Assembly (NCBI GenBank): GCA_964420435.1
Contig: CAYQTC010000007.1
Coordinates: forward strand, 70,018-134,017
Length of the DNA stretch: 64,000 bases
Reading direction: 5' to 3'
Source: an uncultured Geobacter sp.
GTDB taxonomy: Bacteria > Desulfobacterota > Desulfuromonadia > Geobacterales > Pseudopelobacteraceae
The notes under the pieces are model-generated. The model saw only the letters and a list, made by a program, of their open reading frames with translations, was not told the origin of the DNA and did not search any database. Shown in pieces: positions 1 to 64,000 of this stretch. The first letter of the stretch is position 1; every line of letters starts with the position of its first letter. The position numbers and the translations under genes were made by a program.

Positions 1-261
1 ACAAAGGGGGCGGAGATTCTTACCGGCGAACGTCTGAAAAGCCTTTTCCAACTTGGGTTCAGCATCATACTCAAGCTGAAGTTCAAAGCGGATAAGCTTG
101 CAGATACCAGCTATGCCACAGGTAAAGCCCTTTCAGGACTGAAGAGCGCCAGACCACGCTACTATCGCGGTCTTGACACCGACGGCATTGATGGCTACAG
201 GGAATTCCTGGAGATGCAGGATGTGAAGAAAATGTCTGATTTTCTCACTAAGCTGAGTTAG
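1..261 (+). CDS. 3' end of an unidentified protein (partial; starts upstream of the window)
   Basis: Frame 1 is open from the window edge to TAG at 259-261 (...GYREFLEMQDVKKMSDFLTKLS*). No family recognised. Confidence 0.35.
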   Translation, partial: TKGAEILTGERLKSLFQLGFSIILKLKFKADKLADTSYATGKALSGLKSARPRYYRGLDTDGIDGYREFLEMQDVKKMSDFLTKLS

Positions 262-275
262 TGACTAACGTGTTA

Positions 276-2213
276 TTATACTTCATTTAAAATCCGTCGC
301 AGACGGCGATACTCTTCATCAGTCAGGCGCCGGTCACGGTACAGAGCGCCGGAATATATAACGGCGAACTCCATGATCCGGCTGCTTCCTGTCTTTTCTG
401 CAATTTCAAACAACCCCGACTGTCCCCGCCGGGTATCAAATGCGTATTCATTTTCTACCCGGCGCAGGAACTTTCGCAGAATCCGCTCTTCCCGCCTGCG
501 GAACAGGGTGGTCCGGCGAGCAGCAAACCACAGAACAGCCAAAACGGCAGACAGAACAAAATACGGCAAGGCACCGCGCATAATCCCGGCCGGATCGATT
601 CCCTGCAGCCGCTTTCCCGCCTTGCGGGCATACTCAAACTGCTGCTCGAAGTCATATACTATAACAGACCGATTCCACTCGTAATTCAAATAATCCATCG
701 TCAAACGCAACTTCAGAATCAGAGAGCGGGATTTATCGGCCTTCCAGACTTCGCCGGCGTTTGTCGCAAAACTGCTCGGATCGATCCGCAGCCATCCACT
801 CCCTTCGATGAAAACTTCCACCCAAACATGGGCCATATCATCGCTAATCAGATAATAACCGCCCAGCTGGTTATAGTCGCCGCCGACATAGCCCCCCACC
901 AAGCGGCACGGCACACCGGCACTCCTCAGCAGAACGGCGAAGGCCGAAGCGAAAAACTCGCAATGTCCCTGCTTGCCCTCAAACAGAAACTGCTCCAGGG
1001 CACGCTCGCCGGTGGGCAGTCCGCGCATGGAATAGCGGTATCCGCCGTTTCTGAAATGTGTCTCCAGCAGTTCCAGGCGTTCACGATCGGTCCTGCCTTT
1101 CCTGGCAATCTCACCGGCCAACTTCGCTATCCGTGTAGAAATATCATCGGGCAGATGCAGATAAAAGCGCTTGTTGACTGCACCGCTGACGGCCACAATT
1201 CCATCCGAAATTGATTTAGCCCGATAGTTGAGGCGCTTACCTGATGTGCCTGAGTATTCGAAAACACCATCCGGTGACTTTTTCAGGCGGGTCAGGCTGA
1301 TATTCGCAGGCCTGTCCAGCGCAATCAGAATCCGGGAAACAGCAGGCTCCGGATAGATTGACTGTTCTACCGGATTTCCCTTGAACAGCGGCTGTTCGGA
1401 CGGTACGCCTTCCGCCCTGATCCAGCGACTCCCCTGCAGCCGGTTGAATACGGCCCCGCGCCAGTAGAGCCTCTGCTGCGGCTGGAGCGGCATTTCGGCT
1501 CTGAACGCCAGCGTACGGGATTCTCCGACGGCCGGCTGTGCTCCAGGCTCAACCTTGTCCGAGAAACCGGATGTACGGACCGCCGGCGCAGCCAGAAAAT
1601 TCCAGAGCGGCATCTGTGTCCGAGGCAGAATTGGAAAGAATAACAACAGCAGCGGCAGCGACAATAGGGGCATCAGGCTACCGGCGATCAGCACCTTGCG
1701 CAGATCCGGCCTGGACAGCAGCATGTTGTTTTCCTGGTTCTGGAAGGTAAGCAGAACCAGTGCAATCGCAACCAGAAGCAGCATAAGCACAAGATAAAAC
1801 AGAAATACGGGACTTAAATCGTAGAGCGAGGAGGAAGCCAGGCAGAAAAGGGACAATGCCTGAATCTGCAGACTGTGTCGGACTGTCTTTTCTCCGGCGA
1901 GACGGACCGCCAGCATGACGGCCAGTACACTTACGACCGGCTGAATCGGATTGGCCCGGCTGAACTGAAGCGCAAAGAAAAGAAAAACCGGGACAATGGC
2001 AACATTCTGAATCCAGGGTTTTACAGGCCATTTTCCACGGTAATCCTGCCAGACCCCGAAAATGAGCCCTAAAGCCAGCGCCAGTCGGGGAAAGGTAGTC
2101 AGCCAAGGAAAAAGCGGGAGCATGCCGCAAAAGCTGATAACGTATGTCAGGATGCCCGCCAGTGTTCTAATTGAGACCATATACCGCCAACTCCGCCAGC
2201 AGGGTACGACCAT
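276..2213 (-). CDS. Transglutaminase-like membrane protein (DUF3488-like TM region plus transglutaminase core)
   Basis: 645-aa ORF with a multi-pass hydrophobic N-terminal half. Core motifs are QGHCEFFASAFAVLLRSAGVPCRLVGGY and HVWVEV. Last gene of a MoxR-DUF58-TGase triad. The start may be internal (M12, position 2180). Confidence 0.85.
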   Translation of the reverse strand: MVVPCWRSWRYMVSIRTLAGILTYVISFCGMLPLFPWLTTFPRLALALGLIFGVWQDYRGKWPVKPWIQNVAIVPVFLFFALQFSRANPIQPVVSVLAVMLAVRLAGEKTVRHSLQIQALSLFCLASSSLYDLSPVFLFYLVLMLLLVAIALVLLTFQNQENNMLLSRPDLRKVLIAGSLMPLLSLPLLLLFFPILPRTQMPLWNFLAAPAVRTSGFSDKVEPGAQPAVGESRTLAFRAEMPLQPQQRLYWRGAVFNRLQGSRWIRAEGVPSEQPLFKGNPVEQSIYPEPAVSRILIALDRPANISLTRLKKSPDGVFEYSGTSGKRLNYRAKSISDGIVAVSGAVNKRFYLHLPDDISTRIAKLAGEIARKGRTDRERLELLETHFRNGGYRYSMRGLPTGERALEQFLFEGKQGHCEFFASAFAVLLRSAGVPCRLVGGYVGGDYNQLGGYYLISDDMAHVWVEVFIEGSGWLRIDPSSFATNAGEVWKADKSRSLILKLRLTMDYLNYEWNRSVIVYDFEQQFEYARKAGKRLQGIDPAGIMRGALPYFVLSAVLAVLWFAARRTTLFRRREERILRKFLRRVENEYAFDTRRGQSGLFEIAEKTGSSRIMEFAVIYSGALYRDRRLTDEEYRRLRRILNEV

Positions 2214-2997
2214 GATGGCTTCCGCATCCGGACGGAATTATCCGGTCGCCCAAAACAAGTCCGACCGGGCGCTCCCTCACCCAGCGCCGCACAAGCCAGG
2301 CCGCCCTTGACAGCCGTTCCTCCATTCCCCGACCCGGCAACGCTTCAATATCAATGGTAAGCGGTATTGACGGCTGGCGGCCAAAACCTTTCACCAGAAA
2401 GTCGGCGCTGCGGGCCGAAAGTTTCCAATGGATCATCCGCAGCGGTTCAGCCCCTGTGTAGGGATCGATCCGCTCCAGCTCACCATCCAGCCCCCGGTCT
2501 CTCATCAAACCGGAACCGGCACGCGGTGCGTGATCACCTGAATACGGGAAAGCACTCTCAAGCGGTTGCGGGAAAACCGTCAAAACGGTGTCGATTTCGA
2601 ACGTCCAGTATCGGGTGAAAAATCCGACCGGATAGGAAGAGCTGACCGTGACCCGGCCGAACGGTACTTTTCCGCGCTGACTGAATGTCAGCATGACACT
2701 CCCATCACGGGATGCCTGTTTATCAATGACTGAAAAAATCTGTGATTGTCCTGATTGGCACTCAACACGGATCAGGAAGGAGGGGAGATGGCGTTTGCTG
2801 TTTTGCACACGCAGCCTGAATGGCGCCGAAGTTCCGGCAAAGATTTCATCGGGCGGCAGAATGAGCGGAACCAGCCCCTTGATGTTGGACATTCCGGCCA
2901 GTCCGGTCACACACATAAAGGCCAGAAGTCCGGAGACCACCAGATACAGCAGGTTGTTGCCGGTGTTGACAGCGGAGAAACCGAGCAGAAGGGTCAA
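2167..2997 (-). CDS. DUF58 domain protein (vWA-like partner of MoxR ATPases)
   Basis: 276-aa ORF with N-terminal TM helices. Contains the DUF58-type motif RIDPYTGAEPLRMIHWKLSARS. Sits directly downstream of the MoxR gene. Confidence 0.8.
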   Translation of the reverse strand: MTLLLGFSAVNTGNNLLYLVVSGLLAFMCVTGLAGMSNIKGLVPLILPPDEIFAGTSAPFRLRVQNSKRHLPSFLIRVECQSGQSQIFSVIDKQASRDGSVMLTFSQRGKVPFGRVTVSSSYPVGFFTRYWTFEIDTVLTVFPQPLESAFPYSGDHAPRAGSGLMRDRGLDGELERIDPYTGAEPLRMIHWKLSARSADFLVKGFGRQPSIPLTIDIEALPGRGMEERLSRAAWLVRRWVRERPVGLVLGDRIIPSGCGSHHGRTLLAELAVYGLN

Positions 2998-3029
2998 TGC
3001 AACAAAGAGCGCACCGGCCTTGCTGATCT

Positions 3030-3965
3030 TCAGACCAAAGGCAACGGTATGCGGTCGATGATTGTCCGTAGCACCCCTCCCCTGTCAGATATGGACATTT
3101 CGCCCCGCATAACCAGTCGATGGGCACAGACCGCCATGACGGTGTTGCGGACATCATCCGGAGCGACGTAGTCGCGACCAGCCAGAAACGCGGACGCCCT
3201 GGCAGTCTGGGCCAGGTTGATAGCCGCCCGCGTGGAAAGCCCGGTCAGAATCAGATCGTCCGAGCGGGTTGCAATGATAAGTGCATGGATATAGTCCAGC
3301 ACCTTTTCGGAAAGGTACACCGATTGAACATCACGGCGGGCGGTCATGATTTCGTCCAGCGTCACAAGCGACGTCATGCCGCTGATCCGCTCGCGGATTC
3401 CGCCTTCGGCGATGATGCGTCTTTCAAGATCTTTCGGTGGGTAACCGATGTCGGTACAGATAAGGAAGCGATCCAGCTGCGATTCGGGAAGCGGAAATGT
3501 GCCGCTCTGGTCGGACGGATTCTGGGTGGCAAAGACCATGAACGGCTCAGGAAGATGATGTGTAACACCCTCCATCGTCACACGTCGTTCCTCCATCGCT
3601 TCCAGCATGGCACTCTGTGTGCGCGGCATGGCCCGGTTGATTTCATCCAGAAGAACAATGTTGTTGAATATCGGGCCCGGCTGAAAACTGAACTGCCCTT
3701 CGTCACGTTTGAATACCGACAAACCGGTAATATCGGAAGGAAGCAGGTCGCTGGTGCATTGAACCCTTCCGAACGAAAGTCCTGTAATCCCGGCCAGTGT
3801 CAAGGCAACCGTCGTCTTACCCAGGCCCGGCAGATCCTCGATCAGAATGTGTCCACCGCACAGCAGTGCAATCGCCGACAAACGCAGCACCTCTTCCTTG
3901 CCCTGCAGATAGTCGCGCGAGAGTGTTGCAAGCATGTTTGTAAAAACCTGATTTCGAGCTGTCAT
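3030..3965 (-). CDS. MoxR-family AAA+ ATPase
   Basis: 311 aa. Walker A is GLPGLGKT and Walker B is VLLDEINRAMPRTQSAMLEAMEE, with the typical MoxR (AAA_3) length and layout. Confidence 0.9.
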   Translation of the reverse strand: MTARNQVFTNMLATLSRDYLQGKEEVLRLSAIALLCGGHILIEDLPGLGKTTVALTLAGITGLSFGRVQCTSDLLPSDITGLSVFKRDEGQFSFQPGPIFNNIVLLDEINRAMPRTQSAMLEAMEERRVTMEGVTHHLPEPFMVFATQNPSDQSGTFPLPESQLDRFLICTDIGYPPKDLERRIIAEGGIRERISGMTSLVTLDEIMTARRDVQSVYLSEKVLDYIHALIIATRSDDLILTGLSTRAAINLAQTARASAFLAGRDYVAPDDVRNTVMAVCAHRLVMRGEMSISDRGGVLRTIIDRIPLPLV

Positions 3966-4061
3966 GATTCCGGAAGCCTCTCAAAAGTTCTTGCGTTTTA
4001 ATAAGACAAAGGGTTAAGTATGCTAAGTATGATACACCAGCATACTACAGGAGAATTTGCG

Positions 4062-4352
4062 ATGATATTCAAGCGAAATATTGTATCCAAGATCCTCTCA
4101 AACGGCTTGAAGGCTGATTTTGCTCTGGTGAAGGAAGAGGATGTTTTCCAGGCCGCACTTTATGTTGACGGCAGACATATCCCCGGACCTGCACTTCCGA
4201 CTCCGCTTGACCCATGCAAAGGCGACGTGACCCACTGGATGGGAAATCGTCCCAGTGTCGGACTCACAAGCGAAGAGGCGGAAAAAATCACCCGTGAAGT
4301 CAACATGGAAAACAGTGTCCTGCAACATCGCAAGATTATAAATGAAACTTGA
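4062..4352 (+). CDS. Hypothetical small protein
   Basis: ORF track gives 4020-4352. The ATG at 4062 is preceded by GGAG at about -8, so it is the preferred start. No family recognised. Confidence 0.4.
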   Translation: MIFKRNIVSKILSNGLKADFALVKEEDVFQAALYVDGRHIPGPALPTPLDPCKGDVTHWMGNRPSVGLTSEEAEKITREVNMENSVLQHRKIINET

Positions 4353-4596
4353 TGTGTAATCGGAAACTACTGGCTTAAAACATTTTGCTGATCAAGACCG
4401 CGGGGTTTGATCGTCAATCCCCGCATAACTCCCTCAGAGCAACTGCAGCCATTCTCGCTAAGAGCTCCAATCACCTTACCGAATTATACCGCATGTTACC
4501 ACAACCGCCCCCGGGCTCCAAGCCTATCAGCTTGATTTGACTCCGCCAATCAGGTATATCTGTTCACGACAAATGTATACACTATCCTGAGGCACA

Positions 4597-6552
4597 ATGA
4601 ACGACTTGTTAAAAACACTAAAAATGCGCGGCAAGCTGCTGGCGCTAGTTCTGCCGCTGGTGATCGGCCCGATTTTTATTGTCGCCGGCGTGATCGGCTA
4701 TATTGCCAATCAGCAGGCCTATCGCGGAATAACCAAAACCAGCAAGGACGACCTTCAGCACATGTCATCCTTCACTATTGACCTGCTTAACTCCCATTAT
4801 CAGCAGTTTCAGGTTTATAAACAGGACCGTTTGCGATATCTGAACCAGGAACTGGCAACCCTGGCGTCTCTCTCTTTCAATCTGGTGGAAAGCGAACACA
4901 ACCAGCATATAAAGGGGCGGCTTGATCTGGACACAGCCAAGCGCGAAGCCCGCAAAGCTCTGAAAATGGTCAATGTCGGCGAAACCGGCTATATTTATGC
5001 CATGACCAGCAAAGGGGATCTGCAGGTCCATATTGCCAGAGAGGGCGAGAATGTTTTTGATGAACAAGATGAAAACGGGCGTTATTTCATTCGCGAAATA
5101 TGCAGAACCGCAAAAGCTTCAAAACGAGGGGAAACACTCTTCATTACCTACCCCTGGCGCAATGCAGTGCTGGGCGACAAACGCCCGCGCAACAAGATAA
5201 TTGCATATCGCTATTTTCGCGAATGGGACTGGATAATCGCCGCCGGAGGGTATCTGGACGAAACATCCGAAGATGCGGCCTTCGAGCGTAAATCATTTGC
5301 GGCACTGAAAGACAGCATAAAAAATAAAAAGGTCGGTGCAACCGGCTACATTTACTGTATGAACAGCAAGGGCACATTTACGATCCATCCGGACTCGGAG
5401 GGCAAAAACCTGATCGATGCCATAGATGAAAACGGCAATAAGTTCATTCTGGAAATGTGCACAAAAAAGAGCGGTTGGATTCGTTATCCGTGGAGAAATA
5501 AAGGCGATAAGGACGCACGTATGAAAATCGCGCGTTATGAGTATTTTGAACCATGGGACTGGATTATTGCGGTTGGATCATATGAAGATGAGTTTTACCT
5601 GGAAGCCAACAAAATCAAAACCCATATCATGTACAGCATGGTTCTTTTGATTCTGGTGGTCGGACTAACCTCAACACTTATGGTTTTTCGGGCCTCAACC
5701 ATCATTACCAACCCGATCACGCATATGATCGAAGTCATCAGGCGGGTAAAACGCGGCAAACTGGATGAGCGTATGCAGGTTTCAGGCGAGGATGAGCTGG
5801 CTGAAATGGGTAGCGCGTTCAATCGCATGACCGAAATCATCCGACGCAACAGAGATATTGAAGCCAGCCTGGCCCAGCAGGGTAAAATGGCTTCTCTTGG
5901 GGTGCTGTCATCTGGAGTAGCGCATGAAATCAACAATCCATTGGGCGTAATCCTTGGCTACGCCGGCTACCTTGAGGGGAAGATGAGCGAGGAAGACCCC
6001 AACTACAAATATATCCACGAGATAAAAAGGGAAAGCAAACGCTGCAAAAAAATCGTTCAGGACCTGCTGTCATACGCCCGCACCCCCCGCCCGACCCTGG
6101 AAACAACCGATCTGAATGATCTGCTGCAGCAGATTGTGGATTTCGCCGCCAACCACACCGACATGCGCAATGTAACCATTACCACCGAATTTGCTGCCGA
6201 TATCCCTAAGATTGAGCTGGACGGCGACCAGATGAGACAGGTTGCCATCAACCTGATTCTGAATGCCGGCGGTGCGATGCCTGAGGGTGGCAAGCTCAGC
6301 ATAAAGACGGAAGCTGCTACAGATGAGCGTATCAGCATACTCTTCTGCGACAGCGGCTGCGGCATACCGGCTGAAAGTCTTGACAAGATATTTGAACCAT
6401 TCTACACGACCAAGGAACGGGGTACCGGATTGGGTCTTGCCATCACGAAACAGATCATAGATCAGCATCATGGAGAGATCCGGATTGACAGCAGTATCGG
6501 AAAAGGCACCTGCGTTACAGTCACGCTGCCGATTTACCAGGAGGAACTGTAA
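4597..6552 (+). CDS. Sensor histidine kinase with two tandem Cache-like periplasmic modules, HAMP, HisKA and HATPase_c
   Basis: N-terminal TM helix. Contains duplicated modules GETGYIYAMTSKGDLQVH...YFREWDWIIAAGGY and GATGYIYCMNSKGTFTIH...YFEPWDWIIAVGSY, followed by a second TM helix. H-box SSGVAHEINNPLG, N-box LILNAGGAM, G-boxes DSGCGI and GTGLGLA. Confidence 0.9.
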   Translation: MNDLLKTLKMRGKLLALVLPLVIGPIFIVAGVIGYIANQQAYRGITKTSKDDLQHMSSFTIDLLNSHYQQFQVYKQDRLRYLNQELATLASLSFNLVESEHNQHIKGRLDLDTAKREARKALKMVNVGETGYIYAMTSKGDLQVHIAREGENVFDEQDENGRYFIREICRTAKASKRGETLFITYPWRNAVLGDKRPRNKIIAYRYFREWDWIIAAGGYLDETSEDAAFERKSFAALKDSIKNKKVGATGYIYCMNSKGTFTIHPDSEGKNLIDAIDENGNKFILEMCTKKSGWIRYPWRNKGDKDARMKIARYEYFEPWDWIIAVGSYEDEFYLEANKIKTHIMYSMVLLILVVGLTSTLMVFRASTIITNPITHMIEVIRRVKRGKLDERMQVSGEDELAEMGSAFNRMTEIIRRNRDIEASLAQQGKMASLGVLSSGVAHEINNPLGVILGYAGYLEGKMSEEDPNYKYIHEIKRESKRCKKIVQDLLSYARTPRPTLETTDLNDLLQQIVDFAANHTDMRNVTITTEFAADIPKIELDGDQMRQVAINLILNAGGAMPEGGKLSIKTEAATDERISILFCDSGCGIPAESLDKIFEPFYTTKERGTGLGLAITKQIIDQHHGEIRIDSSIGKGTCVTVTLPIYQEEL

Positions 6553-7944
6553 ATGACCAGCAAGAAACGCATCCTGTTGATTGACAACGAGGAAGGCCTC
6601 TGCCGGATGATGGAAAGTATTCTGATTGATAACGGCTATCTGGCCAAGGCTTATACCTCTCCACAGAAGGCGGTTGAAGAGTTCAAGGCCTTGGCCTGGG
6701 ATCTTGTTATTAGCGACATCAAAATGCCTGGCATGAGCGGCCTGGAAGTACTGCAGTCTATCAAGGAAAAACAGAAAGATATACCGGTCATCATGATTAC
6801 CGCCTACGCCACGGTCGACATGTCGATTCAGGCTCTGCGCAAAGGTGCCTATGACATGCTTACCAAGCCGTTCGAACCGGAGGAATTGATTTACAGGGTA
6901 AAGAACGCCCTGCAGCAATCCCAGCTGATCGAAGAAAACCGCGAGTTACGGGCCGAGCTGGAGGCAAAATTCTGTTTTGACAACATAATAGGTTCATGTG
7001 ACGGTTTAAAGTCAATACTCGAACGTGTTGAAAAAGTTGCAGTCAGAGACACGTCTGTACTGATAACCGGCGAGTCCGGCACCGGCAAGGAGTTGATTGC
7101 TCAGGCAATACACTATAACTCTCCCCGCCGTGATAAAAAATTCATCGCCATCAATTGCGGCGCCCTCCCCGAAACACTGTTGGAAAGCGAGCTGTTCGGC
7201 TACAAAAAAGGTGCCTTCACCGGGGCCAAAGAGAGCCGTCAAGGCCTTCTGGAAGCGGCCAACGGCGGCACGCTGTTTCTGGACGAAGTCGGTAATCTGC
7301 CGATAAATGTCCAGAAAACCCTGCTGCGTTTTCTTCAGGAAAAAGAGTTCAATCGACTGGGTGACACAACTCCCACCAGGGTTGACGTGCGAATACTTTC
7401 CGCGACCAATTCAGATCTGAAAGAGGCCATCAAAAGCGGCATATTCAGGGAGGATCTTTATTACCGGCTGAATGTGGTCAACATCCACCTGCCGCCGCTC
7501 CGCGAGCGTCGCAACGACATCCCCCTGCTGGCCGCACATTTCATTCATCTGCAAAACCAGAAGTTCGGAACCTCAATTAAGGGCTTTGAAAGCGATGCGA
7601 TCCACTCGTTATGCGATTTTGACTGGCCCGGCAATATCAGGCAGCTTAAAAATGTGATCGAAGCCTGTATGGCCATGGAAACCAACGATTACATTTCATG
7701 GGGAACACTGGTGCAGTTTGTGGAAGGCGGTTACGGCGATGCGCCTGCTGAAACAGATACCGCAGTTATGGGTGAACTCCCCTTTAATACGGCACTGGAG
7801 CGATTTGAAGCGGATTTGTTGAAAGGACTGCTTAAAAAACATCGTGGGATAATCGAAAATGCTTCAAAAGAAGCCGGCATGAATATGGTTACCATGTACC
7901 GTAAAATCAAGAAATACGGCATTAAAAAGGAAGATTACAGCTGA
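6553..7944 (+). CDS. Sigma-54-dependent response regulator (NtrC family)
   Basis: Receiver domain (DIKMPGMSG), AAA+ domain with GESGTGKE and the GAFTGA sigma-54 contact loop, and a C-terminal Fis-type HTH. The ATG directly abuts the kinase stop (TAAATG). Confidence 0.92.
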   Translation: MTSKKRILLIDNEEGLCRMMESILIDNGYLAKAYTSPQKAVEEFKALAWDLVISDIKMPGMSGLEVLQSIKEKQKDIPVIMITAYATVDMSIQALRKGAYDMLTKPFEPEELIYRVKNALQQSQLIEENRELRAELEAKFCFDNIIGSCDGLKSILERVEKVAVRDTSVLITGESGTGKELIAQAIHYNSPRRDKKFIAINCGALPETLLESELFGYKKGAFTGAKESRQGLLEAANGGTLFLDEVGNLPINVQKTLLRFLQEKEFNRLGDTTPTRVDVRILSATNSDLKEAIKSGIFREDLYYRLNVVNIHLPPLRERRNDIPLLAAHFIHLQNQKFGTSIKGFESDAIHSLCDFDWPGNIRQLKNVIEACMAMETNDYISWGTLVQFVEGGYGDAPAETDTAVMGELPFNTALERFEADLLKGLLKKHRGIIENASKEAGMNMVTMYRKIKKYGIKKEDYS

Positions 7945-7958
7945 AAGACAGTGGGGTT

Positions 7959-9041
7959 CTACTCAGCAACCCCGCCAAACTTTCTGATCATTCGCCCCGA
8001 TGAAACTTCCCATTCACGAATCCAGTTGTCGCCGCCGGTTGTGAACATTGTTTTCCCATCAGGAGCAAACCGGGCCAATAAGGCAGAATCTGCAAGTTCG
8101 TTTCGCCAAGCGGCTTTACTTTCGCGTAGATTCCAGAGAACCAGACTTTGATCCTCCTCGATCACTGCCAGCAGATCACCATCCGGCGATACCGCAATAT
8201 TGTTAATCAGTCTGCCTTGAAATGATATGGTGCTGCGCAGAGTTCTCAAGTGGACATTCCACCCTTTTACTGTCTGGTTGTCCGAAGAGGCATACAAAAC
8301 AGACCCGTTAGCCGAAACCGTCAGTGAAGTCACCAAATCTTCGGATGGTTTCAACAGAGCGGCAAGAGCAGTATTACTCTCAATGTTCCACAAATAAAGC
8401 GCGCCATCCGTTCCAGAGCTGGCAAATTCATTTCCACCCGGGATGAAGGCGATTTGTTTCACTTCTCCGGCATGGGCCTTAATTCTGCGAACTACCGATC
8501 TGTCTTTCATATTCCAGACCACTATCATGCCCTGCATATCACCGCTGGCAACATAGCCTCCGTCATCAGAAAACGCCAGCGAGACGACCTCGGCTTTGTG
8601 ACCGTTTTCAGTAGATGCCAGCACGCCAAGTCTTTTCCCGCTTTTTACGTCCCACAATACCGGCATATGCTTGCGAAAACGCGCCCAGACCAGCGTGGCA
8701 GCGTCGGGCGAAAATGCCGCAGAAACAACCCAGAGCCGAACAGGGTCCGGTTTTCCGTTTTCCCTGATCAACCTGCCTGACTTCACATCCCAGAGGAAAT
8801 TATTTTCATCCTCGTCACCCGTCAGCGCGTAGCGACCGTCTTTGCTAAGTGCGAATACGGATATTTCCTTACGATGCCCGGCCGGCTGTTCACTTGCAAC
8901 CGGTTTAACCGGTTCTCCCAAAGCCGGCTTTGGAGCTGCCAAAGGAGATAATTCAGCTGCAGGCAGTTCAGAAAGAGGATACATTGTGAGCGTCAGCAGC
9001 ACACAAACAGTTGTTTTAATGATTCGGCTCATCAAATGCAC
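7959..9041 (-). CDS. Secreted WD40-repeat beta-propeller protein
   Basis: 360 aa with a signal-peptide-like N-terminus. Repeated ...SPDG/SDDG...LW(D/N)(V/I/L)... units are typical of WD40 blades. Confidence 0.75.
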   Translation of the reverse strand: MHLMSRIIKTTVCVLLTLTMYPLSELPAAELSPLAAPKPALGEPVKPVASEQPAGHRKEISVFALSKDGRYALTGDEDENNFLWDVKSGRLIRENGKPDPVRLWVVSAAFSPDAATLVWARFRKHMPVLWDVKSGKRLGVLASTENGHKAEVVSLAFSDDGGYVASGDMQGMIVVWNMKDRSVVRRIKAHAGEVKQIAFIPGGNEFASSGTDGALYLWNIESNTALAALLKPSEDLVTSLTVSANGSVLYASSDNQTVKGWNVHLRTLRSTISFQGRLINNIAVSPDGDLLAVIEEDQSLVLWNLRESKAAWRNELADSALLARFAPDGKTMFTTGGDNWIREWEVSSGRMIRKFGGVAE

Positions 9042-9100
9042 CCCACTTGGATCAATTCATTACGTTTATCAGTTAACACCATCTGGACATATTACACCAG

Positions 9101-10294
9101 TTACGCCAGCAAAGTCTGCATCAGCGCATGTCCTTCCATTGTCAACCCGGTGGATTTTGCCTGGAGTTCGTCATACGAAACCGCACCATTTCCAGCTCCG
9201 GTACCACCGCGATATATCACGAACGGAACCGGATCGGATGTATGAGTCATCAACTTTACCGGCGTCGGATGATCAGGCGTGCAGAGTATCGCGTATTCTC
9301 CGAATTTCTTCATCCCCTCCAGCACAGTTCCCACCACCTGACTGTCAAAATCCTCGATAGACTGGATTTTGTGATCCATCCTGCCGGCATGAGAAGCCTC
9401 ATCCGGCGCTTCCACATGGACATATACAAAATCGTGATCTTCCAATGCCGCCAGAGCCGCCTGTGCCTTACCCAGATAGTTGGTGTCAATATAGCCGGTG
9501 GCCCCTTCAACGTTAATGATATCCAGGCCGGCACAGATTCCGATGCCCTTAATAAGGTCGACAGCCGATATAACTGCGCCGGTCAGTCCGTATTTTTCCT
9601 TATAGGAAGCGATTCGTGGAGTTTTTCCATGTCCCCAGAGCCAGATCGAGTTGGCCGGCAGCTTATCTTCGTTTTTGCGTTTCTTGTTAACCGGATGATT
9701 GTGAAGCAGCATCTGGGCATGGTTCATTAAATTGATCAGTGTTTCGGAGCCGTCCCCCTTGGGCAGATAATCAATTATAGCCTTGCCGGTGATATCGTGC
9801 GGCGGAGTCCCCTTCATGCCGTCCTTGCCGCCGCGCCAAACCATCAGATGACGATACCCGACACCGGGATGGAACTCAATCTCAGAACTGCCCAAACCCT
9901 GCTGCAGTGCTTCGACCAACTCACGAGCCTCTTCGGTGGAGATGTGTCCGGCAGAAAAATCCTGCATATAAATCGAGCTGCCGTGCGGCTTGAGGGTAAC
10001 CAGATTCATCCGGAATGCAACATCATCAGGACCGAGTATAACTCCCATGCTGACAGCCTCCAGCGGTGAGCGACCGGTGTAACAGTTGCGGGGATCATAG
10101 CCGAAGACCGAGAGATTGGCCACGTCGCTGCCGGGAGGAAGACCTGCCGGAACTGTGTTGGCCAGACCGGTCTGGCCATGCTGCGCCATGAAATCCATAT
10201 TCGGAGTTGCAGCTGACTGAAGAGGAGACTTATTGCCTAGTTCACTGTAGAGTTCGTCCGACATTCCGTCGCCAAGGAGGATAATAACCTTCAT
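9101..10294 (-). CDS. apgM: Cofactor-independent phosphoglycerate mutase, archaeal-type (ApgM family; the same family has been proposed as a non-canonical homoserine kinase)
   Basis: 397 aa. N-terminus MKVIILLGDGMSDE, followed by PNMDFMAQHG and GSDVANLSVFGYDP, with a metalloenzyme-superfamily C-terminus. Confidence 0.8.
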   Translation of the reverse strand: MKVIILLGDGMSDELYSELGNKSPLQSAATPNMDFMAQHGQTGLANTVPAGLPPGSDVANLSVFGYDPRNCYTGRSPLEAVSMGVILGPDDVAFRMNLVTLKPHGSSIYMQDFSAGHISTEEARELVEALQQGLGSSEIEFHPGVGYRHLMVWRGGKDGMKGTPPHDITGKAIIDYLPKGDGSETLINLMNHAQMLLHNHPVNKKRKNEDKLPANSIWLWGHGKTPRIASYKEKYGLTGAVISAVDLIKGIGICAGLDIINVEGATGYIDTNYLGKAQAALAALEDHDFVYVHVEAPDEASHAGRMDHKIQSIEDFDSQVVGTVLEGMKKFGEYAILCTPDHPTPVKLMTHTSDPVPFVIYRGGTGAGNGAVSYDELQAKSTGLTMEGHALMQTLLA

Positions 10295-10321
10295 ACAAGC
10301 CTTTCAGAGTGTAATTTTTAT

Positions 10322-10350
10322 ATATTAGATTTCGAATGCACTGTTGTCAA
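10322..10350 (-). promoter_or_regulatory. Sigma-70-type promoter for apgM
   Basis: Minus strand reads TTGACA (10350-10345), then a 17-nt spacer, then TAATAT (10327-10322). It lies about 28 nt upstream of the apgM ATG. Confidence 0.55.
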
Positions 10351-10364
10351 TGAAACAAGACACG

Positions 10365-10395
10365 AACGCCCTTCCGGATGATTCGGAAGGGCGTT
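10365..10395 (-). terminator. Rho-independent terminator after pyrG
   Basis: Perfect 12-bp stem AACGCCCTTCCG/CGGAAGGGCGTT with a 7-nt loop. On the minus strand it is followed by a T-rich tract (cgtgtcttgtttc). Confidence 0.6.
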
Positions 10396-10428
10396 GATAT
10401 TTGATCGCTGCCGTACAGGTGCATGCGA

Positions 10429-12054
10429 TTATTTTGCCGCTACGGACTTTTCTGTATTGCGATGCAGCAATGAGGCTCCGATAAAGGCTTTAAAGAGCGG
10501 ATGGGGAACCAGTGGCTTGGATTTGAACTCGGGATGGAACTGGCAGGCCAGAAACCATGGGTGGTCGGCGATCTCCACCACTTCAACCAGATCTTTTTCC
10601 TTGTACACTCCGGACAGGATCAGTCCGTTGGCTGTCAAGGTTTCCCGGTAAGCATTGTTGAATTCATAGCGGTGACGGTGGCGCTCGGATATTTCCATCT
10701 GATTGTAGGCCTGATGTGCGACAGTACCTTTGGAGATGGTGCAGGGATAGGCACCCAGTCGCATCGTTCCGCCTTTTTTGCTGACACTTTTCTGTTCTTC
10801 CATCAGATGTATGACCGGCTGGCCTCCGTCATGGCGGAATTCGCTGGAACAGGCATCTTCCAGGCCGCAGACATTGCGTGCATATTCAACCACTGCCATC
10901 TGCATTCCCAGACAGATGCCGAAAAACGGAATTTTATTGGTACGGGCATACTCGATAGCCATGACCTTGCCTTCGGTACCACGCTCACCGAAGCCGCCAG
11001 GCACCAGTATGCCGTCAACATCGTCAAGGTGCCCTTCAACTCCGTCACACTCGATTTTTTCGGAATCCAGGTATTTCAGATAAACACGGCAGTCGTTGGC
11101 AATGCCGCCGTGGGTAAGAGCTTCAGCCAGCGATTTATATGATTCTGTCAGGTTGACATATTTGCCGACAATCGCAATACGCACCTCGCCGTGACTTGGG
11201 TGGCGCAGTTTTTCCACAACATCCTGCCAGTGGGTAAGATCGGGGGCTTTTGTCCAGATATTAAGTTTTTCCACAACCTGATCATCAAGATGCTCTTTGT
11301 TAAGAGCCTGGGGAACAGCATAAATGTGTTCAGAATCAACAACCTGGATAACATCTTTTTCAGCGACGTTACAAAACAGACCGATTTTCTTTTTCATATC
11401 CGTAGGCAGATCACGTTCGCAGCGACAGAGCAGAATATCCGGTTGAATACCGATCTTGCGTAGTTCCATAACAGAATGCTGAGTCGGCTTGGTCTTCAAT
11501 TCGCCGGCTGTACGGATATAAGGGACCAGCGTAACATGAACATACAAAGCGTTGCCGTGGCCGCGGTCAAAACGGAACTGGCGGATTGCCTCAAGGAAAG
11601 GAAGTGACTCGATATCGCCGACTGTGCCGCCAACCTCAACAATAGCAACATCGGCACCCTTGGCGTTTTCAATAATTTTATGTTTTATCTCATCAGTGAT
11701 ATGAGGGATAACCTGGACAGTCCCGCCCAGATAGTCCCCGCGTCTTTCCTTTGTGATGACCGAAAAATAGACCTGTCCTGTTGTAAAATTACTTTTTTTG
11801 GAAAGCACTGCACTGGTATAGCGTTCATAATGTCCCAGGTCCAGATCGGTTTCAGCGCCGTCATCAGTAACAAAAACCTCACCGTGCTGAAATGGCGACA
11901 TTGTTCCCGGATCGACGTTTATGTACGGATCAAGTTTCTGCATGGTGACCCTCAAACCGCGGGCTTCCAGTAATGCGCCAAGAGATGCGGCTGCAAGGCC
12001 TTTACCGATGGAGGAAACAACACCGCCAGTAATAAAAATAAACTTCGTTTTCAT
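10429..12054 (-). CDS. pyrG: CTP synthase
   Basis: [20 protein letters not shown]-terminus and a glutamine amidotransferase domain with GICLGMQ. The ATG at 12054 has AGGAG at about -8. The ORF track start at 12081 is probably too long. Confidence 0.95.
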
Positions 12055-12207
12055 ATCAATCGGCTCCTGTATATAAAACAATTTTTAAAATACCAGTAAA
12101 ATGCCGAACAAGCTCACACGAAGACGCAAACAGCGCAATCAAGTCAGCGAGGTTCAACAAGATCTGATTATATCGATGTGCCGGTTCTTATATTGACAAA
12201 ATATTGT

Positions 12208-12972
12208 TCAGACCGCTTGTTGACGGTAACGTTCCTGAGCCTTGGCCAGGTCGTCCGGTGTGTCCACACCGAGCGACTCGAATTCAGTTTCTATCACACG
12301 AATTCTAACGCCGTTTTCAACGGCCCGCAACTGTTCAAGCTTTTCAGATATTTCCAGAAACGTCGGCGGCATTGATGCAAATTTAAGCAGAAAATCACGA
12401 CGATATACGTATAAGCCGACATGCTTGTAACAAAGCAGCTTGCCGCAGCAGAAAGACTCATCCTTCAGATCCTTCCATTTGTCGCGAAAAAACGGCAGAG
12501 GAGAGCGGGAGAAATAAAGTGCGTAACCCTGATTATCTGTCACAACCTTGACCACATTGGGAGAAAGAAAATCGTGCAGACACTTTATGCGCGTCTTCAG
12601 AGTTCCCATCTGCAAAATGGCATCCTCCAGAAACGGTTGAATGGCCTGATCGATCATATCCTGACAGATCAAGGGCTCATCTCCCTGGACATTGACGATG
12701 ACATCCGAATCGAGACCCAGCGCGACCTCTGCCAGACGATCTGTTCCGGTTTCATGGTTTGCGGATGTCATGATAACTTCACCGCCGATCAGTTTGACCG
12801 CATCGGCAATACGCGGGTCATCGGTCGCCACAATGGTACGTGAAACCAGTTTTGCCCGGGAAGTACGCTCATAAACGTGCTGGATCATCGGCTTGCCGCC
12901 GATTTCAGCCAATGCTTTGCCGGGAAAACGTGTCGAGGCAAAACGGGCGGGTATTACCGCTGTAATTTTCAT
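12208..12972 (-). CDS. kdsB: 3-deoxy-manno-octulosonate cytidylyltransferase (CMP-KDO synthetase)
   Basis: [33 protein letters not shown]... and VNVQGDEP motifs. The ATG at 12972 is preferred over the TTG at 12981. Confidence 0.92.
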
Positions 12973-13086
12973 GCCGATCAACCTTGTTTAACGGGGATAA
13001 TTGATGTGTCTGATGTCCTGTGGTAGGACGTGATAAGCTACCTTAAAAGCTTCGGGGTGTCAAGGCACGAACTGTCTGTACCTTCT

Positions 13087-13692
13087 TCAGACGACTCTGC
13101 TGAAAATCTTGAATATGGTTTCTGTCGTACTGCTGTCATTCGGAGAAGTGTCTTTTCGCTGACTGCTGCAGGTTACCGCTTTAAGGATCTTTGAATGGGC
13201 AAAATCAAGTTCTACTTTGGCGTTTTCAAGTTCTGTGGTTCTGGCAGCAAGTGCCTCTTCCAATCCGGCACTACGACTTTTCTCCATTCGCTGCTGTTTG
13301 CTATGACAGACCGCTTTATCCACAACACTTCTCAGCAGGTCCATATCGAACGGCTTCTGAATAAAATCGAAAGCACCGTTTTTAATTGCATCTATCGCCA
13401 TCTGAAGCTGAGCGTAAGCAGTCATCAACACCACCGGTGTTTCAGGATACTCCTGATGGATCATTGTCAAAAGACTGATACCATCTTCTCCGGGCATCTT
13501 TACGTCAGTGACAACGGCATCATAATGCTCTTTTTTAAGTAAAATTCGGGCAGATTCCGTGCTATCGGCGGAATTGACAACATAGCCTGCGTCCTGAAGG
13601 ACCAAAGTCACTACCTGACGGATGTCTGCTTCGTCATCAACAATCAATATACGCGGTTTGGCATTAAGTGCAGACTTTGTAGTAGTTTGCAT
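13087..13692 (-). CDS. Response regulator: receiver domain with a C-terminal coiled-coil tail and no DNA-binding domain
   Basis: CheY-like ILIVDDE...DVKMPGEDG...K motif set. The start at M11 (13692) avoids overlap with the upstream gene. Confidence 0.8.
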   Translation of the reverse strand: MQTTTKSALNAKPRILIVDDEADIRQVVTLVLQDAGYVVNSADSTESARILLKKEHYDAVVTDVKMPGEDGISLLTMIHQEYPETPVVLMTAYAQLQMAIDAIKNGAFDFIQKPFDMDLLRSVVDKAVCHSKQQRMEKSRSAGLEEALAARTTELENAKVELDFAHSKILKAVTCSSQRKDTSPNDSSTTETIFKIFSRVV

Positions 13693-13705
13693 GTTTTTAT
13701 TTGTA

Positions 13706-14182
13706 TCAGTGTTTGAAATCATTTATTGTCGATATGACATAATCCTTCTGGGCTGCGTCTTTTAGATGACACTCAAAGCAGTTTTTTACCGGATCTATTC
13801 CGCTTGGTTTGCCATCAGCGCCATAACCTGCAAAAAGCCACCCGCCGGTTTCTGTCCGCCGTTTATCCTTCTGCATCAGAACAACCATATTCTTGGGGCC
13901 GTCAACGGCAGGGTTTTCCTTTATGTTGAAAAACTCGACCACGATCCGGCTTCCTTCGGGAAATCTGTTACCGGCTTTGTAACCCTGCATGGCCTTTTTG
14001 TCGGCATAAATGTAATGAATGCCGTAAAAGAGCGATTTCTTATCAGTAACGACCTTCCTGTCACTTTTCTGCCAACTATTATAGCCTTTTGGCACTGTTG
14101 GTGATGCGGCAAATACAGCCACTGATTTAAACGAAATCAAAACTGCCAGACACAACAAAGCTGCTCTCATGTATAACCTCAC
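13706..14182 (-). CDS. Cytochrome P460-family periplasmic haem protein (tentative)
   Basis: 158 aa with a signal peptide and a single C-terminal CXXCH site (CFECH). Size and layout resemble the P460 family. Confidence 0.55.
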   Translation of the reverse strand: MRLYMRAALLCLAVLISFKSVAVFAASPTVPKGYNSWQKSDRKVVTDKKSLFYGIHYIYADKKAMQGYKAGNRFPEGSRIVVEFFNIKENPAVDGPKNMVVLMQKDKRRTETGGWLFAGYGADGKPSGIDPVKNCFECHLKDAAQKDYVISTINDFKH

Positions 14183-14364
14183 TCTGTATTTTTGGATACT
14201 ATAGCAACACTTTTATTCCTTGTCACTACTAGCCGTTCGATAAAATACCCCAGTTAAGCACTTCGGTACAAACATGTATACGTACAAACAGGTAATTATT
14301 GACCTTGGAGCACCAAGTAGAGTAGTTTGTCGGCTGTAACTGAAAATAAGAGGTGAAACTTACT

Positions 14365-14832
14365 ATGCAGCGCCCATCCTGGGATCAGTATTTCATGGAC
14401 ATCACCCGATTGGTGGCAAACCGTACTACCTGCCTGCGCAGACAAGTCGGTGCGATTCTGGTCAAAGACCGCAATATTTTGGCCACCGGTTACAATGGCG
14501 TACCTTCGGGAATCAGCCACTGCGATGTCGCCGGTTGCCTGCGAGAAAAACTCAAGGTTCCTTCCGGCGAGCGCCATGAACTGTGTCGCGGACTGCATGC
14601 CGAACAGAACGCCATCATCCAGGCTGCCCGACACGGGGTCAACATAGACGGTTCAACACTGTACTGCACGACAATGCCCTGCATCATCTGCACAAAAATG
14701 CTGATCAATGCCGGCATCACCAGAGTTGTTTACGGCGAAGGGTATGCCGACGACCTGGCCCGCGAGATGATCAGTGAAACCGGCATAAAAGTCATCCACT
14801 TCACTCCCGACACACCGGGGCAGACTGAATGA
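14365..14832 (+). CDS. dCMP deaminase (ComEB/cytidine-deoxycytidylate deaminase family)
   Basis: Zinc motifs HAEQNAI and [14 protein letters not shown]. The ATG at 14365 has AAGAGG upstream. Confidence 0.88.
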
Positions 14833-15281
14833 AATGCCCCTTCTGCAATAATCTGGACAGCAAGGTTGTTGACTCGCGCCCCGACAAAGGCGGTTCCGCA
14901 ATCAGACGTCGCCGCGAATGTGAACAGTGCTCCAAGCGTTTCACTACTCATGAACGTATCGAAGAGATGCTCCCGCAGGTTTGCAAGAAGGACGGGCGAC
15001 GGGAGCCTTTCGACCGAATCAAGATCATCAACGGGATAGTCAAGGCCTGTGAAAAGCGTCCTATTTCCAAAACGGACATCGAACTGGTGGTCGACCGCCT
15101 CGAAGCAAGGCTTCAGGAGTCAACCGAACGTGAAATTTCAACCACTACCATTGGTGAATGGGTAATGAAAGAACTTCATGGCATGGACGAGGTTGCCTAT
15201 GTCAGATTCGCGTCAGTTTATCGCTCTTTCAGAGACATCAGTGAATTTATGCAGGAATTACAGGAACTGCTGAAGAAATGA
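14829..15281 (+). CDS. nrdR: Transcriptional repressor NrdR
   Basis: [17 protein letters not shown] zinc ribbon plus an ATP-cone domain. ATGA overlap with the upstream gene. Confidence 0.95.
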
Positions 15282-16387
15282 TTTCCAGCGATTTTAAATA
15301 TATGAAGCGTGCATTGACTCTGGCCCGCAAGGGGGTCGGAAAAACGTCCCCAAATCCTGCAGTCGGATGCGTTATAGTGAATAATGGAGTTGTAGTCGGT
15401 GAAGGATGGCACAAACGAGCCGGCGGACATCACGCTGAAGTTCATGCCCTGCTGATGGCCGGCGATTCGGCCCGTGGTGCGGATGTGTACGTCACTCTGG
15501 AGCCATGCAGCCATACCGGCAAAACCCCTCCCTGCTGCGACGCCCTTATCAAAGCCGGTGTAAAACGTGTGGTAGCTGGTATGAGTGACCCAAACCCCTT
15601 TGTCAACGGCAAAGGATTCAAGTCGCTTGAACTGGCCGGCATCCAGACATCCTGCGGAGTACAGGAAGACGAGTGTCGTTCTCTGAATCGATTTTTCATA
15701 AAACATGTAACCACCGGACTGCCGTTTGTCACCTTCAAATGCGCAATGACCTTGGATGGGAAAATTGCCTCCGCAACCGGAGAATCCAGGTGGATAAGCG
15801 GAGAGAAGTCACGGCTTTTTGTTCACAAAATGCGTGCTGAAAATGATGCCATAATGGTTGGTGTCGACACAGTCATTGCAGACAATCCGCTGCTGACAGT
15901 CCGTCACGTCAAAGGAAAGAATCCGCTCCGGATCATCGTCGACACACATTTGAGGACTCCGGAAAGTGCAGCTGTACTTGAATGCGGAACAGCATTGAAT
16001 ACCTTTATCGCTACCACCGAGAGCGACATTTTATCACACCAGCGCTATACCAGGATGGGAGCAAACATTATCGTCTGCGAAGAATATGATGGTCGGGTGT
16101 CCATGCCTGATCTGCTCGGAAAACTTGGCGGCATGGGTGTACAATCGATCCTGATTGAAGGCGGCAGCCGTCTGGCCGGTGACATGCTCACTAAAGGGTT
16201 GATAGATGAATTTGCTGTTTTTATTGCCCCCAAAATCATTGGAAGCGACGGTCTTTCACCGTTTACCATGACCGGTATCACCAGTATGGACAAAGCGGTT
16301 AGACTTAAATTCGGCCATATCACTCAAATAGGGCAGGACGTATTAGTCCATGCCTATCCGGAAAGAACCGCATGTTCACAGGTCTGA
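15278..16387 (+). CDS. ribD: Bifunctional riboflavin biosynthesis protein RibD (deaminase/reductase)
   Basis: HAEVHAL and [11 protein letters not shown] deaminase motifs plus a C-terminal reductase domain. ATGA overlap with nrdR. Confidence 0.93.
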
Positions 16388-17013
16388 TAGAAAACACAGG
16401 ACGGGTCGGCGCTTTTATCCGTCGCGGTGAAGCCGGTCTGCTGACCGTTGAGAGTCAGCTACCAACGGCTGAGATTGCCATAGGGGACTCAGTATCGGTC
16501 AACGGCGCCTGCCTGACTGTCACTGAAAAAGGCAGCAGTACCCTGACTTTTGACGTGTCTCCCGAAAGCATCACCCGCACTACTATCGGAAAACTGCGCA
16601 GCGGAAGCCGGGTCAATCTGGAGCGCGCCCTGAAGCTGGGAGACCGGCTTGGCGGTCACATCGTCAGTGGTCACATCGACTGCTGCGGTCAATTGTCCAG
16701 AAGCGAAGTTCGCTCAGGCAACCAACTTCTGCAATTCACGCTGCCTGCCGAACATGTTCGCTATCTGGTGGAGAAAGGCTCTGTCGCGATTGACGGAATC
16801 AGCCTTACTGTCAACTCGGTTACACGTGACGGATTTTCAGTTAATATCATCCCGCACACTATGGTCAGTACGACTCTTGAGCATATACGCACCGGCGATG
16901 CGGTTAACATCGAGACTGATATTATTGGTAAATATGTAGAGAAACTGACTGTTCCCTGGAAAACCGGTGGGAATTTAAGCATGAAAACACTGGCTGAGAA
17001 TGGATTTCTATAA
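16372..17013 (+). CDS. ribE: Riboflavin synthase
   Basis: MFTGLIE N-terminus and an internally duplicated lumazine-binding barrel (SVNGACLTV / AIDGISLTV). Confidence 0.93.
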
Positions 17014-17028
17014 AATGAAAGGTACCCC

Positions 17029-18234
17029 ATGTCCGTATCAACGATAGAAGAAGCAATTGAGGATATCCGCCAGGGAAAAATGGTCATCCTGGTAGATGAT
17101 GAAGACCGTGAGAATGAGGGCGATCTGACCCTGGCAGCCGAAGCTGCGACACCAGAAAACATCAACTTCATGGCCAAGCATGGACGCGGACTGATCTGTC
17201 TGACACTGACCGCTGACAGGTGTGACGAACTGGGGCTGCGGCCGATGGTGAGAGACAACACCTCCCCTTTCGAAACCGCCTTCACGATCTCGATCGAAGC
17301 CAAACATGGCGTTACAACCGGAATTTCTGCCGCTGACCGTGCACACACGATCGTAACAGCAGTTGCCGACGGCGCCAGCGCAAATGATCTGGTCAGTCCC
17401 GGCCACATTTTCCCTTTGCGGGCCAGAAAAGGCGGCGTCCTGGTTCGCTCAGGCCAGACCGAAGGTTCGGTTGACCTGGCACGACTGGCCGGACTTAAAC
17501 CGGCCGGTGTGATCTGCGAAATAATGAACGATGACGGCAGCATGGCACGCATGCCTGAATTGAAGATTTTTGCCAAAAAGCATGGCATCAAGATCTGCAC
17601 AATTGCAGACCTGGTAGCCTACAGACTTAAAAACGAGCGCCTGGTACGTACTGTAGCAGAAGCCCACCTCCCCTCTACTTTCGGCGGAGATTGGCGTGCG
17701 ATCGCGTTCGAAAACGACATCGACAAGCTGGAGCATATTGCACTGGTTAAGGGCGATATTAAAAAGGGTGAGCCTGTGCTGGTGAGGGTTCATTCAGAAT
17801 GCTTGACCGGAGACGTACTAGGGAGTCAGCGCTGTGACTGCGGAGAACAGCTGCACCGCGCCATGGAGCAGATTGCAGCAGCAGGGTCCGGCGTAATCCT
17901 GTACATGCGCCAGGAAGGTCGCGGAATCGGCCTGATCAACAAGCTGAAAGCTTATGAGCTGCAGGACAAGGGTCGCGACACGGTCGAAGCCAACCTTGAG
18001 CTGGGCTTCAAAGCCGACCTTCGTGATTACGGCATCGGCGCCCAGATACTGCTGGCCCTTGGAATAACGAAGATGCGGCTGCTGACCAACAACCCCAAAA
18101 AATTGGTCGGCCTGCAGGGTTATGGAATCGATATTGTGGAACGCCTGGCGATTGAAGCAGAGGCTACTGACAGAAACCGTGATTACCTGGCGACCAAACG
18201 TGAAAAAATGGGGCATCTTTTAGAGAACCTGTGA
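17029..18234 (+). CDS. ribBA: Bifunctional 3,4-dihydroxy-2-butanone-4-phosphate synthase / GTP cyclohydrolase II
   Basis: [11 protein letters not shown] (DHBP synthase) and [21 protein letters not shown] (GTP cyclohydrolase II) motifs. Confidence 0.95.
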
Positions 18235-18776
18235 TGCGTATTCTCCTTCATACCTGTTGCGGCCCCTGCGCCCTTTATCCCCTGAGAACCCTTCGAACAG
18301 CCGGTCACGACGTGACCGGCTTCTTTTACAACCACAACATTCACCCCAGCCAGGAGTATCTTAGACGCCGCGATACCGTTCTGCAGATGGCCGAACTGGA
18401 AGCACTGCCGATGATCATGCGCGACGAATATGATCTGGAACGATTCCTGGCCAACGTCGCCCAGCAGCCGGACAAACGTTGCAGCTACTGTTACTCATCG
18501 CGCCTTCGCGCTACAGCAGAGGTTGCAGCAGCAGAAGGGTTCGAAGCCTTCAGTGCCTCCCTGCTCTACAGCAGGTACCAAAAGCACGATGAGATCAGAG
18601 AGTTGGGCGAACAGATCGGCAGAGAGTATGGAGTGGATTTTTATTATCAGGACTTCCGCCCCGGATGGCAGGAAGGCATCAGGCTTTCCAAGGAGCTAGG
18701 ACTGTACCGGCAGCAGTACTGCGGCTGCATCTATAGCGAAAAGGAACGCTACCTTCCGAAAGCGGAAAAATCATGA
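18231..18776 (+). CDS. queH: Epoxyqueuosine reductase QueH (DUF208)
   Basis: [18 protein letters not shown] and YCGCIYSE cysteine motifs. 4-nt overlap with ribBA. Confidence 0.85.
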
Positions 18777-18988
18777 ACGGATTGGGGCGACCGCTGATCA
18801 TTCTAGGGCTGCTGCTGGTCGCTATCGGCCTGATGATCTCTTTAGCCCCCAAACTCCCAACCTGGCTCGGCAGGCTGCCAGGCGACATCTCCATCAAACG
18901 CGAAAACTTCAGCTTTCACTTCCCGGTTGTAACCTGCCTGATCATATCGGCCATCCTATCGTTCATTTTGTGGCTGTTTAAAAAATAA
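18773..18988 (+). CDS. DUF2905 small membrane protein
   Basis: 71 aa with two TM helices flanking GRLPGDISIKRENFSFHFP. 4-nt overlap with queH. Confidence 0.75.
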   Translation: MNGLGRPLIILGLLLVAIGLMISLAPKLPTWLGRLPGDISIKRENFSFHFPVVTCLIISAILSFILWLFKK

Positions 18989-19029
18989 TATTCCTGCAAA
19001 ACCATTCTTTATAAAACAAGCAGAAACGT

Positions 19030-19058
19030 AAAAAGCCCGTGTCTCCACGGGCTTTTCA
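19030..19058. terminator. Bidirectional rho-independent terminator
   Basis: Stem AGCCCGTG/CACGGGCT (19034-19053) is flanked by an A-run on the left and a T-run on the right. It lies between the convergent DUF2905 gene and the ferredoxin gene. Confidence 0.7.
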
Positions 19059-19081
19059 TTTCCAGTTTGCATCAATGCTTA

Positions 19082-19249
19082 TTAGGCATGAATTGCATTT
19101 ACGGGACAGGTATCTACGCATGCGCCACAGTCGATGCAGGTATCGGCGTCGATAACACGCTTGCCACCCTGCTCGCTGATGGAGTTAACAGGACAGGAAT
19201 CCTCACATGCTGCACAGTTTGTGCAATCGTCAGTAATTGTATGGGCCAC
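19082..19249 (-). CDS. 2x[4Fe-4S] ferredoxin (55 aa; below the ORF-track size cut-off)
   Basis: Hand translation of the minus strand gives (GTG)AHTITDDCTNCAACEDSCPVNSISEQGGKRVIDADTCIDCGACVDTCPVNAIHA*. It has two CxxCxxCxxxCP motifs and GGAGGTG just upstream of the start. Confidence 0.85.
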   Translation of the reverse strand: MAHTITDDCTNCAACEDSCPVNSISEQGGKRVIDADTCIDCGACVDTCPVNAIHA

Positions 19250-19370
19250 AGTTTCACCTCCTTATAAGATTAGCTAACCTGAGCGGAAAGCGAATCTGAT
19301 GTACCATACTGATTTTCAAATGTCCAGCAAAGAAATCAGCGTTCGCCAAAACTGTTTACACTAAATTTTG

Positions 19371-19399
19371 TTGAATTCATTTCATGTCTCGTGTATATA
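19371..19399 (+). promoter_or_regulatory. Candidate sigma-70 promoter for ackA
   Basis: TTGAAT (19371-19376), then a 17-nt spacer ending in TG, then TATATA (19394-19399). It lies about 95 nt upstream of the ackA ATG. Confidence 0.4.
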
Positions 19400-19494
19400 T
19401 CAAAAACAGTTCTATTTTAGATGTTTATTTTAGTCTGGATGTTTCATTTTTATTGATATTATAACTAAATCTCTGTTTATTTGGAGGAATCACA

Positions 19495-20760
19495 ATGATT
19501 ATTATGGCATTAAACTGCGGCAGTTCATCAGTTAAATACCAGCTGTTCAATTGGGAGACAAAAACTGTCGTAGCCAAGGGAATGGTTGAACGGGTTATAA
19601 TCGGCGATTCATTTATCATGCACGAAGTACCGGGTAAGGAAACGTATCACCTCCAGCAGGACTGTGCCAACCATCAGGCCGCAATAGATCTGCTTATCAA
19701 AACAGTTACAGACCCGGTGCATGGTGTACTGAAAAATGTTGATGAGATTTCTGCTGTCGGACACCGGGTGGTGCACGGCGGTGAAAAGTTCACCTGTTCA
19801 GTTATGATCGACGATCATGTTCTGAATGCGGTGAAAGAAGTTCAGCACCTGGCACCGCTTCATAATCCTCCAAACATTGAAGGAATAGAAGCCGCACAAA
19901 CTCTGATGCCCACAATCCCGCATGTGGCCATATTTGACACGGCGTTCCACCAGACCATGCCAGAGCACGCCTATATCTATCCCCTGCCCTACGAATGGTA
20001 TGAGAACCACCAGGTAAGACGATACGGTTTTCACGGCACCTCGCATCTGTACGTTTCCAAACGTGCCGCCGCCATTCTCGGCAAAAGCTCTAAAGACACC
20101 AATATAATCACGATGCACATAGGAAACGGTGTATCTCACTGTGCGATCAAAAACGGCATTTCAGTTGACACCACGATGGGCTTGACGCCTCTGGAAGGCG
20201 CTGTAATGGGAACCCGCTGCGGAGATATCGATCCAGCCATCCCCGCCTTCATGATGCAGAAGGAAAACCTTTCCGCCAAGGAAATTGACAGCATCCTCAA
20301 CAAGAAGAGCGGTGTTCTGGGGGTAACCGGTCGCTTCACCGACCGTCGCGACGTTATAGAAAATGCCGTGGCCGGCGACAAACGCTGCCAGCTTTCACTT
20401 GAAATAGAAGCATATCGCCTGAAGAAATATATCGGTGCCTTCATGGCAGCGGTAGGCAAGCTGGATGCGGTTGTCTTCACCGCCGGCGTGGGTGAAATGG
20501 GGGCACTGATCCGCGAGAAGGCCATTGAGGGGCTTGATCACATAGGCATAGTACTTGATCGCGAACGCAACAACAAGGCCATGACCCGCAAGCGTGAAAG
20601 CCTTATCACCACCGACGACTCACCGGTGAAGGTTTATGTCATTCCGACCGACGAAGAACTGGTTTTCACAGAAGACGTGGTTGCCATACTGAACGGCACC
20701 TATACCGATCATATGCAATTTGAATACTCATTTGCCAGACCCGATTTCGTACGATCATAG
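19495..20760 (+). CDS. ackA: Acetate kinase
   Basis: ALNCGSSSVKYQLF N-terminus and HRVVHGG and GFHGTSH motifs. GGAGG lies 7 nt upstream of the ATG. Confidence 0.95.
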   Translation: MIIMALNCGSSSVKYQLFNWETKTVVAKGMVERVIIGDSFIMHEVPGKETYHLQQDCANHQAAIDLLIKTVTDPVHGVLKNVDEISAVGHRVVHGGEKFTCSVMIDDHVLNAVKEVQHLAPLHNPPNIEGIEAAQTLMPTIPHVAIFDTAFHQTMPEHAYIYPLPYEWYENHQVRRYGFHGTSHLYVSKRAAAILGKSSKDTNIITMHIGNGVSHCAIKNGISVDTTMGLTPLEGAVMGTRCGDIDPAIPAFMMQKENLSAKEIDSILNKKSGVLGVTGRFTDRRDVIENAVAGDKRCQLSLEIEAYRLKKYIGAFMAAVGKLDAVVFTAGVGEMGALIREKAIEGLDHIGIVLDRERNNKAMTRKRESLITTDDSPVKVYVIPTDEELVFTEDVVAILNGTYTDHMQFEYSFARPDFVRS

Positions 20761-20779
20761 ACCGCTTTATTCAAACTAT

Positions 20780-20822
20780 CCTACAAAAAAGCCGACATTG
20801 CTGTGTCGGCTTTTTTGTAGGA
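20780..20822. terminator. Bidirectional rho-independent terminator between ackA and truD
   Basis: cctacAAAAAAGCCGACAttgctgTGTCGGCTTTTTTgtagg is a perfect palindrome with A and T runs on both sides. Confidence 0.8.
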
Positions 20823-20828
20823 TAAATG

Positions 20829-22058
20829 CTAAAAGTATTTTGTAATCTCCCTTAAAACCGAAGTGGCATAACCGCCTTTCGGCAGCGAAAACTCCAATCG
20901 CAGACAATCACCTTCCAGCGACCAGGCATACTCACCCAGTGGAACCCGCAAGGGACGACGTTCACCTTCCATGCGCAGGCCTCCCGGCAGATCGAAATTT
21001 TCAAGATGTATCCGGGCATTGTCCAGAACCAGCTGTTCCAGATTCAGCGGCTCATTTTGCGGCTGTTTCATACGACAGCCGAACAGTGGGCCGCTGGCCG
21101 AGATTTCAAATGACCGGGCACGCTCCATCTCCTCATCGGCATCTTCTACCAGAAAACAGGCACCGTTGACATGCTTGCAGGCAAGATCACCCGTCAGCAG
21201 TTCATCAATATGATGAATCCGTTGTGCGACCACCTGGTCGAATAGAAATGACTGACAGGCAGATAAATAAAGCTTCTTCAGTCGTGGGTGTACCGTCGAA
21301 AAAGCCTTCTCAAAAGCTTCCGGACGACTTACCAGACGCTGCAGCAGGTCGCGTTCGCTGCGGCAATGGTGAGGGAACAACTGCAGAGACCTGACCAGAT
21401 CTCCCTGCTGATATGCAACTATGGCGGCTCGCCACTGTTCGTCCCTCAGTGAATCCGGTTCCCCGATCAGATGCCCCACAGCCCCCTGCCAATCGCCCCG
21501 CAAGATGGCCGCTCCGATCAGGTGCGAGTTGCCCTGGGCACCATAGCGCTGGGGTCCGAAGTAATTCGGAACACCTCGTCTCTGCAGCAGTTCCAGAATA
21601 GCAGGGACATTCTGCGCGGCATCATCGGACACACCACGAACCGCTATCTGGAAACGATTTCCCTTCAGATGACCCAGTTTGAGCTTGTTGGTATGTCTGC
21701 TGGCGGAAACGACTTTAACTCCATCCAGTTCCAGAGCACAGGTCTTCTCCGGTGAGACACGTTGGACCGATATCGTCTGACGGGTAATGCCGACAGCATC
21801 CTTCATGCCGGCATAGCCGATTTCCCGCTCCGGCACCTTCAGACTCTGGGCAATCCGGCGAACGGCTTCAAGAGTAGTGATGCCGCGCTTCTCGATCGTC
21901 AGGTAACAGTGCTCGCCGGAACCGCAGGGGAGATATGACGGTATTTCCTCCACCAGGAAGTCCTCGGGCGATTCCTTGATTGTTCCTCCGCAGCCGGGAA
22001 TTGCTGATGTCAGGTATGGATGAAAGTTATTAGTATCGAGATTCTTCTTTGTACTCAT
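20829..22058 (-). CDS. truD: tRNA pseudouridine(13) synthase
   Basis: TruD-type motifs GYAGMKD and NYFGPQRYG. The ATG at 22058 overlaps the trmL stop (ATGA). Confidence 0.9.
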   Translation of the reverse strand: MSTKKNLDTNNFHPYLTSAIPGCGGTIKESPEDFLVEEIPSYLPCGSGEHCYLTIEKRGITTLEAVRRIAQSLKVPEREIGYAGMKDAVGITRQTISVQRVSPEKTCALELDGVKVVSASRHTNKLKLGHLKGNRFQIAVRGVSDDAAQNVPAILELLQRRGVPNYFGPQRYGAQGNSHLIGAAILRGDWQGAVGHLIGEPDSLRDEQWRAAIVAYQQGDLVRSLQLFPHHCRSERDLLQRLVSRPEAFEKAFSTVHPRLKKLYLSACQSFLFDQVVAQRIHHIDELLTGDLACKHVNGACFLVEDADEEMERARSFEISASGPLFGCRMKQPQNEPLNLEQLVLDNARIHLENFDLPGGLRMEGERRPLRVPLGEYAWSLEGDCLRLEFSLPKGGYATSVLREITKYF

Positions 22059-22519
22059 ACAATCATCCCGCACTGCCGCAACGCCTCATACAGCACGATT
22101 CCGGCCGAGGTGGAAAGATTAAGACTGCGCACAGATTCGGCGGGCATAGGAATCGTGATCGACGTATCCGGATTTGCAGCAAGCAGATCCTCCGGAAGGC
22201 CTTTGGTCTCTTTGCCGAAAACAATGAAGTCACCCGGCTGGAAACCGGCCTGCAGATAACTTCGTGCAACCTTGGTGCTGAGATAGAAGAAGCGCCCATC
22301 GGGTACTGATGCCTGCAGAGCCGCCAGATCAGGCCATTGCTTAAGTGATACAAACTCCCAGTAGTCAAGCCCGGCCCTTTTCAGATAACGGTCGTCAATG
22401 GAAAAGCCCAGCTTGCCCACCAGATGCAGAACAGCACCGGTAGCGGCGCAGAGACGGGCAATATTGCCGGTATTAGGCGGAATTTCTGGTTCGATCAAAA
22501 CTATATTGAATGGTTTCAT
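22055..22519 (-). CDS. trmL: tRNA (cytidine/uridine-2'-O-)-methyltransferase, SpoU/TrmL family
   Basis: NIVLIEPEIPPNTGNIARLCAATG N-terminus and a C-terminal SLNLSTSAGIVLYEALRQ knot motif. Confidence 0.88.
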   Translation of the reverse strand: MKPFNIVLIEPEIPPNTGNIARLCAATGAVLHLVGKLGFSIDDRYLKRAGLDYWEFVSLKQWPDLAALQASVPDGRFFYLSTKVARSYLQAGFQPGDFIVFGKETKGLPEDLLAANPDTSITIPMPAESVRSLNLSTSAGIVLYEALRQCGMIV

Positions 22520-22619
22520 AGGGCGAATGTATACCATTATTCACCTCTGCGATGCTTGCTTTTTTTTTATGTCGGGGCTACTATGCCGAGATTAAATCCA
22601 TTGAAACTGGAGATTTGCA

Positions 22620-24245
22620 ATGAAGATAATCGTAACTGATGAAGTATCTGCGGAAGGTCTGGCGCTGTTAACCCAGGAACCGCGCATCCAGTTGGATGTT
22701 AAACTCGGATTAAAAAAAGAAGAATTGCTGGCTGTCATTGGCGACTATGAAGCAATCATCACACGCAGCGGCACCACTGTTGACCGGGCCCTGCTGGATG
22801 CTGCCACGAATCTTAAGATCGTAGCCCGTGCCGGAGTCGGCATCGATAATGTTGATGTGGACTACGCCAGCTCCAAAGGGGTCATAGTAGTCAACGCCCC
22901 CTTCGGGAACACCAACAGCGCCGCCGAGCACACCATGGCCCTCCTGCTCTCATTCTGTCGAAATGTAACAACCGCCAACGCCAGTCTCAAAGCCGGCGAA
23001 TGGAAGCGTGCCCCGTTTACGGGCCATGAGCTGAAAGGTAAGATCGCCGGCGTGATCGGCATCGGCAAGGTTGGCGGCCGCGTGGCTACCCGCCTGAAGG
23101 CTTTTGAATGTGAAGTTATGGCCTGTGACCCGTATATTTCCGTCAAACGAGCCCATGATCTGGGAGTCAAACTGGTTTCACACGACGAAATATACAAGAA
23201 CTGCGATATAATTACTGTACATACACCTCTGAACGAAGAAACAAGGGGCATGATCGGACCTCGTGAATTCGGTCTGATGAAAAGCGGCGTGATCATCCTG
23301 AACGTGGCCCGCGGCGGAATCATTGACGAACAGGCCATGCTCGAAAACCTGAACTCAGGCAAAGTAATCGGAGCAGCCTTCGATGTCTGGAGCGAAGAGC
23401 CTCCAGCCACCGAGACCCTCAAGCAGCTGATCGCACACAAGAACCTGGTGGTGACACCGCATCTTGGTGCCAATACTTTCGAAGCCCAGGTCAATGTGGC
23501 CATTGACGTTTCAAAGGAAATATTGAACTACCTGGACGACAAGCCTATGGAGAATGCAGTCAACATTCCGCGCTTTGACCTGGCTCTGATGGACCAGATG
23601 CGTCCATTCCTGAACCTGATGAGCGTAATGTGCGACTTCGGCATCCAACTGGTTGAAGACAACCTGGAAAAAGTTACTTTCGGATTTGCAGGCAGCATCG
23701 CCCATTACGACTGTTCGCCTCTTACAGTTTGCGGACTCAGCGCGCTTCTTAACCGGATGGTTGACCAGGATGTCAATATGGTAAATGCGTCCCTGATCGC
23801 CGAGCAGATGGGCATCGTGGTCGAAGAAAACAAAACGACCCACGCCGATGCTTTTTCCAACGTAATAACTCTGATTATCGAAGCCGGCGGCAAAAAGCGC
23901 ACCATCTCCGGCACGCTCTTCGAGGGAGCTCCCCGCATTGTGAGACTTCGCGATTACACCATGGACTTCAGCCCCGAAGAGCACATGCTGATGCTGCACT
24001 ATGGCGACCGTCCGGGCATGATCGGCAAAATCGGCACAATCATGGGACAGCATGACATCAACATTGCCTCCATGAATCTGGGACGCAGTCAGCAAAAAGG
24101 TGAAGCTATGGTCATCCTCTCGCTTGACTCTGCAGTACCGGACAACGTTGTTGAAGAAATCAAGGCTGCCACAGAGGCCACCTTCATCAAGGCCGTACAC
24201 ATGAGGGTCGGAGCCTGCACCCGCAGCTGCGGCTGTGGGGCCTGA
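22620..24245 (+). CDS. serA: D-3-phosphoglycerate dehydrogenase (long form with ASB and ACT domains)
   Basis: NAD-binding GVIGIGKVGGRVA, catalytic ARGGIIDE...TPHLGA, and a C-terminal ACT-like region. Confidence 0.92.
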   Translation: MKIIVTDEVSAEGLALLTQEPRIQLDVKLGLKKEELLAVIGDYEAIITRSGTTVDRALLDAATNLKIVARAGVGIDNVDVDYASSKGVIVVNAPFGNTNSAAEHTMALLLSFCRNVTTANASLKAGEWKRAPFTGHELKGKIAGVIGIGKVGGRVATRLKAFECEVMACDPYISVKRAHDLGVKLVSHDEIYKNCDIITVHTPLNEETRGMIGPREFGLMKSGVIILNVARGGIIDEQAMLENLNSGKVIGAAFDVWSEEPPATETLKQLIAHKNLVVTPHLGANTFEAQVNVAIDVSKEILNYLDDKPMENAVNIPRFDLALMDQMRPFLNLMSVMCDFGIQLVEDNLEKVTFGFAGSIAHYDCSPLTVCGLSALLNRMVDQDVNMVNASLIAEQMGIVVEENKTTHADAFSNVITLIIEAGGKKRTISGTLFEGAPRIVRLRDYTMDFSPEEHMLMLHYGDRPGMIGKIGTIMGQHDINIASMNLGRSQQKGEAMVILSLDSAVPDNVVEEIKAATEATFIKAVHMRVGACTRSCGCGA

Positions 24246-24260
24246 GGTAATATCAGCACA

Positions 24261-25043
24261 ATGCAGATGCCTAATATCGACCCTGTTTTCATGACCATTG
24301 GCCCGCTCCAGTTTCGCTGGTACGGGCTGATGTACGTTATGGCCTTTGTAGCCACCTACTTCATTATCCGCTCCGAAGTCAAACGCAAGAAACTACCTTT
24401 GACGACCGACGATATCTCCGATCTGGTATTTTACGGAGCTCTGGGCGTCGTACTGGGCGGCAGGCTCGGCTACATACTGTTCTACAACCTTGGATTCTAT
24501 CTGGAAAACCCTCTTAAACTTCTGGCGGTCTGGGAAGGCGGCATGTCGTTTCACGGCGGTTTTCTGGGCGTTGTACTGGTTATGGTATTGTATGCCCGCC
24601 GCAAAAAGCTGTCGTTTCTGACACTTATGGACATGGTCGCACTCTGCTCACCGGTCGGCCTGGGATTAGGCCGGATCGGCAACTTTATCAATGCCGAACT
24701 GTACGGACGTCATACTGATGTGCCGTGGGGCATGATATTCCCGGGCAGCGACGGACAGCCACGACACCCTTCACAGCTTTATGAAGCCTTTCTTGAAGGA
24801 TTGGTGCTTTACTTTATCGTACGTTTTGCTTCAAGAAAATCTGATGCCGCAGGAGTTGCTGCCTGGACCTTTGTAGCCGGCTACGGGCTTTTCCGTTTCT
24901 TTGTAGAGTTCTTCCGCCAGCCCGACGCCCAGATCGGTTTCTTTTTTAATTGGTTCTCCATGGGTCAGTTCCTGAGCCTGCCTATGTTCCTGCTGGGAAT
25001 CTATATGGTCTTCAGGCTTTCGCACCGTTCTAAGCCGCTTTGA
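24261..25043 (+). CDS. lgt: Prolipoprotein diacylglyceryl transferase
   Basis: IGPLQFRWYGLMY, GRLGY and GRIGNFINAELYG motifs. Confidence 0.93.
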   Translation: MQMPNIDPVFMTIGPLQFRWYGLMYVMAFVATYFIIRSEVKRKKLPLTTDDISDLVFYGALGVVLGGRLGYILFYNLGFYLENPLKLLAVWEGGMSFHGGFLGVVLVMVLYARRKKLSFLTLMDMVALCSPVGLGLGRIGNFINAELYGRHTDVPWGMIFPGSDGQPRHPSQLYEAFLEGLVLYFIVRFASRKSDAAGVAAWTFVAGYGLFRFFVEFFRQPDAQIGFFFNWFSMGQFLSLPMFLLGIYMVFRLSHRSKPL

Positions 25044-25130
25044 TCGAAATAAATTCAAAACAATACTCATTCAGGATTGATTAAGTCTTATTTTAAGTTA
25101 TAATGCACTAAAATCCAAGGAGGTCTACCA

Positions 25131-25652
25131 ATGATAAGCAAACAGATGTCGGATGCACTCAACAAACATATGAATCTGGAACTTTATTCAGCCCACCTGT
25201 ATCTAGCCATGTCCTCCTGCTCCAACGACCTGGGCCTGAAGGGCGCAGCCAACTGGTTCTTCGTACAGTACCGTGAAGAGATGATCCACTTCATGAAGTT
25301 TTACACATATCTAACAGACCAGGGCGTGGTCATTTCCCTGCTGGCAAGCGAAAATGTACCAAACGAATACAAATCACTGTTGGAAATGATGCAGAAGACA
25401 CTGGTGCATGAGCAGCTTATCACATCATGCATCAACGACTTGAGCGAACAGGCAGTAACAGAAAAAGACCACGCAACCCAGATTTTCCTGCAGTGGTTCG
25501 TAACAGAGCAGATCGAAGAGGAAAACAACGACCGCGACCTGATAGCAAAACTCAAACTGGTTGGCGACAACGGACACGGCATCCTGATGATCGATGGAGA
25601 AATGGGTCAGCGGGTTTTTGTAGCTCCGACCGGTTCACCTCTGGCTGTTTAG
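25131..25652 (+). CDS. ftn: Non-haem ferritin
   Basis: NKHMNLELYSAHLYLAMS...EEMIHFMKF... ferroxidase-centre residues; 173 aa. Confidence 0.88.
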   Translation: MISKQMSDALNKHMNLELYSAHLYLAMSSCSNDLGLKGAANWFFVQYREEMIHFMKFYTYLTDQGVVISLLASENVPNEYKSLLEMMQKTLVHEQLITSCINDLSEQAVTEKDHATQIFLQWFVTEQIEEENNDRDLIAKLKLVGDNGHGILMIDGEMGQRVFVAPTGSPLAV

Positions 25653-25692
25653 CAAACTGACGCTCACCCGTTTAAGGAATTAGGTGAACTGA

Positions 25693-25926
25693 ATGAAGAT
25701 CCGTTTCTGCGAACACAACAAAGGCAAAGGCAAGATTTTCCGGCGCCTGACGGAAGAGTTCCCTGAGCTGAACATTAAAGTAAAAGACTGCGTCAAACAG
25801 TGCGGCGCCTGCCGCGACATGCCGGTTGCTGTTGTGGACAAAAAAAAGGTAACCGGCAAGGACGGGGATGACCTGTACAAAAAGATCGTTGAACTTATTC
25901 AAAAAGTTGATGCATCAAAAGATTAA
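25693..25926 (+). CDS. DUF1450 (YuzB-like) small cysteine protein (tentative)
   Basis: 77 aa. IRFCEHN ... CVKQCGACRD pattern resembles the YuzB/DUF1450 family. Confidence 0.5.
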   Translation: MKIRFCEHNKGKGKIFRRLTEEFPELNIKVKDCVKQCGACRDMPVAVVDKKKVTGKDGDDLYKKIVELIQKVDASKD

Positions 25927-25972
25927 AACTGAAGTCTGAAATACGGCAACTTGAAAAATGATTTACAAAAAA

Positions 25973-26014
25973 CCCTCTAACTGCAAGTCATTTCAGTTAG
26001 AGGGTTTGTATTTT
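25973..26014. terminator. Bidirectional rho-independent terminator
   Basis: 11-bp stem CCCTCTAACTG/CAGTTAGAGGG (25973-26004) with an A-run upstream and a TTTGTATTTT tract downstream. It lies between convergent genes. Confidence 0.7.
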
Positions 26015-26034
26015 GGCGGAGCAGCTAATATTTG

Positions 26035-26412
26035 TTATTTCAGTATGCCGGCTTTGACTTCGTCATCAATAAAACTTTCTTCAATCGCTTCTCTTGCCCA
26101 CGACTCTTTGCACTGCGCCAATACAGTTGCCGCACCTTCCGCTATGGCAGGGACATCACTCCAAAGGGCATTGCGGATCGATCGCAGCTCATCCGGAGCG
26201 GCCTTCCTGCCCTCACCCCACCCTCGGCAGCGTTGACACAACAGGGCCAGCGACTCCGGAGTTGGCGGCGTATCAGGCAGATAATCCCATATCCGGAGGT
26301 CATCTTTGCTACCGCACCATTCACACTTGAAACCGGCCCGCTTACCAATGGTTTTACCGAGGTTACTGATATCGTCCAGACGTTCTTTGTTGGCCAGATA
26401 ACCTTTTGACAT
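26035..26412 (-). CDS. Hypothetical zinc-ribbon protein
   Basis: Contains CEWCG...CQRC cysteine pairs. The start at M17 (26412) avoids overlap with the upstream gene. No family recognised. Confidence 0.5.
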   Translation of the reverse strand: MSKGYLANKERLDDISNLGKTIGKRAGFKCEWCGSKDDLRIWDYLPDTPPTPESLALLCQRCRGWGEGRKAAPDELRSIRNALWSDVPAIAEGAATVLAQCKESWAREAIEESFIDDEVKAGILK

Positions 26413-26452
26413 TCCGATACCTTTCTGAGTCTGTAAATACTGAACCGGCTCT

Positions 26453-26743
26453 CTAATCAATACATGTCATTTTGTTCACAACTTTTTCTTTGATAAGACT
26501 TGAGACAGCATTGACATAATTCTTGTAATGATCAGTGTTCATATGGTCTTGCAGACAAGCTGCGCTCTCCCAGGTTTCGTAAAAGACAAACACCGCCGGA
26601 TCTTCATTGTCCTGGTGCAGGGTATATTTAATGCAGCCATTTTCCTTCCTGGTTGGCGTGATGAGTTTCAACAACTCGTTTTTGACTGATTCAACGGAAT
26701 CCGGTCTGGCCACAATCTTGGCAACTACATTTAGATCAGACAT
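26453..26743 (-). CDS. Antibiotic-biosynthesis-monooxygenase (ABM/YgiN-like) domain protein
   Basis: About 97 aa with the ferredoxin-like ABM pattern (VVAKIVARPD...YTLHQD...FVFYETWES...HMNTDHYKNY). The ATG at 26743 overlaps the nitroreductase stop by 8 nt. Confidence 0.75.
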   Translation of the reverse strand: MSDLNVVAKIVARPDSVESVKNELLKLITPTRKENGCIKYTLHQDNEDPAVFVFYETWESAACLQDHMNTDHYKNYVNAVSSLIKEKVVNKMTCID

Positions 26744-27269
26744 AATCATCCTCATTTCTGAAATTTTTGATTTTTTCGTATTGAAGTTTATCAGCAGAAA
26801 CAGGTTTTTTCTTCTCGTCAGGATGTCCGATGCCCAATATGGATAAAACTTTTATCTGTTCCGGCAGGCCCAGCAGTTCCTGTACATAACTTTCAGCTGA
26901 CTTTTCGTCATCGTGCTGCCGGTTTCTTATTTGAGCCCAGCAGCTGCCGAGTCCCAAAGACAATGCCGTGAGTTGAATGATTATGGCCGCAATGGAACAA
27001 TCTTCGATCCAGACGTCTGATTTTGTACTGTCAGCGCAGACAACTATTCCAAGAGGTGCGTTTTTGAGAAATTCCGCTCCATGAAGTTTGGATTTCGAAA
27101 GTTTAAGCAGTATCCGGGGGTCCTCCACCAGAATAAATGCCCAGGGATTTATGCCCCGCGATGACGGGGCCCTTAGCGCAGCTTCAATGATTGTCTGAAT
27201 GTTTTCGGGAGCTATTTTTTCAGAAGTGAATTTTCGTATGCTTCGGCGTTTGCGTAATAATTCAATCAT
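26736..27269 (-). CDS. Nitroreductase family protein
   Basis: MIELLRKRRSIRKF N-terminus with GGAG upstream. The ORF-track extension to 27389 would overlap the DCC gene. Confidence 0.85.
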   Translation of the reverse strand: MIELLRKRRSIRKFTSEKIAPENIQTIIEAALRAPSSRGINPWAFILVEDPRILLKLSKSKLHGAEFLKNAPLGIVVCADSTKSDVWIEDCSIAAIIIQLTALSLGLGSCWAQIRNRQHDDEKSAESYVQELLGLPEQIKVLSILGIGHPDEKKKPVSADKLQYEKIKNFRNEDDYV

Positions 27270-27288
27270 TATTTCTCCTGTCGCAGCT

Positions 27289-27705
27289 TCATTTTTTCCT
27301 GCCGATATTGCAGGAACCTTTGTCACAGTCAGTTTTTTTCGGCTGATAAGGGCGGATTCTGGCGAACCCCTTGTACAACAAATGTGCAACTGGATTCACT
27401 AACGGCAGGCTTATAACGGTGCACAGAACTCTATACAGTGTAGAATCCGGGAATGCCTGCCAAATAGCCCAGAATGCATCAACTCCACGGTATATCAAAC
27501 CCCTCCGGTCGATTACATGCAGTTCGTACATGAACGATTTCAGCGAGATACGGTATAACTCCGGTTTAAAGTCAAAATTGCTGATGTCCATAGCAAGAAG
27601 CTTGCCGCCATGATCCTGATGCAGATAGTGCTCAATTTCCGTAGCACAGACTGAACATGACCCATCGTAGAACACCCGGATCGGAAATTCAGGCTTAATC
27701 AACAT
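27289..27705 (-). CDS. Thiol-disulfide oxidoreductase DCC family (DUF393)
   Basis: VFYDGSCSVCATEIEHY signature near the N-terminus. Confidence 0.8.
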   Translation of the reverse strand: MLIKPEFPIRVFYDGSCSVCATEIEHYLHQDHGGKLLAMDISNFDFKPELYRISLKSFMYELHVIDRRGLIYRGVDAFWAIWQAFPDSTLYRVLCTVISLPLVNPVAHLLYKGFARIRPYQPKKTDCDKGSCNIGRKK

Positions 27706-27776
27706 GGTATTTATTCCGGCATCCTGATTTGAATGTTTTTATAATGATCATATTATAACAACACTGAAAATACATG

Positions 27777-28391
27777 CTATTCACTGAAACCGCCGGCAAA
27801 ATCTATAACACACACGCTTCCGAATCCGGGATGTATGCCACATGCGACGCCGGCAGCTTTGAATGCTTTGCCGAAGGTATTTTTCCGATGCCCCCGGTTC
27901 GATACTCCATCGTCGATAATCAGCTGCATGACCATGTTCCTGGCATCCTTTGGACCATAGCCGATATTTTCAGCGATCTGACTTTCCCATTTACCGTGCC
28001 GCTCGATCCGTTCCTGCATCCCGTGAGTCCGCCTGCCGTTATGTCCTATATCGCCGGAACTGCCCTGTTCCTCAGCCAGTTCGGCCGCTGCGGCAGCAAG
28101 CCCGTCCGACCAGGAGAGTGGTGGCAGGGGTTTCAGGCGGGAAAGAAATTTAATCGCCTCATCTACGGCTTTAACACCTTCGTTTGTTTGATTGCGAACG
28201 GGACTGCCAGGAAGAACGAAATACTTGCCACGGAATAGACTGCGGAATTCGCGAATAAAGCCGGCATAAGTCTTTGGTTCGGTTCGTGCCAGATTTATCT
28301 CCTCCAGAACTTGCCTGGACATGTTTTGATCAATGGCAGTTGCTGGTGCAGCTAATGACAGCAGTAAACCAACCAATAAAAATAGTTTCAT
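27777..28391 (-). CDS. Secreted CAP/SCP/PR-1-like domain protein
   Basis: Signal peptide MKLFLLVGLLLSLAAPATA and motifs LARTEP... GHNG ... MQLIIDDG... GHRKN typical of the CAP superfamily. Confidence 0.75.
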   Translation of the reverse strand: MKLFLLVGLLLSLAAPATAIDQNMSRQVLEEINLARTEPKTYAGFIREFRSLFRGKYFVLPGSPVRNQTNEGVKAVDEAIKFLSRLKPLPPLSWSDGLAAAAAELAEEQGSSGDIGHNGRRTHGMQERIERHGKWESQIAENIGYGPKDARNMVMQLIIDDGVSNRGHRKNTFGKAFKAAGVACGIHPGFGSVCVIDFAGGFSE

Positions 28392-28591
28392 TTTATATAT
28401 CCTCAACATAGCACCTACAACACGGCTTTCTTTATCTGCTGCACGCTTTAAAAAAGACGGGACAGCAGTTTTGATATTTCTGACACATATCAAAACATAT
28501 CGACACATATTGACACACCTTGATGCAACCGCAAATTAACTGTAATCACACTCTGCCCTGCAACCTGTCCTGCATTTAACAGCCAACTTTA

Positions 28592-30379
28592 TTACTTTTT
28601 CTGCTGTTCAAGCAAGGATATAAGTTTTTGGCGGTAGGCAGTAACGCTGATCTGGGCGGTCGTGTATTGCAGAAGCGCATCGAGATAATGGAGAGACGGG
28701 GATGAGGCGGGCTTTGATCCGAAATCCGCATAGATGAAGGCCACAACAGTATTTGCTCGTACCAGGGGGAAAAGCAGAACTTCCGGACTCTCCAGCCTGC
28801 CTATCATACGGTAAAGCTGATGAGGCCATATTGAATCGCTATGAAATCCATAGTACATCTGGCCGGTTTTTACGACATCCTCAAAAATGGGCTGGTCATC
28901 GAACGGAATACGCATATTTGAAATGGATACTACTCCTTCACTCTTTTCTCCTTTGATTCCGAAAGAGTGCTCCGCCACCAGCTCGGATTCAGTCACCAAA
29001 AATACAATGGCTCGCTCGAATACTTCGATCAGGTAAGCAAGAACGGCATCTGTTATTTCCGTACGCGTCTTGCAGCCCCGCAACCGGGTGATACAGGTAA
29101 AGAAACGCTGCTCATCGCTGCCGCTGTACTCAGTCGACATGGTCCGGAGAAAGGCTCCCAGCCCGGAACAGAAAAGCAATGCCTGCTGTGCGGAGGACTT
29201 TCCTGAACAGTCTCTGCATGGTCTCGGAATAATTGAACGTATTCCTGAACTTAACGCCTGCAGTCCCAGCGTATCCCAGAAATGCGAACAGGCTGCCAGA
29301 ACAACAGACGCCTGGGGATACTTCTTCAGATCCCTGCAGATCTGTATGGTATCCTGAACGGAATCGTCATGAGGCACATCAAGTATGATAACAAGGTGCA
29401 AAGTCTGGCACAGCAAAAGCCTGATATTTATATCAAGAGAATTTATGTTGTCTGACGAGACCACATAGACACCCTCCTGGAAACAGATCGATCTGACCAT
29501 TGTGGACAGCAGAGTGGACCTTGTAATCACAATCACAGCGATTTCCGGAGGAGCTTCAGATACGGCGCTATCCGATGCGGAACCCGACAGCAGAGCCAGC
29601 AATTGCCGTTTCAGCTCTTTTGCGGCAGTGGGGAATTCTTCAACGATCAGTTTCTTGAGCGCATCAATCGACCGATAGCTTTGGTCGCTGCTGCGCTGAA
29701 TCATGTCCCTTTTTTCCGCCAGCATTTTCTGGAGCATTGACGGGCCTGGTACCGGACCGCTGCCGTCAGAGGTTATAACCGGAGCGTTGACGCCGGGCTG
29801 TTCTGCATCCAGATCCAGATTATCGACTCCGGCAATACTCAGGATCTCATCCATGGTGCCGTCACGCACCTTTTCATCAAAGATACGCAATGACTCCATC
29901 AGAATGCCCTGGGAGTTCAAAATGATTCGTTGAGGGAACTTTGTTCTTGAGAAATGATATTTGTCAGCGTTTTCGGTGTTGGCAATATCCAGAGAAAAAC
30001 GCCCTTCCTTCCAGGTAAGAACTTCGACAATTGTCATCTCTATCAGCAGCTCAATACCGTTATATGCCGCTGTTTCATCGACCATGTTGTGTTCGAGGAG
30101 GGTTATGACCAGGGGCCTGCGATCGCTTCCGGCATTATTCTGTATCTCCAGCGCCCGGACCAGCTGATCTTCCGTTATGGCGCCCGAACTCACAAGAACC
30201 TGGCCGATCCGCACACGACTGTTCAGGAAATTGGCGCTGACCAGATCACCTTCATGGAAAACCAGCTGACTCTCACCTTTTTCGCTGTAGAGCCGGAATA
30301 CTCCGGTTTTCCTGGATCCGTGCAGCAGCTGAATGACATCGATTATCGGAAAGTGTTCCAGATCCCCATTAAGTGACAT
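28592..30379 (-). CDS. DUF4388 (PATAN-like N-terminus) protein with a GAF-like C-terminal region
   Basis: N-terminal GDLEHFPIIDVIQLLHGSRKTGVFRL is the DUF4388 signature. The rest of the 595-aa protein is uncharacterised. Confidence 0.6.
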   Translation of the reverse strand: MSLNGDLEHFPIIDVIQLLHGSRKTGVFRLYSEKGESQLVFHEGDLVSANFLNSRVRIGQVLVSSGAITEDQLVRALEIQNNAGSDRRPLVITLLEHNMVDETAAYNGIELLIEMTIVEVLTWKEGRFSLDIANTENADKYHFSRTKFPQRIILNSQGILMESLRIFDEKVRDGTMDEILSIAGVDNLDLDAEQPGVNAPVITSDGSGPVPGPSMLQKMLAEKRDMIQRSSDQSYRSIDALKKLIVEEFPTAAKELKRQLLALLSGSASDSAVSEAPPEIAVIVITRSTLLSTMVRSICFQEGVYVVSSDNINSLDINIRLLLCQTLHLVIILDVPHDDSVQDTIQICRDLKKYPQASVVLAACSHFWDTLGLQALSSGIRSIIPRPCRDCSGKSSAQQALLFCSGLGAFLRTMSTEYSGSDEQRFFTCITRLRGCKTRTEITDAVLAYLIEVFERAIVFLVTESELVAEHSFGIKGEKSEGVVSISNMRIPFDDQPIFEDVVKTGQMYYGFHSDSIWPHQLYRMIGRLESPEVLLFPLVRANTVVAFIYADFGSKPASSPSLHYLDALLQYTTAQISVTAYRQKLISLLEQQKK

Positions 30380-30423
30380 ATTCTCAGATCTCCATGAGAC
30401 ATTAGATCAGGGTATAAGATACT

Positions 30424-31725
30424 CTAGAATTTTGGCAGAAAAATGAAAAGCGAAACAGAAAGCAGCGCCAGTACCCACATACCGGTCTTGACCTCTGCTC
30501 CCCTGCCGGTGCAAACCTTTAACAGAACATAGGTAATCATGCCGGAGGTCATCCCCACCCCGATATTGTAGGTGAATATCATCAGCACAATAGTCAGAAA
30601 GGCCGGTATCAGCTCTGTCAGATCATCAAAATCAATCTGGATAATCGGTTTAATCATGAAGGAACCTATAACGATCAGGGCAATGCCGTAGGCGTGGGGC
30701 GGTACAATGGTAAAGAGCGGTGCAAAAAAGAGCGACAAGGCGAAAAGGGCAGCCACCACCAGCGCCGAAAAACCGGTACGACCGCCTTCTTCGATGCCGG
30801 CAGCCGATTCGATATAAGCACCGGTTGTGCTTGTGCCCAGAAGAGGCGCAGCCATGGTAGCCAGGGCATCGGCCAGCATGGGGCGTTCGATTTCCGGAAG
30901 ATTGCCGTTTTCATCCAGCAGATCGGCCCTCATGGAAAGACCAATCAGTGTGCCGATCGTATCCAGAAAAGCCATGATAAAAATAACCATCACAACAGGA
31001 AAGAATTGAGGGGTAAGGGCGCCCGCAATATCCAGCTTGAACAGGATCGGTTCCAGGGATGGCGGCAGACTGACAATGCTGGTCGGGAGCGGAGTAATGC
31101 CGATAAATATCGAGCCGATTGTGGTGGCAACAATGCCGATCATCATGGCCCCGTGCACCCGGCGGGCCATCAGTATGACCACAAGCATGAAACCGGCAAC
31201 AGCCAAAAGGACGGATGGCTGGGAGATGTTTCCCAGTCGTACCGGAGCCCCCTGCACGCCCAGCACCACCAGTCCGGTCTCGTTCAGGCCAATGAAGGTA
31301 AGAAACAATCCGATCCCCACCGCAAAGCTGGCCTTGAGCGACATGGGAATAGACTCGGCCAGCCAGCTGCGGATTTTGAAGATCGTCAGCAGCGTAAAAA
31401 GCGCTCCTGCTATGAATACAGCTCCCAGAGCCACCTGCCAACTGTAGCCCATGACCTTGACCACCACGAAGGCGATAAAGGCATTCTCGCTCATATAGGG
31501 AGCAATCGCGAAGGGGCGCCGCGCCCAAAGGGCCATGATGGTTGTGCCGATCACAGCCGCCAGAATTGTGGCCGTTATTGAAGGCCCCCGTGGAATGCCG
31601 GCGTTCTCAAGAATAGCCGGGTTGACGATTATGATATATGCCATAGTCAGAAATGTAGTCACCCCGGCCAGGGTTTCCTGTCGATAGCCGGTTTTGTAGC
31701 GCTTGAACTCGAAAAAACTATGCAT
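30424..31725 (-). CDS. NCS2-family purine permease (adenine/guanine/hypoxanthine type)
   Basis: 433 aa, about 12-13 TM helices. Contains AGVTTFLTMAYIIIVNP and ESAAGIEEGGRTG motifs. Confidence 0.88.
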   Translation of the reverse strand: MHSFFEFKRYKTGYRQETLAGVTTFLTMAYIIIVNPAILENAGIPRGPSITATILAAVIGTTIMALWARRPFAIAPYMSENAFIAFVVVKVMGYSWQVALGAVFIAGALFTLLTIFKIRSWLAESIPMSLKASFAVGIGLFLTFIGLNETGLVVLGVQGAPVRLGNISQPSVLLAVAGFMLVVILMARRVHGAMMIGIVATTIGSIFIGITPLPTSIVSLPPSLEPILFKLDIAGALTPQFFPVVMVIFIMAFLDTIGTLIGLSMRADLLDENGNLPEIERPMLADALATMAAPLLGTSTTGAYIESAAGIEEGGRTGFSALVVAALFALSLFFAPLFTIVPPHAYGIALIVIGSFMIKPIIQIDFDDLTELIPAFLTIVLMIFTYNIGVGMTSGMITYVLLKVCTGRGAEVKTGMWVLALLSVSLFIFLPKF

Positions 31726-32034
31726 CCGCCATATTCCTTTTCAGCAAAGATTCGCGCGTACGGCGCCGGTTCCCAATGTCAGAGATGACTGTTTTTACTA
31801 CAGGGGGGAGTTGAGGGCAATTCATTTCAGGAACATACGGAGATTTTAGAGCGTTGTGACAAGCACTCTTCGTAAATAAATCTGGACAGGCAGAGCTGTA
31901 TTAGGCAGGTTTAGAAAGGTGGACATGCATTGCACTTTCTGATAATGAGGACATCAGATATTCAAGCGGCTTTTTTTAGACCAGCCCGTTAAACTGCATA
32001 ATGACCGCCTATTATCAAACTCAGGTGACTGTGA

Positions 32035-32763
32035 ATGAAATATACCGACCTTTTCAACACACGCATTAAAAAATCCACTATCGAAGACAACTCGGAGATA
32101 ATGGCAGTCTTTGTCAATGCACTCAAAAACAACCCGAATCTGGAAGTTCAGCTTATCAATTACTACAAAGGGCTGCCGCTTTCATTTAATGCCAAAATTA
32201 CCAACATACATAATGGAGTTCTGGATTTACAAGTATATCCACAGCAGGCTGTTGCCATTTCAGATGACAATTACACTTTCATCCGCAGCAATCTGTTCGA
32301 GCACGATATTGTTGCCAGAGCTGTTGATGTGGATATCAGGCAAAAAACGGTATCATTGAACCGTCTATGCTATGTGGAAATATGTGCTGAACGGAGAAAC
32401 CATATACGGCTGAAGGTAAATCCGCCGATAGACGCCCTCTATGTAACATCGCAGGGGACAGTAAGGGGCGAGATTGTTGAACTATCCACCGCAGGAACCA
32501 TAATGGTCGTGGACTACTCCGTAGATATAGATATTGTGGAAGGTGGAAAGCTGCTTTTCAAACTGCCTGATGTAAACAACTCAACGTTCACTCACATAAA
32601 AGTACCGGCCAGAATAATAACGGTCCTGGACAAAACCATGCCCTTAAACTTCATTTTCGGTATTGCATCTGACAGCACAAACGAAAAGATTATTGCAAAA
32701 TACCTCTTCAATCGCCAGATAGAAATAATTCGCATGCTCAAGGATGGATGCGATATCGGATGA
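32035..32763 (+). CDS. PilZ domain protein with an N-terminal YcgR/PilZN-like region
   Basis: RRNHIR (RxxxR) and ELSTAG (D/N/ExSxxG) c-di-GMP binding motifs in the C-terminal half. Confidence 0.6.
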   Translation: MKYTDLFNTRIKKSTIEDNSEIMAVFVNALKNNPNLEVQLINYYKGLPLSFNAKITNIHNGVLDLQVYPQQAVAISDDNYTFIRSNLFEHDIVARAVDVDIRQKTVSLNRLCYVEICAERRNHIRLKVNPPIDALYVTSQGTVRGEIVELSTAGTIMVVDYSVDIDIVEGGKLLFKLPDVNNSTFTHIKVPARIITVLDKTMPLNFIFGIASDSTNEKIIAKYLFNRQIEIIRMLKDGCDIG

Positions 32764-33237
32764 CCGTTAAGGATTGGTTAAAGTTAGCCCGCCTTTATCA
32801 ACTACCCCAATTATTCAATCCGGATTTCTCCTGCGGCACCATCTTTATCTATCAAAGCTGTTGATCTTAATTAGACAATGGGGTCATGGATTGTGATTCT
32901 AGGGGTAAATAACACTCTCCACAAAGACTGTGAATAACCTGTTGACAGATAGAACAAGCATCAAAAAATATCCCGTATTATCGAGGTTTTCATCGGTTTG
33001 CACAACTAATAAGCACCGCCCGTAACCACCTGAAATAGAGTGTCAATAGTTATTTTTGACTGTATACAATCCTTATCGCAAATCTTCTGAAGAGCTTAAG
33101 ACGCTGAAGTCGTAACAGTGTGGATAACTGAAGAAAAAATGATGGTTATTACTCACCTCGGGAAACCTGACGTTCCAGTCGTTGCAATTTACACAGCTTA
33201 AAATGATCAGAGTTGTAGGAAATTATTTCCAAATGAA

Positions 33238-33267
33238 GCGGCCCGTGAGATCAAAATCACGGGCCGC
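33238..33267 (-). terminator. Rho-independent terminator after the 33293-33880 gene
   Basis: 11-bp stem GCGGCCCGTGA/TCACGGGCCGC with an 8-nt loop, 26 nt downstream of the stop codon. Confidence 0.55.
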
Positions 33268-33292
33268 TTAAATTCAGATATTGCTGAATTAC

Positions 33293-33880
33293 TCAGTACA
33301 ATTTAATCAGAAATTTAGCGAGGTTCTCGCCGATGCTCTTGGCCTGGTGCGGGAACAAATCAGTGTAGGACATAAGCGACATCGACCCCAGATAACCGGT
33401 CTCGCGGTCCTCAAATGTGGCCAGTTCCTTGCCGGTTGCGTCCACAAAACGCCCCTTGAACTTCAGATAAGCCTTGCCGGCGCCAAATCCAACGAACATT
33501 TTCAGGGCCTTGCTGCCGGCATTGAATTCGCTGATTTTACCTTCCAGAATAATCTGCCTGCCGCCGGGGGCAGTATTTCTTGAGATATTTTTGAACACGC
33601 CTTTGGCTTTGAGTTCAGCTGTCAGCGCGTCGGCAATATTGTTCATCAGCATCGGCATCATTTTGATGATACCCGCCTTTTCTTCATCATCAACCCGCGA
33701 ATATTCGGCACCTTCAGCTGAAAAATCCTTGATAACCAGCGTGTCGTAGTTGGCGGATATTTTTTCTGTCAGGAAGATCGTTTCTTCACTAAGCGCTTCC
33801 GGCTTCGGAAGTGTGTCTGCTGCCATTACCATGTTGGATGTAACAAAAACAAGGAACAGGGCTAACAATGTCTTTCTCAT
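33293..33880 (-). CDS. Secreted hypothetical protein (possibly DUF4410-like)
   Basis: Signal peptide MRKTLLALFLVFVTSNMVMAA; 195 aa. Last gene of the ccoGIS-containing transcription unit. Confidence 0.5.
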   Translation of the reverse strand: MRKTLLALFLVFVTSNMVMAADTLPKPEALSEETIFLTEKISANYDTLVIKDFSAEGAEYSRVDDEEKAGIIKMMPMLMNNIADALTAELKAKGVFKNISRNTAPGGRQIILEGKISEFNAGSKALKMFVGFGAGKAYLKFKGRFVDATGKELATFEDRETGYLGSMSLMSYTDLFPHQAKSIGENLAKFLIKLY

Positions 33881-33943
33881 AAATCCTCCTCAAGTGTTGT
33901 ATTTGCCTAACAATAAACAAATGACAGCCGGATTGTCAATTAA

Positions 33944-34084
33944 TCAGTCATCATCCAGCATGCGGTGCTTGGGCTTTTCCACGTCCTCGAACTGCCCCTT
34001 TTTTACCGCCCAGATGAAAACCAGCCAGCAGGCCGCCCCCAGGCAGAGCGAAAGGACAATCAATATAATCAGGCTTTCATCCAT
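33944..34084 (-). CDS. ccoS: cbb3-type cytochrome oxidase maturation protein CcoS/FixS (46 aa; below the ORF-track cut-off)
   Basis: Hand translation gives MDESLIILIVLSLCLGAACWLVFIWAVKKGQFEDVEKPKHRMLDDD*. It has a single TM helix plus the family-typical GQFEDxExP..R.L.DDD tail. The ATG overlaps the ccoI stop. Confidence 0.85.
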   Translation of the reverse strand: MDESLIILIVLSLCLGAACWLVFIWAVKKGQFEDVEKPKHRMLDDD

Positions 34085-36506
34085 GATGTTTGAACCTCAT
34101 CAGGCGCAGGGAATTGAGGGAGACCAGCAGCGAACTGGCGGTCATGGCCACGGCCGCATAGACCGGAGTTAACTGGCCTGTCATCGCAATCGGGATACCG
34201 ATCAGGTTATACAGAAAAGCCCAGGCCAGATTCTGTTTTATAATTCTGATAGTAGCACGGCTTAAGTGCCAGGCTGTCGAAATTCTGGAAAGATCATCTC
34301 CGGTAATGATGATATCGGCGTTTTCCAGAGCGATATCGCTGGAACCGGTCAAGGAACAGCTGACGGTAGCGGCAGCCAGGGCCGGGGCGTCATTGACGCC
34401 GTCGCCGGCCATCAGTACAGAATAGCCTTTTCCCTGCAGCGTTTTGATACAGGAGAGTTTCTGGTCGGGTGTCATGTCGCCGCTGGCTGATAGAACACCG
34501 ATCTCTGCGGCGATACGATCAACGGTTTTCTGATGATCTCCGCTGATCAGCCGCATATCCATACCGACTGCCGACAGATCGGCCGCCATCTCTACGGCCC
34601 CTTTTCTCAAACAGTCAACCAGCTGATAACGCCCCGCCAATTGACCATCAATGGCAATGAGAACCGGGGTGGCGGAACTGTCAATCGACTCTCGAAGTCT
34701 TTCAAACACCACATTGTTATCACTCAGGAACAGCCCGCTTCCGCATAACACCCGACGACCATCCGGCAGAATTCCGGAAACACCTCGCCCCGGAACACTA
34801 AGGAATTCCCGGCACACTTCGGGAAGATGCCCCAAATCTGCCGCATGCCGGACAATCGCCCTGGCCAGCGGATGGGCGGCCGGTTCCTCAAGCGTGGCAG
34901 CAGACTGTATGACGTCTGATTCAATATGATCACCGAAGGTTTCAAAACCAACGACATGCGGCTGCCCGAGAGTAATGGTGCCGGTCTTGTCAAACAGGGC
35001 AATCCTGATTGTAGCCAGACGTTCGATGACATCGCCGCCCCGCAGGATAATTCCCATTGATGCTGCACGGCTGCAGGCCGCCAGAACCGCCGCAGGTACG
35101 GCCAATCCCATGGCACAGGGGCAGGCGATCAACACGACAGCCAGGGCCGACATGACGGCAGCGCCAGGCCCCTCCCCTGCCAGGATAAATCTGCCTGTTC
35201 CGACCAGAACCGCCAGCAGTATCACAAACGGTACAAACCAGCCTGAAACGCGGTCTGCCAGCAGCTGCAGATGCGGTTTCCCGGCCTGGGCCATCTGCAC
35301 CAGTGATGCAACCCGCATCAGGTAGCTCTGTCCCACCGGCCTGAGAGCCTGGACAGTGACCGGGGAGGCCACATTAACGCAGCCGGAGCGAACTTCCTGA
35401 CCGACCTGCAGCAGCACCGGCAGGCTCTCGCCGGTGGCCAGCGACTGGTCAACCTCGGTTTCACCGTCAACAATCAGACAATCCACCGGAAAGCGTTCAC
35501 CCTGGCGGACCAGCAGCAGGTCTCCCGGACGAACGGCGTCAACATCGATCTGCCGGTTGTGTCCACCTTCAACCAGTGTTGCCCGCTGGGGAGCAGAAGC
35601 ATACAGCGTGCTGATGCCGGACATGGCGCGGCGGCGCACCGATAACTCCAGCAGGCGCCCTGTCAGAACAAAGGTGACAATCATCGCGGCGCTTTCAAAA
35701 TAGGTTTCCTGCCCTGCCAGGAGCGCCCACAGGCTGTAGATCCAGGCTGACAAGGCCCCGACCGCAATCAGCAGATCCATCCCGGGCACCCTGGTCTTCA
35801 GCGAGCGCCAGGCGCCCGACAGAAAGGGCCAGCCGGAGTAGAACACCACCGGAGTGGTAACCGCCAGCGAGACATACTGCAGGAACTGCTTCATGCCGCC
35901 AGCCATTCCCTGGAAGTAGCCGGCATAAAGGGCGTAGGAGTAGGCCATCAGCTGCATCGTCAGAAAGAGCGCCGTTCCGAAACGGAGCAGCACGTCGTCC
36001 CGCTCCCGCCGCGCATCCCTGTCGGACTGTTCCGGGGAGTATGGGCGGGGGGTATAGCCGAGCCGGCAGATGACGTCGAAAATTTCCAGCGGGGCAATTT
36101 GCATTGAGTCGAAACGGATCGAGGCGATGCATCCGCTGTAGGAAAGACTTACATGCTGCACCCCCGGAATGCCGGAGATCATCTTTTCCAGCAGCCAGAC
36201 ACAGGAGGGACAGGATATACCGCCGATCAGAATGTCCAGCCGGCAGAAATCACCTTCCGGGATCAGGTGACGCGCAAGATCGGCCTCGTTGAATAATGTC
36301 GCGGCTGATTCCGTAACGGTCGGTGTGAGTCGGTCGCTGCGCTGATAAAAGCTGCCCATTCCGGCGCCGCAAATCAATTGCCACGCGCCCTGGCAGCCGC
36401 GGCAGCAGAAGCGGGAGAGACTGCCGTCATCTGCCCTTGATTCCAGTGCCTTCCAGCGAAAGCTTATGCCGCAGTGACTGCAGACCGATTCCGTAGGATT
36501 ATTCAC
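34077..36506 (-). CDS. ccoI: Copper-translocating P1B-type ATPase CcoI/FixI
   Basis: N-terminal Cys-rich FixI-type domain, HMA domain with CPSC, TM CPC motif (IACPCAMGLA), DKTGT phosphorylation site and GDGVNDAP. Confidence 0.9.
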   Translation of the reverse strand: MNNPTESVCSHCGISFRWKALESRADDGSLSRFCCRGCQGAWQLICGAGMGSFYQRSDRLTPTVTESAATLFNEADLARHLIPEGDFCRLDILIGGISCPSCVWLLEKMISGIPGVQHVSLSYSGCIASIRFDSMQIAPLEIFDVICRLGYTPRPYSPEQSDRDARRERDDVLLRFGTALFLTMQLMAYSYALYAGYFQGMAGGMKQFLQYVSLAVTTPVVFYSGWPFLSGAWRSLKTRVPGMDLLIAVGALSAWIYSLWALLAGQETYFESAAMIVTFVLTGRLLELSVRRRAMSGISTLYASAPQRATLVEGGHNRQIDVDAVRPGDLLLVRQGERFPVDCLIVDGETEVDQSLATGESLPVLLQVGQEVRSGCVNVASPVTVQALRPVGQSYLMRVASLVQMAQAGKPHLQLLADRVSGWFVPFVILLAVLVGTGRFILAGEGPGAAVMSALAVVLIACPCAMGLAVPAAVLAACSRAASMGIILRGGDVIERLATIRIALFDKTGTITLGQPHVVGFETFGDHIESDVIQSAATLEEPAAHPLARAIVRHAADLGHLPEVCREFLSVPGRGVSGILPDGRRVLCGSGLFLSDNNVVFERLRESIDSSATPVLIAIDGQLAGRYQLVDCLRKGAVEMAADLSAVGMDMRLISGDHQKTVDRIAAEIGVLSASGDMTPDQKLSCIKTLQGKGYSVLMAGDGVNDAPALAAATVSCSLTGSSDIALENADIIITGDDLSRISTAWHLSRATIRIIKQNLAWAFLYNLIGIPIAMTGQLTPVYAAVAMTASSLLVSLNSLRLMRFKHHG

Positions 36507-37711
36507 GGTTTGATCGACACCGATGCGACCAGCCTGTCGCTGTTGTAAAGTTGAAGTTCAATCATTTTGGTGGGGTTTCCAAACGGCTTATGGCGGATTG
36601 TAAAAGTAAGTTCTCGATGTTCATTGGGTGCAATCAGAATGTCATTGACCGGTCCCAGCAGCGTGACGTTCCCGGCCGAAACCGGTGATACGCGGATGCT
36701 GTAGGTGGCAGGAGTTTCCGATCGGTTGCCGATAACGGCCCGCCAGGGCTGGAGCTGGAATCCATCCAGCATGCGGGGTTCAACCGTCGCAATTCGCTGC
36801 AACGCGAATGCGGACTGTTTTCTGGCAGCCAGCCCCCAGACCAGAAGCACTCCCAGCAGCAGCGTCAGGACCAGCAGGACGGCCGCCTTGCTACCTAGCC
36901 TGAAACGCCCCCCCTTCACGACACCGAAACGGTAATCGATCAGCCCGTGGCCATGCGGCCGGCGCTCCATGACGCCCCGGCAGGCATCGATGCAGCGGCC
37001 GCAGTTGATGCATTCGATCTGGTACCCTTCCCTGATATCGATCCCCATCGGGCAAATTCGCTGACAGGCATTGCAGCGAAGACAATAAGAGCGGGTTTCC
37101 TCCAGAAAAGCCAGGTTGAGGGTTCCCCGGTCCGTCAGGGCCGCCTGGAACCTGCCGTAGGGGCAGTAACTGCGGCAGAAGCTGCGCTTGACCAGAATCA
37201 GATTTATGTAGCCAAGCAGGGTCACCAGCAGAAAACAGCCGAACAGCAGCGGATGGGAATTGAAATCCAGCAGACGGGATACAACAACTCCGGGAACCAT
37301 AAACCAGCACAGCAGATTGAACGTGATCAGCATGGCAATGACCAGGGCGGTGATATGCTCGATCGCCAAAGCAGCAAACGGTGAAACTTTTTTCTGGAAA
37401 CGGCTGCCGATCAGTTCCGCCAGATCGTTGAAAACGGTCTGGGGACAGAGCCAGCCGCACCAGACCCGACCGAGAACAACAGTTATCAGCAGAAAAACAG
37501 CCAGAACAAAAAGTGTCGCCAGCAGCACCAGATAAAACTGATCTACCCTGACCGGGATACCTGCCAGAAAGAGCGTCCGCAACCCGATATCCATGCGCAG
37601 GAAAGGGTTACCTGCCACATTCAGAAAAGGCAGCAGCAGGGCCATCGCTATCAAAAGCGCCTGAACCAGCCGTCGCTTGTCGGTTATGCGGGGAAGAGGC
37701 ATTATCGTCAT
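36503..37711 (-). CDS. ccoG: Cytochrome c oxidase accessory protein CcoG/FixG (membrane polyferredoxin)
   Basis: TM helices followed by CLRCNACQRICP and CINCGRCIDAC [4Fe-4S] motifs and a C-terminal Ig-like domain. 4-nt overlaps on both sides. Confidence 0.88.
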   Translation of the reverse strand: MTIMPLPRITDKRRLVQALLIAMALLLPFLNVAGNPFLRMDIGLRTLFLAGIPVRVDQFYLVLLATLFVLAVFLLITVVLGRVWCGWLCPQTVFNDLAELIGSRFQKKVSPFAALAIEHITALVIAMLITFNLLCWFMVPGVVVSRLLDFNSHPLLFGCFLLVTLLGYINLILVKRSFCRSYCPYGRFQAALTDRGTLNLAFLEETRSYCLRCNACQRICPMGIDIREGYQIECINCGRCIDACRGVMERRPHGHGLIDYRFGVVKGGRFRLGSKAAVLLVLTLLLGVLLVWGLAARKQSAFALQRIATVEPRMLDGFQLQPWRAVIGNRSETPATYSIRVSPVSAGNVTLLGPVNDILIAPNEHRELTFTIRHKPFGNPTKMIELQLYNSDRLVASVSIKP

Positions 37712-38466
37712 TCCGACATTTTCTGTCGAAATATGTAAACCGCAACGACAAACAAGAAAACAGCGGATATTGATACATGCAGAACCTGTACAAAAGACAT
37801 GTCGCCGGAAACCAGAGCACGCCTGGCACCCTCGAATAGAGCTGTTGTGGGCATCGCACGGACCCAGGAGATTATATTGTCCGGGTAGGAGGAGAGCGGA
37901 AAGAACAGTCCCGACATGAAGATCAGCGGCATGACCAGCACCGCTTCAACCTTGCCGATAGTTTCCGGCTTGTCCATGACCGTCCCACTGATGACTCCAG
38001 CGCAGGAAAAGAGCGCCGAACCTGGAATTAAAAACAACAGGTAGTTAAAGAGGTGTTCCAGCGGAAAACGAAATGGTGTGATGGCAAAAATCACCAAGCC
38101 GACCGCGCAGCCCTTGATGATGCCGTGGGTAAAACCGGTGCAGATCTTGGCGATGATGATTTCGGAAACCGATATGGGCGTCACCCGATATGACTCGACC
38201 GTGAACTGCACCCGGCGATGGAACCAGAGACTCCAGACACTTTCGTTATAGGCGGCGTTGACCGCGGTCATGGTTATCAGGCCGGGGGCGATGAACAGGC
38301 TGTAGGGTGATCCCTCCACACTACCGATATAACCCTGCATGCCGATGCCGAATGCCAGATAGATAGTCAGCGGATAAGCCACCACCGCCACCAGTTCTGA
38401 GAATATTGCGCGTCTCAGAACCTGCATGTCGCGCAGCCAGATCGCCAGGGAACCATGCAGAATCAT
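37708..38466 (-). CDS. ABC-2 type exporter permease
   Basis: 252 aa, six predicted TM helices. 4-nt overlap with the ATPase gene. Confidence 0.8.
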   Translation of the reverse strand: MILHGSLAIWLRDMQVLRRAIFSELVAVVAYPLTIYLAFGIGMQGYIGSVEGSPYSLFIAPGLITMTAVNAAYNESVWSLWFHRRVQFTVESYRVTPISVSEIIIAKICTGFTHGIIKGCAVGLVIFAITPFRFPLEHLFNYLLFLIPGSALFSCAGVISGTVMDKPETIGKVEAVLVMPLIFMSGLFFPLSSYPDNIISWVRAMPTTALFEGARRALVSGDMSFVQVLHVSISAVFLFVVAVYIFRQKMSE

Positions 38467-39392
38467 TCACGCACCCCCGCTCCGGTCAGACTGATAAAAA
38501 CTTCTTCAAGTGTCCGCTCCTTGAGCGATATCCGGCGAACCGGAGCGCCGTTAAGGGCCGTGACAATCTCGGAAAGGCACTCCCAGCATTCAAGTGTTAC
38601 CTGAAGTTTGTTTCCTGAACCATCTATACTGCAGACACATTTCATGGAATCGAGCATAGCTGAGTAGCTAGCCACATCCCGCTCAAACTCTATCTCGTAG
38701 ACGGTCGCGCCGCTCAGCTTGTCCTTCAGCTGCTGGGTCGTGCCCTGTGCGATCAGCCGACCGTGGTCCATGATCGCAATACGGTCGCAGAGCTGTTCAG
38801 CCTCTTCCAGATAGTGGGTCGTAAGGAAAATCGTCATGCTGCCGGCCAGAGAACGGACATAATCCCAGACCGCCCGCCGCGATTGGGGATCCAGTCCGGT
38901 GGTAGGCTCATCCAGAAAGAGCAGCTGGGGTTGATGCACCAGCGCCCGGGCCACTACCAGGCGGCGCTGCATGCCGCCCGAAAAGGTATCCGGAAAATCC
39001 TTCTGGCGGCCGGCCAGCCCCATCAGTTCCAGCAGTTCATCGATGCGGGGATTATAGATTTTCTTGTCCATGCCGTGAAGACGAGCGTGCAGCACCAGGT
39101 TTTCCCGTGCGGTCAGATAGCGGTCAAGGCTGTTTTCCTGAGAGACCACACCGATCATGCTGCGGATCTGCCGGCCGTTTGTGCGGATGTCCAGTCCTTC
39201 GATAAAGACCTCTCCGGAACTCTGGCGCATGAGGGTCGTCAGGATACGGATCAAGGTTGTTTTTCCGGCGCCGTTCGGACCCAGCAGACCGAAGATAGAG
39301 CCCTGCGCCACCTCAAGATCAAACGAATTCAGGGCGGTCAGGTTTGCATATTGTTTTGTCAGGGAACGGGTGACTATTGAAGAAACAGGCAT
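38463..39392 (-). CDS. ABC transporter ATP-binding protein (DrrA/ABC-2 type)
   Basis: Walker A GPNGAGKTT, signature FSGGMQRRL and Walker B LLFLDEPTTGLD. The ATG at 39392 sits 1 nt after the UbiD stop. Confidence 0.9.
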   Translation of the reverse strand: MPVSSIVTRSLTKQYANLTALNSFDLEVAQGSIFGLLGPNGAGKTTLIRILTTLMRQSSGEVFIEGLDIRTNGRQIRSMIGVVSQENSLDRYLTARENLVLHARLHGMDKKIYNPRIDELLELMGLAGRQKDFPDTFSGGMQRRLVVARALVHQPQLLFLDEPTTGLDPQSRRAVWDYVRSLAGSMTIFLTTHYLEEAEQLCDRIAIMDHGRLIAQGTTQQLKDKLSGATVYEIEFERDVASYSAMLDSMKCVCSIDGSGNKLQVTLECWECLSEIVTALNGAPVRRISLKERTLEEVFISLTGAGVRE

Positions 39393-39393
39393 A

Positions 39394-41247
39394 TCAGATG
39401 ATCCCATGCAGCGGACCGCCTTTGGCTCCAAGCGCATCGACACGGCGCTCCACTTCCGGATCGCCTTCAAGTCCGGGGGCGTGGAACGGCTTGATACGGG
39501 CATCTATCACCAGCGGACCGCGACAGCCCCAGTGATGTCCGCGACTCTCTGATTTAACGCCATATACATCGGTAGAAGGGTTGGAGCGTGTGAAGGTCAC
39601 CCACAGGAAGTTGTTCAGCGTTGCGGCTGTGAATGGGCTGTCGTCACATATAACTATCAGCGACAGCCCTTCAAAGCAGTCTCTGCTGTCATAGAAACGG
39701 CAGAAAAACTCGATCTCCGGATCGCACTCCCCCCTGCCCTGCATTGACGGCGGTCCCTGGATCGCCAGCACACCCGGCAGACAGACAGTAGCCGGGCCAA
39801 AACCGGCCGGCAGATCGAGCCCGGCAGGAACCTGAGTTGCAAGCTTGCGGATGACAGGACCGGCAGCGGCTATCACCAGCTTCGAGCCTTCATTCAAGCC
39901 TGTACCGCTGTAGTCGAGAGTATCAATGGTCGTGGCGGTCTGGAAATGGAGATTGCTACGCCAGTCGGCCCGCTCCAGAACATGCCCCAGAAAAGCGGCG
40001 ATGTCATGGGTATACAGGGCCGGTGCATCCTCATGGGCAGCGATGAAGAGATATTTGGCCAGTGAAAGCTGTCCCTGGCCAAGAATGGCGTTGGCAACCG
40101 TCAGCAGTTCCTGCGGCTGGCGAACGGCGGCATAGGGTACATAGCGCTCGCTGGCGATGGCCAGCAGCAGCGGATGTACGCCGGCAGCATCGACGGCATG
40201 CACTTCCTTGACCCCGCTGACAACGGTCGGAATCAGAGGGCCGGTCAGCTCGTGGATAAAGGCGCCGAAACTGGTGTCTTCCTGAGGCGGTCGTCCGACG
40301 GTGGTAAAGGGGAAGATCGCATCCCTTCGATGATAGACCGCTTCAACTTCGATATAGGGAAATTCGTGGGTCAGGCTGTAATAGCCGAGATGGTCGCCGA
40401 AAGGGCCTTCCGGCAGGGTTTTTCCGGGGTGTACGACACCGCAGATGCAGAAATCAGCCTCGGCAGAAAGCGGGGCATGCCCCGGCAGGCGCGTCATTGG
40501 AATGCGCTGACCGGCCAGCAGTCCGGCAAAAGAGAGTTCCGGCATCCCTTCCGGCAGCGGCATGACCGCCGCCACAGTCATGGACGGCGCACCGCCGATA
40601 AAGACATTCACGCGCAAAAGATCACCGCGGGCAATAGCTTCGGCATGGTGCGCGCCGATGCCGCGATGGATCTGGTAATGCAGGCCTGCCTGTTTGTCGG
40701 CCTGATAATGGTTGCCGGAGATCTGCACCCGGTACATCCCAAGGTTGGACTTGCCGAAACCGGGTTGGGACGGGCTTTCGGAATAGACTTGCGGGAGGGT
40801 GATGAAAGCTCCGCCGTCTTTCGGCCAGGAAACGATCTGCGGCAGATTGGAAAGCGTTGTGCGGCATTCCAGCACCGGCGCGGACGAGGTCGTCCGAGGC
40901 AGCAGATTGTAGGCGGCAAAGGGTGCTTTAACAGCATCGAGAGGATTTTTCAGCGCGGAAAACGGGTTGATTTTCAGGTCCACCAGTCGCCGGATATCGT
41001 CCAGTGTATCGCGGAAAATAAAGCGGGTGCGCTCCAGAGTGCCGAACAGGTTACCAAGCAGGGGAAACTTGCAGCCGGCGGCATTTGTAAACAGCAAAGC
41101 CGGACCGCCGGCCTGATATACCCGGCGCTGGATAGCGCCAACTTCGAGATAAGGGTCACAGGGTACATTTATACGAAGAAGCATGCCGTGCCGTTCCAGA
41201 TCGGCGACACACTGTTGAAGATTGCTATAACCCATCCTATCCACCAT
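39394..41247 (-). CDS. UbiD-family (prenyl-FMN dependent) decarboxylase
   Basis: 617 aa with UbiD-like motifs (LLFTNAAGCKFPLLGNLFGT..., GLHYQIHRG, GGAPSMTVAAVMPLPEG). Confidence 0.8.
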   Translation of the reverse strand: MVDRMGYSNLQQCVADLERHGMLLRINVPCDPYLEVGAIQRRVYQAGGPALLFTNAAGCKFPLLGNLFGTLERTRFIFRDTLDDIRRLVDLKINPFSALKNPLDAVKAPFAAYNLLPRTTSSAPVLECRTTLSNLPQIVSWPKDGGAFITLPQVYSESPSQPGFGKSNLGMYRVQISGNHYQADKQAGLHYQIHRGIGAHHAEAIARGDLLRVNVFIGGAPSMTVAAVMPLPEGMPELSFAGLLAGQRIPMTRLPGHAPLSAEADFCICGVVHPGKTLPEGPFGDHLGYYSLTHEFPYIEVEAVYHRRDAIFPFTTVGRPPQEDTSFGAFIHELTGPLIPTVVSGVKEVHAVDAAGVHPLLLAIASERYVPYAAVRQPQELLTVANAILGQGQLSLAKYLFIAAHEDAPALYTHDIAAFLGHVLERADWRSNLHFQTATTIDTLDYSGTGLNEGSKLVIAAAGPVIRKLATQVPAGLDLPAGFGPATVCLPGVLAIQGPPSMQGRGECDPEIEFFCRFYDSRDCFEGLSLIVICDDSPFTAATLNNFLWVTFTRSNPSTDVYGVKSESRGHHWGCRGPLVIDARIKPFHAPGLEGDPEVERRVDALGAKGGPLHGII

Positions 41248-42508
41248 TCCTGCGAATTTTATTGAGTATCATTTCTGTAAGTCTCAGCTTTTCACGGGCT
41301 GCACTTATTTCCGAGCGGGCCGGTTCATTTTTGAAGCGCTCAAGCGCTTTTTTCAAAATTGAATCCGCTTCACCGTAATATCCGGATTTGTGTCGCCAAC
41401 GGGCAAGAGCAATCGGATACTGCGCCGTATCAGGATCCAGGCTGATTGCCTTTAAGAGTGAGGCTTCAGCTTGTGCGGATCTGCCTTCCCTGTCATCTTT
41501 TCTGGCTTTCTGGAATTGCATCAGGGCAATTGCACCGCGCACATCACGACGATCCGGCTCGCTTCCGAGTCTGTTTTCAGTTTGTTCAAGAAATGCAATC
41601 GCCTCGTCATGCTGTCCGCTTCTTGCATATGCCGACATGATTGCAGCTATTGTTTCCCTGTTTTTACCGTTGATTGCAAGCGCTTTTCTGAAATGCTCAA
41701 GTGCAGAAGAATACTCTTCCCGTCCCATAGCCGAACGTCCAAGATGAAGATGCGACTTTATCAGATAATCGTTGAAAATCATTTTTACAGCTTCATCTTT
41801 AATTCCGGGAAAACGTTCCGCATAAAAGCTTACAAGATCGGCAAATCGTCCCAGACGCATATAACAGTTTGCCAGACCGGTCAGATAAGGTGCCAGCTTG
41901 GAGGGATTCTGAGAATAAGCTATATCGGCCAGGGGCAGGGATTTTTCGTAACTTTGCACAGCTTCACTTAACGCCCCAGACCGCATAAATGAAATTGCTG
42001 TGGAACGGGCCAGTTGTGCATCATATTGGGCTGACATTTTTTGAAAAACAGACAGTGCTTCTTCGTCCTGTTGCAACTGCCTCAATGTAAGTCTGGCGAG
42101 ATCAAAATTGCAGTCGTCCTCTGAGGCATCAATATGCCTGTCGTGCAGCTCTCCGGCAAGCGCGACTCCGTCAATGGAGAGCTTCATGGAATGGCCTTCG
42201 GCAAGCTTGGGATCCGAATAGGGGTAGCGTACAGAAAGCCGGTCCAGAGAAGAACCGGACAACCTGCCGACGGTTACACTTTCGCCTCCCACCAGTCCAG
42301 TAATAGTTTTAAGTTCATCATCGACACTCAAAACCAAAAAAACCTTGTGCTGACCACGAACGCCGTCACAAGCCTTTCCGGAGGTTGTAACAACAGCAAG
42401 GTTTCCGACATAAAGCCGCAGATCAGCCCTGACAGTCGCGGGCAGTAGTAAACCAGCAATAATTATTGCAGAAAGAATGAAGGAATATGGTCGCATGAAA
42501 TCGCTCAC
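41237..42508 (-). CDS. Secreted tetratricopeptide-repeat protein
   Basis: Signal-peptide-like N-terminus and multiple TPR-like A/Y/L repeats in the C-terminal 250 aa. Confidence 0.7.
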   Translation of the reverse strand: MSDFMRPYSFILSAIIIAGLLLPATVRADLRLYVGNLAVVTTSGKACDGVRGQHKVFLVLSVDDELKTITGLVGGESVTVGRLSGSSLDRLSVRYPYSDPKLAEGHSMKLSIDGVALAGELHDRHIDASEDDCNFDLARLTLRQLQQDEEALSVFQKMSAQYDAQLARSTAISFMRSGALSEAVQSYEKSLPLADIAYSQNPSKLAPYLTGLANCYMRLGRFADLVSFYAERFPGIKDEAVKMIFNDYLIKSHLHLGRSAMGREEYSSALEHFRKALAINGKNRETIAAIMSAYARSGQHDEAIAFLEQTENRLGSEPDRRDVRGAIALMQFQKARKDDREGRSAQAEASLLKAISLDPDTAQYPIALARWRHKSGYYGEADSILKKALERFKNEPARSEISAAREKLRLTEMILNKIRRNGG

Positions 42509-42527
42509 AAAGTGGTATTTTCAAAAT

Positions 42528-42815
42528 TTAACGCCGGCTGACACCGGACGAACCTGTTTTTTTAACATTCTTTTTGGGGGAATCTTTGACAACGATCAAC
42601 CGGTCACCCAGCATGGCTCCATTCAGAAGATCAACCGCTTCTCTGGCCTCCTCTTCGGTCGACATCCTGACATACCCGCACCCCCTGAAATCACCTGAAC
42701 CGGAATCAACGACAAGATGGACGGACGAAACCGTTCCCGCCACGGAGAACAGCTTTCGCACTTCATCCTCCGTGACTGTACCGGAGATTTGGCCGACATA
42801 TATTTCCACTCCCAT
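42528..42815 (-). CDS. RNA-binding protein with RRM domain
   Basis: RNP2-like IYVGQI and RNP1-like RGCGYVRM. About 95 aa from the ATG at 42815. Confidence 0.8.
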   Translation of the reverse strand: MGVEIYVGQISGTVTEDEVRKLFSVAGTVSSVHLVVDSGSGDFRGCGYVRMSTEEEAREAVDLLNGAMLGDRLIVVKDSPKKNVKKTGSSGVSRR

Positions 42816-42837
42816 CAAGAACTTTCCTTTCAATCAG

Positions 42838-43614
42838 TTATTTGAATATTTCCGCAAAAAATGTCTTCATCGCTTCCCAAGAACGCCGGTCCGCTTTCTC
42901 GTTATAGGCAGCCCCCTTGCTGTTGTCTGTGCCGGCAGCCTTATTGGTGAAACTGTGAACGGCATTGCTGTAGCTGATAAACTGCCAGTCAACTCCGCCA
43001 TTCCTCATTTCGTCCTGAAAAGCGGCCACCTCATCAGCTTTTACAAAAGGGTCGTCAGCGCCGTGCAGCACCAGCACTTTAGCTGTGATGTTTTTGGCAT
43101 CCAGTGGTGTGGGAGTGGACAGTCCGCCATGGAAACTTACGACCCCCTTGACATCAGCAGCGTCACGAGCAAGCTCCAGAACGGTTGTGCCGCCGAAACA
43201 ATATCCGATGGCGGCAATACGCTGCGGATCGGCAAGCTTTTGTTTTTTAAGTTCTTCCAGCCCGGCTCTGACCCTGGCCCGCATCAGGGGGCGATCATTT
43301 TTGTAGACGCCGGCTGTTTTAGCGGCTTCCGGCTGGGCGGAGGGACGGATACCCTTGCCGTAAATATCTGCGGCAAAGGCAACGTAACCAAGCTTGGCCA
43401 GCATTTCGGCCCGTTGTTTCATATGTTCGTTGATACCGGTCCACTCATGCACGATCAGGACTCCGGGGCGTTTGGCGCTTTTGGCGTCATCCCAGGCCAT
43501 GTACCCTTCAAGGATCGTATCGCCTTGTTTGTATTCGACAACTTTTGTTTTTACGGAAGCTTCAGCATTTATGGAAAATAACAGCAGCGCCAGTATTATC
43601 AGTATGCTTTTCAT
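42838..43614 (-). CDS. Dienelactone hydrolase family protein (secreted)
   Basis: Signal peptide MKSILIILALLLFSINAEA. Nucleophile elbow GYCFGG and a C-terminal HSF motif. Confidence 0.8.
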   Translation of the reverse strand: MKSILIILALLLFSINAEASVKTKVVEYKQGDTILEGYMAWDDAKSAKRPGVLIVHEWTGINEHMKQRAEMLAKLGYVAFAADIYGKGIRPSAQPEAAKTAGVYKNDRPLMRARVRAGLEELKKQKLADPQRIAAIGYCFGGTTVLELARDAADVKGVVSFHGGLSTPTPLDAKNITAKVLVLHGADDPFVKADEVAAFQDEMRNGGVDWQFISYSNAVHSFTNKAAGTDNSKGAAYNEKADRRSWEAMKTFFAEIFK

Positions 43615-43753
43615 GACAGACCCCCTTTTAAAACTGACCAACCAAATGGTCTTAACAGCTTAGTACATTGAAATTATAAACTATTTTTGTGCGACATATA
43701 AGCTATTTATCGACGGTTTATGTAACCCGTGAAAAAGGTCTTTTGCAATGGTG

Positions 43754-44497
43754 TCATTCTTCCAGCAATTCAACGGAATCATCCTTGAGCGGAACCCCGG
43801 AAATGCCGCGCCGAATGGCTTCCCCGGTAAGATAGAGCAGTTTTGCGGCGGCAGCCTCGTAGCCCATACCATCCGGCGGGCGGATGTTGGAAATGCAGTT
43901 CCGTTGTGCATCGCAGTTGCCAGGCTGCGGCGCATAGGTCAGGTACATACCGAGACTGTCGGCTGAACTGAGGCCGGGACGCTCGCCGACGATGATCACC
44001 GCTACCCGCGCGGCAAGAAGGCTGCCGATCTCGTCCGATAATGCGACGCGACCATTGGCGACCAGGCAAACCGGGGCAATGCTGATCTGACTCGTCCGAT
44101 AGCCTTTCAATATTGACTGCAGCAGCGGAATACCATGGCGTTCGACAGCAGTGGATGACAAACCGTTAGTAACAATCAGCGCCACATCCGCCTGACCGGA
44201 CTCGGAATTTCTCAGACGGGATCCTGATTCTTCGGTGAGAACCCGGCCCAGGTCGGGGCGACGGAGATACTCGCTGCGGCTGCCGACGGGCGAATCCAGG
44301 ACCAGAACATTTTCACCAAGATTCCTCACTTGCGCGGCAAAGGCGTTCATATTCCAGGAAAAATGCACCGCATCCCGCGCCCGGGCATGGGCCAGCTGTA
44401 AATCCAGCAGTACCCTGGTCGGAACGGCGTGCCCGGACCGTCCAAGGGCGATACGCGCCTGGGTAAACCTGCGCAGGGCAACCCACGAATCGGTCAT
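43754..44497 (-). CDS. eutC: Ethanolamine ammonia-lyase small subunit
   Basis: N-terminus ...LRRFTQARIALGRSG and GERPGLSSADSLG. The ATG at 44497 overlaps the eutB stop (ATGA). Confidence 0.9.
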   Translation of the reverse strand: MTDSWVALRRFTQARIALGRSGHAVPTRVLLDLQLAHARARDAVHFSWNMNAFAAQVRNLGENVLVLDSPVGSRSEYLRRPDLGRVLTEESGSRLRNSESGQADVALIVTNGLSSTAVERHGIPLLQSILKGYRTSQISIAPVCLVANGRVALSDEIGSLLAARVAVIIVGERPGLSSADSLGMYLTYAPQPGNCDAQRNCISNIRPPDGMGYEAAAAKLLYLTGEAIRRGISGVPLKDDSVELLEE

Positions 44498-45891
44498 ACA
44501 GATCCCCCCGTCAGCTCGTTGACGGCTTTTATCAGTTTTGGAGATAATGTACCCCGGCACAAGCCGTTGCGCCCGTCGAAGATCCCCATGCGTTTCAGCC
44601 AATCCTCAAATTCAGGCGCGGGCCGCAGCCCCAGAACACGGCGGAGATAAAGTGCGTCGTGGAACGAACTGCTCTGATAGGCCAGCATGACGTCGTCGGA
44701 TCCGGGAACGCCCATGATGTAACTGCAGCCGGCCACGCCCAGCAGGGTCATCAGGTTGTCCATATCGTTCTGGTCGGCCTCGGCGTGATTGGTGTAGCAG
44801 ACGTCGCAGCCCATGGGCAGGCCCAGCAGTTTGCCGCAGAAATGGTCCTCCAGTCCGGCACGGATAATCTGTTTGCCATCATACAGATATTCCGGCCCGA
44901 TGAAACCGACCACGGTATTGACCAGCAGCGGCGAAAAAGCCCGGGCAACGGCATAAGCTCGAGCCTCGCAGGTCTGGGCATCGATGCCGTGATTTGCATT
45001 GGCCGACAGTGCGCTCCCCTGCCCGGTTTCAAAGTACATCAGGTTATCGCCAAGGGTTCCGCGCCCCAGGGCAAGCGCCGTTTCGCGGGCTTCTGCCAGC
45101 AGGGCCAGGTTTATTCCAAAGCTTTTATTGGCCGCTTCGGTCCCGGCGATGGACTGGAACACCAAATCCACCGGAGCGCCGCGACGCATCAGTTCCAGTG
45201 TGGTGGTAACATGGGACAGCACACTGGATTGGGTCGGGATTTCATGGCGCTGGATGATGTCGTCCAGCAGGTGCAGCAGCTGTTCCACGTTCTTCGGGCT
45301 GTCCGTGGCAGGATTAATGCCGATGACCGCATCGCCGTTGCCGTACAGCAATCCGTCCAGCACGCTGGCGGCAATGCCGCGGGGATCGTCGGTGGGATGG
45401 TTGGGCTGCAGCCGCGTGGAAAGACAGCCCGGAAGTCCGATGGTATTGCGGAAGCGGGTGGTCACCTTACAGCGCCCGGCCACCGAGATCAAGTCCTGGT
45501 TGCGCATGATCTTGGAAACCGCCGCGGCCATTTCCGGAGTAATTCCCATTCGAATCGAGGCGATTTCTTCGTCGGAAGTGAAGTCGCTCAACAGCCATTC
45601 GCGAAATTCTCCGACACTCAAAGACGAGATCAGGGTGAAGGCGGCCCGGTCATGGGATTCTACAATCAGACGGCTGACTTCGTCTTCCTCCGGCGGAATC
45701 AAGGGTTCCGCGAGAAACGTCGTCAATGGCAGATCGGCCAGCAGCCATTGGGCAACGGCCCGCTCTTCCTCCGAGGCAGCGGCAATCCCGGCCAGTTCGT
45801 CCGCCGACCGCAGCGGCGAAGCCTTGGCCAACAGGGCTTTAAGATCCGCAAAGCCGTAGGATCTGCCTTTAATGTTCTGGGTGTATTTCAT
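44494..45891 (-). CDS. eutB: Ethanolamine ammonia-lyase large subunit
   Basis: EutB-type sequence throughout (YFETGQGS, MGCDVCYTNH). The ATG at 45891 is preferred over the TTG at 45900. Confidence 0.93.
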   Translation of the reverse strand: MKYTQNIKGRSYGFADLKALLAKASPLRSADELAGIAAASEEERAVAQWLLADLPLTTFLAEPLIPPEEDEVSRLIVESHDRAAFTLISSLSVGEFREWLLSDFTSDEEIASIRMGITPEMAAAVSKIMRNQDLISVAGRCKVTTRFRNTIGLPGCLSTRLQPNHPTDDPRGIAASVLDGLLYGNGDAVIGINPATDSPKNVEQLLHLLDDIIQRHEIPTQSSVLSHVTTTLELMRRGAPVDLVFQSIAGTEAANKSFGINLALLAEARETALALGRGTLGDNLMYFETGQGSALSANANHGIDAQTCEARAYAVARAFSPLLVNTVVGFIGPEYLYDGKQIIRAGLEDHFCGKLLGLPMGCDVCYTNHAEADQNDMDNLMTLLGVAGCSYIMGVPGSDDVMLAYQSSSFHDALYLRRVLGLRPAPEFEDWLKRMGIFDGRNGLCRGTLSPKLIKAVNELTGGSV

Positions 45892-45984
45892 GCCGATCAA
45901 GTTCCTGGAGTGTCAAAAGGATGAATAGAGATGATTATCATTTCTACCGGATGGACTTACTTGCAAATTTCTGCTCGGGTTGAA

Positions 45985-46248
45985 TCAAACACTGCCCAGC
46001 TTCTTTTCGATCCTTTCGATAACCTCGAAAACGGTCCCTTCCATGTCATCCCCATAGACGGTAAAATACAGATATTGACCGGTGTGGTCTGACCAGTCCA
46101 GGTTCTCGACCTGAAGTGGAGAAAGCAGCGATTCCATTTTCTCATAAGAGATGAATGGGTCTCCGTCAGGCCACTTTCTGTCAAGCCTTGCCTGCTGGGC
46201 ATCCGTCAGGCGTATCCTGTATGTTATTGAATAAACTTCAGCTTTCAT
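45985..46248 (-). CDS. Orphan hypothetical protein (87 aa)
   Basis: ORF track only; AT-rich context. No family recognised. Confidence 0.35.
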   Translation of the reverse strand: MKAEVYSITYRIRLTDAQQARLDRKWPDGDPFISYEKMESLLSPLQVENLDWSDHTGQYLYFTVYGDDMEGTVFEVIERIEKKLGSV

Positions 46249-46364
46249 AGCATACCTAACCGCCTATTTATCGATTGTTTTAATAAATAAATCACATGAC
46301 AACGGTAAAAAACACAAAAAAACAGGTCAATGTCAGTCGGCTGTGGTGGGTGAGGTGTTGCCTC

Positions 46365-46556
46365 CTAGCACACTTCATCACTGCTATTAATTTCATCTCC
46401 AAGCGTCAGTGTTTCCATGGTGTGTGTTATCTTTCGAATCTCTGACCTGGAGTAACCTTCTGCGACTAATGCCTTTATAAACATATTTGCCACTGCTGAA
46501 GGTTTGCAATGCCTGCTTAAGGCTTCTCTTAAAGTCTGAATGGCTTTCTCTTCCAC
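46365..46556 (-). CDS. Orphan hypothetical protein (63 aa)
   Basis: ORF track only. Starts 14 nt after the PilZ gene stop. No family recognised. Confidence 0.3.
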   Translation of the reverse strand: MEEKAIQTLREALSRHCKPSAVANMFIKALVAEGYSRSEIRKITHTMETLTLGDEINSSDEVC

Positions 46557-46569
46557 CTTGTCCCCCTTT

Positions 46570-46911
46570 TTAAATGTTAAAGCTGACTCCTATGTTTTCT
46601 GAATCAAACCTAACTATTTTGACAGGTCGTTTTATTGGGAATGAGGACGATTTATCAGTAAACATCATGTCACATGAATCACCAATGTGCAGGTGATTTT
46701 CGCCGCTCACCTTAACTAATGCCCCGCCCTTGGATATATTGCCCAATAACCCCTCGTAGGTATCCCCATCTCGACACATCAAGATGCAGTAAGTGTAACA
46801 ATTGATTCTTGTGTGCCTTCTGTTTTCCAAGGTGCCCATAATATTTCCCTCTCTCAAGCACGCTAATATAAGATTCTCAAAAACTTTATCAGACAATGAA
46901 ATATACCTCAT
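46570..46911 (-). CDS. Stand-alone PilZ domain protein (c-di-GMP receptor)
   Basis: RRHTR (RxxxR) and NISKGG (NxSxxG) motifs at the canonical spacing; 113 aa. Confidence 0.65.
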   Translation of the reverse strand: MRYISLSDKVFENLILACLREGNIMGTLENRRHTRINCYTYCILMCRDGDTYEGLLGNISKGGALVKVSGENHLHIGDSCDMMFTDKSSSFPIKRPVKIVRFDSENIGVSFNI

Positions 46912-47238
46912 ATCGAAGGAAGTTCAACTCTCAGCCTTGAGCTTCTAGAAACCAATATTAAAATCCATATAAAATAGATTGTGAGGTATAAGGTATTGCG
47001 ACTGCTCAAGTCTTGAGTATTCTGTTGAGCGATCATTGCGTTTCTCAGGTTTGGAAAAGTTACTGGACAACTATGGAGAGCGTTAAGAAGGAAAACTTAA
47101 CAAGTAAGGCGTTCCTTCTTTTAACAAGTCAGAACTCCTTAAGCTTGTGTTTGGATAAGTTGTTGAGCGGCCTTGGGGAAAAGCGCGTGGAATCGCCAAG
47201 CAGATTGATACTGTTTGTCAAATCTGTCACTGTGAGTA

Positions 47239-47271
47239 TAAAAAAAGAGGTCAGCATTTCCGCTGACCTCT
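47239..47271 (-). terminator. Rho-independent terminator of tRNA-Ala
   Basis: 10-bp stem AGAGGTCAGC/GCTGACCTCT (47246-47271), followed on the minus strand by TTTTTTT. It begins 12 nt past the tRNA 3' end. Confidence 0.75.
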
Positions 47272-47282
47272 TGAGTTATTTT

Positions 47283-47358
47283 TGGTGGAGGTTAACGGGA
47301 TCGAACCGATGACCTCGTCGCTGCCAGCGACGCGCTCTCCCAGCTGAGCTAAACCCCC
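47283..47358 (-). tRNA. tRNA-Ala (anticodon GGC)
   Basis: The reverse complement folds as a cloverleaf: GGGGGTT acceptor with the G3:U70 alanine identity pair, anticodon loop CU-GGC-AG, T-loop TTCGATC and an encoded CCA. There is one U50-U64 mismatch in the T-stem. Confidence 0.92.
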
Positions 47359-47470
47359 ACAAAGTGAAACGTGTATTTATCAAACAATAATGAGCCTGTC
47401 AATGAATTTATATCAGGTACGAATTTAAATCATAAATTTCATAAAAATGAAACCCGCAATCAAAATTACC

Positions 47471-47500
47471 TTGACTTGAAAGGAGGTTTTAGTTTATCTA
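47471..47500 (+). promoter_or_regulatory. Candidate promoter for tRNA-His
   Basis: TTGACT (47471-47476), then 18 nt, then TATCTA (47495-47500), about 15 nt before the tRNA 5' end. The -10 element is weak. Confidence 0.35.
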
Positions 47501-47514
47501 TTCTGTCTCTTTAT

Positions 47515-47591
47515 GGTGGCTATGGTGAAGCGGTCAACACTTACGACTGTGACTCGTACATTCGAGGGTTCAAATCCCTCTAGCCACCCCA
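47515..47591 (+). tRNA. tRNA-His (anticodon GUG) with genomically encoded G-1 and CCA
   Basis: G-1 plus GTGGCTA acceptor pairing with TAGCCAC, then C73 and CCA. Anticodon stem TACGA/TCGTA with loop CT-GTG-AC. T-arm GAGGG-TTCAAAT-CCCTC. Confidence 0.92.
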
Positions 47592-47599
47592 AATATTCA

Positions 47600-47630
47600 A
47601 AGGCCGCGTCGAAATGACGCGGCCTTTTTT
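47600..47630 (+). terminator. Rho-independent terminator of tRNA-His (also lies just downstream of the convergent jetD)
   Basis: 9-bp stem GGCCGCGTC/GACGCGGCC (47602-47624) followed by TTTTTT. Confidence 0.8.
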
Positions 47631-47647
47631 CGTAACAACCCAACATA

Positions 47648-48820
47648 TCAGAACTCGGCCAGCGCCGATTCCAGCCAGCCGAAACCGATCCTCTCCTGCT
47701 CAAGCCGCAGATTCCTGCGAATGCGGTTATCCCGCAGATCATCGTAGAGTGCCCTTTCCTCCCGGTTAAGCCTGTGCAGGTCGTGCAGCGCCTGCTTCTC
47801 TTCCACACCCCATTGTGATTCGAACGCCAGCAGAGTGCCCCGATCCATCAATAACGATTCCACCTGCTCGAAGCGGCTACGGAGCTGATCCAGAATCGCG
47901 AAGCCATGGGTGTCAATATCGCCCCAATAATGAATGCGGCAACTTGCAAGCCATGCGGCCCCACTCAACATCTCGAAGCCGTATCCGGCTCCGAAGATCA
48001 CCAGGCTGTCCTTTAGCTGCGGAAAGGCCAGGAAGTTGATCTCGTTCTCGGTGATGAAAACCCGCGAGACTTTCGGCTCAAGTCGGGCAAAGCTCTCGGC
48101 GTCCAGGGTAATGTCCTGAGGGGAGACGCCCGGCAGAACGTCACGCTCGGGATCCAACATTCGGAAGCGGATGCGAACCGGCTTGTCGCGAAACCCGTAG
48201 CGGCTTGCAAAGCGGCTTACTCCCGCGGCCGAGGAATCGATCGCCTCGGACGGCAGAACGATGTCCAGCAATTCGGACAGCACCCCGCGCTGGGCTTCGA
48301 TGAATTTGGTATGTACCCCTGGAATATCCACCTGCCGCAGATACACGCCGGGGCGCGGATGTTTCTGAAGCCAGGAAACGATTTCCAGCAGCCGGCTCCA
48401 TTCGTCAAAAAGCTCCAACGCACGCAGTGGCCGTTTGGCCAGCCAGTCCAGCAATTTCGGCTGCCGCCTGAGCGTTATCCCGATCAAATCTGTGAAGCGG
48501 GCGGCGTCCCGCTGCTTGCCGAGCAGCGCCAAGGCATCCTGGGCAGAATCGATCCACACCTCCTGGGGCACGGCATTTTCGCCGAACTGGCGGTGCCTGA
48601 ACTCCCGCATCTCCACCCGGCAGTGAGACATCGCCCGAAGTTCAATGATCCAGGCTCGTACCTCGTCAAAGCGGTCGGCCATCTCGGCCGAGGTAGGCAC
48701 CTTGAGCAGCAACCGCTTCGGGAACAGCGACTCGCCGGTGACAAGGGCGGACAGTATTTCGCCCTTATCCCACAGCTTTTGCAGCTGGGCCCGCAGATCT
48801 ACCGGCCTGGTACACTTCAT
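47648..48820 (-). CDS. jetD: Wadjet JetD-like protein (DUF3322 N-terminal domain plus DUF2220/Toprim-type nuclease domain)
   Basis: 390 aa. The C-terminal domain has a Toprim-like acidic glutamate in [14 protein letters not shown] and a DxD motif in [17 protein letters not shown]. The ATG overlaps the jetC stop (ATGA). Confidence 0.85.
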
Positions 48821-51800
48821 CCGGCCATCCTGGCCTTCTCGGCGTGATACTCTTCAATCGTCAGATTTCGCAGCTTGGAGGCCCGCCCTTCCTCGTTGTG
48901 GACAAAACCCACGCTGGAGACGAAAGGCTCGATGATGTGGATCTTCTGCAGAGGCGTGACGATCAGCAGCTGCAGATTGAGCTGGGCAAACAGCCGCAGA
49001 CCGTACTGCGCTGATTCGTCCGAACCACGCCCGAAGGCCTCGTCGATCACCACAAAACGGAATGTTCGCGAACGGACCGCCCCCCATTCCAGCCCGAACT
49101 GATAAGCCAGACTGGCCGCCAGAATAGTGTAGGCCAGCTTCTCCTTTTGACCGCCCGACTTGCCGCCCGAATCGGAATAATGCTCATGCTCGCTGTCGTC
49201 CTCGCGCCAGCGCTCGCTGGCGGCGAACACGAACCAGTTGCGCACATCGGTGACCTTGGCGGCCCAGCGCCGATCCTGTTCGGATAGCCCCTCCCGGCCG
49301 CGAAAGCGCTCGATGATGCGTCTGACCTGCAGGAACTTGGCCTCGGAATACTGGTTGTCATCCGATCCGGTCAAGGCACCTTCGGTACAGGCGCGCAACT
49401 CGGTCTGGAAATCGCGGATGTCGGCATCCGGTGTCGGCTGCGCCTCCAGCACGATGTAGCGCCCGGGGTTGTAGTCGATCTGGGTCAGCGACTCGTTGAT
49501 GCGGGTGATCCGTTCCTTGATCGTTTCCCGCTCGCGCGCCAGCTGCGACTGGAAGTTGGCCACCTCGCGAATGGTGTTCTCGTTCAACAGCTCCTTGAAA
49601 CGCAATTCGAAGCGCGGCAGATCGTCGGCCTGCAGGGAATCGAGCATGTTTCGGTATTCGAAACCGGCTTCGATGCCGGCATCAACCTCGGCGGTCTCCA
49701 GCCTGAACTCTTCCTTGTAGGCCGACATGGCCTGGATGATCCTGTCACGCAGGCGCTTGAGCTTATGATCCTCGTTATCGATCCTGGCCTGCAGCCAGTC
49801 ACGCATGTCGCGCTCGCGGTTGTCACAGGATTCGACCGTCAGTTGATGCTCTCCCAGGGCCTCGCTCCGCATGACAGCCAGTCTGTCGAAGCAGGCCGAG
49901 TGAATGGAGTAGGCCGGATCAAGCAGCACCGCCTGCGTCTGCTGACGCAAGGCTTCGGCATCACTCCTCTTCTGCTCGGCCTTGGAACGCTTGTCCCTGT
50001 GCTCATCCAGTTGTCCCTCTGTGGTTTTCAATGCGACAACCACCTCGTTCAGCCGTTCGGCCAACTGTTTCAACACATCGGAGGCCGATTCCAGTCTCTG
50101 TTTCTCGTCAGAAAGCTGGGCCACCTCCACGGTCAGCGACTGCCAGTCCAGCTCGCTGAAATCGCTGTACTCGTCCAGCTTTGACAGGGCTGTGATATGT
50201 TCCCTGAAGGTATTCTGCTCGGCCAGAATCCTGGAAATCAGGCTGCTGAGTTCGCCCAGACGGCTCTCCAGCTTCCTGGCCTTGACTTCCAGCGCGGTGA
50301 TCTTCTCGGCATTGGTCCATCCCAAAACAAAGCGGCTGCGGTCATCCAGCCGGTGACGATCATCCTTCTCGTGCCGCTCGCCGGGCGCCTTGATCTGTCC
50401 GGCGCGGGTGATGGCACGGATCTCGCGACGGAACTGCTCCTGTGTTGCGCAGCAGGCCACATCGAAACGGTGAGCCAATTCCCGTTCCAGCCAATCGTAA
50501 AAAGGGGTGTCAGGTTTGATGGCCAGCTTGAGCACCAGGGAATCCCTATGCAGGACGGGCAGATCACCACGAGAGCCCTGACGAACCCTGAAATAGACCA
50601 GACGTCCCCGCAGCTGCGTCCTGTCAACCCACTCCGCCACCTTGGCGTAACTCTCATCCGGTACCAGCAGTGACAAGCCGAAGTTGCGTAGGAGCCGTTC
50701 GACGCCACCCTCCCAATCGCGCTGATCGTCACGCACCTGCAGAAGTTCGCCGGCAAAAGGCATATCCGCCTCCGGCAGTCCCAGAGCCTTGCACAAGGCG
50801 GTGCGCATGGCCACCTGTTCGGCGGGAATGTTGCTGCGGCGGGCCTTCAGGCTGATGATTTCCGTCGACAGTTCGTCATGTTCCTGTTTGCCCTGACGCA
50901 AACTGACCCCGTGCTCGGTCAGATCGTTCTGCAAGGAGGCCTCGCGCGACCGAGCCGCTTCGGCCAAGTCGATAAAGTGCTGTCGCTGGGCACGAAATCC
51001 GGACTCATCTTCGGAGGGTCGCTCTCCGACCACCCGTACGAGCTCGGCATAACGCTGGGCCTTGCGCTCGCGCGTCTGTTGTTCCTGTACCTTCTTGCGG
51101 ATCTCGACCGCCAGTCGTTCCAGTCGGTCGCCGCCGTTATCGGCAATACTGCGCTTGAGTTCGTCCTGCTCGGCCCGCTGCGCGTCACGCAGTTTTTCAA
51201 GACGCCTGACGTGCGCGTCCTGCCGCTCCCACTCCTCCATCAGTCCCGCGATACGCTTGTCCAGCAGGCCGACTTTCAGCCCAGCGTAGCAGGATTTGAG
51301 CGCTTCGCGGCAGGCTCGAAGCTCTTCCACCTGATCAACGAGGAGCGAATGGCGGTCGCAGTCGCTGACCAGCGGCACAAGCAGTTCCACCTGCCGCTTG
51401 GCCTTCAGTACGGCCTCGTGCGCCCGGTTCAGGTCATCAAAATGGCTGATCAGGGCCGTGATACGAGGCGCCACGTCAAAAGGCTCCAGCATGTGGCTGC
51501 GTACAAAGTCGGTCAGATTGCCAACCGATTTTAACGACACGGTCTGATGGAACAGCTCCAGGGCCTGTTCATTCTCGATACCGAAGCGGCGACGGAACCA
51601 GGCTCCGTAGGGTGGAAAGCTGTCGAACAGCTCGGCACCCTGTCCCCGCAGTCGTTTTCGAAGCTGAGCGATGTCAGTGCCGAAGCTGGCGAAATCCTTG
51701 GCAATCGACAGGGCCCGCTCGGACGCGACAAAGAAGCGGGCCGGCTGCGATACGGCATCCTTCATCCAGAAGACCTGTGCCAGGGTCACCGTCTGGAGAT

Positions 51801-52191
51801 AGCCGGCGTTATGAAAAACGCCCAGAATCACGGAATAGTTGTTGTGGTCACGCAGTGCGACCGGCTTGGCGGTACCGCTCACCTCATTGCGCTCGGACTT
51901 GTAATGCCCGAGCACATAGGAGCGCAGCGTTCGCTCCTTGCTGTCGGCGCCGGCGGCCTTGTTGTAGGCGATGCGCTGCGCCGGCACCAGCAGGGTCGTG
52001 ACCGCATCCACCAGTGTCGATTTGCCTGAGCCGATGTCGCCGGTCAGCAGGGAGTTCTGGCCACCGGGATTCAGAGTCCAGACACGGCCGTCAAAGGTGC
52101 CCCAGTTGAACAGTTCCAGACGCTGCAGCCGAAAACCGGAAAGCGCATCGTCAGCCACGAAATCCAGGCTCATGGCTTGTGAATCATTCAT
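48817..52191 (-). CDS. jetC: Wadjet JetC-like SMC/ABC-type coiled-coil ATPase
   Basis: N-terminal head with [14 protein letters not shown] and Walker [10 protein letters not shown]. About 700 aa of heptad-rich, E/R/L/Q-rich coiled coil. C-terminal head with signature-like SGGQKEKLA, Walker [11 protein letters not shown] and LIVTPL. Start candidates are GTG 52200, ATG 52191 (8-nt overlap with jetB) and ATG 52173. Confidence 0.9.
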
Positions 52192-52831
52192 CGGCGGCAC
52201 CTCCCGAGATCACGGCAAGCTGGGACTGATATGCCGCCAGGCGGGTATCGAAATCCGCCAGCCACTGGGCATCTACGAATGCCTTGAGAATCCTTCGCAC
52301 CTCGAATACCGCGGCCTGGCCACCGGAAGGCGCTGTACTTGTTTTCAAGCGGCGCAGGAAACCCAGATCAACGATCCGGTTTAGGTGGGTTTCGATCTGG
52401 TCGATCAGTTTGGCCTCGTTGCTGCTTTCGGGCAGAAAGACACGAACCAGCTCGACGATTTCGTCCCGGCTGAGGACCAGGCGCGTATCCCCGCCGCTGG
52501 CATCGAACTCGGCCAGTTTCTTGCGCAAAAGCGCCAGCAGCAGACTGACCGAAAACGACAGCGGACGCCGCGCTATCAGGCGCGGCAGTTTTGGCGCCGG
52601 GTCATCATCCGCCTCCGGGCGCGAGCGCAGAAAAGCATACCCTTCCGCTTCGTCCAGCACCAGTTCCAGACCCAACACGGCCACATAGTCGCGCACGCCG
52701 GACTGCAGTTTCAGCAATGCTCCCCACAGGCTCACATCACTCTCCTGATAGATCACCCCTTTCAGCAGGGGGATGACCAGGGCCGAAAGGTCAACTGTTA
52801 CCGGGGCGTTTTCTCGCTCTTGTTCCGTCAT
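52184..52831 (-). CDS. jetB: Wadjet JetB-like protein (DUF4194; MksE/KITE-like small subunit)
   Basis: 215 aa. [48 protein letters not shown] matches my recollection of the DUF4194 core. It starts 2 nt after the jetA stop. Confidence 0.85.
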
Positions 52832-52833
52832 CT

Positions 52834-54288
52834 CTACCTCACAAAAATAACGCGCGGCAAACGCGCCTGTTTTTCCTGTTCCAGACCGTTTGAACCGCTG
52901 CCCCGCCAGACAATGACATCGGTCGTATCTTCATCCACCACGCTCCTGAAAGCGTCGCCCGCCAGCTGCAGGTAGGCCACCAGTTCAGCCAGACCGTGCT
53001 GCAGCGGCTGTATTTCGCACAGCTCGGACAGGGTGATCTGCTGACGATCCTGCAATGTGTGGCGTATATGCCGCGCCAGCCGCATTTTATCGATCACTAC
53101 CTGCGAATACAGCACGGACGCATCCACGTCGGAATCGCCAGATTCCAGCGCGATATCGGCAAATACCGGTTTAATCGCCGGGGTATGCAGCGGACGTTCC
53201 ATCGGCAGCTCGATATCGGCGGCGGTGTCCGCAATCGTCATCACCTCACCCGCCGGCGGCGTTTCCCGGACTGCCAGCGCCTTGGCTTCGATGCCGTGCA
53301 GTATGTCCATGATGCGGCGGTTTTCCAGCCAGGCCTGATCATCCAGAAAACGGCGCAACTGCTGCGAGAGCAGCGCCACCGTGCGCTGAGTATGCTCGCC
53401 GGCCTCCAGCCAGTCGTAATGCACACGGCGTGTTCTGGCGTCCGGCTTGAGCTCGGCCACCACCGGCAGAGCCAGTACGCGCTCCAGCAAGGCAGACAAC
53501 TCATCCTGGCGGCGGCTCGACATCAAAAAATCCCAGAATGCGCGGAAGCTGCGCCCCTGGTCGGTATCGGCAATGGCATCGCGCTCGCCCATGATCTCTT
53601 CCAGCAGAGCTCCTTTGGCCCCCTCCCAAAGCGCGATGCGTTCGCGCACGCGCCGGTCCAGCCCGCGAAAGTTATGCTCCACCTCGCGGAAATCGCTCAA
53701 CAGCTCACGCGCCATGGAGATAAACTGCTGGAAGCGCTCCTTCAGCGCCGTATCATCCAGCATCGGTATATCGCCAGACAGAACCCGGGCAATTTCGGCG
53801 TCTATATCATCGCGCCGCTTGTGAAGTTCCGCCAGGCGGGTCTGGGGGTCGGTCTCGCTCCCCTCGCTCATCTGCTTGAGTAGCTCAAACAGTGTCAGCA
53901 GGCGCGATTCGGTCCCGACGAAACTGCGCTCGGTGAGCGTCCCCAGCCAGGCAATCGCCTTCTCGGTAGCCGGTACCAGGTCGAAATGCGGTTCATCCGA
54001 ACCCTGGCGGTAGAACTTGCGCAGCCAGCCGCGCTCGGCGGCTGCCCAGTCATTCAGGTACTCAAGGGCGGACTTGGGAAAGGCGCCCGCCCCCTGCCGC
54101 TCGCGCAGGGCAAACAGCTCGTCTTCCAGCGCTTCCGCCAGATCCGCCTGCGCCATTACCCGCACATTTGGCACAATGAAAACGCGGTGCAGAAAACTAG
54201 CCACCAGCGGAGCGTGGTCAGAACGCAAAAAGCGCCAGGCCGGGTGGCTTTGGCGCAACAGATCAAGGGTGGCGTAGTCGAAGCTCAA
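52834..54288 (-). CDS. jetA: Wadjet JetA-like protein (DUF3375; MksF/kleisin-like subunit)
   Basis: 484 aa. The N-terminus LLRQSHPAWRFLRSDHAPLVASFLHRVF is typical of DUF3375. TTG start at 54288 with GGAG upstream. First gene of the operon. Confidence 0.85.
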   Translation of the reverse strand: MSFDYATLDLLRQSHPAWRFLRSDHAPLVASFLHRVFIVPNVRVMAQADLAEALEDELFALRERQGAGAFPKSALEYLNDWAAAERGWLRKFYRQGSDEPHFDLVPATEKAIAWLGTLTERSFVGTESRLLTLFELLKQMSEGSETDPQTRLAELHKRRDDIDAEIARVLSGDIPMLDDTALKERFQQFISMARELLSDFREVEHNFRGLDRRVRERIALWEGAKGALLEEIMGERDAIADTDQGRSFRAFWDFLMSSRRQDELSALLERVLALPVVAELKPDARTRRVHYDWLEAGEHTQRTVALLSQQLRRFLDDQAWLENRRIMDILHGIEAKALAVRETPPAGEVMTIADTAADIELPMERPLHTPAIKPVFADIALESGDSDVDASVLYSQVVIDKMRLARHIRHTLQDRQQITLSELCEIQPLQHGLAELVAYLQLAGDAFRSVVDEDTTDVIVWRGSGSNGLEQEKQARLPRVIFVR

Positions 54289-54418
54289 TTTTTACTCCAC
54301 AATCAGGCATGTACTTTAACATCAACCGGAAATATCCGATACAAACAGAAACATATTGGCACAACCTGACACACCATGACGCATGCATTACGGCTATCAA
54401 AAAAGCGGCATATTCCCC

Positions 54419-55804
54419 CTACCCCACCTCGGCATACTCACGCACGCGAAACTCGGCGCCCAATGATTCCGCCAGCCTGCGGCAGGCATCGACATCCGTT
54501 CCCGGCACTGTCACGGCGCTGGCCACCACCTGCGGAATGTGTTTTTTGGCCTCGCGGATAAAGTTGCAGACACCGTCAAAACCTTTCGCGCCAAACGGGG
54601 TATTGCAGAGATGATCATACGCGGCCGCATCAGAGGCATTCAGGCTGACCGATATGCTGTCAACCAGTCCCGCCAGTTCCGGCAGGATATTGCGGCCATG
54701 GACAAGATTGGCCTGACCGTCGGTGTTGATGCGAATGCAGCAGCCGCGCTGTTTAAGCTCACTCGCCACCTGTTTTACCAGCTCAAGCCGGATCAACGGT
54801 TCGCCGTAGCCGCAGAAAACAACTTCATCATACCCTTCTGTCGTGCCGACCGCCGCCATAACTTCATCGAATGAGGGTTCTCCGTCCAGCAGCAGATTGT
54901 GCCCCTTTACAGTGAAATCGTCGAATTTAGCGCAGAAGCTGCAGCGGTTTGAACAGCGGTTAGTTATGTTGAGATACAGAGAGTTGCGGATGCGGTATGC
55001 AATCTTGGTGGATTGGTCCCACAGGCGGATGCCAAACAGGTCGCGCACATTTTTGGTAGTGATACGCGCGACATCATCCAGGGTCAAGCCCTTCAGTTCG
55101 GCGATTTTTTCTGCTGCCATCCGCACATAGGCCGGCTCATTGCGCTTGCCGCGATACGGGACCGGAGTCAGATAAGGGCAGTCGGTCTCAACCATCATGC
55201 GGTCGATACTGACGGCTCGCACCACATCCTGCAGAGCCTGATTGGACGGATAGGTTATCGTTCCGGGAATCGAGATATAGAATCCCATCCCGATCGCCCG
55301 GGCAGCCATTTCCGCATCCCCGGAAAAACAGTGCAGAACGCCGCGCCTGACAGTCTCTTTACACAGAATGTCCATTACCTTGTCATGGGCATCGCGATCG
55401 TGTATGATGACCGGCATTTCCAACTCTCCCGCCATCTGCAGAAACCGGCGAAATACGGTTTCCTGGGCATCACGCGGAGAACGGTCACGATAAAAATCCA
55501 GACCGATTTCACCGATCGCAACTATCTTGGAGCTGGACTGCGCCAGGTTCCGGATGACGTCATAGCACTTTTCGGTCACGCGACCGGCATCGTGCGGATG
55601 TATGCCTACCGAAGCGTACAGTTGCGGATATTTTTCAGCCAACTCGACCGATTCCCGGCTGGATTCGAGGTCTGTGCCCACCACCAGCATGGCCCCCACG
55701 CCGGCATCCACAGCGCGTGCAAGCATTTCTTCAAAATCGCCGGCATAATCGCGATAATAGATATGGGCGTGAGAATCGATCAGTACCGGTTTGATCTCGT
55801 TCAT
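54419..55804 (-). CDS. Fusion protein: TatD-family metal-dependent hydrolase (N-terminal) plus radical SAM domain (C-terminal)
   Basis: N-terminus LIDSHAHIYYRDY...HDRDAH...ETDCPYL (TatD). C-terminal about 190 aa has LNITNRCSNRCSFC (CX3CX2C) and GYGEP. Confidence 0.85.
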   Translation of the reverse strand: MNEIKPVLIDSHAHIYYRDYAGDFEEMLARAVDAGVGAMLVVGTDLESSRESVELAEKYPQLYASVGIHPHDAGRVTEKCYDVIRNLAQSSSKIVAIGEIGLDFYRDRSPRDAQETVFRRFLQMAGELEMPVIIHDRDAHDKVMDILCKETVRRGVLHCFSGDAEMAARAIGMGFYISIPGTITYPSNQALQDVVRAVSIDRMMVETDCPYLTPVPYRGKRNEPAYVRMAAEKIAELKGLTLDDVARITTKNVRDLFGIRLWDQSTKIAYRIRNSLYLNITNRCSNRCSFCAKFDDFTVKGHNLLLDGEPSFDEVMAAVGTTEGYDEVVFCGYGEPLIRLELVKQVASELKQRGCCIRINTDGQANLVHGRNILPELAGLVDSISVSLNASDAAAYDHLCNTPFGAKGFDGVCNFIREAKKHIPQVVASAVTVPGTDVDACRRLAESLGAEFRVREYAEVG

Positions 55805-55807
55805 TGG

Positions 55808-56605
55808 TTAACCTTTCAGCTCTTCTTTGAGACCTTCAACGACCGCCTTGACTTCGGCAATCATATCGGCCGCCTGTGTTGATGTTTCATATTTCAGATA
55901 TTTTTCAAAGAAAGCGATCGCATCGGCGGTACGATCCTGATCCATGCAGATTCCTCCCAGGGTCAGGTAGGCCATACCGTAAGCCGGATCCAGGCGTACC
56001 GCCTCCAGACATTCTTCCTCGGCTTCTTCCAGTTCTTCCAGATCATAGTACAGTTCTCCAAGATTGAAGTGAGCTACCGGATCCTCAGGGTCTATTTCTA
56101 CACCTTTTTCAAAGGCCTTGATCGCTCCCTCCACATCCCCCTTGCCGTAAAGAGCATCACCCAGCGCATTCCAGGCGAATACATTATCGGACTCAAGCTC
56201 TAGAGCCTGCTCAAAGGCCCGGATGGCTTCTTCACTGCGATCCTGGCTGTTGTGCACTAAACCTATGCTGACCAGTGCATCGGCATCTTCAGGATCGATC
56301 TCCAGCACCTTTTTATAGCAGACAAGGGCGTCCTTGTGCTTTCCGGCTTCAAACAGCATATCACCCAGCGTAGTCAAAGCCTCTGCGTCTTCAGGGGCCA
56401 GCTTGAGACCTTCGCGGTAGCGCTCGATAGCTTCGTCCAGCTGACCGTTTTCAGCCAGCGCATCCCCGAGATAGAACCAGCTTTCAGGCTCGCTTTTGTG
56501 GTCGGCCCAATACCCTTCCAATACCGAGATGGCCTCGGTAAGCTTGCCCGAATCGAGCAGATCAAGACCGTTTTTAACAGTCTCATTAATAATTGTATCA
56601 TTCAT
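55808..56605 (-). CDS. Tetratricopeptide-repeat protein
   Basis: Seven or so 34-aa repeats with the pattern ...W..LG.A....G....AI..YE.AL...P. Confidence 0.8.
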   Translation of the reverse strand: MNDTIINETVKNGLDLLDSGKLTEAISVLEGYWADHKSEPESWFYLGDALAENGQLDEAIERYREGLKLAPEDAEALTTLGDMLFEAGKHKDALVCYKKVLEIDPEDADALVSIGLVHNSQDRSEEAIRAFEQALELESDNVFAWNALGDALYGKGDVEGAIKAFEKGVEIDPEDPVAHFNLGELYYDLEELEEAEEECLEAVRLDPAYGMAYLTLGGICMDQDRTADAIAFFEKYLKYETSTQAADMIAEVKAVVEGLKEELKG

Positions 56606-56763
56606 AGTGGTTCCCCTGTTGTTGATTGTGAATTAATTGTCAGCACTTAAATAAAGATAGCAGACACGCCCTTACATTTCCAGCGTATATCAGCCATCAG
56701 TATTTTACATTCCATTAAAAACCCTCTATACTCGCCGAAAATATAGTGCAACGGGGCATTTAA

Positions 56764-59109
56764 ATGAAAGAAACCCAGCAATCTCTCAGCCTGCGTACTT
56801 TAGAAGATATAAGCACAATTATTTTACATTCACATGATCTTCAGGAAACACTCGACAATATAGTCGCTTTGGTCGCCAAGCGTATGTCCAGCGACGTCTG
56901 TTCAATCTATCTGCTGGAAGCTGACGGTGAAACCCTTGTGCTGAAGGCGACCAAAGGCTTATCAAAGGCCTCCGTAAACCGGGTCTCGATGAAAGTCCAC
57001 GAAGGCCTCACCGGCCTGGCGGTCGAAAATCGTGACATGGTCATGACCGATAACGCCCCGTCACATCCACGTTTCAAGTATTTCAAAGAGGCCAGGGAAG
57101 AAAAGTTCCTCTCGTTTCTCGGTCTGCCGCTGTTTGAACATAAGGCGCCGATCGGCGCGATTGTCATCCAGACCCGTGAGGCGCGCAGCTTCAGTAATGA
57201 CGAGATCAGCGCCCTGCGCACGATCACCTTCCAGATCGGCAGCATTATCCACAATGCCCGCCTGCTTGACTCCATCCAGAACAAGGAACAGGAGCGTGCC
57301 TGGTTTGAGCAGGAACTCGCCAAGGTCAAAAACGGTTCACCAAGCGAGTCAACTCCGTCAAAAAAGACCGGCAAACGGGCCGCAACTTCAATAATGCTTG
57401 GCGGTACGGCTGTGTCGGGTGGTTTCAGTCGCGGAAAAGTGTACATCCTCGACCGTTTTAACGACAAAGTGATCAAACTGGCAAGAGTCGGCAGTAAATC
57501 TGAGGAGCTGGAAAAGTTCAATATTGCTCTTGAGAAGACCAAGATCCAGACCATTTACATGGAAAAACGGGTCAGCGAAACACTTTCTGCCGATGATGCC
57601 GCCATTTTCCATACCCACCTGATGATTTTGGAAGATCGCGGTTTTTCTACCAAAGTAATCGATCTGATTGATCAGGGCCTGGGTGCCAGCCGTGCCGTTC
57701 ACGATGTAGTTCAGCACTACATTCACGCATTTTCCGAAATGGCCGACCCATATCTCCGTGAGCGCTCAGCTGACATGGATGACATCGGACGACGCATAAT
57801 AGATGTCATTGTCGGAAACAACTCCATCGACATAATGCTGAAGGAAAAAAGAGTCATCGTTGCCGAAGAGATATTTCCTTCCAACCTGGCCATGCTTGAT
57901 CATGACAAAATTCTGGGTATCGTTACCGAGAAGGGCAATGCCTACTCCCACGCCGCCATCATGGCAAAGTCTCTTGGGATTCCTGCTGTACTAGGCGTCG
58001 AGGGATTGATGTCGGCCGCCAACGTCAAGGATGAAATAATTGTGGACGGCACATCGGGGCACATTTTCTTAAATCCCGACGCCGCTGTAAAAAAAGAGTA
58101 TGTACGCCTGGAGCAGGACCATGCCGGGCGCATGAAGGAGCTGGAGGGTCTGCGCGATCTTCCGGCTGTTACAACCGATGGAATTTCGTTCACTTTGAGC
58201 GCCAATATCGGTCTTATTTCAGACGTTAAAGTTGCCAACCTGCACGGCGCAGAAGGGGTCGGACTTTATCGAACCGAATTCCCCTATATGGCCCGCTCCG
58301 CCTTCCCCGACCGCGAAGAACAGGCCAACATTTACCGCAAAATCCTGGAAGGATTTCCGGGACAGGCAGTCAACATCCGCACACTCGACATCGGCGGCGA
58401 CAAAGGCCTGCCCTATTTTTCATACCCCGCCGAAGACAATCCCTTTCTTGGTTGGCGCTCAATCCGCGTATCACTCGAACGCCAGGATATTTTCAAAGAA
58501 CAGCTGGCCGGAATTCTGCTGGCTTCACATGCCGGTAACCCTACAGTCATGTTCCCGCTTATCAGCAGTCTGGACGAAATCCGCCAGATCAGGGAAATAC
58601 TGACACTGGTCAGAAACGAACTTTTGCGCGAAGGGCACAATGTCCCCGGTTACATCCCGTTCGGAATCATGGTCGAGATACCTGCGGCTGTCCAGATTAT
58701 CGAATATCTGGTGCGGGAAGTGGATTATGTCAGCATCGGCACCAACGACCTGATCCAGTACACACTGGCAGTAGACCGCAACAATTCCCGTGTCCGGCAA
58801 TATTATGATCCGCACCACCCGGCCATACTGCATTCGATCAAACGCGTTGCTGATGCGGCCGCCAAGGCCGGCAAAAAGGCATCCGTCTGCGGAGAAATGG
58901 CGGCTGATCCGCTGAATGCGCTGCTGCTGGCCGGCATGGGCATCCGCGAATTCAGCCTTTCAGCCCCCAGCATTCCGGTCATTAAACAGGCCATACGCAA
59001 TCACAGCATCGAAACATGCCGCAAGCTGGCGCGCTCTGTTCTGGCCTGCCGCAGCAGTGCCGATATCCGCCGCTGTCTGACAGACGCACGCAAAAAGCTG
59101 TCCCTGTAA
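56764..59109 (+). CDS. ptsP: GAF-domain phosphoenolpyruvate-protein phosphotransferase (EI-Ntr)
   Basis: N-terminal GAF domain. Enzyme I motifs GNAYSHAAIMAKSLGIPAV (active-site His), GVGLYRTEF and SIGTNDLIQYTLAVDR. Confidence 0.92.
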   Translation: MKETQQSLSLRTLEDISTIILHSHDLQETLDNIVALVAKRMSSDVCSIYLLEADGETLVLKATKGLSKASVNRVSMKVHEGLTGLAVENRDMVMTDNAPSHPRFKYFKEAREEKFLSFLGLPLFEHKAPIGAIVIQTREARSFSNDEISALRTITFQIGSIIHNARLLDSIQNKEQERAWFEQELAKVKNGSPSESTPSKKTGKRAATSIMLGGTAVSGGFSRGKVYILDRFNDKVIKLARVGSKSEELEKFNIALEKTKIQTIYMEKRVSETLSADDAAIFHTHLMILEDRGFSTKVIDLIDQGLGASRAVHDVVQHYIHAFSEMADPYLRERSADMDDIGRRIIDVIVGNNSIDIMLKEKRVIVAEEIFPSNLAMLDHDKILGIVTEKGNAYSHAAIMAKSLGIPAVLGVEGLMSAANVKDEIIVDGTSGHIFLNPDAAVKKEYVRLEQDHAGRMKELEGLRDLPAVTTDGISFTLSANIGLISDVKVANLHGAEGVGLYRTEFPYMARSAFPDREEQANIYRKILEGFPGQAVNIRTLDIGGDKGLPYFSYPAEDNPFLGWRSIRVSLERQDIFKEQLAGILLASHAGNPTVMFPLISSLDEIRQIREILTLVRNELLREGHNVPGYIPFGIMVEIPAAVQIIEYLVREVDYVSIGTNDLIQYTLAVDRNNSRVRQYYDPHHPAILHSIKRVADAAAKAGKKASVCGEMAADPLNALLLAGMGIREFSLSAPSIPVIKQAIRNHSIETCRKLARSVLACRSSADIRRCLTDARKKLSL

Positions 59110-59226
59110 ATATCGCATGTTCCGATCAGCTTTACAGTGGATTCACGGCATGATATTTAATTAAAAGCGGGACGTTATTCCTATTAACTTCAGCAGAGCA
59201 TAAAACCATTTCAAGAGGTATCAGTT

Positions 59227-60360
59227 TTGTACGACGGCCGCCCTACTTTTGCCGAAATAGATCTTTCGGCACTTAACTACAACTTCCAGATGATCCGTTC
59301 GTCTATTCCTAGACGTACCGAGATTCTGGCGGTAGTTAAAGCCGACGCCTACGGGCATGGTTTCATGGATATCAGCAGGGAATTGGAAAAGCTGGGGGTC
59401 AATGCCTTTGGTGTGGCCTTTCTGGCTGAAGGCATCCAGCTTCGCAAAAGCGGCATCGACAAGCCGATCCTGCTTCTCGGGGGCGTCTATCCCGGTCAGG
59501 AGCGAAAATGCGTCGGTTACAATATCTCCACAACAGTTTTCACTCTGGAGCAGGCCCTGGCATTAAACCAGGCGGCAGGAAAACTCTTTCGCAAAGCGCA
59601 GCTGCATCTCAAGGTTGATACCGGCATGGGACGTCTGGGAGTTCCTTATTCAAATGTTCCCGAGTTTCTTGGCGAACTCAGAAAACTGCCCAACGTTGCT
59701 CTGGAGGGTCTTTTCTCACATTTCGCCAGCGCCGACGAACTGGATGAATCCGGCCAGTATTTCACCCGTCTGCAGGCCGAACGTTTCAACTGGTCAGTGG
59801 CCGAGGCCCGCAAAGCGGGATTTTCTCCCCGCTACATTCACATTGCCAACAGCGCCGCATCTCTGCTGCGGGAAATTCCGGGATGCAATCTGATTCGGCC
59901 CGGAATAACTCTTTACGGCGCACTGCCGTCAGCCGACTTTCAAGGCAAGCTGGATATAAAACCGGTCATGGGTCTTAAAAGCCGGATTGCAATGCTGAAA
60001 TGGGTAGAATCCGGAACCACTATCAGCTATGCCAGACGCTTTACCGCCGAAACAAAAACCTTGATAGCAAGCGTTCCGGTTGGATACGCCGACGGTTATC
60101 CACGTTCACTCACGAATAAAGGAGAAGTCCTGATCCGTGGCCGGCGGTCAAAAGTTGCCGGAACTGTCTGCATGGACTGGATCATGCTGAATGTAACAAA
60201 CATACCGGGTGTTACGGTCGGTGACGAAGTCATATTACTGGGACCAGATAATAGCGGCAATTCCATACAGGCTGAAGAGTTGGCGAACTGGGCCGGCACG
60301 ATTCCTTACGAGATTTTCTGCGGCATCAGCAAGCGTGTTCCGAGGGTGTATTTGAAGTAA
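59227..60360 (+). CDS. alr: Alanine racemase
   Basis: [14 protein letters not shown]-lysine motif and a C-terminal beta domain. TTG start as given in the ORF track. Confidence 0.9.
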
Positions 60361-60385
60361 ATGAAAATGGGGAGCAACAGTACAA

Positions 60386-61417
60386 ATGATCAAACTTACG
60401 CAGATGGTAAAAGCAGCCGGTTGAGCCGCTAAACTGGGCCCTTCAAGCCTGGCGAAGGCCCTGGACGGGCTTTTCACATTCGACGACGCAAACCTGCTGG
60501 TAGGGCCGGAGACCTGCGATGATGCCGGGGTCTACCTGATTTCGCAGGAGTTCGCCCTGGTGGAAACAGCCGATATTATTACTCCTCTGGTTGACGATCC
60601 GTTCACTTTCGGCCGGATTGCCGCAGCCAATTCCATTTCAGATGTTTATGCCATGGGCGGCCGTCCTGTAACTGCCATGAATCTGGTGTTCTTTCCGGTC
60701 TGTGCACTGCCCGGGGAAGTGTTGCGCGAAATCCTGGCCGGCGGGCAGAGTGTTCTGCAGGAAGCGGGTGTCAGCCTGGTGGGTGGTCATACGGTTGAGG
60801 ATGACGAGCTGAAATACGGACTGTCTGTAACCGGTTTGGTGCACCCAGACCGCATCATCCGTAACTCCACGGCGCGACCGGGCGATGAGCTGATCCTGAC
60901 CAAGCCGCTCGGCAGCGGCATCATCTCCACCGCCATCAAGGGGGAGATGGCTTCACCTGAAATAATTCAGGAAGCTGTCACATGGATGACGACCCTCAAC
61001 CGGGAAGCGGCACAGTTGATGAGTGAATGTCGAACCAGTGCCGCGACCGATGTTACCGGCTTCGGCCTGATCGGCCATGCCTGCGAGATGGCACGCGGCG
61101 CAGATTTGACCTTCAGGCTGGAGGCCGAATCAATACCCCTGATGAACGGAGTCGCCGGACTTGTTGCCGACGGCATGGTTCCGGCCGGTTGTTACCGCAA
61201 TAGAGATCATTATCAACCGTTTGTAAACAGTTCTGCACTAGTCAACGAAACAACTCTTTTACCACTTTTCGATCCGCAAACATCAGGCGGCCTGATGATC
61301 TCGCTTACTCCGGAGGATGCCGTACGTTTCATGTCAGAAGCATCCGACAAAGGCATTTTCGCCCGAAGAATAGGTTCGGTAGTTCTCTCAAAATCTCATT
61401 TGATAGAGATTGTCTGA
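60386..61417 (+). CDS. selD: Selenide, water dikinase (selenophosphate synthetase), selenocysteine-containing form with in-frame UGA at 60422-60424
   Basis: Hand translation from ATG 60386 gives [26 protein letters not shown]...[12 protein letters not shown]..., which runs in frame into ORF 60560-61417. The UGA aligns with the catalytic Cys17 of E. coli SelD (LTQYSHGAGCGCKI) and the following lysine is conserved. Confidence 0.88.
60436..60461 (+). promoter_or_regulatory. Candidate bacterial SECIS hairpin for selD
   Basis: GGGCC(C)TTC-aagcctggc-GAAGGCCC forms an 8-bp stem with one bulged C and a 9-nt loop containing GG. It starts 11 nt after the UGA. Confidence 0.6.
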
Positions 61418-62660
61418 AATGTCATCTTTTGCTATCGCCATCGACCTTGGAACAACCACCCTGGCCGCCTCGCTCGTGGATTGCAGCACCGGCCGACGCA
61501 TCGCAATGATCGGCGCCATGAATCCGCAACGACTTTTCGGCGCCGATGTGGTAACCCGTCTGGATGCAGCGGTCAATTCAGAATCAGTGCAACAGGAAAT
61601 GACTTCCCTTATTCGTGAAGAACTTTTACGGATGGCACATCAACTCTATCAACAGAGCGGTATCGCATGGAGTGATATCCGTCAGGTTGCTATTGCCGGC
61701 AATCCGGCAATGCAGCATATCCTGCTGGGACTGCCGCTTAAGTCTCTGGCATATCCACCATACCGTCCGCTTTACACCGCCGGCACAAATATCAAGGCTG
61801 CCGATCTGGATTGGGACGGCAATGCCGATATATATGTTTTTCCAATGCCGGGGGGATTCGTAGGGGGGGACACGGTTGCGTTCATCTACGGCGCTATGCC
61901 GGATGATTTGACACTCTGTCTTGATATGGGCACCAACGGGGAAATTGCATTGATTTGCGGTGACAGGATATGGGCGACCTCGGCAGCCGCCGGACCGGCC
62001 TTCGAGGGTGGCAACCTTTCCTGCGGCATGGTTGCACTGCCCGGGGCTGTCAACTCGGTAAGGGTTGAAGGTGACCGTATCAGAATGCAGGTTATCGGTA
62101 ACGGACAGCCACTCGGAATTTGCGGTTCTGCGGCAATCGAAGCAATCAGTGAACTTCTTGTATGCGGAATAATAGAACCGAACGGAAGATTGCGCGACGC
62201 TGGCGAGATACAGTCGAATCTGGCATCACGGATAATTATCCATAACGGTGCCAACGCTTTTGTTCTTCACCGCGATGCGCGGCATCAGATCATGATCACT
62301 CAGGACGATATCCGTCAGGTGCAGCTTGCCAAAAGCGCCATCAGATCAGGAATTGAAGTTCTTGCGGAGAGATCGTGTATACATTGTCAGGCCTTGAATA
62401 ATGTGACTCTGACCGGTTCATTCGGAGCGGTTTTGCATGCAGACTGGCTGAAAACGATTGGAATTTTTGACGAAAGTATGATACACATCACCCGCTTTAC
62501 GCCCGAGGGGGCGCTGGCCGGCGCTGAAAGGGCTCTGACTCTGGGTGACGGCTTCAGCTCAGCAGAAAAACTCAGTCGAAGTTTCCAGGTTGTGCCTCTT
62601 TCCGGAACACCAATATTTGAAACTAAGTTTATTAATAATATCAACTTCCCGCGTTCCTGA
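61410..62660 (+). CDS. ASKHA-fold ATPase of the DUF4445 family (resembles the C-terminal module of corrinoid reductive activators; no ferredoxin domain)
   Basis: Motifs [54 protein letters not shown] and LTGSFG. The start is TTG 61410 (overlapping the selD stop) or ATG 61419. Confidence 0.75.
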
Positions 62661-62713
62661 TCCGAACAACCCGACAATAGAACATTCACAGCAAAAGCAT
62701 TAAGGAGTTCATC

Positions 62714-64000
62714 ATGGCAAAGATTACCCGGGCACTGATCAGTGTATCCTACAAGCGTGGCATCATCGAGTTTTCAAAAGTTCTGGCCGGCTATGGAGTG
62801 GAAATACTTTCCACCGGCGGCACAGCCAAGCTTCTGCGCGAGGCCGGGCTTACCATCAAGGATGTCTCTGATTTCACAGGATTTCCAGAAATGCTTGATG
62901 GCCGCGTCAAAACCCTGCATCCCAAGGTGCATGGCGGTCTTCTGGGCATGCGTTCCAATCCGGAGCATGTTGCTAAAATGAAGGAACACGGCATCGAGAA
63001 CATCGATATGGTGGTGGTCAACCTGTATCCCTTTGAAGCCACTGTTGCCAAGGAAGGGTGCCAGCTGGATGATGCCATAGAAAATATTGACATCGGCGGA
63101 CCGACAATGCTTCGCTCGGCAGCCAAGAACTATCCAGACGTAACCGTTCTGGTGGACTCCTCCGACTATGCTTCAGTGCTTGACGAGATGCGTGACAATG
63201 ACGGCGCCGTTTCAGCAGAGACCAACTTCGGCCTGGCGGTCAAAGTTTTTCAGCATACTGCGGCCTATGACGGAGCCATTTCCAATTATCTGGGCTCACG
63301 CCTTACCAGGGAGATTCAGGAGTATCCGCCTACTTATACTCTTCAAGTCAAAAAGGCCCAGGATCTGCGTTACGGCGAGAACCCCCACCAGACCGCAGCC
63401 TTCTATGTGGAAAGCGGCATCACTGAACCCTGTGTCTCCAATGCACAGCAACTGCAGGGCAAGGAACTTTCATTCAACAATATAATCGACCTGGACGCCG
63501 CCATCGAGACGGTCAAAGAATTCGAACAGAGTGCTGCCGTCATCATCAAACATACCAATCCCTGCGGAGCCGCATTAGCGGATTCACCTTTGACAGCCTA
63601 TCTCAAAGCCCGCGAATGCGATCCGGTTTCGGCATTTGGCGGCATCGTTGGATTTAACCGCACAGTTGACGCCGACACGGCCAGAGAGCTGACTTCAACC
63701 TTCCTGGAAGCAGTCATTGCGCCGGGCTACACCGATGAAGCTCTGGATATCTTCACCGCAAAGAAAAATGTACGTGTTATGCAGGTGCCGCTTCTGGACA
63801 GCTATACACCAAAAGGTTATGACCTTAAGCGTGTCACCGGCGGACTGATGATACAGGGTCGGGATCTGGGCATGATCAATGCGCTTGACTGTCGCGTGGT
63901 TACGGAACGAACCCCGTCACAGTCGGAGTATGAAGCGCTAGATTTCGCCTGGCGAGTCTGCAAGCATGTCAAATCCAACGCAATAGTTTTTACCAACCGC
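62714..64000 (+). CDS. purH: Bifunctional AICAR transformylase / IMP cyclohydrolase (partial; continues beyond the window)
   Basis: Hand translation gives [41 protein letters not shown]...[22 protein letters not shown] lies upstream. The frame is open to the window end, which is why it is absent from the ORF track. Confidence 0.93.

Follow-up and report, generated by a model that had tools for sequence, protein, structure and literature searches.

We analysed a window of 64,000 nucleotides of Geobacter DNA (the window being the whole stretch under study, to which all coordinates refer) and found four closely packed genes, jetA to jetD, beside a pair of tRNA genes. The features of the locus are as follows.

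52834..54288, minus strand: jetA, kleisin (DUF3375), 484 aa, TTG start with GGAG 6 nt upstream
52184..52831, minus strand: jetB, KITE/MukE-like protein (DUF4194/MksE), 215 aa
48817..52191, minus strand: jetC, SMC-family ABC ATPase, 1124 aa from the ATG at 52191
47648..48820, minus strand: jetD, predicted nuclease, 390 aa, with N-terminal DUF3322 (arm-CAP) and C-terminal Toprim (JetD_C) domains
47634..54422, minus strand: inserted segment (leader plus jetABCD, ~6.8 kb), replacing a ~25 bp spacer of an empty-site genome
54289..54418, minus strand: 130-bp leader upstream of jetA, in the inserted segment and absent from the empty site of assembly L083
47599..47630, no strand assigned: G+C-rich hairpin flanked by A- and T-runs, candidate bidirectional terminator at the right edge of the insertion
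47516..47591, plus strand: tRNA-His(gtg) (ARAGORN, Rfam), landmark beside the insertion site, outside the system
47283..47358, minus strand: tRNA-Ala(ggc) (ARAGORN, Rfam)

The ORFs agreed with the initial annotation of this DNA, which had described four minus-strand genes of 484, 215, about 1124 and 390 aa with junctions of 2, 8 and 4 nt; the TTG start codon of jetA is a small addition to it. A 2-nt gap separated jetA from jetB, jetB and jetC overlapped by 8 nt (counted from the ATG start), and jetC and jetD shared a 4-nt ATGA overlap. The four jet genes are translationally coupled. The jetC ORF reached a GTG at 52200, i.e., 1127 aa, and its in-frame ATG at 52191 had a GGAGG 8 nt upstream; JetC residue numbers given below refer to the 1127-aa ORF and must be lowered by 3 for the ATG start. 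The order A-B-C-D was kept in 67 of 80 related loci, the remainder being mostly cut by contig ends, with a few consisting of jetA only.

The initial annotation had read this arrangement as the layout of a type I Wadjet system, and Pfam, PADLOC and the solved Wadjet subunits all agreed with that reading. The Pfam scan returned the predicted DUF3375, DUF4194 (together with MksE), AAA_29/SbcC_Walker_B, and DUF3322 plus JetD_C, the latter being the present name of the DUF2220 domain that had been expected in JetD. The best PADLOC models for the four proteins were, also as predicted, those of type I (JetA1, JetB1, JetC1 and JetD1), each matched over about its full profile length, whereas type II and III models were marginal (JetC2, 5.4e-9; JetD2, 3e-5; JetD3, 6.7e-5). 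Profile E-values ranged from 1e-45 down to 0, which excludes a chance match, and in sequence searches each of the four proteins matched solved JetA, JetB, JetC, JetD or MksG chains. NCBIfam had no model matching any of the four, which reflects the library and not the proteins.

JetA matched DUF3375 at 2.1e-156 (profile positions 2-474 of 474), JetA1 at 4.2e-226 and the solved JetA chains at 8e-23 to 5e-19 (8dk1, 8e-23; 8q72, 3e-19). For JetB the values were 1.6e-45 with DUF4194, 1.3e-18 with MksE, 1.3e-95 with JetB1 and 3.6e-6 with the solved JetB 8dk1_E. JetC gave 2.6e-24 with AAA_29, 2.5e-24 with SbcC_Walker_B, E=0 with JetC1 (1684 bits, profile positions 3-1120 of 1123) and 1.2e-57 with the solved JetC 8as8 across residues 22-1120. 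JetD matched DUF3322 at 1.2e-58, JetD_C at 8.3e-57 and JetD1 at 1.5e-153; its solved relatives were MksG 8b7f (6e-23, 30% identity over 329 aligned residues), JetD(E248A) 8q72 (4e-13, 27% identity) and 7til (1e-11).

Every motif quoted in the initial annotation (Walker A, SGGQKEKLA, Walker B, ITENE and GDIDTHG) was found. In JetC, Walker A lay at residue 54 (K60), SGGQKEKLA at 1015 and Walker B at 1047 (D1053/E1054). About 700 aa of coiled coil had been proposed between the JetC heads; the long spacer stood, but homology to the solved JetC indicates that it includes a central hinge. In JetD, ITENE at 256 and GDIDTHG at 300 supplied the predicted catalytic residues E258 and D301/D303 (the DxD). 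This was the acidic set earlier described as Toprim-like, and its Glu, E258, aligned with chain residue 248 of the nuclease-dead E. coli JetD(E248A) in 8q72, while D301/D303 aligned with the DxD of MksG and JetD, leaving the DxD intact. Three solved JetD/MksG structures were thus matched in sequence with the catalytic residues in register, and this settles the question of the JetD fold.

The four genes thus very probably make up an intact defence operon of the type I Wadjet class (JetABCD, MksBEFG or EptABCD), located on a Geobacteraceae chromosome. The family is well characterised and this operon is canonical for it, an already-known kind of system and no surprise; hundreds of stretches from genomes of several phyla carried relatives at 75-85% identity (545 of them confirmed). 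Among the papers searched, none named both Wadjet and Geobacter. From homology we infer that jetABCD has an anti-plasmid function. The mechanism, extrapolated from the E. coli GF4-3, P. aeruginosa PA14 and C. glutamicum systems (PMC10586767; 10.1101/2022.10.04.510915; 10.1101/2023.11.03.565488; PMC10123090), would begin with the loading of JetA2B4C4 dimers-of-motors onto DNA and ATP-driven loop extrusion. On a small circle (below roughly 50-100 kb) extrusion would be completed and the two motors would meet; the remaining DNA would be bent, and a JetD dimer would dock on the JetC heads and cut both strands irrespective of sequence. Incoming plasmids would therefore be destroyed, as we propose, and the chromosome, linear replicons and very large replicons would be spared.

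Among known systems, JetABCD of Pseudomonas aeruginosa PA14, reportedly characterised by Deep et al. in 2022 (PDB 8DK1-3, 7TIL), has the same type I architecture (JetA, 8e-23; JetB, 3.6e-6; JetC, 1.6e-56; JetD, 1e-11). Its JetB N-terminus, which bears an IFDR motif, is missing here, and its other differences are as for E. coli (see below). JetABCD of E. coli GF4-3 (8AS8, 8BFN, 8Q72; Liu et al. 2022; Roisne-Hamelin et al. 2023) has the same subunits in the same order and was alignable over JetC 22-1120, JetA 12-453 and JetD 6-388, with ATPase motifs and DxD conserved. It is nevertheless distant (JetD 27% identical); the JetB of the operon described here is ~35 aa shorter N-terminally and without IFDR, and E. 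coli JetC residue F919 aligned to a Gly, a conserved Leu lying two residues away. MksBEFG of Corynebacterium glutamicum (8B7F; PMC10123090), a native chromosomal system acting on plasmids, provided in MksG the best solved match to JetD, with the same Toprim Glu and DxD, although its host is an actinobacterium, its subclade is another one and the comparison covered the MksG structure only.

The MukBEF/MksBEF condensins have a homologous SMC-kleisin-KITE core, and JetB matched Pfam MksE, but they organise the chromosome and have no Toprim nuclease partner, whereas here an intact jetD is coupled to jetC. Wadjet types II and III share the logic of an SMC sensor with a JetD nuclease; type II has a tandem KITE (10.1101/2025.03.10.642339), in contrast to the single KITE of 215 aa found here. 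According to the literature, topoisomerase VI subunit A and Spo11 have the CAP plus Toprim arrangement in common with JetD, which is instead an SMC-motor-dependent nuclease and not a topoisomerase. A Lamassu (LmuABC) assignment was rejected: the JetC coiled-coil region matched LmuB weakly (2.8e-7, no single significant stretch), and neither LmuA nor LmuC was present.

Three features of the proteins concern the way in which JetD would be recruited. First, JetB is a single-copy KITE whose N-terminus is shorter than those of the solved JetBs, no upstream extension being possible, and no IFDR-like motif ([ILVMF]F[DE][RK]) was found within the N-terminal 80 aa of 77 relatives. In the type I systems of E. 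coli and P. aeruginosa the N-terminal IFDR of JetB is reported to contact the JetD aCAP domain (PMC10586767; 10.1101/2025.03.10.642339), although the published assignment of this contact is tentative or a prediction. The IFDR motif is a subclade feature and does not define the family. Second, the JetC loop 935-948, LRxCTEGx(L/I/V)TGSDD, was nearly invariant and corresponds in position to the E. coli 'larynx' residue F919, a docking residue for JetD that was validated by mutagenesis and fits the JetD aCAP pocket; F919 aligned to G945, with a conserved L943 two residues upstream, in an alignment that is uncertain at that point. Third, the JetA C-terminus 'LPRVIFVR' was conserved in the clade (exact in 54 of 80). 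It was considered as a substitute for the missing IFDR of JetB, but a peptide search of this C-terminus against PDB sequences showed no similarity to any solved Jet chain, so that the idea is still speculative.

The short JetB, the lack of conservation at F919, the nearly invariant LPRVIFVR and a JetD closer to C. glutamicum MksG than to the JetD of E. coli or P. aeruginosa could together indicate a Wadjet-type machine that differs from the E. coli paradigm in nuclease recruitment or in target range. JetD might then be tethered via the JetA C-terminus or the JetC 935-948 loop and not by the JetB N-terminal helix, or the main natural targets might be circular phage, ICE or phage-plasmid intermediates. 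We regard such a departure as improbable: the IFDR contact on which the comparison turns is itself tentative, the JetA C-terminus resembled no solved Jet chain, conserved termini are equally expected for the SMC-cap-binding C-terminal winged-helix domain of a kleisin, and every core domain is canonical. A related conjecture, which we rate as a long shot though a conceivable one, is that the widespread clade marked by the short JetB, LPRVIFVR and the Leu loop may recruit or activate JetD by a tether other than that of E. coli and P. aeruginosa and may spread as a bare cassette by recombination at a tRNA-adjacent hotspot, in the sense of a conserved hotspot next to tRNA genes and a cassette without mobility genes of its own.

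The surroundings of the canonical type I operon were as first described, i.e., it adjoined a tRNA pair with a terminator: tRNA-Ala, tRNA-His and a strong hairpin with a T-run were all found. The hairpin (dG -22.6 kcal/mol on the plus and -23.5 kcal/mol on the minus strand; z -6.2 and -4.8) separated the tRNA-His gene from the stop codon of jetD, the two genes being convergent, and it was also present in the empty-site assembly L083, identifying it as host sequence. The inserted cassette has a TatD-radical-SAM gene on one side and the tRNA-His terminator on the other. Position 11382 of L083 aligned to window position 54423 and its position 11408 to window position 47633, and DNA homology to other Wadjet cassettes was limited to 47634-54291. 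The tRNA-Ala/tRNA-His pair flanked the site in L083 and in two occupied Geobacter assemblies, L084 and L085; L083 was 98.1-99.7% identical to these in both flanks, so that the cassette is present or absent at exactly the same site in near-identical assemblies. The whole cassette is therefore dispensable, which strengthens the earlier description of the operon as an accessory defence module. No mobility genes were found in the inserted segment, no target-site duplication at its junctions, and only short, chance-level matches among att-like direct or inverted repeats bounding it.

All the scanned ORFs around the cassette, comprising nearly all those of at least 200 aa in the window, were chromosomal housekeeping or metabolic genes, and none was an ori, par or scpAB neighbour, as had been claimed. 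The TatD-radical-SAM gene was considered as part of the defence locus on account of weak QatD/pVip matches and rejected, being a conserved Geobacteraceae gene present with or without Wadjet. Searches for exact sequences found no record for JetD or for a PtsP-like neighbour. A TPR neighbour was represented by two 100%-identical metagenome contigs, covering 54139-57234.

In the leader of jetA, a sigma-70 promoter scan gave no consensus match on the minus strand, and the fold was not better than that of shuffled sequence (z -0.6). No terminator was found between the upstream TatD-radical-SAM gene and jetA, so read-through from this co-directional gene is possible. Some related cassettes were decayed or interrupted: jetC of L086 had two internal deletions, L013 carried an IS200-type insertion, and L022, L026 and L036 retained jetA only. 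Such cases, and a 130-bp leader with no recognisable promoter, would fit a decaying or silent relic, recognisable in sequence but no longer expressed or active. This is very unlikely for the operon described here, since its four ORFs are full length relative to the profiles with all catalytic motifs intact, ribosome-binding sites and coupled junctions are preserved, upstream read-through could supply transcription, and dN/dS values of 0.07-0.16 against relatives showed that the jet genes are under purifying selection.

The type I operon differed from its surroundings in age and composition. The dS of the jet genes was about half that of the flanks (0.65-0.85 vs 1.6-2.3); the cassette is younger than its flanks, although part of the difference in dS could stem from the stronger GC3 codon bias of the cassette and from saturated dS values in the flanks. 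The GC content was 60.3% in the cassette vs 51.3% in the rest of the window. JetA was 84-85% identical to proteins of Betaproteobacteria, Acidiferrobacterales and Nitrospiria and only 79-80% identical to those of other Geobacter cassettes at other sites. The composition of the cassette and its distribution both suggest that it was acquired horizontally. In protein-mode searches the clade was rare on plasmids (37 of 72,556 records), the 12 plasmid matches listed being all megaplasmids of 0.48-2.1 Mb, and it was essentially absent from phages. In megablast searches the operon had no match among E. coli genomes or in a plasmid collection; it is therefore not an enterobacterial or known plasmid sequence.

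That the genes encode a housekeeping condensin of the MukBEF/MksBEF type, organising or segregating the chromosome and having no part in defence, is hardly tenable: the homology of JetABC to these complexes (JetB with Pfam MksE, 1.3e-18) and the chromosomal housekeeping neighbours would allow it, but JetD is full length, has intact catalytic residues and is translationally coupled to jetC, type I Wadjet models fit all four proteins best, the entire cassette is missing from a strain whose flanks are 98-99.7% identical, and composition and distribution indicate horizontal acquisition.

To defence-system biology the Geobacter type I Wadjet operon adds little, since such systems are well characterised structurally and mechanistically and since Pfam and PADLOC, as standard tools, recognise it with overwhelming scores. 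The locus does offer a clean case from nature in which strains more than 98% identical differ by the gain or loss of a bare defence cassette at a tRNA-adjacent hotspot. Transformation is often difficult in the Geobacteraceae, a family with uses in bioelectrochemistry. An active Wadjet, if confirmed, would present small replicative plasmids with a concrete obstacle in this family, and the remedy would be to delete the operon or to use linear or integrative DNA. For tests of plasmid uptake, nature has supplied in the empty and occupied strains a pair that could serve as nearly isogenic.

Four minus-strand ORFs occupy the jet locus at the coordinates proposed in the initial annotation, whose 1124-aa third product and 8-nt overlap correspond to the ATG start of jetC. 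They lie between a TatD-radical-SAM gene (TatD-rSAM), directly upstream of jetA, and a pair of tRNA genes:

54419-55804, minus strand: TatD-rSAM, 461 aa, TatD DNase domain fused to a radical-SAM domain
52834-54288, minus strand: jetA, 484 aa, start TTG with GGAG 6 nt 5' of it
52184-52831, minus strand: jetB, 215 aa
48817-52200, minus strand: jetC, 1127 aa with a GTG start, or 1124 aa from the ATG at 52191 (GGAGG 8 nt 5')
47648-48820, minus strand: jetD, 390 aa
47516-47591, plus strand: tRNA-His(gtg)
47283-47358, minus strand: tRNA-Ala(ggc)

The jetA stop codon is 2 nt ahead of the jetB start, jetB and jetC overlap by 8 nt (with the ATG at 52191), and jetC and jetD share a 4-nt ATGA overlap. 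By every sequence criterion the operon is an intact type I Wadjet, as the profile matches, the matches to solved chains and the conserved nuclease residues all indicate. Results of the Pfam search showed the domains anticipated in the initial annotation: DUF3375 over the full length of JetA (2.1e-156), DUF4194 (1.6e-45) and MksE (1.3e-18) in JetB, AAA_29 and SbcC_Walker_B in JetC (~2.5e-24 each), and DUF3322 (1.2e-58) plus JetD_C (8.3e-57) in JetD; NCBIfam, searched with the four proteins, gave no model for these families. The PADLOC type I models JetA1 (4.2e-226), JetB1 (1.3e-95), JetC1 (E=0, 1684 bits) and JetD1 (1.5e-153) each matched over near-full profile length, whereas the best type II/III matches reached only 5e-9 to 7e-5.

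Solved Wadjet chains were also matched by all four proteins, which bears out the type I reading: JetC aligned with E. coli GF4-3 8as8 (1.2e-57, residues 22-1120) and P. aeruginosa 8dk2 (1.6e-56), JetA with 8dk1 (8e-23) and 8q72 (3e-19), and JetB with 8dk1_E (3.6e-6). JetD matched C. glutamicum MksG 8b7f (6e-23, 30% identity), E. coli JetD(E248A) 8q72 (4e-13, 27% identity) and P. aeruginosa 7til (1e-11); the DxD pair (D301/D303) was kept in all three alignments, and E258 is the partner of residue 248 in the nuclease-dead E248A chain. The motifs quoted previously were all present, namely GDIGSGKST at 54, SGGQKEKLA at 1015 and a ten-residue motif at 1047 in JetC (1127-aa numbering), and ITENE at 256 and GDIDTHG at 300 in JetD.

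Characterised type I systems use a dimer of ATP-driven loop-extruding motor units built from JetA (kleisin), JetB (KITE) and JetC (SMC). On small circular DNA (up to ~50-100 kb) extrusion goes to completion; the bent DNA is then cut, irrespective of sequence and supercoiling, by a JetD dimer docked on the JetC heads, and molecules that are linear or very large are spared (PMC10586767; 10.1101/2022.10.04.510915; 10.1101/2023.11.03.565488; PMC10889018; PMC10123090). Judged from its sequence, the window operon has every element needed for this mechanism. By homology, its JetABC would extrude loops in the same ATP-driven way, and small circular DNA would be fully extruded and then cleaved by a JetD dimer docked on the JetC heads.

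Some features differ from the characterised systems. The JetB N-terminus is ~35 aa shorter than in solved JetBs, and the IFDR motif is absent from this JetB and its 77 relatives examined; reviews describe this motif as contacting the JetD aCAP domain, a contact only predicted or tentatively assigned (PMC10586767; 10.1101/2025.03.10.642339). The mutagenesis-validated docking residue F919 of E. coli JetC aligns, with some uncertainty at this point of the alignment, with G945 here, two positions downstream of a conserved aliphatic L943 in a nearly invariant loop. The nearly invariant JetA C-terminus, LPRVIFVR followed by the stop codon (52834-52860), was exact in 54 of 80 relatives and closely similar in most others. 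A link between this conserved end and the missing IFDR motif is speculative; a peptide search with LPRVIFVR did not connect it with a Jet chain. All these peculiarities are subclade features with no effect on type I membership.

The insertion was defined from four syntenic genomes (L083 to L086). L083 (GCA_003575185.1), collinear with the window to either side of the site, lacks Wadjet: its positions 11382 and 11408 align with window 54423 and 47633, leaving only ~25 bp between the TatD-rSAM stop and the tRNA-His terminator hairpin. At exactly this site jetABCD is present in L084 (Geobacter sp. GCA_009684515.1), L085 (Geobacter sp. GCA_003575145.1) and L086. Both flanks are 98.1-99.7% identical between L083 and L084/L085, which differ by the cassette and one IS element, a strain-level gain or loss of the cassette. 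The insert (47634-54422) holds nothing but the four jet genes and a 130-bp leader, with no integrase or flanking repeats in or around it; its GC content is 60.3% (GC3 0.69-0.75) versus 51.3% in the rest of the window. Across the tRNA pair, a second segment (42428-46392) with a dienelactone-hydrolase-like gene (42838-43641, minus strand) and EutBC (43754-45900, minus strand) is missing in L083 and replaced by an IS (DDE transposase) in L084/L085; the whole TatD-rSAM to TPR/UbiD interval therefore behaves as an integration hotspot. Between eutB and tRNA-Ala, 45925-47280 is low in GC (~0.39-0.45) and mostly non-coding, with a PilZ-domain ORF (46570-46911, minus strand), a segment (46393-46555) conserved in L083-L085 and there called as a 60-aa ORF, and a strong hairpin after tRNA-Ala (47245-47272).

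Between tRNA-His and the stop codon of the convergent jetD is a strong hairpin with a T-run (47599-47630; dG -22.6 kcal/mol, z -6.2; z -4.8 on the opposite strand). The sigma-70 consensus scan of the 130-bp leader found no match on the jetA strand. In L086 a terminator hairpin stands between TatD-rSAM and jetA; the window has none there, so that read-through transcription into jetA is possible. TatD-rSAM, to which NCBI gives the name 'TatD family nuclease-associated radical SAM protein', is conserved in Geobacteraceae regardless of whether Wadjet is there. Its product is 82-92% identical to proteins assigned to Geobacter sp., Geobacteraceae or Oryzomonas, which places the host in the Geobacteraceae, and has weak PADLOC matches to QatD and pVip; window 54139-57234 is 100% identical to two metagenome contigs. 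The remaining genes serve chromosomal housekeeping or metabolism, including PyrG, KdsB, AckA, TruD, SerA, Lgt, UbiD, EutBC, Alr, RACo, riboflavin genes, a PtsP-like enzyme I, a P-type ATPase and an ABC transporter. As noted initially for par and scpAB, neither these nor a second SMC complex or other defence gene occurred among the scanned ORFs (nearly all of at least 200 aa).

A scan with one genome per species gave at least 545 relatives. Among the matches listed, JetA identity was 84-85% in Sulfurimicrobium, Accumulibacter, Acidiferrobacterales and Nitrospiria, higher than the 79-80% of Geobacter cassettes located at different sites. Close relatives were rare on plasmids (37 of 72,556 records; the 12 listed were all megaplasmids of 0.48-2.1 Mb) and essentially absent among phage records. 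One related cassette is on a 5.3-Mb Methylocaldum replicon titled 'plasmid unnamed' (NZ_CP194902.1), probably a mislabelled chromosome. MT835499.1, an unannotated 54-kb 'Bacteriophage sp.' record from human faeces, encodes at 13414-14859 a distantly homologous JetA/DUF3375 protein (25% identity, E 1e-27).

The A-B-C-D order was retained in 67 of 80 related loci. In related cassettes, insertions seem to recur at the junction of jetA and jetB. In Candidatus Accumulibacter meliphilus a protein of 1181 aa that bears a SIR2-like domain (PF13289, 3.5e-19) is nested there (L007:2965-6510), possibly a further defence gene carried inside the operon; other loci have an IS200-type Y1 transposase (L013:12200-13075) or a muramidase plus SH3-domain gene (L045:12083-13908) between jetA and jetB, and in L005:11452-13436 jetB is shortened to 97 aa. 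Three loci (L022, L026 and L036, two of them Accumulibacter) carry a jetA homologue 79-82% identical without jetB, jetC or jetD in the sequence examined; contig truncation does not explain this in L022, with 10 kb of sequence downstream of jetA. The cassette closest to that of the window, in L086 (Logan assembly of SRR22388033; 92% nucleotide identity), has jetC in several ORFs (6668-9759) with two internal deletions, corresponding to window 50530-50767 and 49065-49890, and represents a copy in decay or else an artefact of the assembly.

The jet genes had dN/dS of 0.07-0.16 against L084, and their dS was below that of the flanking genes in both comparisons (0.65-0.85 versus 1.6-2.3 with L084; 0.32-0.35 versus 0.78-1.2 with L086), codon bias possibly lowering the cassette values and flank dS being near saturation. 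Purifying selection therefore acts on the cassette, whose common ancestor is more recent than that of the surrounding chromosome. Type I Wadjet is a canonical, already known kind of system, here in an unstudied host; the exact empty and occupied site, the younger age of the cassette compared with its flanks and a JetB clade without IFDR are tidy, unsurprising additions.
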